A DNA stretch of 53,020 bases, taken from positions 1-53,020 of IMG/VR virus record IMGVR_UViG_3300025101_000033; one strand, 5' to 3'. Both the position numbers and the translations under genes were made by a program. Shown in pieces: positions 1 to 53,020 of the stretch; positions within the stretch are counted from its first letter, which is position 1; every line of letters begins with the position of its first letter. The DNA comes from a virus (Duplodnaviria > Caudoviricetes). The notes below the pieces were generated by a model. The model saw only the letters and a program-made list of their open reading frames with translations. It did no database searches and had not been told where the DNA came from.

Positions 1-1188
1 AATGCGATGCTTCTTTTCAATCATCTCAACTTCAGTTGCAGCACCAACTCTAATGACAGCGACTCCAGAGGCAAGACGAGTAATTCTTTCTTGTAACCTT
101 TCGCACTCATGGAGATTTTCTGTCTGCTGGATTTCATTTTTGATCGCAGTAATCCTCGTATCAATTTCTTCCCAATCACCTTTACCTCCAACGATTGTTG
201 TCCATGTCTTTGTAAGAGTCAGAGACTTTGCTTGACCGAAATCGTTTAGCTTTACTTCTCGTAATGCTAGGCCGGATTCTCGTGAAACAAATGTCGCTCC
301 AACAGAAGCAGCCAAGTCTTTTAGAATGTTTCTTCTTTCTTCTCCATACTTTGGTGCACGGACTGCTGCTATTTTCATCGTACCGCGTACAGAATTAGCA
401 ATGAGAGCAGCAAGAGCTTGACCTTCAACATCTGGAGCGACGATAAGCAGGGGCCTTGAGTCTCTCGACGCGATTTCAAGCGTTGGCATGATCTGATCGA
501 CGACTTCAATCTTCTCGTCTGTGATAAGAATGAGTGGATTATCATAGTCTACCGTCCCGTTTCTTTGATTGTTAATAAATTGACTGCTAAGGTATCCAGA
601 ATCAAATCTGAAGCCTTCTATAAGGTCAAGAGTGGTTTGCATGCTTCGAGCTTCTTCAACAAGCACAGAGCCATCCTTGCCCGCTTTGTCGACTGCTGTA
701 GAAATAAGAGTTCCAATCGTTGTATCGTTATTCGCTGAGATTGTGGCAATGTGCCTTATGTCTTCAACGGTCTCGATCGGACGAGACAACTCGTCAAGCT
801 TTTCAACAATTGCATCAACCGCTTTGTTGATTCCTCTCTGAAGCTCCACAGGTGAAACACCGGAGGTCAGATAGCGTTGTCCTTCGGTTAAGATTGCTCT
901 TGCTAGAACTGTGGAAGTAGTCGTACCATCACCGGCAGTTTCCACGGTTTGCTTTGCCGCTTGCTTGATGACTTGCGCTCCAAGGTTTTGAAACGGTCCG
1001 TCAAGCTCAACAAAGTCAGCAATGGTCACACCGTCTTTTGTTAGGACGGGAACGCCTTGTTCTTTGTGAAACAATGCGACGGTTCGCCCTCGAGGTCCAA
1101 GGGTTGCCGATACATTGTCCGCCAAAATGTTGACTCCCTCAACAATCTCTTGATTGAGAGGGGAGCCTTGTTTATAATGTTTTTGCAT
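1..1188 (-). CDS. groEL: Chaperonin GroEL (C-terminus runs off the window)
   Basis: Not in the ORF track. Manual translation from ATG 1188 (RBS GGAGG) gives MQKHYKQGSPL...ATLGPRGR...TKDGVT...AGDGTTT...EGFRFDSGY...LQERITRLASGVAVIRVGAATEVEM, which are hallmark Cpn60 motifs. Confidence 0.97.
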   Translation of the reverse strand, partial: MQKHYKQGSPLNQEIVEGVNILADNVSATLGPRGRTVALFHKEQGVPVLTKDGVTIADFVELDGPFQNLGAQVIKQAAKQTVETAGDGTTTSTVLARAILTEGQRYLTSGVSPVELQRGINKAVDAIVEKLDELSRPIETVEDIRHIATISANNDTTIGTLISTAVDKAGKDGSVLVEEARSMQTTLDLIEGFRFDSGYLSSQFINNQRNGTVDYDNPLILITDEKIEVVDQIMPTLEIASRDSRPLLIVAPDVEGQALAALIANSVRGTMKIAAVRAPKYGEERRNILKDLAASVGATFVSRESGLALREVKLNDFGQAKSLTLTKTWTTIVGGKGDWEEIDTRITAIKNEIQQTENLHECERLQERITRLASGVAVIRVGAATEVEMIEKKHRI

Positions 1189-1215
1189 TAAGCCTCCATT
1201 TATGTGTTATAGTAT

Positions 1216-1244
1216 ATTATAACATCAAATGGACGGTTTGTCAA
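1216..1244 (-). promoter_or_regulatory. Sigma70-type promoter upstream of groEL
   Basis: TTGACA-17bp-TATAAT with extended -10 TG. Confidence 0.9.
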
Positions 1245-1245
1245 G

Positions 1246-2796
1246 TCATCTCTTGAATTTTTCTTGAATTAATTTTTTAATAAAGTCTTCGGTTATTTTA
1301 TGTTCATTAGTAGATTGAACAGTCTCGTCTTTTTCTTTCTTGAAGGCTGCCATCAAGTTGTTGACTTCGCCTTTGGCGCCATTTAGCTGAGTGATTGTGT
1401 TTGTTCCATCTTCTACAGCTCCGGTGCTCGAATAAATCCTTGCTTGCTCCTCGGCGGATGTCAAAAATTCAAAATACTTTTTGAAAGCATCAAAGGCACT
1501 GACCATAGATTGTTTTTCGTTGTTTATTTTATTTGTAACACCTGCTCTGAACGTTTCCGTTCGTATTCTCGCTAGTCTCAAAAATGTCGATGGGGTGTTG
1601 GCTTGAATCCAGTTGTGAAGGTAGATATCGCTGTCGGACCGGTGGAGTGGCTTAGTCCCTTCCCATTCTACGCCATCTATTTTAAAAGTATCATTGCCTG
1701 GGTCATATGTAACCAATGGAGTGTAGATTTGTAACGCAATTATCTTTCTTGGATCTGAAGATCCCCTTAGCTTGTTGTCGCGTTGCTCTTCGTCTTGTTT
1801 TTTCAAAGCAATTACATATCGCACCCTGACCTCTTGGTTTGCATTCTCTGCTGCCAAAGCCTTAAATCCTGAGATTGCTTGCTTTAGTTCTGCGTTTGCT
1901 GTTGTAAAATACTTTGCAGATCCATAATTGTTATCCACATCTATGAAGTCATAGGCGCCAGCTTTTCCAGCATCCGTCAACTTCTTGCCGGTAGATTGCC
2001 CACCAGATAGTAAAGCCAAAATAGCTTCAAAAAAGTATGCTCCACTGCCGGCATCAAGTTCTTTGACAACGTGATTAAACAAATCTAGAATCATTATTTC
2101 AGTCAGAGTCTGGCTTATTGATTGCCCTTCTGGTAACTCTCCGGAGTCTTTTGCAAAATATTTATCAGAGACTTCAGAGATCTTTTCAAGTCTTGAGACT
2201 ATGTCGGTCTCTGCACCCAAGAAACTTTTTATAATTTGGACGTAATCTTCTGGGAGATCTCCCAGTTCAATTCTTGATGGATCTAAATCTGGAGAAGAAA
2301 CGGATTGAATTCCTTTTGTTCCCTCTTTTCTAAATTCTTCAAAGTTCTTCAAGACCTCTCGAGCCTTTCTTCCTAACTCTTTGATTTTTTTCTCTGCTCC
2401 TTTGGAGTTTAGGAAAATGTATGTAACTTTTGCGTGATCTTTTTTTGCATTGGAGATGCCTCTGCCCCCTTTGCTATTCCTTTCGGCTTTGTCTTTCACT
2501 TTTTTCAAGTTGGCTGGAGACATTTGACCCAATTTAGTAAAATAAATCAAAGCATGCTGCACATCAGCTGAGACTCTTTCCGGATCTTTGATGAGTTCCT
2601 GTAGATCGTTTACATCAATCTCATCAATTTCTTTTGCTTGGCCTGCTATGAGATTCATACCGTTCATAAACGATGATGTGGTCACTGCTTTTGTTTCCGG
2701 GGCGTCTTCGGTACCTCTGAAGAAGTCCAATGCCGAAGGTTTTAACGCATTTTCAATCAACTTCTTTAAATCTTCTTTTTTAACTTTCTTAGTCAT
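1246..2796 (-). CDS. Putative internal head protein with leader-like termini and a PD-(D/E)xK-like central segment
   Basis: N-terminus KVKKEDLKKLIENAL and C-terminus KITEDFIKKLIQE both resemble the shared leader. The centre reads GAYFFEAIL...AYDFID...SAKY. ATG 2796 follows RBS GGAGAG. Confidence 0.5.
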   Translation of the reverse strand: MTKKVKKEDLKKLIENALKPSALDFFRGTEDAPETKAVTTSSFMNGMNLIAGQAKEIDEIDVNDLQELIKDPERVSADVQHALIYFTKLGQMSPANLKKVKDKAERNSKGGRGISNAKKDHAKVTYIFLNSKGAEKKIKELGRKAREVLKNFEEFRKEGTKGIQSVSSPDLDPSRIELGDLPEDYVQIIKSFLGAETDIVSRLEKISEVSDKYFAKDSGELPEGQSISQTLTEIMILDLFNHVVKELDAGSGAYFFEAILALLSGGQSTGKKLTDAGKAGAYDFIDVDNNYGSAKYFTTANAELKQAISGFKALAAENANQEVRVRYVIALKKQDEEQRDNKLRGSSDPRKIIALQIYTPLVTYDPGNDTFKIDGVEWEGTKPLHRSDSDIYLHNWIQANTPSTFLRLARIRTETFRAGVTNKINNEKQSMVSAFDAFKKYFEFLTSAEEQARIYSSTGAVEDGTNTITQLNGAKGEVNNLMAAFKKEKDETVQSTNEHKITEDFIKKLIQEKFKR

Positions 2797-3685
2797 TTTC
2801 AATGCTCTCCAAAATTGCTTTTAAATCAAGACCGGCACAATCGATCTTTCCTTTCTTTAAATGATAGTGGCTTATAAAGCCTTCAAATTTGCCATCAGCG
2901 CATTTTTTGCTTACGGTAGTGTTTGTATCCCCCGAACGACCCAAGGGAGCTTTAAGAGGTATTCCCGTGGCTTTATGGACGGCTTTCATGAGGGCCTTCA
3001 AGGCTTCGATCTGTACAGGGTAGAATCCCGTAAATGGATCAAGAGTTTTACCATGAACAACAGCATCGTCAACAATCGGTCGTTCATCTAATCCGTTCTT
3101 TGTGTACCAGTTCTGGTACTTTGGGTAGTAAGCGTTGGCAATCTCAACTCCAACAGACTTATCGTTCCACATTTTACCGCCGGCATGCCATGCAATATCG
3201 TTCATGTCCATGAATTGATAGATCGTTCCGTCGTTGTCAATTGCAAAGTGCACAGAGATTCCTCGCTTTTGAAGAACCTTGTGACATGACTTCGAGGACA
3301 AACATACATCCCAATGACAAACAAAAAAAGACGGGTTCCGCTCTCCGGTATGCTTTCTAAAGCCTTTCGAGAGTTTCAATCCGTCTCCTTCAAAGAACAA
3401 CTTGACCTTAGGCCAGTCGATCTCAAAGTAATCTCCGTTAGAGATAATAAACTTTTGACCCGGTGTTGCATCTGTTGGACGAAAGTCTTCCAAGTCAGCC
3501 ATTCTTTCATTGTAGATTACACGGAAAGTGCCCGGACCACAAAGTCCGTCGGCACCCATTCCGTTTTTCTTTTGATATTTCATAATTGCTTCAGCGAGGT
3601 CATCATCAAATTCCTCACAGCCAAACCAGTGCGGTTCCCAGCCCAGCCTCATCGCTGAGTTTTCATTATAAAAATCTTTATCCAT
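2789..3685 (-). CDS. Endolysin: peptidoglycan-binding domain + N-acetylmuramoyl-L-alanine amidase (Amidase_2 type)
   Basis: YQKKNGMGADGLCGPGT (PG-binding), then VCHWD, SVHFAIDNDGTIYQ, AWHAG, SVGVEI and SHYH...KIDC. Confidence 0.9.
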   Translation of the reverse strand: MDKDFYNENSAMRLGWEPHWFGCEEFDDDLAEAIMKYQKKNGMGADGLCGPGTFRVIYNERMADLEDFRPTDATPGQKFIISNGDYFEIDWPKVKLFFEGDGLKLSKGFRKHTGERNPSFFVCHWDVCLSSKSCHKVLQKRGISVHFAIDNDGTIYQFMDMNDIAWHAGGKMWNDKSVGVEIANAYYPKYQNWYTKNGLDERPIVDDAVVHGKTLDPFTGFYPVQIEALKALMKAVHKATGIPLKAPLGRSGDTNTTVSKKCADGKFEGFISHYHLKKGKIDCAGLDLKAILESIEND

Positions 3686-4340
3686 TCCAAACCTCGTCTG
3701 CTAGGCCCTTCTCTATTGCTTCTTCTGAAGACAAATAGACGTTAACTTTCCTGTTAATTAGTGTCTGTATTTGTCTTTTTGTCATTGAAGTTTCGTCAGA
3801 CATAGCCTGAATGTATGATTCTTGTAAGCCGGCCATTTGTTCCATCTCGTTTTGCAGATTGTGAAGCTCTCCAACGTGACCTCCATTAACCGCATGAAGC
3901 ATTACTCGCGAGTGTTTTCCTAAAAATCTCTTACCCTTTGTACCGGCTGAGAGCAAAAGCGTTCCGGCAGACATAACTTTGCCGAGACCGATTGTTTGAA
4001 TGTCGCAATGTTGCTTGCAGAAATTCATTACATCATAGATGGCAAACATTTCATCTGCTGATCCACCATAGGTATTGATGTACAACTTAATGTCTTCAGC
4101 TTTTTCTTCATCTTCTTCTTTTGTTTGAGCTAGCACCAAAAGAGCAGAGATTAAGTCTGCCGTCTTTTCTTCGTTAACATCACCTACGAACATGATGGAG
4201 CGTTCTTCTGGCCCTCCAGCGCCGGCACCGCCTCCTAAGAGGTCCGCCAAGGACATTTGTTTTGATTCTTCTTCTGATTCGCATACTTCCTCTTCTTTGC
4301 TTTTTTTTGTTTTCTTTTTATCTTTTCCAAGTCTGAACAT
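3678..4340 (-). CDS. clpP: ClpP-family protease subunit
   Basis: IKLYINTYGGS, GLGKVMSAGTLLL (Ser), GKRF...RVMLH (His), YLSSEEAIEKGLAD. Confidence 0.92.
   Translation of the reverse strand: MFRLGKDKKKTKKSKEEEVCESEEESKQMSLADLLGGGAGAGGPEERSIMFVGDVNEEKTADLISALLVLAQTKEEDEEKAEDIKLYINTYGGSADEMFAIYDVMNFCKQHCDIQTIGLGKVMSAGTLLLSAGTKGKRFLGKHSRVMLHAVNGGHVGELHNLQNEMEQMAGLQESYIQAMSDETSMTKRQIQTLINRKVNVYLSSEEAIEKGLADEVWNG
3755..3762 (-). promoter_or_regulatory. Candidate late-promoter motif ACTAATTA inside clpP, upstream of the endolysin
   Basis: Matches the ACTAWTTA motif about 70 bp before the amidase start; could be a chance match. Confidence 0.4.
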
Positions 4341-4360
4341 ACTTTCTCCCGTGTTCTAAT

Positions 4361-4386
4361 AAAAAAGGAGAGGACTAAGCCTCTCC
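4361..4386 (-). terminator. Intrinsic terminator
   Basis: GGAGAGG-CTTAGT-CCTCTCC-TTTTTT. Confidence 0.85.
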
Positions 4387-4389
4387 ATT

Positions 4390-4418
4390 AATATAACATG
4401 ATTTGCATCAATTGTCAA
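4390..4418 (-). promoter_or_regulatory. Sigma70-type promoter upstream of clpP
   Basis: TTGACA-17-TATATT with extended -10 TG. Confidence 0.8.
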
Positions 4419-4427
4419 GAAAATTTA

Positions 4428-4958
4428 TTATCTTCTTCGACCCAAAGCACGATTCAATTTTGCTTCGTGCAGTTTTGCTTCTTTTAATCGACGAGCAACG
4501 CGAGTTGCAACCTCTTCAACAATCTCGGTGTTTGAAGGAACATAAGAGATTCCAGCAAGAGCTTCCATAATGTCTTCTTCGTCTAGAACTTCACCGCCTT
4601 CTTCGGGCATTCCGCCTTCTTCTGGTGGCATTTCACCTTCTTCGTCAGCCATTCCGCCCATTTCAGCTTCAAGTCTTTTACCAAGTTCAATGAGAACCTC
4701 GGCTTCTTCTTCTGTGAGTTGCATGCCTTCGCCCATGTCGCCTTCCATGTCTTCCATGTCAGACTCAGGAGGCATTTCTTCTTCACCTTCTTGCTCGCTC
4801 ATGTACTCTTTCATTTCGTCCTCTTCAGTTTCGTAGAGGCCTTCTTCCATCTTATCTTCTTCTTTTTCTTCCTTGTAGGACATTTCATTGATCGGACTGA
4901 TGTTCGCAAGAGATTGGAATCGGCGAACAGCGGCCTCGTTTAAAAGTTTTTTAGCCAT
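4428..4958 (-). CDS. Highly acidic putative scaffold/internal head protein
   Basis: E/M/G-rich core; N-terminus LLNEAAVRRFQSLANISPINE with many L/I-x-E sites; CCTATTTA motif at 4997-5004 upstream. Confidence 0.55.
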   Translation of the reverse strand: MAKKLLNEAAVRRFQSLANISPINEMSYKEEKEEDKMEEGLYETEEDEMKEYMSEQEGEEEMPPESDMEDMEGDMGEGMQLTEEEAEVLIELGKRLEAEMGGMADEEGEMPPEEGGMPEEGGEVLDEEDIMEALAGISYVPSNTEIVEEVATRVARRLKEAKLHEAKLNRALGRRR

Positions 4959-5033
4959 AGTTTTGATCTCCTTAATAAAAAACGTTTTTTACCTTTTAAA
5001 TAGGCTCTTAATTCATAAAAGAGCCCATGAAAT

Positions 5034-5366
5034 TTAAATTTCTGGATGGTCTTCTTCAATGATGTCGAAAATGTTTTGAATGTCGTCAAAGTCAATACCA
5101 AGATCTTCCATGGTTTTATCGGATTCTTCTCGATCTTTTTTTGCTGTTTTAACATCCTTTTTCGAAAACTTATCAGATGTTTCGCGGTAATGATCCATGA
5201 ATTGCTCCATCGTTGGATGCCCTTCGAGCAAACCATTCGCACAGGCCCTTACAAACTCTGACATTGAAATCTTCAAATAATCAAGTCTTACTTTTAATTG
5301 AACATGTTGTTGATCGTTCATGTATACATAAACGCGTTTTGCGTTCTCGAGATTTTTTTTCGACAT
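5034..5366 (-). CDS. Ribbon-helix-helix-like DNA-binding protein
   Basis: Likely start MSKKN at 5366; KRVYVYM strand followed by two helices (HVQLKVRL...ISMSEFVRAC). Confidence 0.5.
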   Translation of the reverse strand: MSKKNLENAKRVYVYMNDQQHVQLKVRLDYLKISMSEFVRACANGLLEGHPTMEQFMDHYRETSDKFSKKDVKTAKKDREESDKTMEDLGIDFDDIQNIFDIIEEDHPEI

Positions 5367-5367
5367 T

Positions 5368-5784
5368 TTACCTTCCTGTTGATCCATACCCTCCGGATCC
5401 ACGTTCTGTTGGAGTAAGATCTTCAACTTCAACAAAATGAATTTTAGGGTGGGGCATGATAATTAGTTGCCCAACTCTATCTCCAATCTCATATTCTTTT
5501 TGATAAGGCGATAAGGTATACTTAAGCATTATCTCGCCGCGATAGCCTGAATCGATAACGCCAACACAATTTGTCAACCTTTGCCCGGTTTTGTATACTG
5601 ACGATCTTGGAAACAAAAGCCCAACGTGCCATGGTGGAATCTCAATTGCCAAACCAGTCTTGTAAGTAAGTGTGCCGTTGTCGGCAACAACTTCAACCGC
5701 AGTAAGGTCCAGTCCGGCGTCTCCACTCTTTGCGTATTTTGGAATAATCGCGTCCGCATGTAGTCTTTTAATTTTCACGTTCAT
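5368..5784 (-). CDS. dut: Trimeric dUTPase
   Basis: GDAGLDL, PRSS, GVIDSGYRGEI, GDRVGQL, RGSGGYGSTG; start MNVKIK at 5784 after AGGAG. Confidence 0.97.
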   Translation of the reverse strand: MNVKIKRLHADAIIPKYAKSGDAGLDLTAVEVVADNGTLTYKTGLAIEIPPWHVGLLFPRSSVYKTGQRLTNCVGVIDSGYRGEIMLKYTLSPYQKEYEIGDRVGQLIIMPHPKIHFVEVEDLTPTERGSGGYGSTGR

Positions 5785-6278
5785 TATATTTCTCCTTTGC
5801 ATCTTCCGCATTTTGTTTCTTGCCAGCCTTTATTCGATGTGGAGGCTGGTGATCCACATTTATCACATGTACATCCGGACATTTCTTCTGCAAAATCAAT
5901 TATAGCATCCACAACATCATCATGGCGATTTACATAAAATCGAAGAGTTCCGTATTTTTCTTTTACTTGTACTGCTTCGATTTGCGGTCTTCGTTTGATT
6001 TTTTCTTTTGTTTTTTGAACTTGCCTTTCCCAATATGTAATGTTATCTATTTCGTTTTTGGCTCTTGATTCTTCTAGGAATCTTTGAAATCGTATTAAAT
6101 TCTCTCTTGGTGAGTCTACATGGGACTGGATTTGGGCACAAAGAGTGTCGAGAATGTTAAACCATCCATCGCCACAGGCAATACCCCAACACATTGAAGT
6201 CTGGGTCATGTCCAAATCTTTTTGTACAAAAATTTTCGGATACTTCTCGAACAGTTTATTCTGCAGCGCTGCTTTCAT
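5784..6278 (-). CDS. Conserved phage hypothetical protein (CGDGW...QVKEKYGTLRFY...CxxC)
   Basis: Recurrent phage motif set with terminal CxxC pairs; RBS AGGAG before ATG 6278. Confidence 0.7.
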   Translation of the reverse strand: MKAALQNKLFEKYPKIFVQKDLDMTQTSMCWGIACGDGWFNILDTLCAQIQSHVDSPRENLIRFQRFLEESRAKNEIDNITYWERQVQKTKEKIKRRPQIEAVQVKEKYGTLRFYVNRHDDVVDAIIDFAEEMSGCTCDKCGSPASTSNKGWQETKCGRCKGEI

Positions 6279-6516
6279 TCTCATTCTCCTTGGAGAGGGT
6301 CGTGGCAAGAGCATCCAATTTTACAAATGTTGCTCTAAGTTTGTTCATTGCTTCTTCGATCTGTTCTTTGCTAAGGTCTCCGTACTCTTCTTGTTCATAG
6401 CCTTCCAACATGTAATTAAACAATTCAGAGCATGCCCAAGCGGCAACGCCTAAATCTGCTATTGTTAATCTAGCAGTTTCTTCGGTTTGTTCGTTACTTA
6501 TTTCCATTGCTGTCAT
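6256..6516 (-). CDS. Hypothetical protein
   Basis: 86 aa ORF overlapping its neighbours in the operon. Confidence 0.65.
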   Translation of the reverse strand: MTAMEISNEQTEETARLTIADLGVAAWACSELFNYMLEGYEQEEYGDLSKEQIEEAMNKLRATFVKLDALATTLSKENENESSAAE

Positions 6517-6716
6517 GCCGCATCTCCTAAGGACACAGAGGGTGCCCTTTGAACGTAATCAACAGCATGTTCAATGTCGGTGAATTGTGTCACAATTGGC
6601 TTGTCGCCGCCGGTATAAATTAAGACAGAATCGTTCCCCATCCTAATGCTAGCTATGTTGTTTACATTAATTGCAACGGGCTCTCCCCATTTAGTTTGTA
6701 TGTTTATAAATCTCAT
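6513..6716 (-). CDS. Small hypothetical protein (FlbD-like beta fold possible)
   Basis: MRFINI...GEPVAINVNNIASI pattern; RBS GGAG. Confidence 0.6.
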   Translation of the reverse strand: MRFINIQTKWGEPVAINVNNIASIRMGNDSVLIYTGGDKPIVTQFTDIEHAVDYVQRAPSVSLGDAA

Positions 6717-6717
6717 T

Positions 6718-7023
6718 TTATACTCCCTTTTCTTTTAGTGCTTCGACCATGTCAATCAACGCTGACATGTCTGTATCATCTTTTGCTAAGCGATAAGCCT
6801 TGACAGCTAGCGAGATCTCTTGTTTTGTAAGCCAGCCGTTCTCAACATAGTTTGCTTTTAGGTCTCGCTTTTGTTCTTTGAAAGGCTCCATGGCATCCTC
6901 GAGTGCTTTCATACTATCAAGGTAATCAGCCATGTGCTCTTCTTTTGTTTTTGCATCGTCAGCTTTCTCGACGATTGCGATTGGTGTTGTGGCATTTATG
7001 CCTGATACGAATTCAAAACTCAT
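6718..7023 (-). CDS. GapR/T4 DsbA-like small dsDNA-binding protein
   Basis: Helical YLDSMKALED...KEQKRDLKANY..NGWLTKQEISLAVKAYRL pattern; has its own promoter and RBS. Confidence 0.5.
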   Translation of the reverse strand: MSFEFVSGINATTPIAIVEKADDAKTKEEHMADYLDSMKALEDAMEPFKEQKRDLKANYVENGWLTKQEISLAVKAYRLAKDDTDMSALIDMVEALKEKGV

Positions 7024-7052
7024 AATCCCTCCGTTGTTTTGAGTATAGTTAT

Positions 7053-7081
7053 ATTATAACATGTTTTGTTTAATTTGTCAA
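7053..7081 (-). promoter_or_regulatory. Sigma70-type promoter
   Basis: TTGACA-17-TATAAT with extended -10. Confidence 0.9.
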
Positions 7082-7082
7082 G

Positions 7083-8087
7083 TTAAAAGACAAAGTTTTT
7101 TAAGCCAAAGTGTTTGTTAAGTTCGTAATTAATCTCTTCCATGGATAGAGCCTCAACGTATGCAACGTTCTTGTAGTATCCAGAAAAGTCATGGTTTCTT
7201 AGAAAGTCTTTCACATCTTCTCTGTCAATGTTTAGATACATTGTCGTCGTCTTCGCTTCGTACCTTTCGTTTGGATCTAGGTCTTTGCATTTTCCACATG
7301 AGTGACCAAAGACAATAATTTCAAAGTTTGCTCCTTTGATCTTGTCAGGTCTTTTCTGGATGTCTTTGGTGTAATACTGTTCCTTGACTTCTTGGATCTT
7401 GTTGTCGACAACCTCGTAGAGGACTCTGTCTTTTGTTTTTCTATAGACTGCGACTTCTTTCTTGGAAGGTTGAACTTTCTTAACAAGTTTGTGATTAGGT
7501 ATCTTGATCTTCTTTCTCTTTGTTTTTCTTTTCTCCCAGATTTGGAAGACTGTGTTTAAAACATCCTTTTCGTTTCTTTCGCCGTCTGGCAAATAAAAAC
7601 AGTTCTTTGGCATGTCGATGTCTGCAATCAAGTGAAAGTTTTCATGAAGAGAGTTTTGTGTCGACCACTTCCTCCAAGATCTTGGAATCAGATAGCAAAT
7701 GTAATCTGAATGCTCTGCAGCATGCTTAAAGAATTCTTTCGCTAACTGTGATGCTCTACCAAATGGAGGGTTCGTAATTGAGATGTAATTTTTGTGTTCG
7801 AATTCAGTCTTCAAGTAGTCGCCCAACTGCACCATTTTATGTTTGGGGTCAATGTCGTATGATTCAATGTTGCTCTCGGGTATACCTATTCGAAAAAATC
7901 CTTCGATAAACTCTCCGGTGCCACCACAAGGTTCAAGGATCATCTTTCCTTCTAGATCGATGTGCTTCTGTACTTCTGCAAGACACAGATCAACAACATC
8001 CGGATCAGTATAATACTGTTCGTCTCCCGAAGTTCTAGTGTTTGCATAAGATTGTTTGTTCTTGTGCCCAGCTTTGACATTATTCAT
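7083..8087 (-). CDS. SAM-dependent DNA amino-methyltransferase (N6-adenine, gamma-type motif order)
   Basis: QYYT, ILEPCGGTGEF (motif I), YDIDP, ITNPPFG (motif IV). Confidence 0.9.
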   Translation of the reverse strand: MNNVKAGHKNKQSYANTRTSGDEQYYTDPDVVDLCLAEVQKHIDLEGKMILEPCGGTGEFIEGFFRIGIPESNIESYDIDPKHKMVQLGDYLKTEFEHKNYISITNPPFGRASQLAKEFFKHAAEHSDYICYLIPRSWRKWSTQNSLHENFHLIADIDMPKNCFYLPDGERNEKDVLNTVFQIWEKRKTKRKKIKIPNHKLVKKVQPSKKEVAVYRKTKDRVLYEVVDNKIQEVKEQYYTKDIQKRPDKIKGANFEIIVFGHSCGKCKDLDPNERYEAKTTTMYLNIDREDVKDFLRNHDFSGYYKNVAYVEALSMEEINYELNKHFGLKNFVF

Positions 8088-8623
8088 AATAAATCTCCCT
8101 GTTGATTATTGTAGATGCAGTTCCATTCTGATTCATTTTCGTCGGTCAGGTTTGCACCCGCTAAGTCATCAGTGCCATAGTGAGTCAAGCACTTTCTTGT
8201 ACTTTCCATGATAGAAATGTTGTCAACAAAATCCTCTCTAGATTTTTTGTAGATTCTTATGTGATTTGGAAAAACAGATACTAGCCAGACTTCTCGCCAC
8301 GACTCTTGATTTGGTCTGATTTGATTAAACCAAGCATTCCATTTGCCATCCATGTTGACACCAGCAGTTTTCACTTCGACCTTTGTCCATTCGTCACTGT
8401 CTGACTCGCGATACTTTAGGTCACCTTCATCATTTATCATTTCGGCTTGATAGCCATTATTTTGAAGCAACTCTTGGATCAAAACAACCCCAAACTTTCC
8501 TTTCTTCTGATTTGTCAATTTTTTATAAGATTCGTTTTTTGATCCAAGCCACGCCTTGTTTGTTTTAGGTTGAAGCTTGACAAGTTGTGCGTCAATGTTT
8601 AAATTTGTATTTGTGATAATCAT
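8084..8623 (-). CDS. PD-(D/E)xK nuclease, restriction-endonuclease-like
   Basis: KGKFG...GDLKY...KVEVKTA...FNQIR; 4-bp overlap with the methyltransferase. Confidence 0.65.
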   Translation of the reverse strand: MIITNTNLNIDAQLVKLQPKTNKAWLGSKNESYKKLTNQKKGKFGVVLIQELLQNNGYQAEMINDEGDLKYRESDSDEWTKVEVKTAGVNMDGKWNAWFNQIRPNQESWREVWLVSVFPNHIRIYKKSREDFVDNISIMESTRKCLTHYGTDDLAGANLTDENESEWNCIYNNQQGDLL

Positions 8624-8646
8624 TTGTCCTCCGTTGATTATACTGT

Positions 8647-8675
8647 ATTATAACACATTACAATGTGTTTGTCAA
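8647..8675 (-). promoter_or_regulatory. Sigma70-type promoter for the nuclease-methyltransferase pair
   Basis: TTGACA-17-TATAAT, followed by CAACGGAGGACAAATG. Confidence 0.9.
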
Positions 8676-8680
8676 GTAGT

Positions 8681-8902
8681 TTAATAAATTATTTGCTCCA
8701 CGACAATTTTGGATGGTTCTCTGCGGAACACATCCCATAGCCACTCTTTGAGTATCTCGAGATCAATAAAAGTAAACAACAAAATTTGATCGCAATAGTA
8801 GTTCATGAAAATTTCATGAATCTCAGACTGATAGATACTATAGAAAGACATTTGTCTACCATCGTCAGACCAAACAATTGTAACATCAATTTGTAATGGC
8901 AT
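8681..8902 (-). CDS. Hypothetical protein
   Basis: ATG 8902 immediately after the dnaE stop; 73 aa filling the gap. Confidence 0.5.
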   Translation of the reverse strand: MPLQIDVTIVWSDDGRQMSFYSIYQSEIHEIFMNYYCDQILLFTFIDLEILKEWLWDVFRREPSKIVVEQIIY

Positions 8903-8904
8903 GT

Positions 8905-11900
8905 TTACCCCAGAAGCTTCCAGTTTCTTGACAGGCCGCCGCGAGTTGAGAATCCCCAAGTCGCGTTGAACTGTGGCCACTCAAGAACATAGAGTTTGTG
9001 TGTATACACAAAGTCTCTTTGAGTATCAATACCCCAACAATTAATGCGCTGTGTTTTCATGTTTGAGTCAATAACAGTTACTTGATAGTATGGCTTTCCC
9101 CCTTTGGTCTTTCGAGTTGTGACGCTTGTGGGGATACACCAACACTTGCCAAGTTCAGGATCATACTCTGAGATTGGCTTGATACCTTGCATGTCAAAGA
9201 ACTTGTATGCTTTCACGGGCACAACCATGTTGATAGGATAGATTCCAGTCAATGCTTGCAAGTGGTTGATACGCTCTCCTTTCGAAAAAGTCCCTTCGTC
9301 TTTGTACTTTTCAATGTTCTCTCCAAGTTTTTTCTTGTTCTTCGGTTTATCTACAACAATGGCTGACCAGAAGTGTTTATCGCCGAAGAACCTCTCATCC
9401 TGTAGAGATTGCATCGCTCCGGCTCGACACATGGCATCTAAGGACTTTTTGTTTACTTTCCGAGCCACGACACCTTTGTCGAACAAAAGGTCCTCTACGG
9501 ACAAAAATGGGCGCTTGAGGAGCACCTCGTCAATAGCTGCTTGCCCTAGTCCCTTGATTGTAGTCAGAGGAGGAACCAAGCATCCATCACGGACTTCCCA
9601 TTGAGTACCAGAAGTGTTGATGTCAAGTGGAGCGACTTTGTATCCGAAAGAGCGAGCGATGTTAATGGCAGCCTCTTTACGAGAGTCTGGTTCATGATCT
9701 AGAAAGGCAGAGATCCATTCGTCTTGATAGTAAGTCTGCAGCCAAGCACATTGATACGAGATGATTGAATACGGGATAGCATGATTCTTTGAGAAACCAT
9801 AGCCAGAGAAATATTCCATCTTACCCCACAATACTTTGGCAGATGCGAACGACATACCTTTCTTCTCGCAACCATTAATAAAACGTTCGTATAGATCTTT
9901 CTTCTTACGCATCTTGGTCTCGGACAAACCTTTCTTTGTCAAGAGCTTACGCAATACGTTAGCATCGGACATTGTGATCTTATCCCCAAGAACATTCACC
10001 AAGTTCATGATGTCTTCTTGAAACACAATAAGTCCGTATGTCTTACCTAGGATGTCCTCAATCAAAGGATGATCATAATCAACATCTTGGATTCCTTCTT
10101 TTGCAGAAACATACATCTTATCTACGTTCGCAGACAAAGGACCCGGTCGATAGATTGCTGATACGGTTGCTATCTCTTCCACCGAAGATACTCTTGCGTT
10201 GCGACCGAGTCGTTGCATGCCAGTATTCATGAACTGAAAGATACCGGCATACTTGCCTTGATGAAATACTTCTTCATAAACAGCAGGGTCTTCAAGATTT
10301 AATACTGATGGGTGTAGATTCTGCATGTACCACTCTTTACATTGTTCGAACGTTGGATTGCGCACACCTTCATTTCTCAAAATTCTCATGATTGCATCCT
10401 CAAATGTCTTGAGAGTTTCAAGGCCAAGGATGTCAAACTTGATGAAACCCAGTGGTTCTAGATGACGAACATTCATACCTTCAGACCATGGAGTTTGCCT
10501 GATGCCTTTCGATGTGATCAGTGGCATTTTGCTTGGGAGATAATCGCCAATGATGGCACCGGCGGCATGACGACCGATTGATCGAGGTTGACCAATCAGT
10601 CCAAAGACTTGCTCTTTAACTTCCGGGAATCTGTGAAAGAAATCTTGAAGAGTCTCAGAAAACTCACAAACTTCAGCAAAAGTCGGCGTGTATACACCAG
10701 CCTTGATGCCATGCTTTTTCTTTGCTCGAGGAGTTGCCTCAAGGAACATTGCTTTTGTTACTTTATTGACTTCGGTGAAATCAATGCCTTCGCGCTTCGA
10801 GATGTCTTTAATGAGAGATGATAACTGTAGAGTGTTGTAGTTCGAAATGAATGCAACAGAGTCTTCACCCCACTCCTCAACCATCTTGTCTTTGATGAGA
10901 GAGTTGTCTCCAAAGTCAATGTCAATGTCAGGAAAGCCATCGGATCCACGAGTCAGGAAGCGTTCAAAAGGTAGCCCCCACTTCATTGGATCGATCTGCG
11001 TAATCTTTAAAAGGAAAGCCAAGAGCGAACCTGCTGCACTACCACGAGCAGGACCAACAAAAGTATAATTCCATGAGAAATCAGTAATTGCTTTGGTCGC
11101 CAAGAAGTATTCACTAAATTTTTGAGACGCGATAACATCGAGTTCCTCCTCTAATCTTTTGCGATAGTGTCGCTTTGTAGTCTTGTCTGTACCTCGGAGA
11201 TAAACCCGTAGAGCTTCTTCTGCAATTTCTTTGAGGTGGTTGTCAGGATTGACACCAGACGGTACGACGAAAGAAGGAAGCTGAACAGAAGTGTCAGGGA
11301 GAAAATCTTCAATTTGCTCAAAAGCGATGTAGGCCGTGTTTGTGATTGACTCAATAACCAAATCATCGTCGTAAGTAAGATTGAGATCATCTGAATATCT
11401 AAGATATGATTCCCACATTTCTTGAGCATTTTTCGGATAAAGTTCATAGCCTATTTCTTCCACTGATTCTGGGATGTTATCGTCCATCCACGCAGGCATC
11501 TTGCCAAGCCAACCAAGTCGCTTGTATACTTCTCTATCTTTCCATGCATCAGGGCGTGGATAGTGAGAGTCACAAGTGGAGATCAGGCGAATACCAAGTT
11601 GCTTCGCTACTTTAATTAGGCAGCGATTTAACAGATGTTGTTCCGGAATATTATTCCATTGTAGTTCAGCATAGAATCTGTCTCCAAAGGTATCATGAAA
11701 CTTAGTAAGGTTAGCGATCATGTCCTCCACGATAGCATCCTCGCCCTCTTCTTGCTTCTTCCACATAGAACCAGCGGCAATACCCCCAAGACACGCTGTT
11801 GCCACAATGACGCCTTCCTGATGCTTCTTGAGAAGCTCCCAATCGATACGTGGTTTGCGATAGAAATAATCACCCGAGTAAGACTTTGAGACCATCTCAT

Positions 11901-12330
11901 AGATGTTCTCGAGACCTTTCTGGTTTTGTGCCAACAGAACGATGTGACGCTTGCGAGATAAGGCTCGCTTATCATTACGTTGCTCATCTTCGACAACCAT
12001 GGCAGAGTCACCACCGTCAACTTCTTTCGCCCGCTTTTTATCTGCAGCGATCTCGTTGCGAAGACTCTGCCACTCTTCCAGTGAATCAATGTAGTATGCT
12101 TCAACACCAAAAATGGGCTTGAAGTCTTTACCTTCAGCCTTCATCTCTTTTGCTCGAAGCAGTTGATAGGACAAACCATTCATAGAGCCATGGTCTGTGA
12201 GTGCAAGTGCACGAGATCCATTCTCATAGGCAAAGTCCATGTGTTCTTGTGGGAATCCAAACCCATCAAATAATGAAAAGCACGAGTGTCCGTGCAAGTT
12301 TACAAATTGTTCTTTTCTTAAGTTAGTCAT
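8905..12330 (-). CDS. dnaE: DNA polymerase III alpha subunit (family C) with PHP domain
   Basis: LHGHS...TDHG...GVEAY (PHP), RGSAAGSL, FERFL, PDIDIDF, KFDILGL, YRPGP, YGFSKNHA; ATG 12330 after GGAGGA. Confidence 0.97.
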   Translation of the reverse strand: MTNLRKEQFVNLHGHSCFSLFDGFGFPQEHMDFAYENGSRALALTDHGSMNGLSYQLLRAKEMKAEGKDFKPIFGVEAYYIDSLEEWQSLRNEIAADKKRAKEVDGGDSAMVVEDEQRNDKRALSRKRHIVLLAQNQKGLENIYEMVSKSYSGDYFYRKPRIDWELLKKHQEGVIVATACLGGIAAGSMWKKQEEGEDAIVEDMIANLTKFHDTFGDRFYAELQWNNIPEQHLLNRCLIKVAKQLGIRLISTCDSHYPRPDAWKDREVYKRLGWLGKMPAWMDDNIPESVEEIGYELYPKNAQEMWESYLRYSDDLNLTYDDDLVIESITNTAYIAFEQIEDFLPDTSVQLPSFVVPSGVNPDNHLKEIAEEALRVYLRGTDKTTKRHYRKRLEEELDVIASQKFSEYFLATKAITDFSWNYTFVGPARGSAAGSLLAFLLKITQIDPMKWGLPFERFLTRGSDGFPDIDIDFGDNSLIKDKMVEEWGEDSVAFISNYNTLQLSSLIKDISKREGIDFTEVNKVTKAMFLEATPRAKKKHGIKAGVYTPTFAEVCEFSETLQDFFHRFPEVKEQVFGLIGQPRSIGRHAAGAIIGDYLPSKMPLITSKGIRQTPWSEGMNVRHLEPLGFIKFDILGLETLKTFEDAIMRILRNEGVRNPTFEQCKEWYMQNLHPSVLNLEDPAVYEEVFHQGKYAGIFQFMNTGMQRLGRNARVSSVEEIATVSAIYRPGPLSANVDKMYVSAKEGIQDVDYDHPLIEDILGKTYGLIVFQEDIMNLVNVLGDKITMSDANVLRKLLTKKGLSETKMRKKKDLYERFINGCEKKGMSFASAKVLWGKMEYFSGYGFSKNHAIPYSIISYQCAWLQTYYQDEWISAFLDHEPDSRKEAAINIARSFGYKVAPLDINTSGTQWEVRDGCLVPPLTTIKGLGQAAIDEVLLKRPFLSVEDLLFDKGVVARKVNKKSLDAMCRAGAMQSLQDERFFGDKHFWSAIVVDKPKNKKKLGENIEKYKDEGTFSKGERINHLQALTGIYPINMVVPVKAYKFFDMQGIKPISEYDPELGKCWCIPTSVTTRKTKGGKPYYQVTVIDSNMKTQRINCWGIDTQRDFVYTHKLYVLEWPQFNATWGFSTRGGLSRNWKLLG

Positions 12331-12391
12331 TTGTCCTCCGTGATTCACTTAGTGTTCAATATTCTATACTAAACTGTTTGTTTGTGTTTAC

Positions 12392-12420
12392 AATATAACA
12401 CAGTCAAGAAGATTTGTCAA
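12392..12420 (-). promoter_or_regulatory. Sigma70-type promoter upstream of dnaE
   Basis: TTGACA-17-TATATT. Confidence 0.8.
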
Positions 12421-12428
12421 GTAGAAAT

Positions 12429-12599
12429 TTAAAGTTTTTCCAAGTCTTCTTCATCAACCCAATATTTTTCGCCTGTTGTAAAGTCATGAACAAGATAGAT
12501 TGAATAATGTATCAAAATGCCCATTGTCCTGACTTCTCTTTCCATGACAAAGCAGACGCTTTCTTCAAGCCATTTGCATTTTACGAGCTCTCCAATCAT
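12429..12599 (-). CDS. Small KOW/SH3-like protein (56 aa, not in the ORF track)
   Basis: Manual translation MIGELVKCKWLEESVCFV...YLVHDFTTGEKYWVDEEDLEKL*; ATGA overlap with the upstream gene. Confidence 0.65.
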   Translation of the reverse strand: MIGELVKCKWLEESVCFVMEREVRTMGILIHYSIYLVHDFTTGEKYWVDEEDLEKL

Positions 12600-12817
12600 T
12601 CTACACCATTAGCAGGTTCGAGATAAAATTCCATCACTCTTTCTGTTCTTTGCCATGGGAACCACATGACTTCTACCATGTCGTCCCTCTTACCATCATA
12701 CGAATGAAACATGTCTCTCTCTATTTTTATTATTATACCAAATTTTTTTAGTGGATTATATCGAGATCTTACAATGCCACTTGGCTTAAACCTCACAAGA
12801 TCTCCAACTTCAAACAT
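12596..12817 (-). CDS. Small KOW/SH3-like protein
   Basis: MFEVGDLV...FGIIIKI...VEVMW...YLE pattern. Confidence 0.65.
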   Translation of the reverse strand: MFEVGDLVRFKPSGIVRSRYNPLKKFGIIIKIERDMFHSYDGKRDDMVEVMWFPWQRTERVMEFYLEPANGVE

Positions 12818-13086
12818 TACTCCTCCAAGAACTTAGTTTTAAATTCTAAACAAAGAAGCTCCCATGTTTGAGGGTTAACAATTAAAGGCTCTACTCCCAA
12901 ATGTTTCATGAATATTGAAGCTCTTGTTCTTGCTTCGCATAGTGAAGGAGCGCGAGGTACATAATAAAATTCTTTTTGTTGATCATAAATGTATACATGT
13001 CTCATGGTGCACACCTCCGGTTCCCAGCCATCATAACAATCACAAGGGTCGCACTCGCAAACTTCGCAGAATTCTGACATGTCCAT
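12817..13086 (-). CDS. Hypothetical protein with Cys-rich N-terminus
   Basis: CEVCECDPCDC; second in-frame start with a strong RBS at 13005. Confidence 0.6.
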   Translation of the reverse strand: MDMSEFCEVCECDPCDCYDGWEPEVCTMRHVYIYDQQKEFYYVPRAPSLCEARTRASIFMKHLGVEPLIVNPQTWELLCLEFKTKFLEE

Positions 13087-13090
13087 CTCC

Positions 13091-14029
13091 TTACTTAGCT
13101 GCGATGCAACCGGGCGCCATTAGCTCCCTCATCTTAAATAGTCCCACCTCTTTGTGTTTACATTCTAGCATGATATCCATGCGGTGGCCAAACGTGTCGA
13201 TAGGCGTCCAATACGAGTCACTGTGGGCTTGTGGACGGATCTTAGGGTTATCATGCTCGATGGCTCGTGACTGGCTGTAATGGACAACAGGGACAACGTC
13301 ACCCCATGTTTTGAGTGCGAGTTCGACTGCTTCCTGCTGTGTTAGTCCGCCAGTGCACAGATGGTGATGGTGATAGTCATGGACAATTGGAATGCCGATG
13401 ACTTTGAACACACCATCGTATAGTTCTTGTGTTGAGTACAAAGACTCCTTGTCATCGTTCTCGACCGTCAGTCGCGTTTTGACTGCGTCTGATAGTCTTT
13501 GGAAATTCTTGCAAAAATTAGCAAGGGCCATAGGTTTATCATTGTATGCTGCTCCTACATGAATGTTAATTTTCGCCCAAGGTGAGCGAGGTTGGCACAA
13601 AAGATCCATCATCTTACCGTTGACTTCAAGGTCTTTGATGGTGTTCTGGACAACCTGCTCATTGGGAGAACATAGTTTGTTAAATGGGCCGGGATGGCAC
13701 GTTAGACGAATGTCATGTTCGTTCGCATAGAGTCCGGCTTCGTACAAGGCTTCTTCGATTGCATCAAAGTCCTTGAGATCTTCAAGATCGTATTCGGAAG
13801 CCCACGGAAAGATTTCCGAAGACATTCTGAAGAAGTGAATGTCGTGCTTCGCATTCCACTCGAGAATGGTCAGCAAGTCTGTGCAGTTTGCAAGGATGAT
13901 CTCCGACACATAGTCGAGACCTTTCTCTTGAAATGTTTTCTTACGCATTGTGCGATTGGTTGATACTTTTACTTTGCGCGATGATAGTTCAGTGTTGATA
14001 CATGCGTACCCTAAATTGTAATTTGTCAT
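13091..14029 (-). CDS. uvsE: UV damage endonuclease UvsE/UVDE
   Basis: LGYACIN, FRMSSEIFPWAS, HPGPF, ENDD, DYHHH, HYS, AHSD, MLECKHKE. Confidence 0.95.
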   Translation of the reverse strand: MTNYNLGYACINTELSSRKVKVSTNRTMRKKTFQEKGLDYVSEIILANCTDLLTILEWNAKHDIHFFRMSSEIFPWASEYDLEDLKDFDAIEEALYEAGLYANEHDIRLTCHPGPFNKLCSPNEQVVQNTIKDLEVNGKMMDLLCQPRSPWAKINIHVGAAYNDKPMALANFCKNFQRLSDAVKTRLTVENDDKESLYSTQELYDGVFKVIGIPIVHDYHHHHLCTGGLTQQEAVELALKTWGDVVPVVHYSQSRAIEHDNPKIRPQAHSDSYWTPIDTFGHRMDIMLECKHKEVGLFKMRELMAPGCIAAK

Positions 14030-14050
14030 AATGTCCTCCGGTGTATTTAT

Positions 14051-14079
14051 AATATAACCGATTTACAATTACTTGTCAA
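14051..14079 (-). promoter_or_regulatory. Sigma70-type promoter upstream of uvsE
   Basis: TTGACA-17-TATATT. Confidence 0.8.
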
Positions 14080-14206
14080 GTAGTTTTTCTATCTTTTCTA
14101 AAAATTTTTTTTGTTGTTGGTATGAGAGATAATAAAAACAACAAAAAGCAATGGTGGGAATTATAATCCCAAAGAACATTGCTTTCCAGTAGATTGTCTT
14201 GAACAT
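14075..14206 (-). CDS. Small single-pass membrane protein (43 aa, not in the ORF track)
   Basis: MFKTIYWKAMFFGIIIPTIAFCCFYYLSYQQQKKFLEKIEKTT*; fills the intergenic gap. Confidence 0.5.
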
Positions 14207-14228
14207 TAAATCGACTGTTGTCACCTAT

Positions 14229-14657
14229 CTATCCTTCTTCTCCTCTCTCCTGCCACTCATAGGACGTTTTGTCTTCTTTGATTGGCCCACCTTTTGCCCA
14301 CGTTCTACATGATCTTGCGCTGTGGCATTTAAAATGATGCATCCAACAATAGCCTAGGCGACCATCATCATCAGAAGTTACGCCGGGCATACACGCATCC
14401 ATTCTGGGACTTATGTCAAAAGCAACACAATTGCTACAATTTGATTTTTTGGCAGCTTTCTCAGTTGTATTCCAGAAATCTGCTATGTCTTTCCAGTAAT
14501 CACCGGGCTCATCAACATTGAGAGGGCCGTATTGAATGTGCTCAGCTTTAATCGAAGCGTTACGATTTTTAGTATTGAGCTTCAAGTCTTTTGCCGCTGG
14601 TGGGCAAACCATCTCTATTGCTTTTTTAATTGCCTTGACTATTCTAATTCTAATCAT
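14229..14657 (-). CDS. Cys/His-rich putative metal-binding phage protein
   Basis: CSNCVAF...C...GYCWMHHFKCHSARSCRTW. Confidence 0.7.
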   Translation of the reverse strand: MIRIRIVKAIKKAIEMVCPPAAKDLKLNTKNRNASIKAEHIQYGPLNVDEPGDYWKDIADFWNTTEKAAKKSNCSNCVAFDISPRMDACMPGVTSDDDGRLGYCWMHHFKCHSARSCRTWAKGGPIKEDKTSYEWQERGEEG

Positions 14658-14856
14658 TGGTGTCGCACTCCTTTGGAAGTTGAGATTTCAAAGTTTCCTT
14701 ATAAACTTTGATGTCGGGTTGAACCCACTTTAATTTTGGACAATGGGTTTTGTGGTCCTCCTTGTCTTTCAAAAAAAGCTCCAAGGCGATCATGTCCCTT
14801 TTAAGGTCGTCGCACTCTGGTGCTGCGAATGTGAGTGATGCTAATAATAAAACCAT
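14650..14856 (-). CDS. Small secreted protein with three Cys
   Basis: Short signal-like MVLLLASLTFA-A followed by a polar body. Confidence 0.6.
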   Translation of the reverse strand: MVLLLASLTFAAPECDDLKRDMIALELFLKDKEDHKTHCPKLKWVQPDIKVYKETLKSQLPKECDTND

Positions 14857-14864
14857 ATCTTTAT

Positions 14865-15134
14865 CTATCTCGTTACCATTTGCTCGATCCGACCTAGAGA
14901 CCCTTTCATGTACTCGATGTCCTTTTCGATTCCAATTATTTGTCTTGCGTTGTCGTCCGAGCCTTGGAGCTTTTTTTCTAAGGTTTCGATAACCTCCTCT
15001 GCATCTCCAAGATCATTTCTCAGTTCAGCAACTTCTACGTTCATGTTCCATACCCATCCGGCAAGAGGGATTACAAGCATCCCAAGTCCCATCTGAATCA
15101 CTTTCCATACGTCATCTTTTGTTAGTGTAGCCAT
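14865..15134 (-). CDS. N-terminal transmembrane + coiled-coil protein (i-spanin/XhlA-like architecture)
   Basis: VIQMGLGMLVIPLAGWVW followed by heptad repeats; RBS GGAGG. Confidence 0.55.
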   Translation of the reverse strand: MATLTKDDVWKVIQMGLGMLVIPLAGWVWNMNVEVAELRNDLGDAEEVIETLEKKLQGSDDNARQIIGIEKDIEYMKGSLGRIEQMVTR

Positions 15135-15144
15135 GGTTGTCCTC

Positions 15145-15966
15145 CTACCATTTCTTGCAAGACCAATATCTTGCCGTCTTCTTATCTTTTGCTGTGTGAC
15201 ACTTGTGTCGTGCTCTGAATGATTTTCTTCGTTTAGGGTTTGACTTTTTGATTTTCATTTTTTTGTCGCCAAAGTTAATCTTCTTTGCTTTGACTCGACC
15301 CTTCTTATCTTTCTTACCTGAGTTAACATATACTTTGAACTTCTTTACGTCACCACGAGTTGGCTTGTTTAGTTGAACGGTTTTGCCTTGATACACGGCT
15401 TCGCCCATAAGATCAGGGCATCCGCAAGATGCTTCTTGTAGTGTCTCAAACAGGCATGCACCGCAGGCATAGCCGCCCTCTTCAAGGGTCGCATCTTCAA
15501 ACATTTCAAGAATTGATTCGTCACCTTCGTACATCAAACCTTCTCTCAAGTCTGGGTATAGATCGTCAACATCGCCGGGATCATCTGGTCCCATGCTAAT
15601 GCCTCGGTCTGCATAACCAGGCTTCATTCCTAGGGCAGACATTCGATCTTGCGTTAGTCGATCTTGTTTTGCTCGTTCTGCTGCATCTTCGGCATCACGT
15701 CTATCTTGGTCGTCGATGTCTCTTTGGGTTCTCTCGGCTTCAAAGCTTGCCAGTTCTTCGGGAGTATAGAACTGAGATTTATCGAGGTTTTTCATGTCCT
15801 CGTATGCCTTCACCAGTTCCTCTTCCGTGGCCTTACCTTGCGATCTGAGCTTCTTAACGCGGAAAAATTCGTCGCGAAGAATCTTCTCTGCTTCCATCTG
15901 TTGCAGAATACCTTCGTCCAAAGTCTCTATAATTATTTTTTTTAATTTTTCTTCTGATAATTTCAT
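15145..15966 (-). CDS. Leader-bearing putative internal head protein with basic C-terminal domain
   Basis: MKLSEEKLKKIIIETLDE; C-terminus KKFKVYV...NFGD...RRKSFRARHKC...ARYWSCKKW. Confidence 0.7.
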   Translation of the reverse strand: MKLSEEKLKKIIIETLDEGILQQMEAEKILRDEFFRVKKLRSQGKATEEELVKAYEDMKNLDKSQFYTPEELASFEAERTQRDIDDQDRRDAEDAAERAKQDRLTQDRMSALGMKPGYADRGISMGPDDPGDVDDLYPDLREGLMYEGDESILEMFEDATLEEGGYACGACLFETLQEASCGCPDLMGEAVYQGKTVQLNKPTRGDVKKFKVYVNSGKKDKKGRVKAKKINFGDKKMKIKKSNPKRRKSFRARHKCHTAKDKKTARYWSCKKW

Positions 15967-16355
15967 TTCTTTTTTCTTCCATCCTTTTGTCGCACATTTT
16001 TAGCCTTACCTTTTCTATTAGGGTTCGGATCCTTCTTTCTCTTTTTGGCAGCTCTTTTATCTCTCTCTTTTTTGCTTAACTTCGCCCTATCATCGGCATC
16101 TCTACAGTATGGCTTGGTCTTTTGACCAGGTTGTTTCGCGCATGGCTTTCCGTCATACTTGCCACCGGTTTGTACCCAGCCGCCACCTTTAAACCAATCT
16201 CTCAAGCTATAACCTTTACTCTTTGCAGATTTACCATCTCGCTTGCCGCCTTTCTTTTTCTTCTTTTTCTTGCGTTTCTTCCTCTTCTTCTCGTCAAGGA
16301 CCGCAGACAGCTCTTCTTTGATGATTTGCTCTAGTTGTTCTCTGGTAATTTCCAT
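15963..16355 (-). CDS. Leader-bearing, very basic putative internal head protein
   Basis: MEITREQLEQIIKEELSAVLDE, then poly-Lys and LRDWF...WV...PC...PYCR. Confidence 0.7.
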   Translation of the reverse strand: MEITREQLEQIIKEELSAVLDEKKRKKRKKKKKKKGGKRDGKSAKSKGYSLRDWFKGGGWVQTGGKYDGKPCAKQPGQKTKPYCRDADDRAKLSKKERDKRAAKKRKKDPNPNRKGKAKNVRQKDGRKKK

Positions 16356-16377
16356 TTCAGTAATCCTATCTTGGAAC

Positions 16378-16385
16378 TAAATAGT
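16378..16385 (-). promoter_or_regulatory. Late-promoter-like motif ACTATTTA
   Basis: Intergenic, about 23 bp before ATG 16355. Confidence 0.65.
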
Positions 16386-16388
16386 CTT

Positions 16389-17561
16389 TTATTTCTTCTT
16401 TTTGTTCATCGCAGCCGTCTTTCTTTTAGAGGCTTCTTTTCGTTTCTCAGCATACTCGTACGCTTTCTTGAGTCTTGCTTTGGCTTTTGGATCTTTGGCG
16501 TTTTTGTATGCTGCTCTGGATCTCTGATGTATGAGGTTGATAATCTGTGATTGGCGCTTGTGTGACTTGGATTTAAAACTAGCCTTTGAAAGAGTGTCTT
16601 TAACGTCTTGAACTGATGAGAACTTGACGGATACCGTGTCAGTTGGATCTTCGTCGGTGTAAAGTCTACGACCAGAGTCCTTTGGCTTCTTGCCGGTGCC
16701 CTTCTTTGGGTCTCCTTCGACGACTTTCTTTTGCTGTGTTTCCAAGCCCTCTTCTGCTTTCACACAATTACGATAGGTTCGACCAAACATCTTCTTGGTC
16801 TTTCTCTTCTTGTGAGTCTTGTATCCTTTCTGGCATCTTTCTTGTAGAACAACTTCGAGTTCTTCTTTGACAATCTCATCCACCATGGCCGCCTGTTGGT
16901 TTCGAGGCCCCAACCATTCTTCATATTCTTCTAGACAGTTTCCTCTTCGCTGAGGAATTGTGCTTAATCGACCACCGTCGCTATAGCCGGCTATAAATTC
17001 TTCTCCATCTTCGTTGGTGTAAATTCGAAATTGAATAGTGACTGTTAGTAAACCAAACATTTCACCTTCAACCCACTCTTGTCCCGGAACCTGTGCTCCT
17101 TCAGTGTACAAACCTAAGAGTTGTTCATCAGAGAAAACTTTATTTTTAGACCCAATGGTGTGCCTTATGTTCCAAATGTCAGCTGTGATTGGCACATTCA
17201 TTATTATAATCTTGAGTATCTCACTGTCATCTTCGACAAAGATTGAATCACTTCCAAAAACCGGTTGCGACATGAATTCATAGAGCTTAACCGGTTCTTC
17301 TGTCCATGCGTCTGGATCGTCCAGTGAAGGAATAAACTGAGGATTTTGAATGCATTCTGGTGCCGGCATGCCTTCTTCGTTTTGACCCAAAGAATGTAAT
17401 AAATTATAATCAGAACCACATCCAGTAGCCAGTGCTCCGCCTGTGGCTGCCATCATTTGACAAAACTTTCGCCTTGTTATTTCTTTAATGGCACTCTCTA
17501 GTTTGACATTATGGATCTCTTCTAGAATAATTCGACTCAATTCCTCTCGGGTTAGTTCCAT
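16389..17561 (-). CDS. Leader-bearing modular protein with an internal Tat-lipoprotein-like signal and basic C-terminal modules
   Basis: MELTREELSRIILEE...IKE-ITRRKF...ALATGC; later CQKGY...NCV and DPKKGTGKKP..SGRRLYTDE. Confidence 0.7.
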   Translation of the reverse strand: MELTREELSRIILEEIHNVKLESAIKEITRRKFCQMMAATGGALATGCGSDYNLLHSLGQNEEGMPAPECIQNPQFIPSLDDPDAWTEEPVKLYEFMSQPVFGSDSIFVEDDSEILKIIIMNVPITADIWNIRHTIGSKNKVFSDEQLLGLYTEGAQVPGQEWVEGEMFGLLTVTIQFRIYTNEDGEEFIAGYSDGGRLSTIPQRRGNCLEEYEEWLGPRNQQAAMVDEIVKEELEVVLQERCQKGYKTHKKRKTKKMFGRTYRNCVKAEEGLETQQKKVVEGDPKKGTGKKPKDSGRRLYTDEDPTDTVSVKFSSVQDVKDTLSKASFKSKSHKRQSQIINLIHQRSRAAYKNAKDPKAKARLKKAYEYAEKRKEASKRKTAAMNKKKK

Positions 17562-17565
17562 ACCA

Positions 17566-18192
17566 TTATCTTCCGTAAGTTTTGCAAGGGTTCATGCCAC
17601 ATCCGCAGTTTTTGACCTCTTTGACTATCTTAATCGTTTTTTTATCTGATAAGATGTAGTCACCATCCTTATGTTGACCTACGTTTGGCATTCCATCTAG
17701 AGCTTTTACGATCTCGTCTTTCATTTCTTCTCCAAACTCTTTCAAAAATGGATCCATACCGGCAGCGCCACCTTCGTCGCGAAGAATCTTTTCAATCTTC
17801 TTTGGGTCAACATGAACAAAGCCTTTCTTCGCCATGTCTGTATGGTCTTTTTTGACATTGGCAACATGCTTCTTGCCAGTCTTAGGGTCAAACATGTCGT
17901 GCTTAGAAAACTCTTCGTTTAGTGACTCGTTTTTCTTTGACTTGTTGCCCCAGTTGGCAGCACCAACCTTGCGACATTTGACAAGCGCACCGGAAGCATA
18001 AGCGGAAGGCCAGACGTCATAGCGAGACTTTACCTTGTGATAACAAGCGTCTTTCTTCTTAGCTTTTGCCTTCTTTTTCTTCTTGCGTCTCTTCTTTTTG
18101 GCGGCTTTTCGCTTCTTGCCTTTTTTCTCATCAATGACGGCATCAACCTCTTCTTTGATGATTTTGCGTAATTCTTCATTCGAAATTTTCAT
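17566..18192 (-). CDS. Leader-bearing basic putative internal head protein
   Basis: Start MKISNEELRKIIKEEVDAVIDE at 18192 (RBS AGGAG); poly-Lys; DACYHKVKSRYDVWPSAYASGALVKCR. Confidence 0.7.
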   Translation of the reverse strand: MKISNEELRKIIKEEVDAVIDEKKGKKRKAAKKKRRKKKKKAKAKKKDACYHKVKSRYDVWPSAYASGALVKCRKVGAANWGNKSKKNESLNEEFSKHDMFDPKTGKKHVANVKKDHTDMAKKGFVHVDPKKIEKILRDEGGAAGMDPFLKEFGEEMKDEIVKALDGMPNVGQHKDGDYILSDKKTIKIVKEVKNCGCGMNPCKTYGR

Positions 18193-18212
18193 GTCAAAGT
18201 CTCCTTCTGACA

Positions 18213-18220
18213 TAAATAGT
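18213..18220 (-). promoter_or_regulatory. Late-promoter-like motif ACTATTTA
   Basis: Intergenic, about 21 bp before ATG 18192. Confidence 0.65.
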
Positions 18221-18236
18221 AACAAATGAATAAGAA

Positions 18237-18848
18237 TTATAGGTTTAAGCCAAACAGTTGCCTTAAAAATCTTTTTATAACATTATCTTTTTGTTCTTTT
18301 GTTTGGGCTTCATGGAAGGCCCAAGAGTATGAAGATTTTTCTTTTTTAATTTCCTCATCGACCCTTTTGATTTCCAACAACAAGCAGTCGATAGCCTCAC
18401 TATATTCTCCAATGAAAATGTTGTGCTTGTCTACGATGTCAAACAAGTCTCCCCACTTCCCTTCTTCTTTCGCTAAAGTTGCTTTTTTAAACGATTCTGT
18501 GTATTCGTACTTTCTCGGGTCACCGTCCTTAAGTAAGTCGGGGTGCAACTTTCTGGCGACTTGTCTGTAGATTTTTTTGAAATCATGGATCTTGTCTCTC
18601 TTCTCTTCTTCGATTACAGATTTTCTTAATTTGGTAGTTTGATTATCAATGAACATCATGTCAACTTTTCTAGAGTTTTTTTCGTTTAATTTGTGGAGGT
18701 CGACATTATTTTCTGCGCACCATTTCCTGTGGTAAATGTCAAACTCTAAATGAACATCTTTCAAAGTTTCTCTAACGATTTGTAATTCAAACTTTTTGCT
18801 GCGAAAGTTATTTAAGTGTTTTAAGAATTGCAACCTAGACTTCATCAT
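18237..18848 (-). CDS. J-domain (DnaJ-like) protein
   Basis: FKKIYRQVARKLHPD...FKKATLA (HPD motif), in an internal position. Confidence 0.8.
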   Translation of the reverse strand: MMKSRLQFLKHLNNFRSKKFELQIVRETLKDVHLEFDIYHRKWCAENNVDLHKLNEKNSRKVDMMFIDNQTTKLRKSVIEEEKRDKIHDFKKIYRQVARKLHPDLLKDGDPRKYEYTESFKKATLAKEEGKWGDLFDIVDKHNIFIGEYSEAIDCLLLEIKRVDEEIKKEKSSYSWAFHEAQTKEQKDNVIKRFLRQLFGLNL

Positions 18849-19740
18849 TATCCTCTGCTACTTTATTATAAGTAGTCCCAGTCAGTATGGATTTCGTCGG
18901 TCTTTGAATTGTCATTCTCCTAGAACTAGAAATAAATGTGGTATACTCTTCCCACGACCTTATGTTGAAAAAGTTATCTATTTTTAATTCATAAGCGTCA
19001 TCTAGATTCAAGGGAGAAAATACCTTGTCAACTCCAAACCAGCGAGCAGACCATCTATCGGAGGGATTTAGATTAATGTTTTGCTCTGGTGTCGTACCTG
19101 GAACTCTAATCCCTGTTCCTGTTCTTATTACACGACGGAACTCAAGCCAATCATTTTTATCAAAAGTGAATGATGTAAAGTACCCATCTTTGACATTCAT
19201 TCCGTGCGAGGAAACAAAGAAATTCTTTTCACTTACGATGCTTTTCCTGTGTCCTCTCAACAACGTTGGGTCAAAATAGGACTGAGGGAACGACACATAA
19301 TATTTTGAGGGTGTTGCCCACTTAGTCAAATTACTTGTAAGCTTGAAAGCAGTCAGTGCACCGTGTATGACAGACCATGACAGGCAGTCTATTTTATCTC
19401 TATGCTTCAGAGGAACAGGTACGTAGAAAATAGGTATTCTTCTGCGAGATTCGTAAGCATTAGGTGATAGATTTCTATTGTTCCAAACAGGATCCCATGC
19501 CCAGTCGCCTATTTTCTTCCTGATTATAGGGGCTAGATCATCGTTTGCAACGATCCAAATAGATTTGCAACCTGCCCATGCACACTCCACGACAGACGCC
19601 TCTATGAGGCTGTATCCGCTTGCTATGGGCATCAAGCAATCAGGCCACGGTTGATTGAAATCATAGTCTTCGTGTCCAGCTACTGGTATCAATCCAACCA
19701 AGTTTTTTCTTTCGACATGAGTTTCTTCCACATTGTCCAC
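18835..19740 (-). CDS. Divergent sugar-phosphate nucleotidyltransferase-fold protein
   Basis: LVGLIPVAG...PDCLMPI...LIEASVVECAWAGCKSIWIV; GTG start at 19740 after AGGAG. Confidence 0.65.
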   Translation of the reverse strand: MDNVEETHVERKNLVGLIPVAGHEDYDFNQPWPDCLMPIASGYSLIEASVVECAWAGCKSIWIVANDDLAPIIRKKIGDWAWDPVWNNRNLSPNAYESRRRIPIFYVPVPLKHRDKIDCLSWSVIHGALTAFKLTSNLTKWATPSKYYVSFPQSYFDPTLLRGHRKSIVSEKNFFVSSHGMNVKDGYFTSFTFDKNDWLEFRRVIRTGTGIRVPGTTPEQNINLNPSDRWSARWFGVDKVFSPLNLDDAYELKIDNFFNIRSWEEYTTFISSSRRMTIQRPTKSILTGTTYNKVAEDNDEV

Positions 19741-20444
19741 GGCTTCTCCTTTTTTTGCTCGAGATTCCATGCTTGCTCAAAAGTCATCTTCTGGTTCAGC
19801 TCTGGTAGTACGAATCTCTTTTCAAAATCAAATTTAACTTTTTTATAGTATCTCTTATCTCCACGTTGCCATGAAAACTCACCTTTTATGTCATTTTTCT
19901 TAAACATTCTTTGAGTTTTTATTCTAACAATTCCATTGCCATACGATGGATCTAGTAACTCATCATCGGACATTCTCGAGATAACAGTGAAGTCTTTGAC
20001 TATCTTGGACACATTGCTTCTTCTTGTCTCGTAAAAAAAGATTCTTTTACAAAAGTCCTCTTCTGATTCAATGATCATAGTGTCATGAGGTTTACCAGCC
20101 CTCCAATAAAAATCATCAAAAATCTGATTCATACCTGTCGGTTCGCCATCAAAAATTTCAAGCTTTTCATCGATAACAATTTTTGTATTACCCTTCGTTA
20201 TCAACTCTTTGTTGTCTATTCTAAAAGATGAAACATTGCCACCATGTAACAAAAGAGACGTGAGGCTCATGGCAAAAATTAAGTTTGGAATTAGTTCTCG
20301 AGCACTCTGCACATTAAACTCCGAAAAGTCAATGTTATCAAACTCGTCGGAAAGGTGATGGAAAACAAAATCGTCAAGCAGTATGCATTTTTGTTGTGTT
20401 CTCCATGCATACATTAGCGAAGCGGCAGATTTGCCGATTATCAC
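19689..20444 (-). CDS. Hypothetical protein with degenerate Rossmann-like N-terminus
   Basis: IIGKSAASLMYAW...CILLD beta-alpha-beta pattern without an intact GxGxxG. Confidence 0.55.
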   Translation of the reverse strand: MIIGKSAASLMYAWRTQQKCILLDDFVFHHLSDEFDNIDFSEFNVQSARELIPNLIFAMSLTSLLLHGGNVSSFRIDNKELITKGNTKIVIDEKLEIFDGEPTGMNQIFDDFYWRAGKPHDTMIIESEEDFCKRIFFYETRRSNVSKIVKDFTVISRMSDDELLDPSYGNGIVRIKTQRMFKKNDIKGEFSWQRGDKRYYKKVKFDFEKRFVLPELNQKMTFEQAWNLEQKKEKPWTMWKKLMSKEKTWLD

Positions 20445-21226
20445 TTATTACTCTCTGGTCCAAATCTAGAAAAGAAGTCACTGATGTCTGCAGCAGAAGG
20501 TAGTCTATCGTTTTGGGGGACAAAGTCTTCTGGTGGTTCCGGTAATTCTTCTGGTAATTCGTCAAATTTAATTTTCGGATTTAATGCAATGGAATCTAAA
20601 CCAATTTGACGCGTGTTTGTTATGGCACTTTCTAATTCGTTTGACTTTTCATTTCCCAAAAACCAATCATCCATTTGACCGAAAAAAGCAGCACCAACAC
20701 CCGGATTACCTAAGTATCCAGTGTTGTTCATCGACCCTTGAGAGATAAATCTTTTGAAAAATTCGCCAATATTTTCTTTCATCAAGTGTAATTCTCTGAT
20801 TGCATTTTGTTGCACAGCGCTTAGGTTTTCTAGGTCTTTGTTGCCCCGCAGAGATGAATAGCCGGCAGAGTCAACGATAGATTTTAAGTCTTTTAGGTAT
20901 AACTCTGCTTTTATTTTTACAATTTCATTTTCTAATTTAGGGAGATGTCTGCGCCAATGAATCAAGTACCCTCTGCGTAGTTTATTGTAAATTTCTGATT
21001 GTTCATCTTCTGGTAGTGTAGAGACTGCTTTTGAGATTAGTTCGCCAAATTTTTCTTCGATGATGTCTTTTGTTTCGTTAGCGACAATGTCATCGCCTAC
21101 AAAGTGTTTTATAAAAACATCCACAGAACCTGGTTCAACACCTGTCAAGAGGTCGTAAAGTCCGGCAAATCTTCCTTCGTTTAATGTGAACTTTTTCCAT
21201 TCATTCAGAATCTTCTTCATCGACAT
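20441..21226 (-). CDS. Putative internal head protein (variant leader)
   Basis: MKKILNEWKKFTLNE, with tandem L-N-E sites. Confidence 0.55.
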   Translation of the reverse strand: MSMKKILNEWKKFTLNEGRFAGLYDLLTGVEPGSVDVFIKHFVGDDIVANETKDIIEEKFGELISKAVSTLPEDEQSEIYNKLRRGYLIHWRRHLPKLENEIVKIKAELYLKDLKSIVDSAGYSSLRGNKDLENLSAVQQNAIRELHLMKENIGEFFKRFISQGSMNNTGYLGNPGVGAAFFGQMDDWFLGNEKSNELESAITNTRQIGLDSIALNPKIKFDELPEELPEPPEDFVPQNDRLPSAADISDFFSRFGPESNK

Positions 21227-21452
21227 TTTTTAAACTCCTAAGTCCCTCTTCCGGAACGTTTTCAAATCTTTGACCATTAACGTATACTTCGTAAGCCCAA
21301 AACTCTATAAGAATTTTATCAGATGTAGAAAGATGAACATACATCAGTCTGGCCTTGTCTGAAATAATTCCTACGATGGGCTTTGTTGGAAATATACTAT
21401 AAATAGGCGATTGTGAGTTGACTAACACAAGATCGCCTAAATTAAACTTCAT
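21201..21452 (-). CDS. Small KOW/SH3-like protein
   Basis: Start MKFNLGDLVLV at 21452 (ATGA overlap with thyX); VGII...YEVYV...VPEEGL. Confidence 0.6.
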   Translation of the reverse strand: MKFNLGDLVLVNSQSPIYSIFPTKPIVGIISDKARLMYVHLSTSDKILIEFWAYEVYVNGQRFENVPEEGLRSLKNVDEEDSE

Positions 21453-22150
21453 TCGCGAAGTTCTCGGTATGCTCCCACAGAGAAAGGCCAAATCTCTGCT
21501 GCAATGTCTAGACATGCTCTAGCAACCTGCTGTATTTCCCATTGTGCTCCTTCGTGCAGTCTGAGATCAATAAACTTCAAAAGGTTGGATAGGTTGACTG
21601 TTCCATAGTATTTTGCGTACAAGTTTTGTGGCAAGACTCCTCTAGCCTGCTCTCGACAAACACCAGCCTCTATCAACTTGTCAAATAAATCTAAAGACAT
21701 GTCATGCCACTTTGCTACTGCCTCAGTTGATTTAGAATAGGTATCCAAGAACAAAGGGGTAATAGTTGGATCTTGTTGATCTTCTAAGTTCGACGCTTGT
21801 CTATTGCTCTTGTGTTGGGTTCTGTATGTCGGTGGCTCATAGAATCTCAAGTGGACCTCAGTGTATCGTCTAGAAATTTCATTGTAAGCCCATGTTCTAT
21901 GTCTCATGTGTTGTGAGCGTACAAACATAGGCACCTCGAACAAAAACGTGATCGAATTGTGCTCAAATGGTGACGTATGCTTGTGTTGTATAAGATACTT
22001 AATTAGTTTTTTGTCCCTTGGAGTCAATGGTTTTGTATTGTCTTGGCCAAAAGAAACACGCGCAGCATTAGCAATCATTTTATCATCGCCTACGTGCTGT
22101 ACATAGGAAACTTTACCAATACCATCTCCGTATAACTCTACTTCTTTCAT
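21449..22150 (-). CDS. thyX: Flavin-dependent thymidylate synthase
   Basis: AARVSF, HTSPFEH, RHRTWAYNEISRRY, REQARGVLP, LRLHEGAQWEI. Confidence 0.97.
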   Translation of the reverse strand: MKEVELYGDGIGKVSYVQHVGDDKMIANAARVSFGQDNTKPLTPRDKKLIKYLIQHKHTSPFEHNSITFLFEVPMFVRSQHMRHRTWAYNEISRRYTEVHLRFYEPPTYRTQHKSNRQASNLEDQQDPTITPLFLDTYSKSTEAVAKWHDMSLDLFDKLIEAGVCREQARGVLPQNLYAKYYGTVNLSNLLKFIDLRLHEGAQWEIQQVARACLDIAAEIWPFSVGAYRELRE

Positions 22151-22908
22151 CTATCCGCCTTTCGATGTACAAAAAATTCACCCCTACGAGACCTAGCCTC
22201 AGTTGCATTTTTGGGAGGAACTGGTACCATCATTGATTCCATAATTGCAGAGAATCGTTTTTCTGGTTGTTTTCTCTCCGGACCTTTAGCTAACTGTGTA
22301 TAGAATTCTTGCTCAAGATCACCAAACTTAAAGTTATGGAAAGTCATGTCAACAGAGCCATCTCTCTTGAGATAAAAAGCATCAGTCGATTCTGCATCTG
22401 GTGGTTTAAAAAAGAAACTATCTTGATTGTACTTTGCAGCAAGTTCCATACCTAGATTTTTTAATTCTTCAATTCCTAATCCGGGTCGACCTGGTTGCGC
22501 CATAACTAGAAATCCGGCCTCTGGTTCATTGGTGTCAACTCTAGATTCTTCTCCAGTGTCAGGATTAACTAATTTTTCTTTGTAGCCGCCCATCACTGGT
22601 GTGAAACCAAATCCGGCTGCTCTTATCTCTTGTTTCATTGATTCTCGATTTTGTTCGTTTCTTCCTGCTTGCTCTTCGGCTGCTCCAGGAGGGCAGGGTT
22701 CTCCATAAGCCAATCCAAGCTCCGCTTGGCATGTTCTATCAGGTGTAATTACAATAAAACCTGCTTCCATGTATTTTCCTTGAAGCGCTGTCATGGTCGT
22801 CTCATCTAAACGATGCATCTTGTAAGAAGACTTTGAAGTTTTGAAGATTGTTTTCTCTTCGATAACTTCTAAAATAATTTTTTTTAATTTTTCACTTGTC
22901 AGTTTCAT
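22147..22908 (-). CDS. Leader-bearing SAM lyase (T3 SAMase/DUF3293)-like protein
   Basis: MKLTSEKLKKIILEVIEE leader; FIVITPDR...RNEQNR..M..EIRAAG...GGYKE...EPEAGFLV...LGMELAAKYNQDSFF. Confidence 0.6.
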   Translation of the reverse strand: MKLTSEKLKKIILEVIEEKTIFKTSKSSYKMHRLDETTMTALQGKYMEAGFIVITPDRTCQAELGLAYGEPCPPGAAEEQAGRNEQNRESMKQEIRAAGFGFTPVMGGYKEKLVNPDTGEESRVDTNEPEAGFLVMAQPGRPGLGIEELKNLGMELAAKYNQDSFFFKPPDAESTDAFYLKRDGSVDMTFHNFKFGDLEQEFYTQLAKGPERKQPEKRFSAIMESMMVPVPPKNATEARSRRGEFFVHRKADR

Positions 22909-23182
22909 CGTTGATTCTCCCGTAGACATAGTTTTCTTTAACGACGTAAATAGTCTCGAAATCTCCTTTTATTTCCTGAATTGTGCTTCTTTCGACCACA
23001 ATAGTATCTCCTGGGAGCAAGTCTATCGTGCAATCTTCAGACATGTCTAAGATCTCTCCTATTACATAAGGGGATTTTGGCGGTTGATATTCGTCGGGCA
23101 TAATGAACAAAGGATCTTCTTTGTTTTGCTCTTCTTCTTGTGGCTTTATCCACAAATGTTTATTAAACGGTTTAAATTCCAT
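22892..23182 (-). CDS. groES: Co-chaperonin GroES-like protein
   Basis: Start MEFKPFNKHLWIKP at 23182; FIMPD...GEIL...PGDTIVV...VVKENYVYGRI; 96 aa. Confidence 0.8.
   Translation of the reverse strand: MEFKPFNKHLWIKPQEEEQNKEDPLFIMPDEYQPPKSPYVIGEILDMSEDCTIDLLPGDTIVVERSTIQEIKGDFETIYVVKENYVYGRINDETDK
22947..22954 (-). promoter_or_regulatory. Late-promoter-like motif ACTATTTA inside the 3' end of groES
   Basis: About 39 bp before the leader-protein start at 22908. Confidence 0.55.
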
Positions 23183-23217
23183 GTTGTCTCCATAATAAAA
23201 AAACGTGTTACACATAT

Positions 23218-23246
23218 AGTATAACACGTTTTGTAGTCAATGTCAA
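23218..23246 (-). promoter_or_regulatory. Sigma70-type promoter upstream of groES
   Basis: TTGACA-17-TATACT with extended -10. Confidence 0.8.
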
Positions 23247-23251
23247 GTAAA

Positions 23252-23446
23252 TTAGTTTTGTTCGTGAGATTTTTTAACTTCTTGAACTTGTGTCCGGACA
23301 TCCTTGATTTGCTTTGACGCCTCCATAAGAACCTTTCTCGCTCGAGGTGCAGCAGACTTATAGCCATAAGAACCATTGTCAACCTTGTCAAGATCATCGA
23401 GTGCATTTTGCAAAGCTTCAATTACTTTTTCAATTTCTTCTCTCAT
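23252..23446 (-). CDS. Hc1-like (histone H1-like N-terminal domain) small protein
   Basis: D..KV.NG...KSAAPRARKVLME..K..K.VR matches the Hc1 GNKAAGTRARK pattern. Confidence 0.65.
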   Translation of the reverse strand: MREEIEKVIEALQNALDDLDKVDNGSYGYKSAAPRARKVLMEASKQIKDVRTQVQEVKKSHEQN

Positions 23447-23454
23447 AATTTCTC

Positions 23455-25311
23455 CTAAAATATTTCACAGGCTCCGCCGGCACATGCGACTTCGCCACTT
23501 AAGTCAGTTTCATCTGTAACTTCTGTAATTAGATCTAAATCAACGTTTTTTACCAATTCAAGCATTCTTTCGTAAGTTTCCTTGTCGCAATCTTCAAAAG
23601 GTGCCTGCACATATGTGCCACCGTCATAAGGTAAAACTGATAATCCGTTGTATACACCTCTGTTGTTCCACATCCAATCACCAACAGTATCCCATTCATC
23701 ATCTTTGATTGTAACGGTTGCCGAGACATTGTGGGTATTGTTTCCGTTTTTGTGTCCGGACTTGATCCATTCATTTGAAACCTTTTTTACTCTCTCGAGC
23801 AAATCTAGGGCTGTTTCGTGGCGCGTTATTGCCCCTTCAGGAGCTTTTTGAGGAACAGATAGGATAGCAGTATCATGTGGTCGGAAACGGCAGTCCTCGA
23901 CCAACTCAGGCAGGTTCTGAGCGAGATAGTGATAGATCGCCTCATTCTTTCCTACGCGTAATCTGCGTATATAATAGTCGTTATGCCACGCATGAATACC
24001 ACTTGATGTACCAAGAGTCAGAGATGTAGTTCCTGCTGGTTTAACACATGTTTGTCGTGCTGCTTGGTTAATACCTATTTGCATTGCAACTTGGCGATTC
24101 ATCTTTGATACTTCCAAAGAGGCCTCGGTCATGTCTAACTCAAGAACACCGCCGGAGGCAATACCAGTCATTGAAACACCTATTAAAGCATCCTTTTCCG
24201 TAGTGCGTTGCCATACAGGTCTGAGATAATGGAAATCTGTGTATGATGCTTGAAGTGTGCCAATAAAAGAGGCGGCTCGAGATCGGGCATTTAAATCTTC
24301 TTGATCTTTTACATCCGAGACATTAATCTCAACTAAGTTACAAAATTGAAATGGACGAAGACCAATTTCACAGCAAGGGTTACAGCCCCATTCTTTATCA
24401 TTGGAAAAATAAAATCCGGGTTCACCTGACCGTGATTCCTCGACTCGTTTCCAAATGTTTTTGAATGTTGCTTTATCAATCCTGTGTCTCATAATAACTA
24501 CAGAGTTGTTTGCTCTTCCTCGTTGAGGGTTGAGTTCCCACCACGATCCTGCTTTCGCTCCGAGCATCTCTTCGTCATCAGCCGAGAATAAAGAAATAAG
24601 GGCAGCGCGGCGAATACCTCCAGCGAGAACCGCATCCGCAATGTGGCAGATGATGTCATGCACCTCAATAGGAGTGAGTTTGTCACCATTTTCTTTAGCA
24701 TCTAAAATTCCCTCTACTTTAACTAAACATTCTCTCAGTGGTTGTGGTCCCGGCGCCTTTCCGCCGGATGTAACTAGTCTTGCGCCTTTCGGACGGATGT
24801 CCGAGAAATCAAATCGTAATTTGGAGGTACCTTTGAAATAAGACTGGATCAATGCTTTCACTGCATCTGCCCATCCCTCAATTGAATCTCCAATTAAAAA
24901 TCTTCGAGTTCTTTTCGAAGAAGGTCTGTGAATCTCGGGAAGTTTTTCAACGTGATGATGTTGAACAGAATAGCCAACACCTGTTCCGCCTAATAGCAAA
25001 AACATGATCTCGCCAAATACTCGTGGGTCATCAGCAGGTGCGAACGCACAATTAAAGATACGATTCGGAGACACCTCGATTGGTTTTCCTCCAAACTGCA
25101 TGCTTCGCATCGATGGTAGCACCTTCTTGTCAAACACAAACTTGTAGTTCTCACGAATCTCTTGCTCGAGTTGTGGAAACTTTTTGATGTGCATTTCCAT
25201 GTTACGAGTTACCAATTCGTACCAGTTTTCTCTTCGTTGCTTATCCTCTAAGTAACGAGCGTATTTCATGTGAACGGTTATGTCCGACAAGATTTCCTTT
25301 TCTAGATCCAT
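23455..25311 (-). CDS. nrdJ: Class II (adenosylcobalamin-dependent) ribonucleotide reductase
   Basis: KYAR, PSMR, FNC, GGTGVG, RRAA, NPCCEI, FCNL, TCVKPAGT, ACAGGACE; no beta-subunit gene nearby; likely start MDLEKE at 25311. Confidence 0.93.
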   Translation of the reverse strand: MDLEKEILSDITVHMKYARYLEDKQRRENWYELVTRNMEMHIKKFPQLEQEIRENYKFVFDKKVLPSMRSMQFGGKPIEVSPNRIFNCAFAPADDPRVFGEIMFLLLGGTGVGYSVQHHHVEKLPEIHRPSSKRTRRFLIGDSIEGWADAVKALIQSYFKGTSKLRFDFSDIRPKGARLVTSGGKAPGPQPLRECLVKVEGILDAKENGDKLTPIEVHDIICHIADAVLAGGIRRAALISLFSADDEEMLGAKAGSWWELNPQRGRANNSVVIMRHRIDKATFKNIWKRVEESRSGEPGFYFSNDKEWGCNPCCEIGLRPFQFCNLVEINVSDVKDQEDLNARSRAASFIGTLQASYTDFHYLRPVWQRTTEKDALIGVSMTGIASGGVLELDMTEASLEVSKMNRQVAMQIGINQAARQTCVKPAGTTSLTLGTSSGIHAWHNDYYIRRLRVGKNEAIYHYLAQNLPELVEDCRFRPHDTAILSVPQKAPEGAITRHETALDLLERVKKVSNEWIKSGHKNGNNTHNVSATVTIKDDEWDTVGDWMWNNRGVYNGLSVLPYDGGTYVQAPFEDCDKETYERMLELVKNVDLDLITEVTDETDLSGEVACAGGACEIF

Positions 25312-25384
25312 TTTTCTGTTCCTGTGTAGTAAATTTTTCATGTATTGCTTTTCTTCTAAAGTATAAATTTGCGATAATTCCATT

Positions 25385-26740
25385 TTATTTTCCAACCTTT
25401 GCGTATTTGTCTCTTAACATTTGAAAGGCATCTGCTGTGGATTGCATTTTTTCTGCTGTTTCATCTCGATCTAAAATAGAAATAGAGACTGTTGACCAAT
25501 CAACAAATGCATCGAATACCAAGCCGTCTGGTCCATTTCGATTCTTGGCTACAAATAGTCTTCCTTTGTTTGCCTGTTTGTCTTGGACTGTTCGAGAGAG
25601 CGAGAAGATGAAGTCTGCGACGAAGCATTTGTTGAACGCTTCTGAGATCGCTTCCATCGTGATGACTTCCGCGTTGAGCCCGCCCCTGTTCGTCTGGGAA
25701 GCGGTCCAAATGGGAAACTCATAGGACTGAGCAAGTCCTCGAAGGCCTTCGTAAGTTTCTTCCAATTCGTGTCGTTTTTCACCTGAACTCCTCACCGGAC
25801 GTAACAAGTCCGCATAATCTACTAGTACCATGTCTGGCTCTATTCCACGCTTTCGTAACTTTTCAATGTGATTCTTAAGCGTTTGAACCGAAGCAGACTT
25901 CGTTGGGTATTCTTTGATAATTAGAGTACCCTCAAGATCTTTCACCTTGGAAACAATTTCTTTTTGCCTCATTCTATGTTCTTGCAAAGGAACGTCGGTA
26001 ATACAGCAATCAAACCTTTGGCCCACCACTGTGTCTTTAAGTTCGAGGGTATAATAGACAACAGTTTTTCCTTGCAACAACGCTTGAGTCGCGAGATGGA
26101 CCATGACCATAGACTTCCCAGCACCGGTAGGAGCAATAACAACACCCAATTCGGATTTTCCAAGACCTCCCTTGAAAATTTCATCCATTCGTGACCAACC
26201 AGTTGAGATTGGATCTCTTGACAATAACTCAAAACGTTTAAGCAGATCTTTGCGAAAATCATGGCCGAAGTTATTGTCTGTACCAAGAACTAGGGCCTCC
26301 TTGATCACTTTCTCGATCTCTTCAAATGATGATGACTTGAGCAATGTTGCTGATTTCATCATAGCCCCTTTCAATGTTTGTTTTCGACAAAAGTCGATTG
26401 CTTTGTCTTTAATGAATGCTGCTTCTTCGATACCATCGGATGATTTTATTCTAGCCCCAAAGTTTCGAACAGCTTGTGCAGTTGCTTTGTCGTGATGATT
26501 TAATTCAGTTCTTAGTAAAGTAAACATTACCTCAAGATTAGGGTGTGTATTATACTTTTCTCTATAGTTAATCAAAGTTTGTGCAAACACTTGCAAGTGT
26601 TTGCTCTCAAAAAAGCTGACGTCCATGACTTCCATGATCTGATCAAAGAATGGCCTGTCCTCCAACATAAGTTGGCAAAGGTTTTCTTGGAAATTTTTTC
26701 CAAACCTTGTAAATGTTTCTTTTGAAGTTAATTCCTTCAT
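25385..26740 (-). CDS. DnaB-like replicative helicase
   Basis: APTGAGKS, YTLEL, VDYADL, TASQTNR, KNRNGPDG; start MKELTS at 26740 after GGAGGA. Confidence 0.95.
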   Translation of the reverse strand: MKELTSKETFTRFGKNFQENLCQLMLEDRPFFDQIMEVMDVSFFESKHLQVFAQTLINYREKYNTHPNLEVMFTLLRTELNHHDKATAQAVRNFGARIKSSDGIEEAAFIKDKAIDFCRKQTLKGAMMKSATLLKSSSFEEIEKVIKEALVLGTDNNFGHDFRKDLLKRFELLSRDPISTGWSRMDEIFKGGLGKSELGVVIAPTGAGKSMVMVHLATQALLQGKTVVYYTLELKDTVVGQRFDCCITDVPLQEHRMRQKEIVSKVKDLEGTLIIKEYPTKSASVQTLKNHIEKLRKRGIEPDMVLVDYADLLRPVRSSGEKRHELEETYEGLRGLAQSYEFPIWTASQTNRGGLNAEVITMEAISEAFNKCFVADFIFSLSRTVQDKQANKGRLFVAKNRNGPDGLVFDAFVDWSTVSISILDRDETAEKMQSTADAFQMLRDKYAKVGK

Positions 26741-26771
26741 GTGTCCTCCTAATTTTTTTGCTCGTGTTATA

Positions 26772-26800
26772 AGTATAACATTTTGTATCCCAGTTGTCAA
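26772..26800 (-). promoter_or_regulatory. Sigma70-type promoter upstream of the helicase
   Basis: TTGACA-17-TATACT. Confidence 0.8.
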
Positions 26801-26806
26801 ATATTT

Positions 26807-27757
26807 TTATCTTTTTATTTTTCTAAAGACTGTTAGTAAGTCTGTGAAATTGAGACTAGCGGCGTCATCCTCTAAAAGCATTTTTGTAAAATTAATTTTA
26901 TTAAAACTAGGCTCAAAGTTGCTTATAGAATTTTTAATGATCTCTCTATTCATCGCCCTGATATTTGGATGTTGCAATTGCATAATGGCATAGTTGTCTT
27001 TGATAAGTTTCTCGTTGCTTTCGATGTTCTCGTGTATTTTCAACTTTTTTCCTTTCATCGCACAATCTCTAACTATGTCTGCACAAGTATATTCATCTTG
27101 TCTGATCAAGTAAGGGAATCTTTTGGCAATTGTCTTAAGCCCCGCTCCTTTGATACCGGGCAAATTATCTGATGAATCACCGGCAATTGCTCTTGCCAAA
27201 GCAAAGTTGTTTGGATGAATCTTGAATTCTTCGATAACAGACTGTTGTGTGACAATCTTCTTTTGTATTGGGCGATAAATTTCCACATCTTTTCGACACA
27301 ACTGGAAAAAGTCTTTGTCAGAGGAGATTATTGTTTTTTTCCACCCATTGTATCTTGGATGATTGATCACAAGAGCAATAATATCGTCTGCTTCCGTAAA
27401 ATCTGCTATAAGTTGAATGACGGGCATTTCGTTTAAGTATTCCATTAGTCGTACTTGTTGGAAACCTTTGTTGGCTTCTTCTTTGTCTTCAGGTATTTCA
27501 ACCATGCGTCGATTGAACCTAACTGGTTTTCGACCACCTTTGTAGTCTTTATTCATTGAGCGTCGTCTTTGAGAGCCCTCATGGCCATCCCAGGCGATTA
27601 TAATCTCATCAGCGGCAAAGTCCCTAGACACCTTCTGTAGGCTCTTTAAAAAGCCTATAGTGCCTCCTATAGGCCATCCTTTTTTGTTGAGATGAGGCGA
27701 GATTACATAAGATCTCAAAAACATGTTCAATGCATCAATTATTATTACGTTTTTCAT
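26807..27757 (-). CDS. 5'-3' exonuclease / flap endonuclease (T4 RNase H-like)
   Basis: IIDALN, AWDG, YKGGR, EADDII, SSDKDF, GDSSDNLPGIKGAGLKT. Confidence 0.95.
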   Translation of the reverse strand: MKNVIIIDALNMFLRSYVISPHLNKKGWPIGGTIGFLKSLQKVSRDFAADEIIIAWDGHEGSQRRRSMNKDYKGGRKPVRFNRRMVEIPEDKEEANKGFQQVRLMEYLNEMPVIQLIADFTEADDIIALVINHPRYNGWKKTIISSDKDFFQLCRKDVEIYRPIQKKIVTQQSVIEEFKIHPNNFALARAIAGDSSDNLPGIKGAGLKTIAKRFPYLIRQDEYTCADIVRDCAMKGKKLKIHENIESNEKLIKDNYAIMQLQHPNIRAMNREIIKNSISNFEPSFNKINFTKMLLEDDAASLNFTDLLTVFRKIKR

Positions 27758-27997
27758 TTATTCTCCAAAATCTTCGGGTCCCCATTTATCCAAGGATCCA
27801 TCATCGTTTATTAAATCAACCGGCAAGACGTTAATCTTGTACGATTTAACACCATAGTCAAACTTTACATCAATAAGACTAAGATAGAAGGCTAAATTAT
27901 CAGCCATTTTTTCTGCTTGAGACCAGTTCAATGCTGTGCCTCTGATTCTGTCTTCTTTATCGCCATCGATGCGATACCATACCAAGTATGTTTTCAT
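27758..27997 (-). CDS. Hypothetical early protein
   Basis: Start MKTYLVWY at 27997 after CGGAGGACAA; has its own promoter. Confidence 0.7.
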   Translation of the reverse strand: MKTYLVWYRIDGDKEDRIRGTALNWSQAEKMADNLAFYLSLIDVKFDYGVKSYKINVLPVDLINDDGSLDKWGPEDFGE

Positions 27998-28019
27998 TTG
28001 TCCTCCGAGTTGTATATTT

Positions 28020-28048
28020 ATTATAACATGTCTCGGAAGGTTTGTCAA
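28020..28048 (-). promoter_or_regulatory. Sigma70-type promoter
   Basis: TTGACA-17-TATAAT. Confidence 0.9.
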
Positions 28049-28073
28049 GTTAGTTTTAAACTTTTCCTGACTT

Positions 28074-28526
28074 CTATTTTGAAGCGTACATCAACAGCTG
28101 TTGAGATATTTCTTCTTTTTCTACAGATAGCATGAGGTTATCAGCTAGTTTCAAGTTCTCTTGCGTTAACAGATTTTTGGGATGGTCATTATTTTCGGAA
28201 TTCAATTCGATTTCACCAAAAGCAATTCTAAATCTCTTACCAGATGCCTGACGTCGACGTTTCTTCAGTTGTCTTTTGCTAAATGCCGTGGCTTCATATT
28301 TTAAGGTAGTCCCATTGTTAACAATATTATAACCCAAAGTGAATTGCACCTTCCCATCTTCAGTGAACCAACTACGTGAGTTAAAGGTCTTGTGTAATAC
28401 TGGTTTTTTGAAAAACTTTGCATATTTATAAGGTTTAAAACCACGTTGAGATAAGAGTCCATCCAAAGATTCTTCTTCCAATGCTTCCAAGATCATTTGT
28501 TTTAGTTTTGCTTCTGTTAGTTTCAC
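28074..28526 (-). CDS. Leader-bearing putative internal head protein
   Basis: GTG start at 28526 (RBS GGAGA): MKLTEAKLKQMILEALEEE; ACTATTTA at 28548-28555. Confidence 0.65.
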   Translation of the reverse strand: MKLTEAKLKQMILEALEEESLDGLLSQRGFKPYKYAKFFKKPVLHKTFNSRSWFTEDGKVQFTLGYNIVNNGTTLKYEATAFSKRQLKKRRRQASGKRFRIAFGEIELNSENNDHPKNLLTQENLKLADNLMLSVEKEEISQQLLMYASK

Positions 28527-28560
28527 AGACGGTCTCCGCAATCATGATAAATAGTCATCT

Positions 28561-28602
28561 AAAAACAAAAAAACCCCGAAGACGAAAATGCCAACGGGGT
28601 TC
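28561..28602 (-). terminator. Intrinsic terminator downstream of recA and the candidate sRNA
   Basis: AACCCCG...CGGGGTT followed by a long T run. Confidence 0.8.
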
Positions 28603-28700
28603 AAAAGGAGGTAGTATGAACAAAACAAATGACTGTTACTTTAAATAGTGATTTAATCAAAGATTATTCCAAACTACCTCAAAAAAAGTACCTTCAGGAT

Positions 28701-29804
28701 CTAACCTTCTTCGGTCTCTTTGTCTACTTTAAAGTTTTTACCTTCGGTTTCAAACTTCATAATAATCTCTTGATCCATTATGTCTAGAACACATGCTCTA
28801 AATTCAGGATCTTTAAGTTTATTCATCCAGTTTGCTCTTTGGAACTTAAATTCTTTGCCACTACGGTCATACATTTTGTTCCAAGCTCCAGGCTTAAACC
28901 TTTCAGAACCAGAAGCCCTCAGAGCTTCGAGCCAAGATTCTTCATCTTGAATTCCAACCTTGTCACCCCAAAGAATTTTGAATGTACATTCTCTATTCTC
29001 TGTTCCAAAACGAGATTTTGGAAGTCGGGCTCGCACCTCAGAACCAATTCTAACTCCATTTTGCTCAACGTGAGCTGCTTTTCTATTTCGCTTTGTTAAC
29101 CAAATGCGAAGAGAGTAAGCATAGATCAAAGCTTTGCCACCTGGGGTGAAATAAGGCTCTGCTAGCATTTCCCATGTATTTGTAGAAATGTTAGTTTTTA
29201 GTTGATTAATCATGAGCATTGTACAGTCATGATTTGCAATTGGACCGGCTAATTTCGCTAGCATCTTTGAAAAGATTCTTGGCTTAACTGCCATAGTTGA
29301 TTGAGGATTGAAGTCTCCTTCAAGTTCTTTTTCCGATGCAGTTGCTGCAACAGAATCCCAAATAAACAAGAATTGTACACCTGGGTGGTCTTCCATTAAT
29401 GTCTCAATGGTCTCGAGAATTTTTTCAACTGAGACTGCTTGAACATATAAGAAAGCGCCGTCAATGTCAATCCCACACTTCTGTAAGAATTCAGTATTAA
29501 TTGCACTTTCGGCATCAAAGTAGACAACGCAGTGGCCCAATTTTTGAGCCTGTGCGCCAATCTGTGCAGCCATGAAAGATTTACCAGCGCCAGATAAACC
29601 AGCAAGTTCAGTGAATCTTCCGACAGGAATACCCGCCATTTGGCCACGACAGATTATAGAGTCCAGCCAGCGTGAACCAGTTGGAATCCATTCTTTGACT
29701 TCGGAAGGATTGCTTTCGCTCAGATTATGAGCAATGTCCATGCCAACTTTTTTGTTGATGGCTTTTTTCATTGCTGAAATGTCAATCTTACCTGCCTTTG
29801 TCAT
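28701..29804 (-). CDS. recA: RecA/UvsX recombinase
   Basis: IPTGSRWLD, GRFTELAGLSGAGKS, YFDAE, WDSVAA, INQL, TPGGKAL. Confidence 0.95.
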   Translation of the reverse strand: MTKAGKIDISAMKKAINKKVGMDIAHNLSESNPSEVKEWIPTGSRWLDSIICRGQMAGIPVGRFTELAGLSGAGKSFMAAQIGAQAQKLGHCVVYFDAESAINTEFLQKCGIDIDGAFLYVQAVSVEKILETIETLMEDHPGVQFLFIWDSVAATASEKELEGDFNPQSTMAVKPRIFSKMLAKLAGPIANHDCTMLMINQLKTNISTNTWEMLAEPYFTPGGKALIYAYSLRIWLTKRNRKAAHVEQNGVRIGSEVRARLPKSRFGTENRECTFKILWGDKVGIQDEESWLEALRASGSERFKPGAWNKMYDRSGKEFKFQRANWMNKLKDPEFRACVLDIMDQEIIMKFETEGKNFKVDKETEEG

Positions 29805-29939
29805 TTACTCCTCCTCGGACACTGCTGTGTCTTCAGCTTCCTCTTCGGTGGATTCTTCGACAACCTCTTCGGTTGCTGAATCTGTTTCTTCTTCTTTATC
29901 TCCGCAAGCGAAGAGAAGAGTTAATAATAATGTAGTCAT
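29805..29939 (-). CDS. Small acidic lipoprotein (44 aa, not in the ORF track)
   Basis: MTTLLLTLLFA-CGDKEEETDSATEEVVEE...; lipobox LFAC; RBS AGGAG. Confidence 0.75.
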   Translation of the reverse strand: MTTLLLTLLFACGDKEEETDSATEEVVEESTEEEAEDTAVSEEE

Positions 29940-29954
29940 AATTTCTCCTATGAT

Positions 29955-31103
29955 TTACTTGGCAACTGCTTCAGTTGCAACTTTTATAAGACCATACAAT
30001 TCAGGATCTTTTTGTATTTCTCTCCAAAGAGAGTTTTGTCTTTGGAAACGATACTGATGGTTCCAGTTTAGCCTCATTTGTTCAAAATAATAAGGAGCAA
30101 CGGAGACTTCTGGATCTTTTAGTTTGTCTTCGACATGTTTTTTCCTAGAAAGATCTTCAAGCTTCTCATCTAACTTAGAAACGTTTTTAACAAATTTTTG
30201 TTCATCATCAATGGAAAATCCGGATTGCACTGAGCTATGTGTTGCAAGTACAAAACATACTTTTCTATTTTTCGGTATAGGTGTTACGCTATTTAGGGAA
30301 GTAAGATTTTTTAGAACCTCTTGGGTGATCTGTTTAGATGTGCCACTATATGCTTCATGCCAAGTTTTTCCTATGCCATTTTGATACAATCGATTTAGAC
30401 TAGAATCTCCAACATCATTTTTGACGTCATCACAATGCAAGTAAAGCTTTGATACAAACTCCTCAGGTTTCATTGATGGGAGTGATTTTTCTCCAAAAAG
30501 AGAAATCATGAGGTTTTGATGTTGTTTGGACATTTTACGTGTCCACCCTGACATCATTGTTTGCAGCGCATTTCTTTTATGTTGATTTGTGAGGGGGGCA
30601 TTGGCATTTAGTGACAAAAAAACTTTAGACAAATCTTTCCTAGACAAGTCAGTATATGTTGTAATACATAATTGACTATTATAGAAACGTTGCTGTTCTT
30701 GATAATTCAAGTCTTTGAAAAGTTTATTTCTTACAAATCTTCGATTGCCCAAAGTATCAAGAACATAACCAGTATAGCCGTGTAAATTTTCCAAAAACAT
30801 AATAATGCATTCTTTTCTGTGTTTACCATCTAAGCTAACAAAGCGTTTACCATCGACAATCAAGTCTGAATAAAATGATTTACTCAAATCATCATTATTT
30901 TCTATTGCGTAATCTCTACAGCTTGTAACTTCTGCTACAACGATTGGAGTGGATGCAATTCCAAAAAATAAATCGTTGATAAAACCATCTCTATTTGTTC
31001 TTTTCCAGCAACCATGAGGTCTCTCAAAAGATTCATCTGTTGCTATTTTTTTAAAAACCCTATTATAAAGATCTTGTACATTGTGTACATTGTAACTGTG
31101 CAT
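29955..31103 (-). CDS. DUF262 (ParB/Srx-fold, GmrSD N-terminal-like) protein
   Basis: FERP..CW...FINDLF...PIVV, SLDGKHR (compare DGQQR), VFLSLNANAPL. Confidence 0.75.
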   Translation of the reverse strand: MHSYNVHNVQDLYNRVFKKIATDESFERPHGCWKRTNRDGFINDLFFGIASTPIVVAEVTSCRDYAIENNDDLSKSFYSDLIVDGKRFVSLDGKHRKECIIMFLENLHGYTGYVLDTLGNRRFVRNKLFKDLNYQEQQRFYNSQLCITTYTDLSRKDLSKVFLSLNANAPLTNQHKRNALQTMMSGWTRKMSKQHQNLMISLFGEKSLPSMKPEEFVSKLYLHCDDVKNDVGDSSLNRLYQNGIGKTWHEAYSGTSKQITQEVLKNLTSLNSVTPIPKNRKVCFVLATHSSVQSGFSIDDEQKFVKNVSKLDEKLEDLSRKKHVEDKLKDPEVSVAPYYFEQMRLNWNHQYRFQRQNSLWREIQKDPELYGLIKVATEAVAK

Positions 31104-31184
31104 TTTTGCACCTCGCTATTTAAATTTAAATGGGATATCCGATCCCGCTCTCGGTGATTTGCAATCGCAATGTTCACAAATCAT

Positions 31185-31231
31185 AAAAAAGGGGCCGTTT
31201 TTTTAACCAAGGGACAAACGACCAAACCCTT
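31185..31231 (-). terminator. Probable terminator after the SSB gene
   Basis: GGTCGTTT...AAACGGCC stem followed by CCTTTTTT. Confidence 0.55.
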
Positions 31232-31252
31232 ACAACACAGGAGGACCTATAA

Positions 31253-32026
31253 CTATTCTTCGCTCATAAATGCTGCGAAAGCTTGGTCAACATTGGATCC
31301 ATCTTGTTTTTTGTATCGTTGAGTCTCACTAGAAGAAGCCTCAGCAGAATTATCAGACGACAAATAATTGTTTAATAATTCTTGGACTTCTTCCGGAGAC
31401 TTGCGATCAAACAAGTTATCGATTTTAGGAACCGAGTCAAGCAACTCTTGACAATCAGCAATCGCATCGTCACAGAGGACAGAAGGACGTCTGCGAGGCT
31501 GGAGAGCTGTCTTTGGAAAAGCACCGGGACCAGAGGCAAGAGTATAAGTTAATTTTATGTCTGTACCTGTCTGAGGGTCTGTAATGTCTCCATAGTCTGG
31601 ATCTAGAACATAACCTAGTAAAGTCTCATACGCTGTTTTTCCATAAGCCCAGATTTTTACACCTTCGGACTCGGTTCCACGAACCAATACTGGAGAATAA
31701 TAACGCTTTCGAGCAAATAATTTTTTTGCTTCATTCTTAAGATTGGAATCATCACTTTCAACACCTTCTCGCCAAAGTTTTGAGGCGAAATCGCAGATGG
31801 CACACTCTGAGTTGTCATTGCGCTTGTTGCAGTAGATTCCAGGATTTTTTCCCAGATTATAGTGGAAATGGAATTCACGGAACGGATCACCGTCCGCAGT
31901 TGGGAGTATACGGATGTTTTGGTCTCCCGCTTTTGGTCTCCACATTGTGGAAGACTTCCCTGTTGGTTTTGTGCCATTTTTAGATGCATTAAGTTTGGCT
32001 CGCATCGCTTCTATGTTAAGTCCCAT
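31253..32026 (-). CDS. Single-stranded DNA-binding protein (T4 gp32-like)
   Basis: W.P...IRILP...PF...HY...C...CAIC...KIWAYGK...DITDP..G.D; acidic/aromatic tail. Confidence 0.88.
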   Translation of the reverse strand: MGLNIEAMRAKLNASKNGTKPTGKSSTMWRPKAGDQNIRILPTADGDPFREFHFHYNLGKNPGIYCNKRNDNSECAICDFASKLWREGVESDDSNLKNEAKKLFARKRYYSPVLVRGTESEGVKIWAYGKTAYETLLGYVLDPDYGDITDPQTGTDIKLTYTLASGPGAFPKTALQPRRRPSVLCDDAIADCQELLDSVPKIDNLFDRKSPEEVQELLNNYLSSDNSAEASSSETQRYKKQDGSNVDQAFAAFMSEE

Positions 32027-32123
32027 AAATTTACTCCTATGGTTTAGTTTATTTTTTTGTGTTTTATCACTAAGGTAGTCAGGCTATTTTTTCATCCCGA
32101 CCCCAATGCAATTAGTATAATGT

Positions 32124-32152
32124 ATTATAACATGAAAAGATTCACTTGTCAA
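32124..32152 (-). promoter_or_regulatory. Sigma70-type promoter upstream of the SSB gene
   Basis: TTGACA-17-TATAAT with an A-rich UP element. Confidence 0.9.
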
Positions 32153-32206
32153 GTATTTTTTTGTATTTTCACAACTAATTAGTTCATGAAAGCACCTCAT
32201 ACTAAC

Positions 32207-32235
32207 ATTATAGCAGGTTATTTGATGGTTGTCAA
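32207..32235 (-). promoter_or_regulatory. Second tandem sigma70-type promoter
   Basis: TTGACA-17-TATAAT with extended -10 TG. Confidence 0.85.
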
Positions 32236-32252
32236 GTATTTTTTTTAAAAAG

Positions 32253-32326
32253 TACACTTGACAGGATTCGAACCTGTGACCGTCCGCTTAGAAGGCGGAT
32301 GCTCTATCCAGCTGAGCTACAAGTGC
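32253..32326 (-). tRNA. tRNA-Arg(UCU), CCA not encoded
   Basis: GCACTTG/CAAGTGT acceptor stem, GCTC/GAGC D arm, TCCGC-CTTCTAA-GCGGA anticodon arm, ACAGG-TTCGAAT-CCTGT T arm. Confidence 0.97.
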
Positions 32327-32331
32327 GTACA

Positions 32332-32352
32332 GCGGTCTTTGTGGCAGACCGC
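32332..32352. other. Hairpin just upstream of the tRNA
   Basis: GCGGTCT-7nt-AGACCGC, with no T tail. Confidence 0.6.
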
Positions 32353-32369
32353 GAGCCAATTTGGTGAAC

Positions 32370-32627
32370 TTAAAAAAGATCAACTACTACATCTTTATTT
32401 GTTGACGAAATACTTCCGACTTGAGTTTTCGAATTGAATGTTCGATATGCCTGAAGATCGATGTCATAGACGGTTTCCATGCCTTCGCTTAGCTTTCGTT
32501 CTCTGAAATAGGTTGGGAACGTTCCCTTCGGAGCCTCGTTTGGTCGAATAAAATTCATTGTACGATCCTCGCCTTTTTGTGTCTTAAAAGTTCCAGTGTA
32601 TACTGTGGTATTGATTGAGTTGTTCAT
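32370..32627 (-). CDS. WYL-like/SH3-fold small protein (DUF2693-like)
   Basis: FKTQKGEDRTM...VYDIDLQAYRTF. Confidence 0.65.
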   Translation of the reverse strand: MNNSINTTVYTGTFKTQKGEDRTMNFIRPNEAPKGTFPTYFRERKLSEGMETVYDIDLQAYRTFNSKTQVGSISSTNKDVVVDLF

Positions 32628-32657
32628 AATTCCTCCGTTGGTTGATTGAACATTTAT

Positions 32658-32686
32658 ATTATAACATAGTTTTGATACCTTGTCAA
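32658..32686 (-). promoter_or_regulatory. Sigma70-type promoter
   Basis: TTGACA-17-TATAAT. Confidence 0.9.
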
Positions 32687-32734
32687 GTATTTTTTGTATT
32701 TTTAATCGAATTTTTTTCGATTATCTACACAATT

Positions 32735-32812
32735 CTAGTAATCTCCTACAAGTTTCAGCCAAAGACATGAAAATGCAAAGATAAAAAGTGTTGTACTAAC
32801 AAATGCTAGCAT
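32735..32812 (-). CDS. 25-aa hydrophobic peptide (not in the ORF track)
   Basis: MLAFVSTTLFIFAFSCLWLKLVGDY*; RBS GGGAGGA and a dedicated promoter. Confidence 0.65.
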   Translation of the reverse strand: MLAFVSTTLFIFAFSCLWLKLVGDY

Positions 32813-32839
32813 GTTTTCCTCCCTTATTGTTATGTTTAT

Positions 32840-32868
32840 ATTATAACATGTTTGAAAGGGTTTGTCAA
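32840..32868 (-). promoter_or_regulatory. Sigma70-type promoter
   Basis: TTGACA-17-TATAAT. Confidence 0.9.
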
Positions 32869-32869
32869 G

Positions 32870-33100
32870 TTATTTTCTTAACTTTTTTTGACATTCTTTT
32901 ATGTTGTCGGTTAAATGCATGATAAGATTGGAAATTTCAAAAATTTTTTCTGTAACATAAGATTCTGTTTCTATTCCTTCCATGTGATCAATTGCTAATG
33001 TTTGAAGGATTATGGATTCAGCATTCAAAAGTTCTTTTTTATTTTTTAAAAGTTTCCTAAGGGTTTTTGCCGTGCATTCAATTTTTTTTTGATTATTCAT
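32870..33100 (-). CDS. Hypothetical helical protein
   Basis: 76 aa ORF with RBS GAGG. Confidence 0.6.
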   Translation of the reverse strand: MNNQKKIECTAKTLRKLLKNKKELLNAESIILQTLAIDHMEGIETESYVTEKIFEISNLIMHLTDNIKECQKKLRK

Positions 33101-33114
33101 AAAGACCTCTGTAA

Positions 33115-33915
33115 CTACTGTATAAAGTGTGTATAGTGCATTGAATAGTAGTGGTTGTCGCCAGAAGACTTCCAGATGGCATAAGAAGTATCTCTATCTT
33201 TTGATTTGTTAAGCCTAACAATTTCTTGACATTGTGGTATAATAGTTTCATCATTCTGTAAATCCTCCTCTTCTATGTTTATATAATAACATGTTTCGGC
33301 AACGTTGTCAAGTGAAAAAAACATTTTTTCTTCTTGACCTAGTTTAGCCATCCCAATTGTCGAAATCTTAGAGATTTCTTTTTTTTCATGTATCTTCCCA
33401 AACTCAGGCTCAACATGTTTGCAATACATTATGTTCTGAAAGGTGTTGTAGATAAAGTAATTTATTTTTTCATAATATTTAAGAGTTGTACCAGAACCTA
33501 CGTGATCCAACAATGTTTTGTTATCCAAGATTAGCATTTCATGTATCATGCCTGAACGGGTATACTCCTGTAGTACCCCGAAGTGGACTTTGTGCCTTTT
33601 TCTTTCTATCTCGGATGAAAATTCAAGATCAGGCACAATGTAGACGACCGTTGTTTTAAAGCCGCTGAGAGCCTCTAGAACGCGCAAAGAAGAGCCGGCA
33701 ACCTTACCAGACCCACATACAAACAGAATGGCTTCAGAGTAAGATTTGAGGCCTCTGGTGCTGAGTTTTATTGGTTCTTGATCATAATCTTCTACTGAAT
33801 TCTTGGATTCTAAACCTTCGCCCTCATCAAGTACAATAATTTTATAATTTTTTGAATGAGGCTTAAATAGATTGACAATATTTTTTCCTGCTTGTCCGAG
33901 TCCTACTAAAATCAT
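33115..33915 (-). CDS. Divergent tubulin/FtsZ-family (PhuZ/TubZ-like) protein
   Basis: LVGLGQAGKNI (T1 loop), degenerate signature loop CGSGKVAGSS, VYIVP, LILDN, YEKIN. Confidence 0.75.
   Translation of the reverse strand: MILVGLGQAGKNIVNLFKPHSKNYKIIVLDEGEGLESKNSVEDYDQEPIKLSTRGLKSYSEAILFVCGSGKVAGSSLRVLEALSGFKTTVVYIVPDLEFSSEIERKRHKVHFGVLQEYTRSGMIHEMLILDNKTLLDHVGSGTTLKYYEKINYFIYNTFQNIMYCKHVEPEFGKIHEKKEISKISTIGMAKLGQEEKMFFSLDNVAETCYYINIEEEDLQNDETIIPQCQEIVRLNKSKDRDTSYAIWKSSGDNHYYSMHYTHFIQ
33283..33311 (-). promoter_or_regulatory. Sigma70-type promoter inside the tubulin-like CDS
   Basis: CTTGACA-17-TATTAT with the same CATGT extended -10 context as the intergenic promoters. Confidence 0.55.
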
Positions 33916-33916
33916 T

Positions 33917-34126
33917 TTATTCTCCTGTGGTTGTTATGTATAAAATTGGTATTGTAACTGTTTTATTAGAGGCAAAAACATAAACTATTACTGATGGGAG
34001 TGAAAAATGACTTGGAATTGGATGAAGTTGCAATACCATTGCTACATCTCCATTTTTATATCCAAACAACACTCGACGATCCCATGGACTTTTTGAAATT
34101 GTAATTAAATCACCTACTTCCATCAT
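33917..34126 (-). CDS. Small KOW/SH3-like protein
   Basis: MEVGDLITI...GDVAMVL...VYV pattern. Confidence 0.6.
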   Translation of the reverse strand: MMEVGDLITISKSPWDRRVLFGYKNGDVAMVLQLHPIPSHFSLPSVIVYVFASNKTVTIPILYITTTGE

Positions 34127-34307
34127 GGTTACCAGTTAGAATCTCAAACTCTTCAGCCCACATAGGAACTTTGACACCATTTGGCATTGCAATCCAATAA
34201 AGGTTGTATAATCCTAAATTTTCTATTTTTGTTATTATACCAACTTGGCCATCGCTATAGCCAGTTGTTTGACAATTTTTTAAAATTATCAAATCTCCTG
34301 CTACCAT
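34110..34307 (-). CDS. Small KOW/SH3-like protein
   Basis: GDLIIL...GQVGIITKI...YWI...EEFEIL. Confidence 0.6.
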   Translation of the reverse strand: MVAGDLIILKNCQTTGYSDGQVGIITKIENLGLYNLYWIAMPNGVKVPMWAEEFEILTGNHDGSR

Positions 34308-35488
34308 TTAAATTCCCTCATAGTCCCTAGGGTTTTTCCTATTGAACAATTGACCTTAAATTGACCAAGTTTTGTATCGCCAAACATCTTGACTAACTCT
34401 GGTATTATTCGTCTGTCATCTTTGTGTAAGTCGATGACAACGCTATCATGAACAACGAAAGCAACATGGGATCTCGTCGCCCTAAGAAAGTTAGAAATCT
34501 TGCAAAAGCGGTCAAGGGTGTTGTCCGAGGAAGATGATTGGAGTAGATAGTTGAGGGCCTTGCGAACGGGAGCCTCAATTGTTCTCCCGAATGGGGTTTG
34601 AACCTTCTCTCCGTCATAATATCTTTCTCTAAGGCTTTTCCTATCGTAGAAATCCGATTGGATTGCGTTTGACTCTTCGTTATAGAGCCAAGCAAATAAT
34701 TTTGTTTTAGCTTTTTCTCGGCTAAGATCTTTCTTAAAAATGTTTTTGATGTTCCACTCATGGATGTCCTCCTCAGGTTGTTTGTGGCCTTGCAGTGCAA
34801 GCATTGTTCGAACCTCAGCAGCATTGAAGTCAAGTTCTATAAACACATCGTTGTTTGGTCTTACGAAGTTCTTCAATTCACTCTTGAGATTCAAAATGGG
34901 AAACGAATTTTTTTTAGTCGTCATCCGACCCGTGATTGTACCGAAAATATTATAGTCAACATACGGGGTGGATTCGCCAAATTGTTCATAAAGATGCTTT
35001 GCTTTCATACAATCAGCGCTGCTTACATAGACACCGAAAGAATTTAAGTTCACAGGATGAGTTTTCAATTCTTTTACTGCCATTTGAACTCTCTTTAGAA
35101 AATTGTAATTTACTGGTTTTTCGATGTTATCAAATACCCACTGGGTTATTTCGTTTTTAACTTCGAAATAATGTTGTAAATGTTTTTTTGGAACAACATC
35201 GTAAAAACATACATCTTCCAGATTAATTTTTGAAGCAAACAAAGCTTTAAAGTGAGATTTAAACAATCTATTTGCTATTGTCCAACGATCCAACAAATGC
35301 TCAGGACATACATCGTTTATCGATTTTCCCCCAATGAGTAGATTGGCGTAATCAACATCCATCCCAAATAAATGATCCGAATAAGCCCATGTTTTTGATA
35401 ATCCTTGTGGGATTTTGTCCCAAACAAACTGTCCACTGACATAGGTACCAGCACAATCTGTTTTATTGTCTAATAGTTGAAATAGCAT
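34301..35488 (-). CDS. Short family A DNA polymerase (polymerase core only)
   Basis: TITGRM, ELDFNAAEVR (motif A), REKAKTKLFAWLY (motif B), TPFGR, ALNYLLQS, VVHDS (motif C); start MLFQLL at 35488 after GGAGGA. Confidence 0.85.
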   Translation of the reverse strand: MLFQLLDNKTDCAGTYVSGQFVWDKIPQGLSKTWAYSDHLFGMDVDYANLLIGGKSINDVCPEHLLDRWTIANRLFKSHFKALFASKINLEDVCFYDVVPKKHLQHYFEVKNEITQWVFDNIEKPVNYNFLKRVQMAVKELKTHPVNLNSFGVYVSSADCMKAKHLYEQFGESTPYVDYNIFGTITGRMTTKKNSFPILNLKSELKNFVRPNNDVFIELDFNAAEVRTMLALQGHKQPEEDIHEWNIKNIFKKDLSREKAKTKLFAWLYNEESNAIQSDFYDRKSLRERYYDGEKVQTPFGRTIEAPVRKALNYLLQSSSSDNTLDRFCKISNFLRATRSHVAFVVHDSVVIDLHKDDRRIIPELVKMFGDTKLGQFKVNCSIGKTLGTMREFKW

Positions 35489-35498
35489 TTGTCCTCCA

Positions 35499-36785
35499 TT
35501 AATAAGACGAAGAGCCTCCACCCGATACTGAACTTCCGCCACTTGTGCCGGAAGAAGAATCGGCTCCACTACGAGATGCCCCAACATCTCGTCTTGCAGT
35601 TTCAGTTTTCGTCTGTCCTTGTAGCTTTTTGACGCCGTCATCAAAGCCATGGTCCTTGTTCCATACTTGGTCTCGGAACGTATCATTAATATAACTCATT
35701 GCAGAGGGTTTGTCAACTTTTTTAAGGAAATAATTTGCTTTTTTTTCAATTTTCCTCATTTTTGCTGGTCCAAACGGCTTTCCTTCTTCGTGATTTCTAA
35801 TTCTAGCATAATTGATCACCTCCTGCAGGTCATCAAAAGGTCTTTTGTTCAATGGTACGGTTTCTAAAGTTTTAAATTGCGTCACAGGTTTGCCACAATG
35901 AATTTTTGTGATACGCAAAAGTGAGTTTTTGCCAACATATTTATTATAATATAAATTAATAGTATTATATAATAATTCATTATCTATAGTAAATGTTGTA
36001 ATAAAATAAAAATCAAAAAAATCATTTAAAGATAATATTCCTCTTTTTCGTCTTAATTTTTCATTTGCTGGAGATGTAAGGTCATAAATTATAATCTGTG
36101 GGTTATTTTTATCAATTGAAAATCCCATGTTTAAGCAAATGTTTTTGAAATAAGGAAAACAAGAGTTATCAACAATTTGATCAATCTTTGCTTGATCATC
36201 ATTATAGCCAATGTCTGCATATTTTACAGCCATTCCGGAATGTAGGATGTTTGATGAGAATGTTGTATTCCATCTAGACATGGTTATGGGAGATTCGTTT
36301 TTTATGTCAAAAATTAATTTAAAAAAATGCTTGACATAGTCATCATAAGATGCTATACTGGTAGTACCAACTATGTTTGGTATGTGTGTTTCGTTGTAAA
36401 ATGTGAGAATATTCCCCAAGTATTTTCTGTAACTTAACCTAGGATCTTCGTATGCTTCAATCGCAGTTATAGCGCCAAAAATAGCTCCTTCGCGAGGTAT
36501 GTGACCTCTCTGAACGGCATTTTGGAGGTTTGATTTCATTAGCACATAGGAATCGGCAACCAAATCAAAAACACGAACATCATCAATGTATGTGAGTTTG
36601 TCTGAATTCGGAATGATTGAATTATTTTTGTTATCAATCATTCCGTAGTGAGTTCTTTCATAAAAATGTACATTCTTGAGAACTAAGGGATCTGGGTCTT
36701 CAAAAGCTTGGGTGTTCCACTTTGCCCTATAGAACATTTTCGTAGCAATTTTTTGCCCTTCTGTAAATTTAAATTCTCGCGACAT
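35499..36785 (-). CDS. Hypothetical protein, last gene of the baseplate operon
   Basis: 428 aa, abutting the upstream structural gene; G/S-rich tail. Confidence 0.7.
   Translation of the reverse strand: MSREFKFTEGQKIATKMFYRAKWNTQAFEDPDPLVLKNVHFYERTHYGMIDNKNNSIIPNSDKLTYIDDVRVFDLVADSYVLMKSNLQNAVQRGHIPREGAIFGAITAIEAYEDPRLSYRKYLGNILTFYNETHIPNIVGTTSIASYDDYVKHFFKLIFDIKNESPITMSRWNTTFSSNILHSGMAVKYADIGYNDDQAKIDQIVDNSCFPYFKNICLNMGFSIDKNNPQIIIYDLTSPANEKLRRKRGILSLNDFFDFYFITTFTIDNELLYNTINLYYNKYVGKNSLLRITKIHCGKPVTQFKTLETVPLNKRPFDDLQEVINYARIRNHEEGKPFGPAKMRKIEKKANYFLKKVDKPSAMSYINDTFRDQVWNKDHGFDDGVKKLQGQTKTETARRDVGASRSGADSSSGTSGGSSVSGGGSSSY
35688..35716 (-). promoter_or_regulatory. Sigma70-type promoter embedded in a CDS, upstream of the PolA-like gene
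   Basis: TTGACA-17-TATATT about 200 bp before ATG 35488. Confidence 0.6.
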
Positions 36786-39700
36786 TTAATCATTCTCCGT
36801 TTTTTCTTTGATACCAGTAATGTTCCTTAGTTCAGCAAGACATTCTTGATCAGAAATTGATTTAGGTTTATCTTCTACGTTTTGTATTTCTTTACCGTTT
36901 CTCATTAAGACGCTTTCATTTGCGCCGATAAATTTTGAATTAATTGCAATTTCATAATCCTGATTTGTTTCACCTAATCTATAACTTACGCTTTTTACTA
37001 TAAAGTATCCTCCAAAACCAGTGATGTTGGAAATAGTACGTAGTTTGTGAGGATTTGCTGGGCCAAAAACATCATAGCTTGCCGCGGTAAAAGAATTTGT
37101 TTCTTCGTTAAAGGTTAGCGGCACTGCTTTGATCGGAGGAGAGTCGCTCCATTCAGGCCCCCAATCTAAAAGTATAAATTCAAAAATAACACCGGGATAA
37201 AAAACCTTATTACCCATTCGTGAATTGAAAGAAAATGAAAGGTCATACACGTTTGATAATAGAGATAAGTCTCCAAAGTTGTTATTGAAGTATCTTGCCT
37301 CCCTCAGGAAAGGAGCATCGGTTTTTGCAAAAGTAACATTTGAGACAAAATTCCAGCGATTATTTTTCATACCGTAAAAAATTCTTGGAGTGTGTATTAA
37401 ATCATTGTATTTAGTTGTTTCAAATCTAGATTGTGATTGTTGATAAAAAACACAATAGTTTTTTGTATCCTTGATGGTGCTAATTGGCGCCCTTGTTAGG
37501 ATAGGTCGACTAGGATCATCAGTATTGTAATTTATAAAAGGTTGGTCTAGATCTAAATAACCATCTCTTACGTTGATCGGCTGTGTTTCGTCAGTTGTGA
37601 TAAAGGCCATCCTATACTGCGGTGGCTCAGTTTCATTATTTAGACAGAATTTCATTTTTATGTCGACCAACAGTTTTTGCATCATGTCTCTGAAAAAAGT
37701 AGTGACCGGATAAAAGGAAATCTTTTTTGCGACAACTCTTTCTTCAAACCACTTGAGGAATACTGCAACGTCGACAGCATAGTCTAGAGGATTTGACACT
37801 TCGTTCTCGAAGAAGGTGCCATCGCTGTCTTCAGCTATAGAACCAAAAATAAATTCAAGTTGCAACTTTTTCTTTGTTTCTTCATCGTCGTAAAGAACCT
37901 CCAATGCAACATTGAACAAGTCACCTAGAAAAAAACAACTACCAGGTAAGACTGAAGCACCAGACTCGACAGTGATAGTTGTGGCGCTATCGGCTCCAAC
38001 AAGTTCCGCCGCTGGAGCCCACCAAGTCCTCTCTTCCTCAAGATATTCGCCTCTACTCCTACCATAGTTTTCAACATAAAGCTTGTCGTTTATGTCAACG
38101 CTACCTGATGAGCCCACTACTGTTTGAAAATAAGGCGTCTCACCTGCATCTACTTTTAAAAATGATACCAGTGGTTCCTGCTCTGTTTCCACACCATTGA
38201 AGATTTTGCTAGCCGCGGCGGTATCTAGCTTGTAGTCATAAATCAAACCCTTCTCCCAAAGCTCGGTAATAAATCTTGTAGATTTGACTTTTGCAGTATT
38301 TTCTCTATACCATTGAGCTTCTATTTGTTTTGATTCGCGAATAGCCTCAACGCTACATTTCCCTGAATTTCTTATTTCATCTAGGGCGGAATCAATTTGT
38401 CTTCTTTTGTCTCTCTTGTTTTTATTTGCTAAAACATCAGTAAAAGGCATAGTTAAGACTTGCTCAAAATACCCTCTGTATGTTATTTTGAAAGTACAAT
38501 CGCCTGTATCGGAACTTCTATTGATTTCGTGATCGATTGTTGACAGATCAATGATCATAGCAGACCTATCTTCTCTGTCTTCATAGACGACAAGTCTAAC
38601 CCGAGAATAGTCAGGGTCATAACTTGAAATTCCCATTTTTCCTATGTTATCTGAATTAGAAATTTTATCTGTAACAGGCAAGGTAACTAAGTCATAAAGC
38701 TTTATGTGGTCGCCTATTTCTGCGATTTTATTTGAAATAGGCAGTTCTAATGATGCCAGAGAGCTTATGGAAAATTCCATTTCAACAACAACATCTTTTC
38801 TTGCTGTTGATGGATTTGTGCCATCATAATTAATGTTAATTGATTTTAAATAATAATATCCTTTGCGTATGTTTAGGTTTGCAGAGGTCAAACCATGGTT
38901 CTCTTGGAAAACATCATAATCTTCATCTTCTTCAAGATCTGCTTTCCAATAATGTTCAGCCATTTTGTCTTTTGTTAAGAAAAGCTCAGTTTGTTTTAAG
39001 TCTCCGTTCGCATCAGTGTAAATCCAGAACAATTTTTTATTCATAACTTTTCTTTTTTCTTTGAAATCTGCGAACCATTGTCCTTGTTTTGGTGGATTGG
39101 CTAGAAGTTTATTGAACAAGAATCTAGATTCTCTCGCTCTATAGATTCTATTTTTAAACCAGGTGTTAACAAAAGGAACCGTACCTTTTGATTCATCCAA
39201 ACTGGTACTCGTTTGAGAGTTTATCCATTCCGGAGCAAATCCACCACCATCAATTGCAAATTTGTTATTTTTCAACAAGAAGCATTGTCTAATATTTAAA
39301 ATGTCGTTTTCATCTTTTATGCCTGGAACAGTGTCGATGCCATCGATTGATTTTGTTAGTTTTTCTAGGTTTTCAAACAATTGCTTGTTTTCTTCTGACC
39401 TCTCTTGGATTAAAGCCTCAGCCAAAGCATCAGTTGTTCGGTTTGTATCGTAGTCGAAAAATCTCCCAGTAAGAGCATCTCCAGCAAAATCTGCGTCTGC
39501 CAGTTTTTGCGCAAATCCAAAAGCCTCGGTTGGAGTCTGCTGGAAAGTGTACCCGCCACCTGCATTTCCGACGTTACCAAGAGTATCATCAGTACCACTT
39601 ACTAAGTCTCGAAATAAATTGTTTGGATAAATGCTCAGTCCAGCATGTCCATCAAAGATCCAATTAGTAAAAAATTCATTACCAGTAAGAAATCTTTTAG

Positions 39701-40307
39701 CTGTACCAGCCCTAATTGGGTATTTTTCAATCCCGAATTCGTCAATGAGAGTTTTGCATGCCTGATGTATTTCTTTAGTTGAAGCCTCAGATCTGAGCCA
39801 TGCCCCAACATACTCTTGTACTCTTTTTCGCGATTCGGGATCTCCAGACTTTGCAGCTGTGTGGTTTCGATCACCGTATTTGTCGTTCCAAGATATAAGT
39901 TTGGGTTTAAGAAAATTATCTATCAAGTCAGTATAAGAACGCTCATCGGTTTCTTGTGAAATCATGATGACAAGATCCAACGCCTCTCTCTTTCTAGATA
40001 GGGGCTTTTTGTGCTCGTCAGATCTCGTTAATTTGGGCTGATTTACATCTGTATTGTAATAAGGAGTGCCATCTGGTGAAATTCCTTCGTCAAACTTGAA
40101 CCCGAACCTTCTTCTAACTAATCCCCTAATGTATCCATTGTTTTCTGGTGGCGATGTAACTTCCCCAGTGTCCGCATCTGCACCTGTATGATGTCTGTAA
40201 TGGTTTTTCCATTCATTTTCGTTCGTGCCATTTCCGGCAAATGCAGTTTGGAAGAATATTTTGACCTCATTATCTTGGTATGAATAAAACTCTCTTGGTG
40301 TAGTCAT
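36786..40307 (-). CDS. Large baseplate hub-like structural protein
   Basis: Follows the LysM-like gene; C-terminal G...FYPG...GFGGYFIVKSVSY is typical of hub beta-barrels. Confidence 0.55.
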   Translation of the reverse strand: MTTPREFYSYQDNEVKIFFQTAFAGNGTNENEWKNHYRHHTGADADTGEVTSPPENNGYIRGLVRRRFGFKFDEGISPDGTPYYNTDVNQPKLTRSDEHKKPLSRKREALDLVIMISQETDERSYTDLIDNFLKPKLISWNDKYGDRNHTAAKSGDPESRKRVQEYVGAWLRSEASTKEIHQACKTLIDEFGIEKYPIRAGTAKRFLTGNEFFTNWIFDGHAGLSIYPNNLFRDLVSGTDDTLGNVGNAGGGYTFQQTPTEAFGFAQKLADADFAGDALTGRFFDYDTNRTTDALAEALIQERSEENKQLFENLEKLTKSIDGIDTVPGIKDENDILNIRQCFLLKNNKFAIDGGGFAPEWINSQTSTSLDESKGTVPFVNTWFKNRIYRARESRFLFNKLLANPPKQGQWFADFKEKRKVMNKKLFWIYTDANGDLKQTELFLTKDKMAEHYWKADLEEDEDYDVFQENHGLTSANLNIRKGYYYLKSININYDGTNPSTARKDVVVEMEFSISSLASLELPISNKIAEIGDHIKLYDLVTLPVTDKISNSDNIGKMGISSYDPDYSRVRLVVYEDREDRSAMIIDLSTIDHEINRSSDTGDCTFKITYRGYFEQVLTMPFTDVLANKNKRDKRRQIDSALDEIRNSGKCSVEAIRESKQIEAQWYRENTAKVKSTRFITELWEKGLIYDYKLDTAAASKIFNGVETEQEPLVSFLKVDAGETPYFQTVVGSSGSVDINDKLYVENYGRSRGEYLEEERTWWAPAAELVGADSATTITVESGASVLPGSCFFLGDLFNVALEVLYDDEETKKKLQLEFIFGSIAEDSDGTFFENEVSNPLDYAVDVAVFLKWFEERVVAKKISFYPVTTFFRDMMQKLLVDIKMKFCLNNETEPPQYRMAFITTDETQPINVRDGYLDLDQPFINYNTDDPSRPILTRAPISTIKDTKNYCVFYQQSQSRFETTKYNDLIHTPRIFYGMKNNRWNFVSNVTFAKTDAPFLREARYFNNNFGDLSLLSNVYDLSFSFNSRMGNKVFYPGVIFEFILLDWGPEWSDSPPIKAVPLTFNEETNSFTAASYDVFGPANPHKLRTISNITGFGGYFIVKSVSYRLGETNQDYEIAINSKFIGANESVLMRNGKEIQNVEDKPKSISDQECLAELRNITGIKEKTEND

Positions 40308-40633
40308 TATCTCATCGCCTCCACAACCTTATAGATGTCTTTTGGAATAAAGATAACGTCACCGATGGAACAATGATTGTCCGTAGGTTTTTTGTTAACA
40401 ATAGCGAGTGCCCACCAAAGCTTTGGATCGTTGTAAAATCTCTGAGCTAGTTTCCAAAAAGAGTCTCCTTGAGACCAATGGTGCTCTTTTTTAATTTTGA
40501 GCTCAAGTCCGCTTAAAGGATAAAAATCTTTTGATCGAATGATTTTGAGAAACTTAACACCTCTCTTTTCAAACATTTCAAAATACAAATCATCGTTAAG
40601 AATTGCCATCAGGTCATTGTGATATTTTGCCAT
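40307..40633 (-). CDS. LysM-like baseplate wedge protein (gp53/tail X-like)
   Basis: HHWSQGDSFWKLAQRFYNDPKLWWALAIVN...GDVIFIP. Confidence 0.85.
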   Translation of the reverse strand: MAKYHNDLMAILNDDLYFEMFEKRGVKFLKIIRSKDFYPLSGLELKIKKEHHWSQGDSFWKLAQRFYNDPKLWWALAIVNKKPTDNHCSIGDVIFIPKDIYKVVEAMR

Positions 40634-40634
40634 G

Positions 40635-42206
40635 TTATTCTCCTATTTTAAATGTTTTTCTGTTGAATGGAAAAAGTTCACTTTCGTGTGACGCTGACCT
40701 ATCGACTTCAACTTTAAAAGGTTTTATTGAAGATTCGTACTTGTGAGAATAATCTGAAACCAGACCGATAGTGACTTTAAAAGCTTTTGGGAATAAGTAT
40801 CCATCAGTCGAATCATCAAAAAAACCCATGTCATGCATCATCTCGATACCTAAATCTTCCATAAATAGATAAATACCTGGAGGCTCGTGTTTGACAGCGG
40901 CGACATCCCTATCATCCTCAACGATTAGAGCAGGAGGTCCCCCTTCTTCTTCATCACCGCCTGCCAGAGCCTCTTCGATTGTGTTAAAACCAGTCAACCT
41001 GAGCGTTTCCTCTACTGACATGGTCGTTTCTGGTGGTGCAGTATTAAGAGCCCCTGGTGCTAAAATGTCTGAAAAAGACTGAGAATCATTAGGACCTTCA
41101 ATGAATCCAGGAATGTAAACTTTAAAGGGATCTCGAGAAATAGCCTCATCGGTTTCTTGAGGTCGATAAAACATACGCATCAACTTAGCAACCTCACTGC
41201 AAAAAATCTTTGATTGCTCAATGTTGGCACATGGAACAGAAAAAACGACTTTGTAAGAAAGTTTTTGAGGCGTACTAAACTTTCCGGTATCAATACCTTT
41301 GCCAATGTATTTTGACTTTGACTCGACAACATTGTTTTCAACTTCAAAGTCGCGAGAAAAATCTTCTATAAATGCAGGAAACAATGCCGTTACATTGTCA
41401 CGAAACAGATATATGTAATAATTTCTTGAGTTATAGTTAATTTCTGATTTTATGGCATTTGCCACATCAGAATACCTGTAGTTCGTGATAACATCAAATG
41501 GAAAATTTCCAAAATCTCCAGCTTGAAGGTCGCCACCTCTTGTAAATCCTTTTAGTGGCAAAGCATCTTCGCTTCTGTTGTTGTTTTCAAATGAAAGTGT
41601 AAGTGTTAAATCCAGTAGTTTTGGATACAAATATTGCTTATCAGGTGAGTCGAATTCAAAAAATCCCATTTTTACATCTGGTTTATAGGAAATTGATTTT
41701 ATCGTGCATGGAAAGCCATGAAAAAAGAGTTCATCGGCCAACTGATCTATCGCTAAGTCGGAACCAATCGGTCCCTGTCCAAAGATTAAATTAACGAAGG
41801 AAACAAAAAATAAGGGCCCAACATGATGTTCTTCGTTGTTATTAATAAATTCACCAATTGCCGAATAGGGTTCTAGCAACATTTTTTGCAGATGTTCAAT
41901 TTTTCCAACATTGTTTCTCGCTTCTTTCGGAGAAGATGCGGGAAGCTTTAAATCAAGGTCAATTGTAAAATCTCCTGTATACTCTTTTATAACTTTTTCC
42001 CACTTGTCTTTATCTGACATGTACTCAAGTTCTTTTGTAAGATTGTACTTTATGTTTTCGACAAAAGGCTTTAAGGCGATTACATGGCTAGTGTTTTCAA
42101 GGCCAATGTAGATAGTGTTTCTTGTTTTTTCTGACCCGTCTAAGCCTGACACGTCAGAACTATTGATCGAACTAAGATCAAACGGGCTTAATTTTGGAAT
42201 TGTCAT
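40635..42206 (-). CDS. Tail tube initiator-like baseplate protein with internal duplication
   Basis: Lies between the tape measure and LysM genes; two repeats ending MGFF...YL(Y/F)PK...FPF. Confidence 0.55.
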   Translation of the reverse strand: MTIPKLSPFDLSSINSSDVSGLDGSEKTRNTIYIGLENTSHVIALKPFVENIKYNLTKELEYMSDKDKWEKVIKEYTGDFTIDLDLKLPASSPKEARNNVGKIEHLQKMLLEPYSAIGEFINNNEEHHVGPLFFVSFVNLIFGQGPIGSDLAIDQLADELFFHGFPCTIKSISYKPDVKMGFFEFDSPDKQYLYPKLLDLTLTLSFENNNRSEDALPLKGFTRGGDLQAGDFGNFPFDVITNYRYSDVANAIKSEINYNSRNYYIYLFRDNVTALFPAFIEDFSRDFEVENNVVESKSKYIGKGIDTGKFSTPQKLSYKVVFSVPCANIEQSKIFCSEVAKLMRMFYRPQETDEAISRDPFKVYIPGFIEGPNDSQSFSDILAPGALNTAPPETTMSVEETLRLTGFNTIEEALAGGDEEEGGPPALIVEDDRDVAAVKHEPPGIYLFMEDLGIEMMHDMGFFDDSTDGYLFPKAFKVTIGLVSDYSHKYESSIKPFKVEVDRSASHESELFPFNRKTFKIGE

Positions 42207-44629
42207 CCTGAAGCTCCAACAATCTTATAGGTTGAATCTATTTTTGAACCATCTACAAAAACATTAACATTAACGTTCGGAGCTTGGATCTGAGGGATCT
42301 TAACATCGACCGCGACTGTGCCTGCTAGTATGCCTGCAAGACCGTCTCCATTGGCAATTACGGCGCTCCTAGCGCCACCCACTTCTGTGACTGCGATGAA
42401 AGAGTTCGTCACAATACCATCAAGATCTGCTAGCAGAGATCTCACACCAGATAGGTTCTCGAACATGCTAGCAAATCCATCTCCCATCTTTTGTGCGCCC
42501 ATTCCAGCGAGTGCCATTGAGCCTGCTAGACCTAACATGAATAATGTAAAAATAGCCATCCCTGCCTGAATTACAGGATTTGAAAACAATGCACCAATAA
42601 CAGCCAAAGATACACCTAAGGCTATAAATCCGAGACTAAGAGATAGCAAGCTTTCACCAGCTCCCGACATTGAGTCAAAGAAGTATGCAAATGCGCCAAA
42701 CATTAACCCAAGAACAACGGCCGCTATCATAGCTTTTGTTGAAACAAATTGAAATGCTAGTCCAAGAGCCAAAACACCAATTGCCATGAATGCAAAGGCG
42801 TTTATGAACAGAGGATTGATTTTTGTTGCAAACAGTCCAACAATCAAACTACCTACGGTCCACCAGAAGTGTGCTTTTTTGCCTAATGCTGCGAAAGCAA
42901 CTGCAGCCGCACCCACAGCCAATGCTAAAACTTTAAAGCCGCCGTGAAGATCTTCATCTAACATAATTAAAGCAACCAAGCCGGCGACAAGAGCCATTTG
43001 GCCCATTGAAGCATTTAAGAACTGAAATTCAATCGAAAGAAGTGCCACGGCACCTTTTAGTAATTGAAACGCTGCGACCATTTGTTTTATGACAATAAAA
43101 CCAGAAAGCAATAACAAGGTAAAAGCTAGAGTTGGCAGTAGTTTGTTATCAAAGTGTTCATCAACTGCAAAAATTGCATCAAAGAAGTCCATAAAGGCAC
43201 TTACAACGGGTGAAAGCATCAAGGCTGCTTTCTTCATTGAAAGCTGGAATCTTTCCATAACCGGTATCAAGTCTTGTGTGATCTCGGCAATTTGCTCTTG
43301 AGTTTTTGCTGAAGCTTCTGCTCTAGCTCTGAACTCGTCTTGTTCTGCGGCTGACATGTTTATAAATCTTGCTGCTTCTCCAACATCTTTAAAGCCCATT
43401 GCACTAGAAATGAATTGTTGAGTATACATGTCAAGGCTATTGAAATCACCAACGGTCATTTGTATTTGATCTCGAAGATAATCGATTCTTTCGTCTTGTT
43501 TCATTCCCATTATGTCAATTGTGGACATTTGAGTTCCAAGAACGGCATTTAATTTTGCGACGTTGCCGGCGGCATCCTCAAAAGTGTTGAACCTTTGAGC
43601 CATTTCAACCAAAGCAGAAACAGACATCCCAGTGGCTTTTGCTTGAGCAGCAATGTTTTTAAATGTTTGCACCATTTTTGGTCCTTGCATTGCAAGTGTA
43701 CCAGAGACAGATTCGAAGTCCGACATCATTTTTTGACTTGTGACTCCCATTCCATCCGCGAATGTTGCGAGTTCCATGGTCATTCCTGCTGCGGCGGTTC
43801 GAGACATTGACATTGATCTTTCAAAGAAGTCAACAGATTGAGCAGCCGTATCTGCGTTTACGCCAAGTTTTGACAACAATGCAATTTGAGTAGCCATTGT
43901 TTCATTTGATTTTTTTGCAAGAGGATCAAAAGATGACATTTGTTGAGCCATAGCTGAAAATCCAGCACTGACTTCTTGCATTCCCACTCCGGAATCGATT
44001 GTCGCCTTTTGCACTTCCAACATTGAGTCACGAAAATCATTTGAGAATCCGGTTGAGGATTGAAACTTTTTGCCTGTTGTATCAATTTCAAGAGCAAGTT
44101 CTTTAAAAATGCCGGCATTTACACCAAGCGCCTTTCCAATTCTTTCGTGAGTTTTGGCAATGTATTCGGACAATTCTTGGAAGCGCTTCATGCCCTCTTC
44201 TTGATCTTCCATGATTTGAAGCAATTCATTCATTGCTTTTTTTCGATCTTTATCACTTTGAGCCTGATCAGCAGCATCTGCTGCTAGCCTTTGCATCTGC
44301 TCTATTCTTTCGTCATTTGTGTGTTTTACGCGCTTTAGTTTTTCCAAATAGGTATTTATTTCTTCTATACCTTTCTCGCTAAGACCACCTTCTCTTTCGC
44401 GTTGCTGGAGCAATTTTTTTCTAGCATCAGCGATTTCATCGATTATGTCTCTTTGACCTTGTAGGAGTTCGAGTTGTCTTACCAGGGCTTTTTCTTCATT
44501 CTCTAGTCTCTTTTCCTTGTCGGCTGCAGATTCATCATCTGGGATTGTCGACAATTTAAATTTATCACCCTTTGTAATAGCTAGAGTTAGTTGCTTGATT
44601 GCTTTTAGTAATTCTTGATTTTCTGCCAT
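42203..44629 (-). CDS. Tape measure protein
   Basis: Long Ala-rich helical protein with a hydrophobic C-terminal half, downstream of the tail chaperones. Confidence 0.85.
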   Translation of the reverse strand: MAENQELLKAIKQLTLAITKGDKFKLSTIPDDESAADKEKRLENEEKALVRQLELLQGQRDIIDEIADARKKLLQQREREGGLSEKGIEEINTYLEKLKRVKHTNDERIEQMQRLAADAADQAQSDKDRKKAMNELLQIMEDQEEGMKRFQELSEYIAKTHERIGKALGVNAGIFKELALEIDTTGKKFQSSTGFSNDFRDSMLEVQKATIDSGVGMQEVSAGFSAMAQQMSSFDPLAKKSNETMATQIALLSKLGVNADTAAQSVDFFERSMSMSRTAAAGMTMELATFADGMGVTSQKMMSDFESVSGTLAMQGPKMVQTFKNIAAQAKATGMSVSALVEMAQRFNTFEDAAGNVAKLNAVLGTQMSTIDIMGMKQDERIDYLRDQIQMTVGDFNSLDMYTQQFISSAMGFKDVGEAARFINMSAAEQDEFRARAEASAKTQEQIAEITQDLIPVMERFQLSMKKAALMLSPVVSAFMDFFDAIFAVDEHFDNKLLPTLAFTLLLLSGFIVIKQMVAAFQLLKGAVALLSIEFQFLNASMGQMALVAGLVALIMLDEDLHGGFKVLALAVGAAAVAFAALGKKAHFWWTVGSLIVGLFATKINPLFINAFAFMAIGVLALGLAFQFVSTKAMIAAVVLGLMFGAFAYFFDSMSGAGESLLSLSLGFIALGVSLAVIGALFSNPVIQAGMAIFTLFMLGLAGSMALAGMGAQKMGDGFASMFENLSGVRSLLADLDGIVTNSFIAVTEVGGARSAVIANGDGLAGILAGTVAVDVKIPQIQAPNVNVNVFVDGSKIDSTYKIVGASG

Positions 44630-44647
44630 AGTTGATCCTCTTCCAAC

Positions 44648-44655
44648 TAAATAGT
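44648..44655 (-). promoter_or_regulatory. Late-promoter-like motif ACTATTTA
   Basis: Intergenic, between the terminator and the tape-measure RBS. Confidence 0.7.
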
Positions 44656-44660
44656 TGAAA

Positions 44661-44688
44661 AGAAAAAAGGTTGGGAGAACCCAACCTT
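44661..44688 (-). terminator. Intrinsic terminator
   Basis: AAGGTTGGG-TTCT-CCCAACCTT-TTTT. Confidence 0.88.
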
Positions 44689-44876
44689 ATTTGCCCCTCG
44701 CTTTCTTTGCAGCATCGGCTTCCTTCTTGTATTCATCCATGGTTCTTTTTAACCACCAGCCTCTCAATCCGATTGGTAGACTATACAATTCCGAAATCGA
44801 CCAGCCACCATAATGTTTAAGGATAAAGAAAGCTTCGTAGACGCTTTCCATGTACTCATCGTTCAGGCCAAAAAAA
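44687..44876 (-). CDS. Tail/baseplate assembly chaperone C-terminal extension (gp51/gpT-like), probably reached by frameshift
   Basis: FFGLNDEYMESVYEAFFILKHYGGWSISELYSLPIGLRGWW; overlaps the upstream gene at a T7 run. Confidence 0.75.
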
Positions 44877-45683
44877 GTCAGTCCCGAGTGGAACTCTAAT
44901 AACCTCCTCGTTGCCGCAGTGCTTGCAAACAAAATTGGATTCTAGTTTGATATCTGGAGAGATGAGCTTAAATGCGTCGCGAAGAACTCTCGAATCACCA
45001 GCTGTGAGTTGATCAACGACTTGATCAATTAAAGTTTGTTGATCATAGCCATTGAAAGAAACAACAAAAGACTTCATTTGGTTTGTCAAAATGTTTTCGG
45101 TTGGATCTTTTTTGCCTTTGATCATTGCTAGTTCATCTTTACCTAGAAGAGGGCGAATAATTGTTACGATTTTACTCAAAGGCAATGTTGTCTTGAATGT
45201 TCCATCTCCGAGATCTTGAATGTCTAATCCTTCAATCTCATCTCCATGATAAAATTCATTGTTGCCTAGATTAAACTTGTATGCGCTCTTTTCACCGCAT
45301 GCTGGACATGCAACTTTGGTCTTGTATTCTTCTCCGTAAGCAGATGCTCTAGCGTAGATAATAATTGCGTTTCTATCTCCAACATAAAGTGATCTTGCAT
45401 CAATTGCATTGTCTTTAATTACGTTTTGAATCAAACGATCAATCGCGACACCTTGTTTTAGATAAGAACGATTCGTAAGAATGTCTTCGTCTTTTGCTGT
45501 CATGTATTTAATTTCAATGACATCTTTACCATGAAGCGGATGTCCTTGTGGATATCTACCTTTGGATGGAAGGTCGACAAATTGTGTCGGAGTTACAAAG
45601 TCCAATGGGTTTGCCATTGGCACTTCTTCTGTAGGTTGGGGCTTGTGTCCCTTTAATAAACGTTCTTCGTTGTTTCTTCTCAT
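44856..45683 (-). CDS. Baseplate hub/tail assembly chaperone (T4 gp26-like)
   Basis: VDLPSKG, MTAKDEDIL, GDRNAI...R..AYG..Y, CPACG, CKHCG, ending DFFWP. Confidence 0.85.
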   Translation of the reverse strand: MRRNNEERLLKGHKPQPTEEVPMANPLDFVTPTQFVDLPSKGRYPQGHPLHGKDVIEIKYMTAKDEDILTNRSYLKQGVAIDRLIQNVIKDNAIDARSLYVGDRNAIIIYARASAYGEEYKTKVACPACGEKSAYKFNLGNNEFYHGDEIEGLDIQDLGDGTFKTTLPLSKIVTIIRPLLGKDELAMIKGKKDPTENILTNQMKSFVVSFNGYDQQTLIDQVVDQLTAGDSRVLRDAFKLISPDIKLESNFVCKHCGNEEVIRVPLGTDFFWPER

Positions 45684-45700
45684 TGTTACCTCATTATAAT

Positions 45701-46294
45701 TTATCTAAGAATCGCATAGTCATAATCTATTGTTAAAGTGACTTCTACGGGTTCTATAGCGCCATACTCAACGCTTCCCCAATCAATTTTTGTTATGATT
45801 GGATTGTAAAGTTCCCACGTATCAAGGTCATTGCCTTTGTGGTCAATTTTTACCAGTTCAACTTTGCCATCGGCACCATCAGCACCACCAAAAACTCTTC
45901 CTCTAAAAAAATCTTTAACAGGAGTGGTCAAGTCTGCGAATCCACTATTTGTACCAACTGCTTCATCTTCTTTTGGTGGTCTATAGCCACTTTTCTTTAA
46001 CAACTCCCATGCAGCTCTCGTCGCATCAACCATGCTATCTTGAAACCCAGACTTATCATCGGGAACAAAAGTGTCGACAACCGTTACGCTTATTGCGTCC
46101 CACTTAACGACACCTGGATATTTGTAATAATGATTTATAAGTTTGAATTCTTGAGTTTCAACGTTAGCTTTAGGTAAATCGGCTGTCTTAACAGTTATAA
46201 TTGTTTTGCTATTAAATTTTAATTTAAAATTAAACTTTTGTTTAAGCTCTAACGATTTACCAGCGCCACCTAAGTCAGTACCCCACCAAGACAC
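45701..46294 (-). CDS. Tail tube protein paralog 2 (gp19-like)
   Basis: KQKFNF, DLPK, YPGVVKW, WELYNP, WGSVEY, LTIDYDYA. Confidence 0.85.
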   Translation of the reverse strand: MSWWGTDLGGAGKSLELKQKFNFKLKFNSKTIITVKTADLPKANVETQEFKLINHYYKYPGVVKWDAISVTVVDTFVPDDKSGFQDSMVDATRAAWELLKKSGYRPPKEDEAVGTNSGFADLTTPVKDFFRGRVFGGADGADGKVELVKIDHKGNDLDTWELYNPIITKIDWGSVEYGAIEPVEVTLTIDYDYAILR

Positions 46295-46303
46295 TAGTCA
46301 CCT

Positions 46304-46876
46304 CTATGAAGCTGGATTTGAAGAATCATAAAGAACCGGAGTTGCTTCGCCGTCAATCAAACATGTCGCCCAATCGTATCTGAAAGCAATTTGAACTTCA
46401 ACGAGTCCATCATCACCATACTCTAAAGAGCCAAAATCAGCTTTTGTTAGGATCGGATTCTTAAGAGTCCATTCTTCGATTGTAGTTCCATCGGCGTCAA
46501 TCTGCTTAATCTTAACAAAACCGATTGAATCAACCATTGAATTTTTTGAGAATGATGTCAATTGAGAATTTGGCGACCCGGGTACCTTGTATCCTGCATC
46601 TTCGACAATCTTGGTCAAAGCTCTAACTTGATCTTCATTACCGTCAGGGTCAACAAGAGTCATAGATACTTCTTGCCATTCAACTTTACCTGGAAAGTAA
46701 AATTTATGGTGTAAGAATTGATGTTCTGCTGTTGTGATGTCGTATTTTGGCTTATCGCATGATTTAGCCCACCATACAAAACCCAACTCTCCAATTTCGA
46801 CTTTAAATCTAAATTTTCTTTTAGGATCTCCGAAGTTTGCTCCTTCTGCGCCTAAGTCTGTTCCCCAAAATGCCAT
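46304..46876 (-). CDS. Tail tube protein (gp19-like)
   Basis: PKRKFRF, FPGKVEW, EEWTLKNP, FGSLEY, FRYDWA; ACTAATTA motif at 46900-46907. Confidence 0.9.
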   Translation of the reverse strand: MAFWGTDLGAEGANFGDPKRKFRFKVEIGELGFVWWAKSCDKPKYDITTAEHQFLHHKFYFPGKVEWQEVSMTLVDPDGNEDQVRALTKIVEDAGYKVPGSPNSQLTSFSKNSMVDSIGFVKIKQIDADGTTIEEWTLKNPILTKADFGSLEYGDDGLVEVQIAFRYDWATCLIDGEATPVLYDSSNPAS

Positions 46877-46910
46877 AATTATGTTCTCCTATTTAACTTT
46901 AATTAGTCTC

Positions 46911-49900
46911 TTAAACGAATTCCGCGCCGGTCTTTGTGATAACAAAATCAACAACGACAAATTCAATAGCACGAGCGGGCTTAACAAAAATCTTAGCGTA
47001 TAAGATGTTTCTATCAATCAAATCTGGTGTGGTAGTTGTCTCATCCAAAACCAATTTGTAATCTGATAATCCGAATCGTGCTCGAGCATCTGAAAGGATT
47101 GGTTCAACTTGTGATTGAAATCTTCCCCATGTAACAGGTAGGTTCGGATCGAACAACAAATTCTTCGCAACAACGTTAACTCGAGACTTCAAGTATAACA
47201 GTAATCTTCGAACATTGATTCTATCGAGAGCAGATGCGTCTGCTTGAAGAGTTTTTTGACCGAACACTACTACACCCTCAGCAGGGAAAGAAGCGATTGG
47301 GTTAACATTTCTTTCGTACAAACGATCTCTTTCTCTAGAGTCAACACGTCGTCTTGCCTGAAGAACCTTAGGACCTCTAGGGCCTCCAAGTGTTCCAAGC
47401 CCACCACGATTAAATCCTGCAGGTGCAAACCATACGTCAGTTTGTGCCTGAGACTTAGCCAATGCTCCAAGAGCAGCAACAGATGGCGGAAGCCATACGT
47501 ATTGTCCACCATTTAAGCTATCGACAGCTTGTACATACGGGAAGTAAGCAGCAGCATAAGAAGAGTTCAAGTTTCTTTGTTTAAGTTGATCAACAACTTC
47601 GTCAACACTACCAATAGAAGTATCTTCTGTTTGAGCAGATGTTCTCTCAGCTTGAGGCAAGTAGTCGCCTTGAAGGTCAATGATTGCCAACACGTCTTGT
47701 CGTGTCTCGGCAACATCAATCAAGCGATTAGTTATAACCGGTTTACGAACACCAGGCATGAGTAGCAAGTTTGCAGGAACAATTTCTGGATCCAAGATTG
47801 AATCGATTGCTTTGTTGATTGTATAATGAGTATAGTCAGCAGCATCATCTCTCGCAGAAGAGATACGTCCGTCACGGAGTGGCTCTTTTTCTGTGATGTC
47901 AAATCCTTCGTGTCCACCCCACATTGGCATCATGAACTGACGCACGTTTTTGTCGAGAAGTTGTCCGAAAGAATTCAATTGAGAATAAGATTTATCAACA
48001 GGCGCATTTGCGTCATAGGCACCAGATACATAAGTTACTACGTTTGTACTAGTGTTAATCTTGATGTCGTCCAAAGTGAACACATAAGAATATTCTAATG
48101 CCGCAGAGTTGGTGCTTGGATCATAAGAGTCAACATCGACAGGAAGTCTTCTCAAGTAATCAACATAATCTGGATCATTTTGATTTGATGTTGTTGAAAG
48201 TTTTGGACGGATTCCCCAGTAAGCACGGTATGGATTTGATGCCCCACCTTCTGTTCCATTTTGTCTCAATGGAATTGATGGGAATTCAAATGATGCAGAG
48301 TAAGCAACAGGTCCGGCAACAAATAGGTTAGATGCACCACCAGCAGCTGGCATAGCGAGATTACCTTTAACAAAAGCCTGAGCAAAGTTTGTGCTGTCGG
48401 TACCATCAGTACCAGTTGCGATTGTTATGCGTGAAAACGTATCGACGGGATCTGTAATTACAACATTGTAATAAGGACCAATCGAGTCAGCTACAATTGT
48501 AACAAGACCAGTTGAAGTTTCAGATGCACTATAGTCATCTATTGAGTTAATCAAAACAGCAACAGCTTGTGCTGTTAGAGTATCTGTGTTTGTTGTCGCT
48601 GGGTGTATTTCAGCTACCTTAGTGGTAGCATTGAAAGTTGTATCAGCTGCCCCCGCTGAAGCAACAAAATTAATTGTGTGAGCCCCTAGGTCTGGGTGAG
48701 TAAATACAATTTGATCACCGACAGCAAGTCCATCAGAAAAATCAATTGTTCTAGTCGCCTTAGCTCCATGACCGGTATCGGTTGCCAAGGCATTAGCACC
48801 GGTTGATCCATCCACAAGAGTAAATCCTTTTGGACGAACAGGGCCACGGAAACCAGCAGGAAGAAGACCTTGTCCACCGTTTTCTTGATCGATTACTGTG
48901 TCGATTTCAACATAAACTAAGTCAGATTGATTTTGGTATTCACCTTTTGTGATGTACCTTCTATCTTCTTCGTCCCATGATAAGAACTGGGTTCCAATTC
49001 TTTTTCCGATGTAATCTACAGAAGACTTGTTCAAGTTAACGCCTGTATATCTTTCGACTGTTTGTCCTGCCATGTTTTTGATGCATACCGTAAAAGATCC
49101 ATAAGGATTAACAACAGGGTTAGGGGATTCAGCAATCTCTTCGATTCCAACCATGTAATTCTTTTGGATGTCATCTCCAACATGTAATGTTTTCAAGCGG
49201 AACAATTGAACTTGATTCTTTTCTTGTTGAGAAACAACCCAACCAGATTGAGCTTCTTTCGCTCCCTCTTTGTGATCAGCCCAGTTAACAGAGCCAGATT
49301 GAAGAGGAAGTAAGATTCCGTATGCCGCACCGGCAACCAATCCATCTAAAGAGCGGTCAACTAGTTCTCTTGTAAAAGATTCACCAAGCCAATAAGTTTT
49401 TCTAGATGAAGCAGCAATTGTGTCTTCATTTACTAATTGAGGATTTGTGTTAAATGCGCCTCTAATGTATTGTGAGTGATTTCTATCAAAATTAAAAGGA
49501 ATTGTTCGTCCAACTTTTGTATTGCTTTCGTCATAGATTGCAAGTTTAAAGCCACAATTATTACCAGCAGACTTTAGGAACTCACCAGTTCTTGTAATAT
49601 CATTAGATCCTGACGTAGAATTTCCAACGAGGCCTAAGTAACCTTTGTTTGCGTAAAAAACAGCAGCCAATGATCCAGTCGTCATTGTGTTGGCCGACGC
49701 TGAAGCGATAACAAAAAGACCGTAAGCTGTACCATTTGTTGCATGGGCAGACCCCAGCGTACCAGAAACTTCCCAACCAGCCTTACCAGTTGTATTGTTG
49801 GAAGGTGTCACAGCTTGCTCTCCTGCAAGTCTAACGATTGTTATTGGTGATTCTTCAGATGCCAACCATGCTTGAGCAGCATAGGATGCATACGTAGGAC

Positions 49901-50138
49901 CAGTTGTGTTTCCATCACGCCACATGTCACCTTGTACACCGCTTCCACCAGGAACGGGTGCGCCAAATACTGTAATAAAGTCATCCAACGTGCGTACTTT
50001 TACGGGCTTATTAGCAGGTCCTTTTCTGGTGCGTCCAATAATAATTGGTCCTTCTGCTTCCACCTCGGCAGGGATGAAACTTTGGTCGATCTCACGGATT
50101 TCAACTCCGGGTGATAGAAAATCAAATTTTTTAGCCAT
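46911..50138 (-). CDS. Contractile tail sheath protein (gp18-like)
   Basis: FLSPGVEIREID, WFAPAGFNRG, NPIASFP, FGQKTLQ, SALDRINVRRLL, KPARAIEF. Confidence 0.97.
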   Translation of the reverse strand: MAKKFDFLSPGVEIREIDQSFIPAEVEAEGPIIIGRTRKGPANKPVKVRTLDDFITVFGAPVPGGSGVQGDMWRDGNTTGPTYASYAAQAWLASEESPITIVRLAGEQAVTPSNNTTGKAGWEVSGTLGSAHATNGTAYGLFVIASASANTMTTGSLAAVFYANKGYLGLVGNSTSGSNDITRTGEFLKSAGNNCGFKLAIYDESNTKVGRTIPFNFDRNHSQYIRGAFNTNPQLVNEDTIAASSRKTYWLGESFTRELVDRSLDGLVAGAAYGILLPLQSGSVNWADHKEGAKEAQSGWVVSQQEKNQVQLFRLKTLHVGDDIQKNYMVGIEEIAESPNPVVNPYGSFTVCIKNMAGQTVERYTGVNLNKSSVDYIGKRIGTQFLSWDEEDRRYITKGEYQNQSDLVYVEIDTVIDQENGGQGLLPAGFRGPVRPKGFTLVDGSTGANALATDTGHGAKATRTIDFSDGLAVGDQIVFTHPDLGAHTINFVASAGAADTTFNATTKVAEIHPATTNTDTLTAQAVAVLINSIDDYSASETSTGLVTIVADSIGPYYNVVITDPVDTFSRITIATGTDGTDSTNFAQAFVKGNLAMPAAGGASNLFVAGPVAYSASFEFPSIPLRQNGTEGGASNPYRAYWGIRPKLSTTSNQNDPDYVDYLRRLPVDVDSYDPSTNSAALEYSYVFTLDDIKINTSTNVVTYVSGAYDANAPVDKSYSQLNSFGQLLDKNVRQFMMPMWGGHEGFDITEKEPLRDGRISSARDDAADYTHYTINKAIDSILDPEIVPANLLLMPGVRKPVITNRLIDVAETRQDVLAIIDLQGDYLPQAERTSAQTEDTSIGSVDEVVDQLKQRNLNSSYAAAYFPYVQAVDSLNGGQYVWLPPSVAALGALAKSQAQTDVWFAPAGFNRGGLGTLGGPRGPKVLQARRRVDSRERDRLYERNVNPIASFPAEGVVVFGQKTLQADASALDRINVRRLLLYLKSRVNVVAKNLLFDPNLPVTWGRFQSQVEPILSDARARFGLSDYKLVLDETTTTPDLIDRNILYAKIFVKPARAIEFVVVDFVITKTGAEFV

Positions 50139-50173
50139 CGACAAATCTCCTTAAATAAAATTTTATTTCTTAT

Positions 50174-50181
50174 TAAATAGT
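50174..50181 (-). promoter_or_regulatory. Late-promoter-like motif ACTATTTA
   Basis: Intergenic, upstream of the sheath gene. Confidence 0.7.
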
Positions 50182-50203
50182 GGCTCTAAACTTCAAAGTC
50201 ACT

Positions 50204-51034
50204 TTAAAATTCTCTTGATGTATCTCTTTCCCATGGCTTTTCTTCGCCAACGATTACTCGCTCTCTTGAAATTTTTACATCCACTATACTTTCTTTTTTT
50301 ATAATCTTTGGTGCTTCTTCGTTTTCTCCGTCTCCTAGGAGATAACCAAGCACTCTAAGTTCAATTGTTGTTTTAAATTTTCTCTCTTCTTCCCCAAGGT
50401 TTGAGGAATTGTTTTCTTGCGCCATGCTTCCTTCGATAAATGTTTCGTATCTATGACCATCATATCTAGCAAAGAGGGCATTTAATTGTCCTGTTTTAGT
50501 TGCAAATGGAGTGACGAGGTCGTTCATTTGCTGTTGGTACTCTGTTGACAGAGTGATTGTGTATCCGACCTTCACCCATACCGGTATTGGCATGTATAAC
50601 TCTTCGTACACAACTTTTGGGGATTCGATTGGAGAATGGTGTTCATTTGATTTTAGGTTAGAAATTGTGGAGGAGAACTTTCTTGTAGATCTCTGCATTA
50701 TCCTCTTTGCAACAGGTCTCGGGTGTTTTGTGTAATCTCCTTGTCCTGTTGTCGGGTAATCGTGAGCTTGATACCCTCCTTTGAATGCGAAGTCTTTTTC
50801 AAACGATTTTCTCTGAATGGTAATCAAGGGAAGTTTTAGCTTACCAACAGAATCTCTAATGTCTTTTCTTTTTATGTGGTATGCTCTCTCCGGAGAAATC
50901 CAAAGAACGGGAACTTTTTTGAATCCATCGTTTGCTTTTGTGTGTAAATCAAACTTGTTATCGATTAAATCATAAATGGCAAGATCTATGGTTTCAATTG
51001 TTGAAGGCTTTAATGGAATTATCTTATCTTGCAT
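50204..51034 (-). CDS. Tail terminator/sheath stabiliser (gp15-like)
   Basis: Lies between neck and sheath genes; KVPV...PER, LPLITI.R, P.WVKVGY...QQQMN. Confidence 0.75.
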   Translation of the reverse strand: MQDKIIPLKPSTIETIDLAIYDLIDNKFDLHTKANDGFKKVPVLWISPERAYHIKRKDIRDSVGKLKLPLITIQRKSFEKDFAFKGGYQAHDYPTTGQGDYTKHPRPVAKRIMQRSTRKFSSTISNLKSNEHHSPIESPKVVYEELYMPIPVWVKVGYTITLSTEYQQQMNDLVTPFATKTGQLNALFARYDGHRYETFIEGSMAQENNSSNLGEEERKFKTTIELRVLGYLLGDGENEEAPKIIKKESIVDVKISRERVIVGEEKPWERDTSREF

Positions 51035-51509
51035 TGAATACACCGTCTCTTGCTCTAATACATTCGGCAGTTACTTCGAATCTGCTCTCAATTTGTCCAA
51101 ATAATTGTTTTGGTTCATTAATTTTTACTATCTCATAGTAAATACTGCCGTATCGGACGAAATCTCCTTCTCTTACAAACAAATTTTGATCCTCAGTCAA
51201 CCTTCTCTTGTGGAAATTAACTTTTAGACCAGTTTTCTTATCGATACCAACGCCTTCCATGAATTCAGTTTCAACACCCATGTATTCTACAAGAGCAAAT
51301 ACTCTAATTGGGTGTAAAAAGTTTTTTTCAATCGCCTCACCATACAGTGGATGAAAGTTTGTCCTTTCAACATCGATAGGGAAATACAAAATTTGCTGTC
51401 CGACAACTCTTTCGATGATTTCATCATTGACTTGTTTGACGAGGTTCTTTTCTTTTTCTCCAAGAAACATTGGAGCCGGTGGTTGCGTTGGTCTTTCCCA
51501 TTTTGACAT
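51024..51509 (-). CDS. Head closure/neck protein (gp14-like)
   Basis: HPLYGEA, REGDFV.Y, YEIV; follows the gp13-like gene. Confidence 0.8.
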   Translation of the reverse strand: MSKWERPTQPPAPMFLGEKEKNLVKQVNDEIIERVVGQQILYFPIDVERTNFHPLYGEAIEKNFLHPIRVFALVEYMGVETEFMEGVGIDKKTGLKVNFHKRRLTEDQNLFVREGDFVRYGSIYYEIVKINEPKQLFGQIESRFEVTAECIRARDGVFNAR

Positions 51510-51513
51510 TCAA

Positions 51514-52755
51514 TTATCCTACAAAAATCTTCAATGGCGTCTTCCCAATAATTGCATCAGTGTTGTCAATAAATGATTTGTCGGCTTCCGCAAGTTTAAT
51601 GTAAAGCATTTCGTCAAGTTGTTTATTCAACTCCTCTCGAAGAGCGGTTTGTTCGGCTTGCGCTTGAGACAATAGATCTGAGGCATTAAGGGTAACGTTA
51701 TCTCCCGGAATTGGGACGCTTCCTCCAAACTTACCACGAACCTGTCCAAGAGTTTCCTTTGATAGAGCCAAGGCAAAGCGACGAATCCATTGTTGACCAA
51801 TGGAATTGATTTTGTCGAATGGAATGTTTTCCATTGGCATTGTATTCATGTTATTGACACCGTCAACACCAGAATCGTACGATCCGGTTGCAAAAGCGCC
51901 ACTATCGTTTTCAACTGTAAATCTGAGCCAAAACTTTTCCGGAGACACGGAATCGGGTGTTGGATAAATTTTAAGCTTGTTGTCGTTTATTTCGTATGAG
52001 TAATGCGATGTTCTTGTATAAAGATGATCTTCGTATGCTACAGCTTGTGCTTTATTTTGCCAAGCAGGAATAACATTGAATGTTGAGTCATCGGCATATT
52101 GTCCATAGTTATGAAAATCACCAACAACGTTAAGTCCGCCATAGTACCCATAAAACCTCCACATTTGTCTTGGTGAAACATAGTATATTTGTCTAATTTT
52201 AATTCTTTTATTGCCCATGCCATCGTATGGGGTGTTTGCTTGAGAGGCTGACACTAGCTGTTGAAGATCATAATCTTGTTGATCAGCAACTCTGTCAATG
52301 GAAGCAGAGAATAAAGGTTCTGTTCCACCAACCAAGGCTTCTGAGGAAAACTTATCTCCAACTCTGAAAGCATAATCAAATTGAAACTTGGGATACTTAA
52401 GTGAAAGGTCATCTGTACCAGTTACAGTTCCCTTGTGATCAAAAGACCCCGTAGCGCTTCCTAGGGCGCTTCCTAAGGCGTTTCTAGCTTGATGGAGGTT
52501 CACTATGTAGGAATACTCTAAACAAGCCTCCTCGTAGTGATTATAGACGTTTACAGCCTTGATTTCAATGTCAAGGACGTCTCCACCTAATCTTTTAAAT
52601 GTGTATGCTACTTGCGCAGCGGCTCCAGCTTGAAATGCACTGTTGGCTCCATAGAAACCTATAGCCAATGATGCTTGAACATCTGCGGATGTTCCAGTAG
52701 CAGGTAAGGCAATCGCTGATGTGGTAGAAGTTGGTGTTAAATCGGGAAAAGCCAT
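51514..52755 (-). CDS. Neck/head-tail adaptor (gp13-like)
   Basis: LGGDVLDIEI, WIRRFALALSKETLGQVRGKF...IPG..VTLN; ACTAATTA motif at 52775-52782. Confidence 0.85.
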   Translation of the reverse strand: MAFPDLTPTSTTSAIALPATGTSADVQASLAIGFYGANSAFQAGAAAQVAYTFKRLGGDVLDIEIKAVNVYNHYEEACLEYSYIVNLHQARNALGSALGSATGSFDHKGTVTGTDDLSLKYPKFQFDYAFRVGDKFSSEALVGGTEPLFSASIDRVADQQDYDLQQLVSASQANTPYDGMGNKRIKIRQIYYVSPRQMWRFYGYYGGLNVVGDFHNYGQYADDSTFNVIPAWQNKAQAVAYEDHLYTRTSHYSYEINDNKLKIYPTPDSVSPEKFWLRFTVENDSGAFATGSYDSGVDGVNNMNTMPMENIPFDKINSIGQQWIRRFALALSKETLGQVRGKFGGSVPIPGDNVTLNASDLLSQAQAEQTALREELNKQLDEMLYIKLAEADKSFIDNTDAIIGKTPLKIFVG

Positions 52756-52788
52756 TTCATATCCTCCGTCTTCTTAATTAGTCTGAGT

Positions 52789-52823
52789 AAAGAGAAACCT
52801 CCGACGTAAAACATCGGAGGTTC
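52789..52823 (-). terminator. Intrinsic terminator
   Basis: AACCTCCGA-9nt-TCGGAGGTT-TCTCTTT. Confidence 0.8.
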
Positions 52824-52845
52824 AAAGGAATGTAATGAAACAATT

Positions 52846-53019
52846 CTATTCTTCTTTTTTAGCTTCAGCTTTTTTCTTTGGTGCTGCTTTCTTTTTAGGA
52901 GCAGCTTTCTTTTTAGCCTCAGCTTCTTTTTTCTTTTTGGCTTGTGCTTTAGCTTCTTCGACAGCTTTCGCCGCTTCTTCAAGCTTTCGCTTTACAGCCA
53001 TTCTTCTTCTACCAGACAT
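52846..53019 (-). CDS. Small Lys/Ala-rich histone-H1-like protein (start at the window edge, uncertain)
   Basis: Manual translation MSGRRRMAVKRKLEEAAK...KKKAAPKKKAAPKKKAEAKKEE*. Confidence 0.65.
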   Translation of the reverse strand: MSGRRRMAVKRKLEEAAKAVEEAKAQAKKKKEAEAKKKAAPKKKAAPKKKAEAKKEE

Positions 53020-53020
53020 A

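Follow-up and report, generated by a model that had tools for sequence, protein, structure and literature searches.

The locus and its layout

The window, by which we mean the whole 53,020-nucleotide stretch of viral DNA analysed, is a 29%-complete fragment that carries on its minus strand an ORF of 390 codons (16389..17561), which we take to specify a modular precursor made up of a leader, a Tat/lipobox segment, an acidic core, a second leader-like helix and two basic modules, B and D. Searches of Pfam and PHROGs assigned no family to the whole protein. Its N-terminus is MELTREELSRIILEEIHNVKLESAIKE (27 aa, the last residues being I-K-E), and this is followed by ITRRKFCQMMAATGGALATG-C, codons 1-48 corresponding exactly to 17418-17561 on the minus strand; the arrangement of leader and following segment that had been read from the letters in the original prediction is borne out. 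The leader (17481..17561, minus strand; residues 1-27) consists of a 22-aa tag, found across the lineage and ending in Glu22, plus S-A-I-K-E, and so contains two [LIVM]-x-E sites, K-L-E at 20-22 and I25-K26-E27. Residues 28-48 (17418..17480, minus strand) comprise a Tat-type motif, T-R-R-K-F-C-Q, a Gly/Ala-rich uncharged h-region and a lipobox-like A-T-G-C, the two Arg codons being at 17469-17474 (residues 30-31) and the codon for Cys48 at 17418-17420. The stretch from codon 1 to the arginines contains no other in-frame start codon of the ATG, GTG or TTG type (Val19 is GTC and Leu21 is CTA), so the Tat segment would be made only with the leader attached, and an internal translation start ahead of the motif was rejected.

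The acidic core (16884..17417, minus strand; residues 49-226; pI 4.1) is an alpha+beta domain. The original prediction described it as closed by a second leader-like segment, and this too holds: VDEIVKEELEVVLQE (16839..16883, minus strand; residues 227-241), with [LIVM]-x-E glutamates at 229, 233 and 241, lies between the core and a tail (residues 242-390) of pI 10.3. A motif regex found a comparable element after the core in 17 of 21 sequences scanned, the exceptions being P0013 and the fragments P0015, P0016 and P0019. The tail is made up of basic module B, which has a Cys pair (16716..16838, minus strand; residues 242-282, ending V-V-E282), and basic module D (16392..16715, minus strand; residues 283-390), with a predicted helical hairpin at its end. 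Of the nine [LIVM]-x-E sites in the protein, seven are at a junction between modules or within the leader or second helix.

The adjacent genes, all on the same strand, are of similar construction. One (17566..18192), syntenic in four other loci (L006, L008, L010 and L011), has the leader, a Lys-rich run and a module C that is up to 97.5% identical to proteins of T4-like cyanophages; another (15963..16355) joins the leader to a module A up to 87% identical to cyanophage proteins, including a 'structural protein' of S-B68; and a third (15145..15966) has a weaker leader and a C-terminal module E (phrog_7595). The fifth leader-bearing ORF of the window lies further away (22147..22908, minus strand) and encodes 253 aa with an acidic cargo, for which a PHROG search gave no family. 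A DnaJ-like gene is located just upstream of the gene group in the window, in L006, L011 and L040, and in G002.

A leader shared by unrelated proteins

In the loci examined, the leader stands at the very N-terminus of 41 distinct ORFs, five of them in the window, whose cargoes are unrelated. Its fixed features are its length, Glu22 (Glu is at this position in 27 of the 41 ORFs) and a hydrophobic residue two places earlier; [LIVMF]-x-E occupies positions 20-22 in 24 of the 41, against a frequency of 0.024 per position elsewhere. The DNA encoding it is 50-73% identical at the nucleotide level, and identical residues share a codon at 45 of 88 positions. The leader thus appears to be conserved as a peptide and not as DNA, and the retention of the peptide while codons drift speaks against a DNA-level recombination cassette. 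By analogy with the capsid targeting sequence of T4, these features support the view that the leader is a tag common to many unrelated cargoes, with packaging as its putative purpose. A low-complexity-filtered tblastn search with a 23-aa leader against 50,697 phage records gave no match, and searches of Pfam and PHROGs provided no family for it. A RiPP-type leader was also considered, and rejected by reasoning: the cargoes are conserved domains of 40-190 aa, and the tag ends in x-L-x-E and not in a double Gly.

The Tat/lipobox segment and its conservation

How convincing is the Tat-like segment? Against the TIGR01409 profile (cut-off 16.7 bits), residues 28-87 alone score 16.9 bits, while the uncut N-terminus (residues 1-87) and the full-length protein fall below the cut-off at 15.9 and 13.2 bits, respectively. 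When all six frames of the 53-kb window were scanned with the same profile, this site was the sole match (17.1 bits). Among 10 full-length homologs, one was above the cut-off, two were below it and seven gave no match; the score for P0021 was 20.1 bits. Pfam TAT_signal did not match the window protein at E values up to 10. A regular-expression search of six frames of 287 kb for RR-x-F followed by uncharged residues and [GAS]-C retrieved only this gene and a near-identical copy in L006, besides one antisense match present in two loci. We take the Tat-type motif with its lipobox Cys to be more than chance, although profile support for this predicted Tat signal is borderline.

Conservation was assessed in 20 homologous sequences spanning the segment, three of which are just 26-33% identical (the Cys was counted over 21). 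The Tat consensus S/T-R-R-x-F-L-K is represented in the window by T-R-R-K-F-C-Q, and the Arg pair and Cys48 span 19 residues in all. Conservation of the motif in homologs had been put forward as a check in the original prediction, and most of it is conserved, with the second Arg and the Phe kept in 20/20 and the lipobox Cys in 21/21; the first position is Arg in 13 of the 20 sequences and Lys in seven. All 20 have Gly or Ala immediately before the Cys, at -1. The lipobox consensus is [LVI][ASTVI][GAS]-C, and relaxed lipoboxes exist; here, the main clade has Ala at -3 and the distant P0020-22 have Ser or Gln, none having Leu, Val or Ile there. An uncharged h-region of 11-14 residues is present in all 20, with a mean Kyte-Doolittle value of 0.67-1.46; the window protein, at 0.67, has the weak hydrophobicity that had been remarked upon from the outset. 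The distant P0020-22 carry RRGFLKG or RRQFCK with different h-regions, R-R-G-F-L-K occurring in P0020 and P0021. Such persistence of features while the letters change, at 26-33% identity, argues for selection on the signal.

A conserved Glu ahead of RR-x-F had likewise been put forward as something to look for, and all 20 homologs have [LIVM]-x-E shortly before the arginines, ending two residues before them in 19 cases and three in the other, a spacing that represents about four independent lineages. The arginines lie at precursor residues 21-45 in 12 of the 20 proteins, including that of the window, and at residues 68-260 in the other eight. Arg at residues 30-31 falls within the usual reach of Tat signals, so for the window protein the idea that the signal is 'hidden' is only a putative claim, and with arginines within residues 21-45 in 12/20, ordinary Tat recognition in the producing cell would need no cleavage. 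As far as sequence can speak, the observation itself, a conserved Tat-type motif with a lipobox Cys behind an acidic leader, is confirmed.

The core domain

Modelled alone by AlphaFold2, the core gave a pLDDT of 80.3 and a pTM of 0.76; its Cys70 is invariant, and Cys209 is present in at least 90% of the aligned rows. The modelled fold matches nothing known: Foldseek against PDB and BFVD gave no match at E <= 1e-3, the best Z for the core in a VIA-align comparison with 48,161 chains was just 3.6, with no fold match, and the ESM Atlas yielded no usable match. (In a VIA-align search with the whole protein, matches to the C-terminal helical hairpin drowned out everything else.) The AlphaFold2 model shows residues 5-39 as a single helix, with low confidence.

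A search of 1.84 billion representatives returned eight matches, all of them leader-bearing phage-like proteins; bacterial homologs of the core were absent from the results. With all eight matches leader-bearing and phage-like, recent capture from bacteria is unsupported. In a phage collection the sole match was to module D, in HTVC033P, the core not being found there; a scan of viral contigs for the core gave just one leader/module match, and a metagenome scan gave six contigs of 2.4-4.1 kb, useful for synteny alone. Two other forms of the protein were sought and set aside: a search of shorter proteins for a stand-alone form beginning at the Tat motif gave just two contig-end fragments, and no longer fused forms were found.

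Small modules and their shuffling

Module D is 49% identical over 72 aa to gp40 of the Pelagibacter phage HTVC033P, a stand-alone protein of 96 aa whose N-terminus matches the junction following E282. Module B is weakly similar to part of a 'virion protein' of S-SCSM1 (43% over 30 aa; pairwise E 6e-4), and modules A, B and C all occur in SSCSM1_29, labelled 'virion protein' in the GenBank record of S-SCSM1, a phage for which a virion proteome of 45 proteins detected by mass spectrometry is described (PMC9602691). In P0002-4 and P0018 module B is upstream of the Tat segment, and in the window protein it is downstream. The proteins of this lineage are shuffled chains of small modules in free order, as judged from the homologs compared, and such freedom of order, together with arginines at residues 68-260 in 8/20, would be hard to understand unless the modules were separated from one another.

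Relatives and the prohead protease

A Peptidase_S77 gene, of the T4 gp21 prohead protease type (phrog_207, E 1e-60), is present in four of five relatives, including all three complete ones; the relatives that encode it are ~184 kb in size, and in the complete relative G001 the protease gene is at L036:1411-2037. A leader-bearing ORF adjoins the protease gene in two of the three complete genomes, and in all three the ORF in the scaffold position begins with a leader-like N-terminus. Neither a head gene nor a prohead protease was found in the 29%-complete window fragment, and the core domain was absent from all five relatives searched, so the two were never encountered in one genome. No psbA was found in the window or in four relatives, so the virus is probably not a cyanophage.

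Two homologous proteins encoded by relatives have a Tat-like motif behind 16-27 residues that form a short, different tag; from their sequences, this second family looks like ordinary Tat signals. Other leader-bearing proteins have hydrophobic stretches without an RR motif (for example, L007:1198-1866 and L036:2054-2626).

What might the precursor do?

What the sequences establish is a set of conserved motifs, a tag common to many ORFs, a recurrent pattern at the junctions, a protease gene in relatives and modules that have been shuffled. The account that we prefer, and hold tentatively, is that a prohead protease would cut the product of the ORF, a precursor of proteins destined for packaging, and so expose a Tat-lipoprotein signal that is used after ejection. 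The source would be an uncultured T4-like marine myovirus, and the proteins would be internal to the virion and ejected from it. The 22-27-aa leader would act like the T4 capsid targeting sequence in bringing the precursor into the prohead core, where a gp21-type (Peptidase_S77) protease would cut after Glu at [LIVM]-x-E junctions (E22/E27, E229-241 and E282), with release of the small basic modules together with an acidic product of ~20-24 kDa. The new N-terminus of the acidic product (I-T-R-R-K-F...) would be a Tat-type lipoprotein signal; and this ready-made, foldable protein, ejected with the DNA, would be taken by the post-translational Tat pathway of the next host, so that lipidation of Cys48 and anchoring in the envelope would precede any phage gene expression. 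The logical choice of pathway would be Tat, as no other accepts proteins that are already finished and folded. T4-type prohead proteases are described as cutting C-terminal to Glu (PMC5694885, PMC9026906), and [LIVM]-x-E before the arginines, being the kind of site that such proteases cut, supports the cleavage reading. While we infer packaging and cleavage, export in the next host and the action of the core there are speculative, and a role in superinfection exclusion or envelope repair, as suggested in the original prediction, is pure speculation. The full relay (leader into the prohead, unmasking of the Tat-lipoprotein signal by the protease, export in the next host), with shuffled polyproteins as a general cargo system, seems to us possible but doubtful.

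Counted against the packaged-precursor reading were the failure to find protease and core in one genome, the arginines within residues 21-45 in 12/20, the borderline TIGR01409 scores, the silence of Pfam, Lys-Arg in 7/20, a lipobox -3 residue other than Leu, and the second family with its ordinary-looking Tat signals. Might the protein instead be exported by the cell that makes it? Here the host Tat system would use the leader as a long n-region, signal peptidase II would cut at Cys48 and the product would act in the envelope of the infected cell, for example in exclusion or lysis control, the leader being incidental or having a pre-export function such as chaperone docking; we regard this as a doubtful but real contender. 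It would suit the position of the arginines (30-31 here, 21-45 in 12/20) in the usual Tat reach, the 15.9 bits scored by the uncut N-terminus, the resemblance of the two relatives' proteins to plain Tat signals and the nearby DnaJ-like gene, and phage lipoproteins made after infection, such as T5 Llp, are well known. It is less easily reconciled with the 68-260 residues of folded-looking basic modules that precede the arginines in 8/20, with the leader being common to 40 other ORFs that have no such signal, or with modules that cyanophage annotation associates with virions; and modules of the same type on either side of the signal would then end up in different compartments, which counts against it.

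That the segment is not an export signal at all we think unlikely. It might be what is left of a Tat-lipoprotein gene captured from bacteria, or else a hydrophobic helix that serves a different purpose, for instance inserting an ejected protein into the membrane from outside, anchoring in the prohead core or forming part of the fold, and the borderline profile score with Pfam silent, the short, weakly hydrophobic h-region (mean 0.67-1.46), the unusual invariant Cys34-Gln35 directly after the Phe, the RR-less hydrophobic stretches of other leader-bearing proteins and the low-confidence single helix over residues 5-39 are all in keeping with this; but the basic pair, Phe, uncharged stretch and small residue plus Cys persist at 26-33% identity, RRGFLKG included, and a bacterial source of the core was not found among the 1.84 billion representatives. 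Less probable still, in our estimation, is that the leader is neither a packaging nor a cleavage tag and serves as a helix for oligomerisation or coiled-coil formation, or simply as a linker promoting recombination between modular genes, with the proximity of the Tat segment a by-product of shuffling. The leader does also occur internally, between core and tail modules, and neither the family searches (which gave no function either) nor the filtered tblastn search provided any match; against this stand the keeping of the peptide while codons drift, the fixed length with Glu22 and its hydrophobic partner, the location at the very N-terminus of 41 ORFs and the adjacency of leader-bearing ORFs to the prohead protease gene.

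What would follow if the relay were true? Within moments of DNA entry, the phage would have a pre-made protein installed in a new host, in its periplasm or outer membrane, by hijacking post-translational host export; ejected effectors of this class would be new, as would such a use of Tat. A further consequence would be that abundant, uncultured marine T4-like phages have a cargo system based on a 22-residue packaging tag and polyproteins, and the small basic modules found widely among cyanophages and pelagiphages would for the first time be open to functional interpretation. On a conservative reading, the locus provides a rare, conserved, predicted phage Tat-lipoprotein with an unmatched fold.

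Comparison with known systems

The closest parallel is with the internal proteins of T4 (IPI, IPII and IPIII) and Alt, in which neighbouring genes whose cargo is unrelated and often basic have a short N-terminal tag in common: the adjacent T4 genes ipII and ipIII share an identical 10-aa N-terminus ending in I-A-E. The T4 targeting sequence is described as packaging foreign proteins that are then delivered into the host, with its residues 8 and 10 governing processing. In both systems the tag ends in hydrophobic-x-Glu and the lineage encodes a gp21-type protease; the cargo is hypervariable among related phages (here, the core is absent from the five relatives); and the genes are located away from the head module, close to a gene for UV repair (denV in T4, UvdE here). 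The differences are that the tag here is 22 aa long and of another sequence, that the cargoes are chains of shuffled modules (putative polyproteins), that one of them starts with a predicted Tat-lipoprotein signal, and that packaging and cleavage are here putative. No description of a Tat-lipoprotein signal on a packaged phage protein was found among the top-ranked results of a limited literature search.

Small basic Cys-containing modules A, B and C also characterize the cyanophage 'structural protein' cluster GC0119 (P-SSM2 gp114, S-B68 QBP06184 and S-SCSM1 SSCSM1_29), whose members are labelled structural or virion proteins and whose modules are up to 87-97.5% identical to those of the window neighbours. 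Unlike the proteins discussed here, those of GC0119 have no N-terminal leader, Tat segment or acidic core, and their genes are in the structural block (between gp15 and gp16 in P-SSM2).

Superinfection-exclusion lipoproteins such as T5 Llp, Cor and Ltp are likewise phage-encoded, with a lipobox Cys, and are described as acting in the host envelope; in contrast to what is proposed here, they are described as products of the injected genome that carry ordinary N-terminal signals, and Pfam, PHROG and structure searches gave no sequence or fold similarity between them and the core. Bacterial and archaeal Tat-lipoprotein signals (TIGR01409 plus lipobox) resemble the window segment in having T-R-R-K-F, a Gly/Ala-rich uncharged stretch, a small residue and Cys, whereas the segment here is phage-encoded, always behind a leader and never at the translated start, has Cys-Gln and not Leu-Lys after the Phe, and lacks Leu at lipobox position -3. 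A formal counterpart of the proposed two-step arrangement is the bipartite presequence of chloroplast lumen proteins, in which two signals are arranged in series and removal of the first by a protease in the first compartment exposes a Tat signal; in the phage case, for which no homology is implied, a capsid would serve as the first compartment and a different cell would be the site of the second step.

A Tat-like segment behind an N-terminal leader

A 390-aa ORF (16389-17561, minus strand) has its first 48 codons at positions 17418-17561. For it the original prediction described a 27-aa leader, a Tat-like lipoprotein signal and a second leader-like segment closing an acidic domain; this layout was confirmed in every detail. 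The net acidic leader (MELTREELSRIILEEIHNVKLESAIKE, residues 1-27) is directly followed by the Tat-like segment (ITRRKFCQMMAATGGALATG-C), beyond which are an acidic core (residues 49-226, pI 4.1), the second leader-like helix (VDEIVKEELEVVLQE, residues 227-241) and a strongly basic tail (residues 242-390, pI 10.3). There is no in-frame ATG, GTG or TTG between codon 1 and the arginines, so the Tat-like segment is always translated behind the leader. Neither Pfam nor PHROG searches assigned the protein to a family.

Profile support for a Tat signal is borderline. The Tat signal domain model TIGR01409 (cut-off 16.7 bits) aligns from residue 28, scoring 16.9 bits with residues 28-87 alone, 15.9 with residues 1-87 and 13.2 with the whole protein; in a six-frame scan this segment was the sole match in the window (17.1 bits), and Pfam TAT_signal did not match the protein. 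One of ten full-length homologs exceeded the cut-off (P0021, 20.1 bits), two fell below it and seven gave no match. Conservation carries more weight. A search of 5.8 billion proteins gave 14 sequences (the window's own included), a search among shorter proteins added two fragments, and an exhaustive search of 1.84 billion proteins yielded eight, five of them new, making 21 in all, with 20 spanning the Tat-like segment. Every homolog is a leader-bearing, phage-like protein, and no bacterial homolog was found in the 5.8-billion or the exhaustive 1.84-billion search. The second Arg and the Phe are kept in 20 of 20 and the lipobox Cys in 21 of 21; at the first position of the pair, 13 sequences have Arg and seven have Lys. 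An uncharged stretch of 11-14 residues is present in all 20. Because three distant homologs (26-33% identity) retain these features while the letters change (two of them have R-R-G-F-L-K-G, a textbook Tat motif), the pattern points to selection on a signal, rather than to chance or a fading relic. All 14 closer homologs also share the pair Cys34-Gln35 (Cys34 codon 17460-17462), which directly follows R-R-K-F; in distant ones a Cys lies either at this site or within the h-region.

The leader as a shared tag

The leader is a lineage-wide N-terminal tag, with which 41 distinct ORFs in the window and all loci compared begin (regular-expression search; consensus M-K-[LI]-T-K-E-x-L-K-[QR]-I-I-K-E-E-L-[ED]-A-V-L-x-E). 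Position 22 is Glu in 27 of them, and 24 have [LIVMF]-x-E at positions 20-22, a motif that elsewhere in the same proteins has a frequency of 0.024 per position. The cargo consists of unrelated proteins, basic or acidic. Five such ORFs are in the window (15145-15966, 15963-16355, 16389-17561, 17566-18192 and 22147-22908), and since their leader-coding DNA is only 50-73% identical, with the same codon at 45 of 88 identical leader residues, conservation acts on the leader peptide.

The homologs' short metagenome contigs share a gene order: a DnaJ-like gene, a gene for leader plus module C (one of the small basic modules discussed below), the gene for the 390-aa protein or its homolog, and more leader genes. 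In the window, the ORF corresponding to the second of these (17566-18225, minus strand) was mechanically called from TTG 18225; the conserved leader runs from ATG 18192, which is the likelier start. Directly upstream is a 203-aa ORF (18237-18848, minus strand) that resembles a J-domain weakly (DnaJ, E 0.0012, short of Pfam's cut-off), and a DnaJ-like gene is similarly placed in three other loci (L006, L011, L040) and in a relative's genome (G002, locus L049). A chaperone link with leader cargo is possible. In relatives, the gene following that for the 390-aa homolog encodes a leader-bearing protein of c. 220-230 aa with a hydrophobic stretch resembling a membrane span (L007:1198-1866, L008:1783-2463, L009:1396-2076, L010:1732-2394); the window lacks it, and has a leader plus module A gene (15963-16355) in the same place.

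Modules and junctions

The homologs are strings of small modules in free order. Module B, which has a Cys pair, is ahead of the Tat segment in four homologs (P0002-4 and P0018) and behind the core in the window protein; in P0018, five modules (258 residues) precede the arginines. Free order on either side of an export signal can be understood only on the assumption that proteolysis releases the modules from one another. A Glu ahead of the arginine pair, looked for on the strength of the original prediction, was found in every case: [LIVM]-x-E ends exactly two residues before the pair in 19 of 20 homologs and three before it in the other, three distant lineages included. The window protein has nine [LIVM]-x-E sites (Glu 14, 15, 27, 95, 212, 229, 233, 241 and 282), of which seven fall in the leader, in the second helix or at the junction of modules B and D. 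Module D resembles the stand-alone gp40 of HTVC033P (49% over 72 aa), the start of which coincides with the E282 junction.

The modules of the flanking genes 15963-16355 and 17566-18192 (minus strand) reach protein identities of 87% and 97.5%, respectively, with parts of T4-like cyanophage proteins: P-SSM2 gp114 (encoded between gp15 and gp16), an S-B68 'structural protein, cyanophage-only cluster GC0119', and S-SCSM1 SSCSM1_29, annotated 'virion protein'. For S-SCSM1, one paper reports 45 proteins by mass spectrometry in CsCl-purified virions (PMC9602691). Module B of the 390-aa protein itself resembles SSCSM1_29 only weakly (pairwise E 6e-4). The small basic modules look like highly conserved units shared horizontally. 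Yet these Cys-containing, cyanophage-like modules occur here in a phage that uses Pol III alpha, and psbA was not found in the window or in four relatives searched.

AlphaFold2 folded the core alone as an alpha+beta domain (pLDDT 80.3, pTM 0.76). Nothing similar was found in PDB and BFVD (best VIA-align Z 3.6; no Foldseek match at E <= 1e-3) or in the ESM Atlas. Cys70 is invariant and Cys209 is present in at least 90% of sequences; a putative disulfide between them would suit a location outside the cytoplasm. The core was not found in the five relatives searched, as would suit accessory cargo.

The virus and its relatives

The window, a viral fragment of 53 kb with an estimated completeness of 29%, has its genes on the minus strand; no head genes were found in it. 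It encodes a GroEL-like chaperonin (1-1188, truncated at the edge of the window), a Pol III alpha-type replicase (8905-12348), DnaB, RecA, a class II-like RNR, ThyX, UvdE, an amidase, tRNA-Arg(TCT) (32252-32326), a T4-type baseplate protein and an unusually long tail sheath (46911-50144, 1077 aa), whose closest cultured relatives are T4-like myoviruses (<60% identity). Pol III alpha served to retrieve relatives of the virus, three of them with complete genomes of c. 184 kb. A Peptidase_S77 (T4 gp21) prohead protease, its identity confirmed by phrog_207 (E 1e-60), is present in four of five relatives searched and in all three complete genomes; a leader-bearing ORF directly adjoins its gene in two of these three, and the ORF at the scaffold position opens with a leader-like helix in all three.

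The UV-damage endonuclease gene uvdE (13091-14029, minus strand, E 9e-61) is c. 1 kb from the leader cluster, much as denV adjoins ipII and ipIII in T4 (record positions 64939-66415). This parallel may be coincidence. The interval (14069-15134, minus strand) holds a series of small ORFs with membrane- or signal-like N-termini, among them ORFs of 51 aa (14069-14224), 68 aa (14650-14856) and 89 aa (14865-15134; a hydrophobic span followed by a helical region, conserved in relative G005), which could be lysis or envelope proteins.

A possible relay, and its alternatives

The sequences show conserved motifs, a common tag in which the Glu is fixed, a rule for the junctions, shuffled modules and, in relatives, the protease. 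From these we propose, tentatively as a complete chain, that the leader would take the precursor into the prohead, where the S77 protease would cleave it at the junctions; that the released acidic protein, now beginning two residues ahead of the arginine pair, might be ejected together with the DNA; and that the Tat and lipoprotein machinery of the next host might export and lipidate it. The design is coherent because Tat is, to our knowledge, the sole export route accepting finished proteins.

The main rival, ordinary Tat export within the producing cell, seems to us almost as likely as this chain. In its favour, the signal, originally predicted to be hidden, is not really so in the window protein (arginines at 30-31), but in eight of 20 homologs 68-260 residues stand in front of it. 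A second, unrelated family in two relatives (G002, G005) cuts both ways. Its homologous domain of c. 200 aa has Tat-like motifs without a lipobox (T-R-R-Q-F-L-A and T-R-R-D-L-I-R; TIGR01409 18.4 and 16.9 bits) preceded by another short tag, M-K-x-[IV]-[LM]-x-x-W-[RK]-[KG]-F...L-x-E (L049:1420-2370, L050:1450-2202); yet again L-x-E lies two to three residues ahead of the arginines, and the tag also heads unrelated cargo with no arginine pair, in window ORF 20441-21226 (minus strand) and a 212-aa ORF of L040. A non-signal role for the Tat-like segment is improbable, and a role other than packaging for the leader more improbable still.

Among the top-ranked literature on Tat, phage lipoproteins, ejection and capsid targeting, we found no packaged phage protein described as carrying a Tat signal. 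Among the closest known systems is that of the T4 internal proteins, which share a 10-aa capsid targeting sequence whose processing is governed by residues 8 and 10, gp21-type proteases cleaving C-terminal to Glu; this tag brings foreign proteins into the head for delivery into the infected cell (PMC3012670, PMC5694885, PMC9026906). In the T4 sequences that we compared, the neighbouring genes ipII and ipIII encode an identical N-terminus ending I-A-E, and the leader genes of the window are likewise tandem, tag-sharing and variable in cargo. The proposed relay would be a new variation on the T4 internal-protein theme.

Follow-up and report, generated by a model that had tools for sequence, protein, structure and literature searches.

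A T3-type SAM-lyase-like phage protein behind a shared N-terminal leader: a candidate for packaging in the virion

Background

SAM lyases of the T3 type are textbook early-gene counter-defences. Why, then, should a gene of this kind stand behind a promoter-like motif that also precedes sheath and tape-measure genes, and why should its product open with a leader that other proteins of the same phage share? The locus that raises these questions lies in a virus record from IMG/VR (IMGVR_UViG_3300025101_000033; Caudoviricetes, a marine myophage), of which 53,020 nucleotides were analysed; this whole stretch is referred to below as the window. A first-pass annotation had read the gene as a late-expressed SAM-lyase-like domain fused to a packaging leader, a virion-delivered enzyme that could begin to deplete SAM at injection. 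The open reading frame is made of three modules: an amphipathic leader, an L-D-E site and a T3-SAM-lyase-like domain. The whole explanation, a leader-packaged, protease-trimmed and DNA-ejected T3-type SAM lyase in the service of counter-defence, stands in our judgment at about an even chance.

The open reading frame

The features of the locus are collected in Table 1; residue numbers count from the first ATG. The real start is probably M8, at 22908, giving a protein of 253 aa, because a GGGAGA sequence is placed 7 nt upstream and most homologues start with MKLT. Every string quoted in the first-pass annotation is found in the translation: FIVITPDR at residues 58-65, the asparagines N91/N94, IRAAG at 102-106, EPE at 135-137, FLV at 140-142 and LA.KYNQDS at 163-171. 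No PHROGs family matches the protein, Rfam has no match over 21000-24000, and 50,697 phage records yielded no match either to the protein (tblastn; S-CREM2, which is taken up below, is nevertheless among these records) or to 15 kb of the window (megablast).

Table 1. The SAM-lyase-like gene, its parts and the other leader-bearing ORFs, in window coordinates
Feature	Position	Strand	Remarks
SAM-lyase-like ORF	22147..22929	-	260 aa counted from first ATG
ACTATTTA, promoter-like, putative late -10 element	22947..22954	-	38 nt upstream of probable start
GGGAGA, ribosome-binding site	22916..22921	-	7 nt 5' of ATG 22908
Type A leader MKLTSEKLKKIILEVIEE, residues 8-25	22855..22908	-	predicted amphipathic helix, putative capsid-targeting propeptide
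Variable linker, residues 26-40	22810..22854	-	indels in alignment A1; pLDDT <50 at residues 29-35
L41-D42-E43 ([LI]-x-E), candidate site for prohead-protease cleavage after Glu	22801..22809	-	directly N-terminal of core
SAM-lyase-like core, T3 gp0.3 type, residues 44-229	22243..22800	-	VIA-align and hhalign
G114-G115-Y116-K117-E118	22576..22590	-	aligned to T3 G55-C56-Y57-R58-E59, Svi3-3 G56/Y58
E137	22519..22521	-	aligned to T3 E68, Svi3-3 E69 (essential Glu)
Q169-D170	22420..22425	-	aligned to T3 Q94-D95, Svi3-3 Q104-E105
Family-specific C-terminal tail, residues 230-260, and stop codon	22147..22242	-	past T3-aligned stretch
Four consecutive leader-A ORFs	15145-15966, 15963-16355, 16389-17561, 17566-18192	-	leader scan
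ORF with leader type B, MSMKKILNEWKKF...	20441..21226	-	
Sixth leader-A ORF, GTG start	28074..28526	-	ACTATTTA 22 nt upstream

Relationship to the SAM lyases

The relationship to SAM lyases proposed in the first-pass annotation has held up; it is backed by the fold, by profile-profile alignment and by conserved active-site positions, although the direct Pfam match falls under its cut-off. The AlphaFold model (pLDDT 84.3; above 90 in the core) has the ferredoxin-like or PII-like alpha-beta sandwich of the SAM lyase family. Comparison with T3 SAMase and Svi3-3, which had been suggested as a check, bears this out. With VIA-align the T3 chain 7ock_L topped 48,161 chains in a first run (Z 8.3, rmsd 3.8, 139 residues aligned; next match 6.1), and a second run returned it at Z 8.5 (rmsd 3.7, 135 aligned, model residues 47-226; next 5.0). 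Foldseek gave no PDB match at E<=0.001 in either of its two runs, its best being Svi3-3 (6zm9, prob 0.98) both times. SAM lyases are homotrimers with their active sites at the subunit interfaces; a complex prediction for three copies of residues 44-260 with three SAM molecules scored 0.00, which speaks neither for nor against a trimer.

At the level of sequence, an alignment of 58 relatives (23-51% identity) compared by hhalign with one of 17 T3-type lyases gives Prob 90.6 and E 1.3e-6 over 89 columns, pairing R65, N91, GGYKE, E137 and QD with T3 R19, N27, GCYRE, E68 and QD. (A technical note: this match appeared only once the T3-type alignment was built; alignment A1 set against the single T3 sequence produced a spurious 24-column alignment at Prob 0.2.) The T3 pattern given in the first-pass annotation proves correct, since gene 0.3 reads VLVSAFR, N27, LRAA, GCYRE, E67-E68 and EQD, and its translation is identical to 7ock_L. 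A search of the window with the Pfam profile PF23780 found nothing; tested directly, the protein reaches 17.3 bits (E 0.0047, residues 85-191) against a gathering cut-off of 28 bits. The same profile is matched by 22 of 25 close relatives (E<=0.1) and by 33 of the 58 wider ones (E<=0.01; best 1.5e-11), and the protein is accordingly filed as belonging to a divergent sister family rather than as a member in the Pfam-defined sense. DUF3293 (PF11697), the other family proposed for comparison, is matched by 10 of the 25 close and 8 of the 58 wider relatives, but the protein's own score (17.8 bits, E 0.0054) lies under the 25-bit gathering cut-off. Against PDB sequences, the A1 profile HMM had no matches at E<=10, and that of the 58 relatives found no SAM lyase and only dehaloperoxidases (E>=0.021), which were treated as chance. 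The family itself is large, with at least 724 representative clusters (50% identity) at E<=1e-3.

The ligand-binding and catalytic residues of SAM lyases, among them the roles of Svi3-3 G56 and Y58, and the E69Q/E68Q mutant data are described in PMC7877911. Judging by the alignments, the protein has equivalents of Svi3-3 G56, Y58, E69, Q104 and E105 and of T3 E68. Among the 58 relatives, G114 is conserved in 57, Y or F at 116 in 55, E at 137 in 57, Q at 169 in 57, and D or E at 170 in 56.

How close is the protein, then, to its two reference points? T3 gp0.3 (SAMase; PDB 7ock, 8bb1) has the same fold, with 135 of its 152 residues aligned at Z 8.5, and the two proteins align at R, N, G-x-Y-[KR]-E, the catalytic E and Q-D, at an identity of about 11-12%. 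Gp0.3 has no leader; to the common core the window protein adds a leader, an L-x-E site and a tail of about 30 aa. Svi3-3 is the weaker structural match (Z 4.2-5.5), and lacks both the T3-like C-terminal part and a leader.

A leader held in common

Sharing of the leader was judged by a BLOSUM62 scan of all six frames of the window with residues 9-25 as the query and 100 codon shuffles as the null; a regular expression derived from the leaders themselves was set aside as circular. Five other minus-strand ORFs match, with scores of 58, 54, 40, 39 and 29. The codon-shuffle maximum is 39, so that only the first three rise above the null on score alone. The matches fall exactly on start codons (15966, 28526, 17561, 18192 and 16355, all on the minus strand), and the resemblance of the leaders is beyond chance. 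Within the run of four consecutive leader-A ORFs, two become polybasic immediately past [LI]-D-E.

A second leader, type B (consensus MKxLxExWxxYL, as against MKLTxExLKxIIxE for type A), opens another ORF of the window, and distant homologues of the lyase bear it in place of type A. The two types are swapped among homologues, and in the genomes concerned each recurs at the head of further ORFs. What characterizes the internal head proteins of T4, a short N-terminal leader common to unrelated proteins of one phage, is found here as well. AlphaFold predicts a helix over residues 12-31 (mean pLDDT 90 for residues 11-20), and two further [LI]-x-E sequences, I-L-E (19-21) and I-E-E (23-25), fall inside the type A leader.

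The junction and the protease

Between the variable linker and the core stands L-D-E. The N-termini of the 58 relatives vary greatly, from 12 to 65 residues, yet 57 of the relatives have L, I, V or M at position 41, and 57 have E at position 43. AlphaFold makes residues 38-41 a strand adjoining the core, and L-D-E may accordingly belong to the fold instead of marking a point of cleavage.

A candidate protease for such a site is encoded in related genomes: Peptidase_S77, the T4 gp21-type protease, scores above cut-off in all three of the larger related contigs, and in one of them (G001) its gene lies within a run of large ORFs that looks like a head module (candidate portal, scaffold and capsid). 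It was not found in the window, a 29%-complete fragment. A ClpP-type ORF of the window (3678-4340) was considered for the part of prohead protease and is less likely to play it, because relatives encode a ClpP homologue together with the S77 protease, the latter, in G001, in the putative head module.

A late-type motif

The promoter-like octamer upstream of the lyase-like gene, a putative late -10 element, is over-represented and one-sided: eight copies occur in the window where 1.92 would be expected, without exception on the minus strand, and none of 100 shuffles reached that number. Other copies precede, at a distance of 15-50 nt, the sheath gene (50174), the tape-measure gene (44648) and three more of the leader ORFs (starts at 16355, 18192 and 28526). 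The motif is retained in front of the homologue in 11 of 12 related loci, as a TATTTA at a distance of 16-45 nt. The copy at the lyase-like gene falls within the 3'-terminal part of the GroES-like ORF, and coding constraint could therefore explain part of its conservation.

A homologue in virions

The nearest precedent is gp6 of the Synechococcus phage S-CREM2, annotated as "SAM hydrolase (virion protein)", whose core is homologous to that of the window protein: gp6 scores 70.1 bits on PF23780, above the cut-off, and hhalign of gp6 with the 58 relatives (Prob 97.6, E 3.1e-12) also aligns the L-x-E junction. Nineteen gp6 peptides were detected by mass spectrometry of the virion proteome (PMC10665884, Table 3; Front Microbiol 2023), and its authors proposed a virion-borne SAM hydrolase that enters with the DNA and acts against restriction. 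The paper is silent on a leader or cleavage (PMC10665884). Gp6 likewise has an N-terminal leader in common with other, virion, proteins of its phage; the S-CREM2 ORFs that open with this leader number four, and all four are on the published virion list. The two proteins also differ: gp6 is 414 aa long, a long Lys-rich C-terminal region replaces the conserved tail, and its leader is a T4-style 10-mer, neither type A nor type B. Packaging of a SAM lyase or of DUF3293 was also looked for in the literature; only the S-CREM2 paper came up, and no paper in the library searched mentions DUF3293.

The core of the idea is consequently already in print and less new than the first-pass annotation assumed; the leader and cleavage architecture and the size of the family appear new. 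That annotation's description of the gene as packaging-tagged and late-expressed has indirect but converging support: for it speak the leader common to other ORFs, the octamer at sheath and tape-measure genes, S77 proteases in three of three contigs, the [LIVM]-x-E junction in 57 of 58 relatives and the virion-borne S-CREM2 homologue; against it, the S77 search of the window, a 29%-complete fragment, came up empty.

From prohead to new host?

The sequence of events that we propose would run as follows: 1) A late-type promoter would drive the lyase gene alongside the structural genes. 2) The leader, acting like a T4 capsid-targeting sequence, would bring the precursor (~253 aa) into the prohead core. 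3) During head maturation a T4 gp21-type protease would trim the leader at one or more [LI]-x-E sequences, L41-D42-E43 being the candidate site of the family as a whole and I-L-E and I-E-E possible further sites within the leader. 4) The mature enzyme, of ~24 kDa, would be ejected together with the DNA. 5) In the new host it would convert SAM to methylthioadenosine and homoserine lactone, and the loss of SAM would starve type I restriction-modification and BREX ahead of any phage gene expression.

Another reading starts from the gene's surroundings. The gene is flanked by RNR/GroES-like and ThyX genes, a nucleotide-metabolism setting rather than a head module, and the phage also encodes GroEL/GroES-like, DnaJ-like and ClpP proteins. 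Together with the strand of the fold that L-D-E adjoins, this would suit an unpackaged, cytoplasmic late enzyme whose leader is a helix for oligomerisation, chaperone recognition or localisation; late depletion of SAM might then keep progeny DNA free of methylation, or serve to salvage MTA and methionine. We consider this unlikely: the same leader is also carried by polybasic proteins similar in kind to internal head proteins, the leader types are exchanged among homologues, relatives encode S77 proteases, and the S-CREM2 homologue and all four ORFs with its leader are virion-associated.

Which substrate?

If the enzyme is packaged (or even if it is not), is SAM what it cleaves? The loop between Y116 and E137 (the T-loop) has 20 residues, 10 more than in T3, and among family members its length varies between 8 and 55; the substrate may accordingly differ. 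The C-terminal tail, Arg-rich and conserved, has no T3 counterpart (R225, R248), and of its motif R248-x-G250-E251, 56 of 58 relatives have the arginine and 57 the glutamate E251. SAM-AMP lyases (C. botulinum, PDB 9gab; the phage candidate AcrIIIB4) belong to the same PII-like superfamily; what they share structurally with the SAM lyases comes down to the catalytic Glu and a single Gln, both of which the window protein has. Whether there is room for the AMP moiety depends on the T-loop; a phage member of this family cleaved SAM-AMP and not SAM, and the phage SAM-AMP lyase, like the window protein, has an additional N-terminal domain (PMC12255297). The family member described here might thus act on SAM-AMP, as an anti-type-III-CRISPR enzyme like candidate AcrIIIB4, or on another sulfonium nucleoside. 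The model, however, is far nearer to the T3 SAM lyase (Z 8.5) than to 9gab_D (Z 4.3 only), and its G-x-Y and Q-D motifs agree with those of SAM lyases; a substrate other than SAM strikes us as distinctly improbable.

A further reading is that of an internal head protein without catalysis, which reuses the PII-like SAM-lyase fold as a structural or scaffolding element or as a block on the host SAM synthetase. In its favour, T3 SAMase is reported to inactivate MetK via heteropolymers (PMC8406200), and the chain that matches best in structure is the T3 lyase of the MetK complex. The reading is nevertheless very improbable, since 55-57 of the 58 relatives, at 23-51% identity, conserve the ligand-binding and catalytic positions, the pattern expected of an active enzyme.

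An address code for head loading?

T3 gp0.3 is the first gene product made after infection, according to PMC8406200. A ready-made SAM lyase in the virion would not have to wait even for the first transcript; T4 IPI* and Alt follow the same logic, which here would be turned on a metabolite required by type I restriction-modification and BREX. To the S-CREM2 report, the single prior instance of a virion-borne homologue, which came without mechanistic analysis, the present work adds the precursor architecture (leader, conserved [LIV]-x-E, lyase), evidence for the modularity of the leaders and their sharing with other cargo, and a large uncultured family.

One can go further and think of the leaders, in distant T4-like marine myophages, as a modular address code for head loading, in which at least two interchangeable leaders (A and B), neither of them the T4 10-mer, are joined to [LIV]-x-E. 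Besides the SAM-lyase family with its at least 724 clusters, the cargo may include polybasic proteins and one protein that has a Tat/lipobox-like segment. This generalization is tentative, and we would sooner bet against it than for it. Were it true, counter-defence by depleting a metabolite as soon as infection begins, from its first second, would be widespread in the ocean, and T3 would be no special case. Given confirmation, the leaders could help to recognise which proteins encoded in uncultured phage genomes are ejected.

The T4 internal proteins (IPI*, IPII, IPIII, Alt) remain the standard of comparison. They are made with a short propeptide that gp21 removes by cutting after Glu, and as cargo they are ejected against host defences (PMC3012670; PMC9026906); in their capsid-targeting sequences, positions 4 and 7 govern targeting and positions 8 and 10 processing (PMC9026906). 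Here, too, diverse putative cargo has only a short N-terminal leader in common. In contrast to T4, the leaders are of ~18 residues and of different sequence, and the predicted cargo is a metabolite-destroying enzyme instead of a nuclease inhibitor or an ADP-ribosyltransferase. The predicted mature part of the window protein is also acidic (pI 5.2), whereas the T4 internal proteins are basic.

Relationship to SAM lyases

Direct sequence evidence for a SAM-lyase identity of the lyase ORF is weak. Its protein scores 17.3 bits against PF23780 (S-AdoMet_lyase), under the 28-bit cut-off, and 17.8 against DUF3293 (cut-off 25); it matched no PHROGs family, tblastn against 50,697 phage records gave no match, and profile HMMs of its family found no meaningful match among PDB sequences. 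The indirect evidence is consistent. A word-indexed search retrieved 43 homologues, every one of them unnamed; an alignment of the query with 24 of these (A1) contains 22 sequences out of 25 that match PF23780 at E<=0.1. An exhaustive profile search at E<=1e-3 found 724 representative clusters, of which 220 reach E<=1e-10 and 42 reach E<=1e-30. A wider alignment (A2, n=58) was assembled from the query and 57 near-full-length proteins chosen by eye among 150 matches listed, fragments and long fused forms being omitted; 33 of its 58 sequences match PF23780 at E<=0.01 (best 1.5e-11). Compared by hhalign with T3-type lyases (A3: T3 gp0.3 and 16 of its 45 homologues), A2 gives Prob 90.6, E 1.3e-6.

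Structures were predicted from A1 (pLDDT 73.5) and A2 (pLDDT 84.3; core >90). The Foldseek comparison with T3 SAMase and Svi3-3 that the first-pass annotation proposed has Svi3-3 (6zm9) as the best PDB match in both runs (E 3.8e-3 and 7.0e-3, prob 0.98); neither run has a match at E<=0.001. T3 lyase chains appear at prob 0.84-0.99; potassium channels are interleaved in the second run, at prob <=0.15. A Foldseek-independent search of 48,161 chains ranks the T3 lyase 7ock_L first for both models: Z 8.3, rmsd 3.8, 139 aligned (next chain 6.1), and Z 8.5, rmsd 3.7, 135/152 aligned (next chain 5.0; SAM-AMP lyase 9gab_D 4.3, Svi3-3 4.2). Predicted viral structures (BFVD) gave 12 matches at E<=0.001, led by uncharacterised myovirus proteins of ~240 aa and including annotated SAM hydrolases (e.g., phage POP72, E 3.5e-5). 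The SAM-lyase relationship suggested at first pass is supported by the profile comparison, by the fold and by the conserved active-site positions; the residue strings quoted for it are all found in the translation, and the T3 pattern given with them agrees with translated T3 gene 0.3, itself identical to chain 7ock_L.

The hhalign pairing (residues counted from the first ATG) equates R65 with T3 R19, N91 with N27, G114-G115-Y116-K117-E118 with G55-C56-Y57-R58-E59, E137 with E68, and Q169-D170 with Q94-D95. In Svi3-3, G56, E69 and Q104 are reported as the sole strictly conserved residues among active enzymes, Y58 and E105 contribute to enclosing the ligand, and E69Q (equivalent to E68Q in T3) abolishes activity (Guo et al., PMC7877911). 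Among the A2 relatives, G114, E137 and Q169 are each kept in 57/58, D/E170 in 56/58 and Y/F116 in 55/58. The T-loop has 20 residues in place of the 10 of T3 SAM lyase, and there is a conserved ~30-aa tail with R248-x-G-E251 that the T3 enzyme lacks.

We conclude that the protein is homologous to the T3-type SAM lyases and, though divergent, retains the catalytic constellation; of its fold and homology to SAM lyases we are highly confident. It probably has lyase activity on some substrate of the SAM type. Only the Glu and the Gln are described as common to SAM and SAM-AMP lyases (Chi et al., PMC12255297), and the substrate can therefore not be called from sequence; SAM itself would be a marginally favored choice.

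The SAM-lyase-like ORF and its setting

Which ATG is used? GGGAGA lies 7 nt 5' of the second ATG (22908) and most homologues begin with MKLT; translation therefore likely starts there, yielding 253 aa. The same-strand neighbors are a putative class II-like ribonucleotide reductase ORF, the GroES-like ORF and ThyX. Tail-sheath and tape-measure genes are present in the window; the sheath is distant from those of T4-like phages and cyanophages (<=30% identity over large parts by tblastn). This phage also has a chaperone/protease set of a putative GroEL-like, a GroES-like, a weakly DnaJ-like and a ClpP ORF.

Features of the window discussed in the text
Feature	Position	Strand	Remarks
Lyase ORF	22147-22929	-	260 aa from first ATG
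Leader-A ORF	15963-16355	-	long Lys/Arg tract after V-[LI]-D-E; pI 10.5
Leader-A ORF	17566-18192	-	long Lys/Arg tract after V-[LI]-D-E; pI 9.8
ACTATTTA copy before lyase ORF	22947-22954	-	within last codons of GroES-like ORF
Putative GroEL-like ORF	1-1188, window edge	-	reading of N-terminus
GroES-like ORF	22892-23227	-	phrog_3188 E 1.5e-7; Cpn10 E 0.0083
DnaJ-like ORF	18237-18848	-	weak match, E 0.0012, below cut-off
ClpP ORF	3678-4340	-	PF00574, 135 bits

The window has 8 copies of the promoter-like motif ACTATTTA, all on the coding strand (1.92 expected; 8 reached in 0/100 shuffles). They lie 15-50 nt upstream of the sheath, tape-measure and lyase genes, of three further leader ORFs and of a small ORF, with one more copy intergenic. 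In twelve related loci the coding strand has 24 copies and the other strand none, and TATTTA lies 16-45 nt upstream of the lyase homologue in 11 of the 12. At several loci the motif falls inside the upstream GroES-like ORF; across L002-L014 the residues encoded there vary (TIY, TYY, HY, NY) while CTATTTA is retained, which argues for, and does not prove, a constraint at the level of DNA. In G001, a larger related record (94% complete), the coding strand carries 12 of the 13 copies, which precede, among others, both ORFs with the second type of leader (leader B, see below) and an ORF similar to the window sheath at its N-terminus.

Leaders, and proposed processing and packaging

The leader and the L-D-E site of the first-pass annotation are both present, and the leader recurs. 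Leader A of the lyase ORF (residues 8-25, MKLTSEKLKKIILEVIEE) is a helix in the predicted model. Scanning the window in six frames with residues 9-25 gives five matches (scores 58, 54, 40, 39, 29), all exactly on start codons of other minus-strand ORFs (15966, 28526 (GTG), 17561, 18192, 16355); three of these scores are higher than the maximum from 100 codon-shuffled windows (39), and the remaining two matches draw their support from falling on a start codon. The six leader-A proteins are otherwise unrelated. In two of them the acidic leader gives way, directly after V-[LI]-D-E, to a polylysine/arginine tract; both match phrog_727, a function-unknown family, and look like DNA-binding internal head proteins. 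A third (16389-17561, minus strand; no Pfam or PHROG match) continues with a twin-arginine-signal-like segment with a lipobox (TRRKF...LATGC), an odd pairing for a would-be packaged protein.

More distant lyase homologues (L010-L013, L016) begin with leader B, as does window ORF 20441-21226 on the minus strand (MSMKKILNEWKKF...LNE). G001 has leader B on its lyase homologue and on a 752-aa ORF, and leader A on three small ORFs. An address tag would be expected to behave in this way, with one cargo under differing leaders and one leader on differing cargo. In G001, the ORF that immediately follows the S77 protease gene (85714-86169, minus strand) has a leader-A-like N-terminal stretch (LKKLLKPLIKECIKEVIFEDG); leader A may have originated in a head-core protein or imitate one.

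In the 58 A2 relatives the N-terminal region is between 12 and 65 residues long and cannot be aligned, and the three residues preceding the core are [LIVM]-x-E in 57/58. In the lyase protein this triplet is L41-D42-E43; I-L-E and I-E-E occur inside the leader. T4 gp21 protease is reported to cleave after Glu, and in the 10-residue T4 capsid-targeting sequence positions 4 and 7 govern targeting, 8 and 10 processing (PMC9026906; PMC3012670). L-D-E could instead be structural rather than a cleavage site, because residues 38-41 are predicted (A2-based model) as a strand beside the core.

If L-D-E is a cleavage site, what would cut it? No Peptidase_S77 gene was found in the window, a 53-kb myophage fragment (CheckV completeness 29%); one scores above the Pfam cut-off in all three larger related records searched, and that of G001 lies, in our reading, within a run of large ORFs for putative portal, scaffold and capsid. 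The ClpP-type ORF was considered as head protease and rejected: the same three records have its homologue as well as an S77 gene, and it is therefore taken as ClpP.

A precedent exists in the T4-like cyanophage S-CREM2, whose virion proteome includes a 414-aa "SAM hydrolase", gp6 (19 unique peptides, 26.3% coverage; Table 3), proposed to guard against restriction on entering with the DNA (Liu et al., PMC10665884). Gp6 matches PF23780 (70.1 bits) and the window lyase family alignment (Prob 97.6, E 3.1e-12, L-x-E junction included); its first ten residues, with aromatics at 4 and 7, Leu 8 and Glu 10, follow the T4 rule. When the whole genome is scanned with gp6 residues 2-10, four ORFs start with this leader (gp6, gp13, gp14, ORF154). 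Table 3 lists 52 virion proteins, against 221 features annotated in the record, and includes all four; the computed chance that the three besides gp6 would all be listed is about 0.013. Their scan scores alone (28-30) are not above the shuffled maximum of 32, and the argument rests on coincidence with start codons and the virion list. Besides gp6, the T4-style leader heads gp13, gp14 (a kinase) and ORF154 (a cytidylyltransferase), at 10310-12846 of locus L035 and record position 124608-125468. None of the terms leader, cleavage and capsid targeting is used in PMC10665884, which does not comment on the leader that the four share.

Packaging of the lyase ORF protein through its leader appears reasonably likely to us. 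In the mechanism that we consider most likely, the precursor would be produced late in infection, be taken into the prohead by its leader and be trimmed by an S77 protease; the mature enzyme (~24 kDa, pI 5.2, computed) would be ejected and then cleave SAM. For this chain as a whole, correlation between its steps allowed for, we consider the case evenly balanced. An E. coli cell contains roughly 1e5 molecules of SAM. As a rough plausibility check, about a hundred active sites might destroy a number of molecules of that order within about two minutes, given the Svi3-3 turnover of 9.5 per second (PMC7877911) and the 20-200 copies of capsid-targeted fusion proteins packaged per T4 particle (PMC9026906).

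SAM lyases, capsid-targeting sequences and one virion-borne SAM hydrolase were already known. Three features appear to be new in the literature searched: 1) the precursor architecture of leader, conserved [LIV]-x-E and lyase across a large uncultured family; 2) two leader types unlike that of T4; 3) the exchange of leaders A and B between lyase homologues.

SAM-lyase-like domains were also matched in BFVD inside very large phage proteins (769-1477 aa), among them a protein with a structural annotation and another annotated ART-PolyVal-like; the domain may also travel in virions as part of such proteins.
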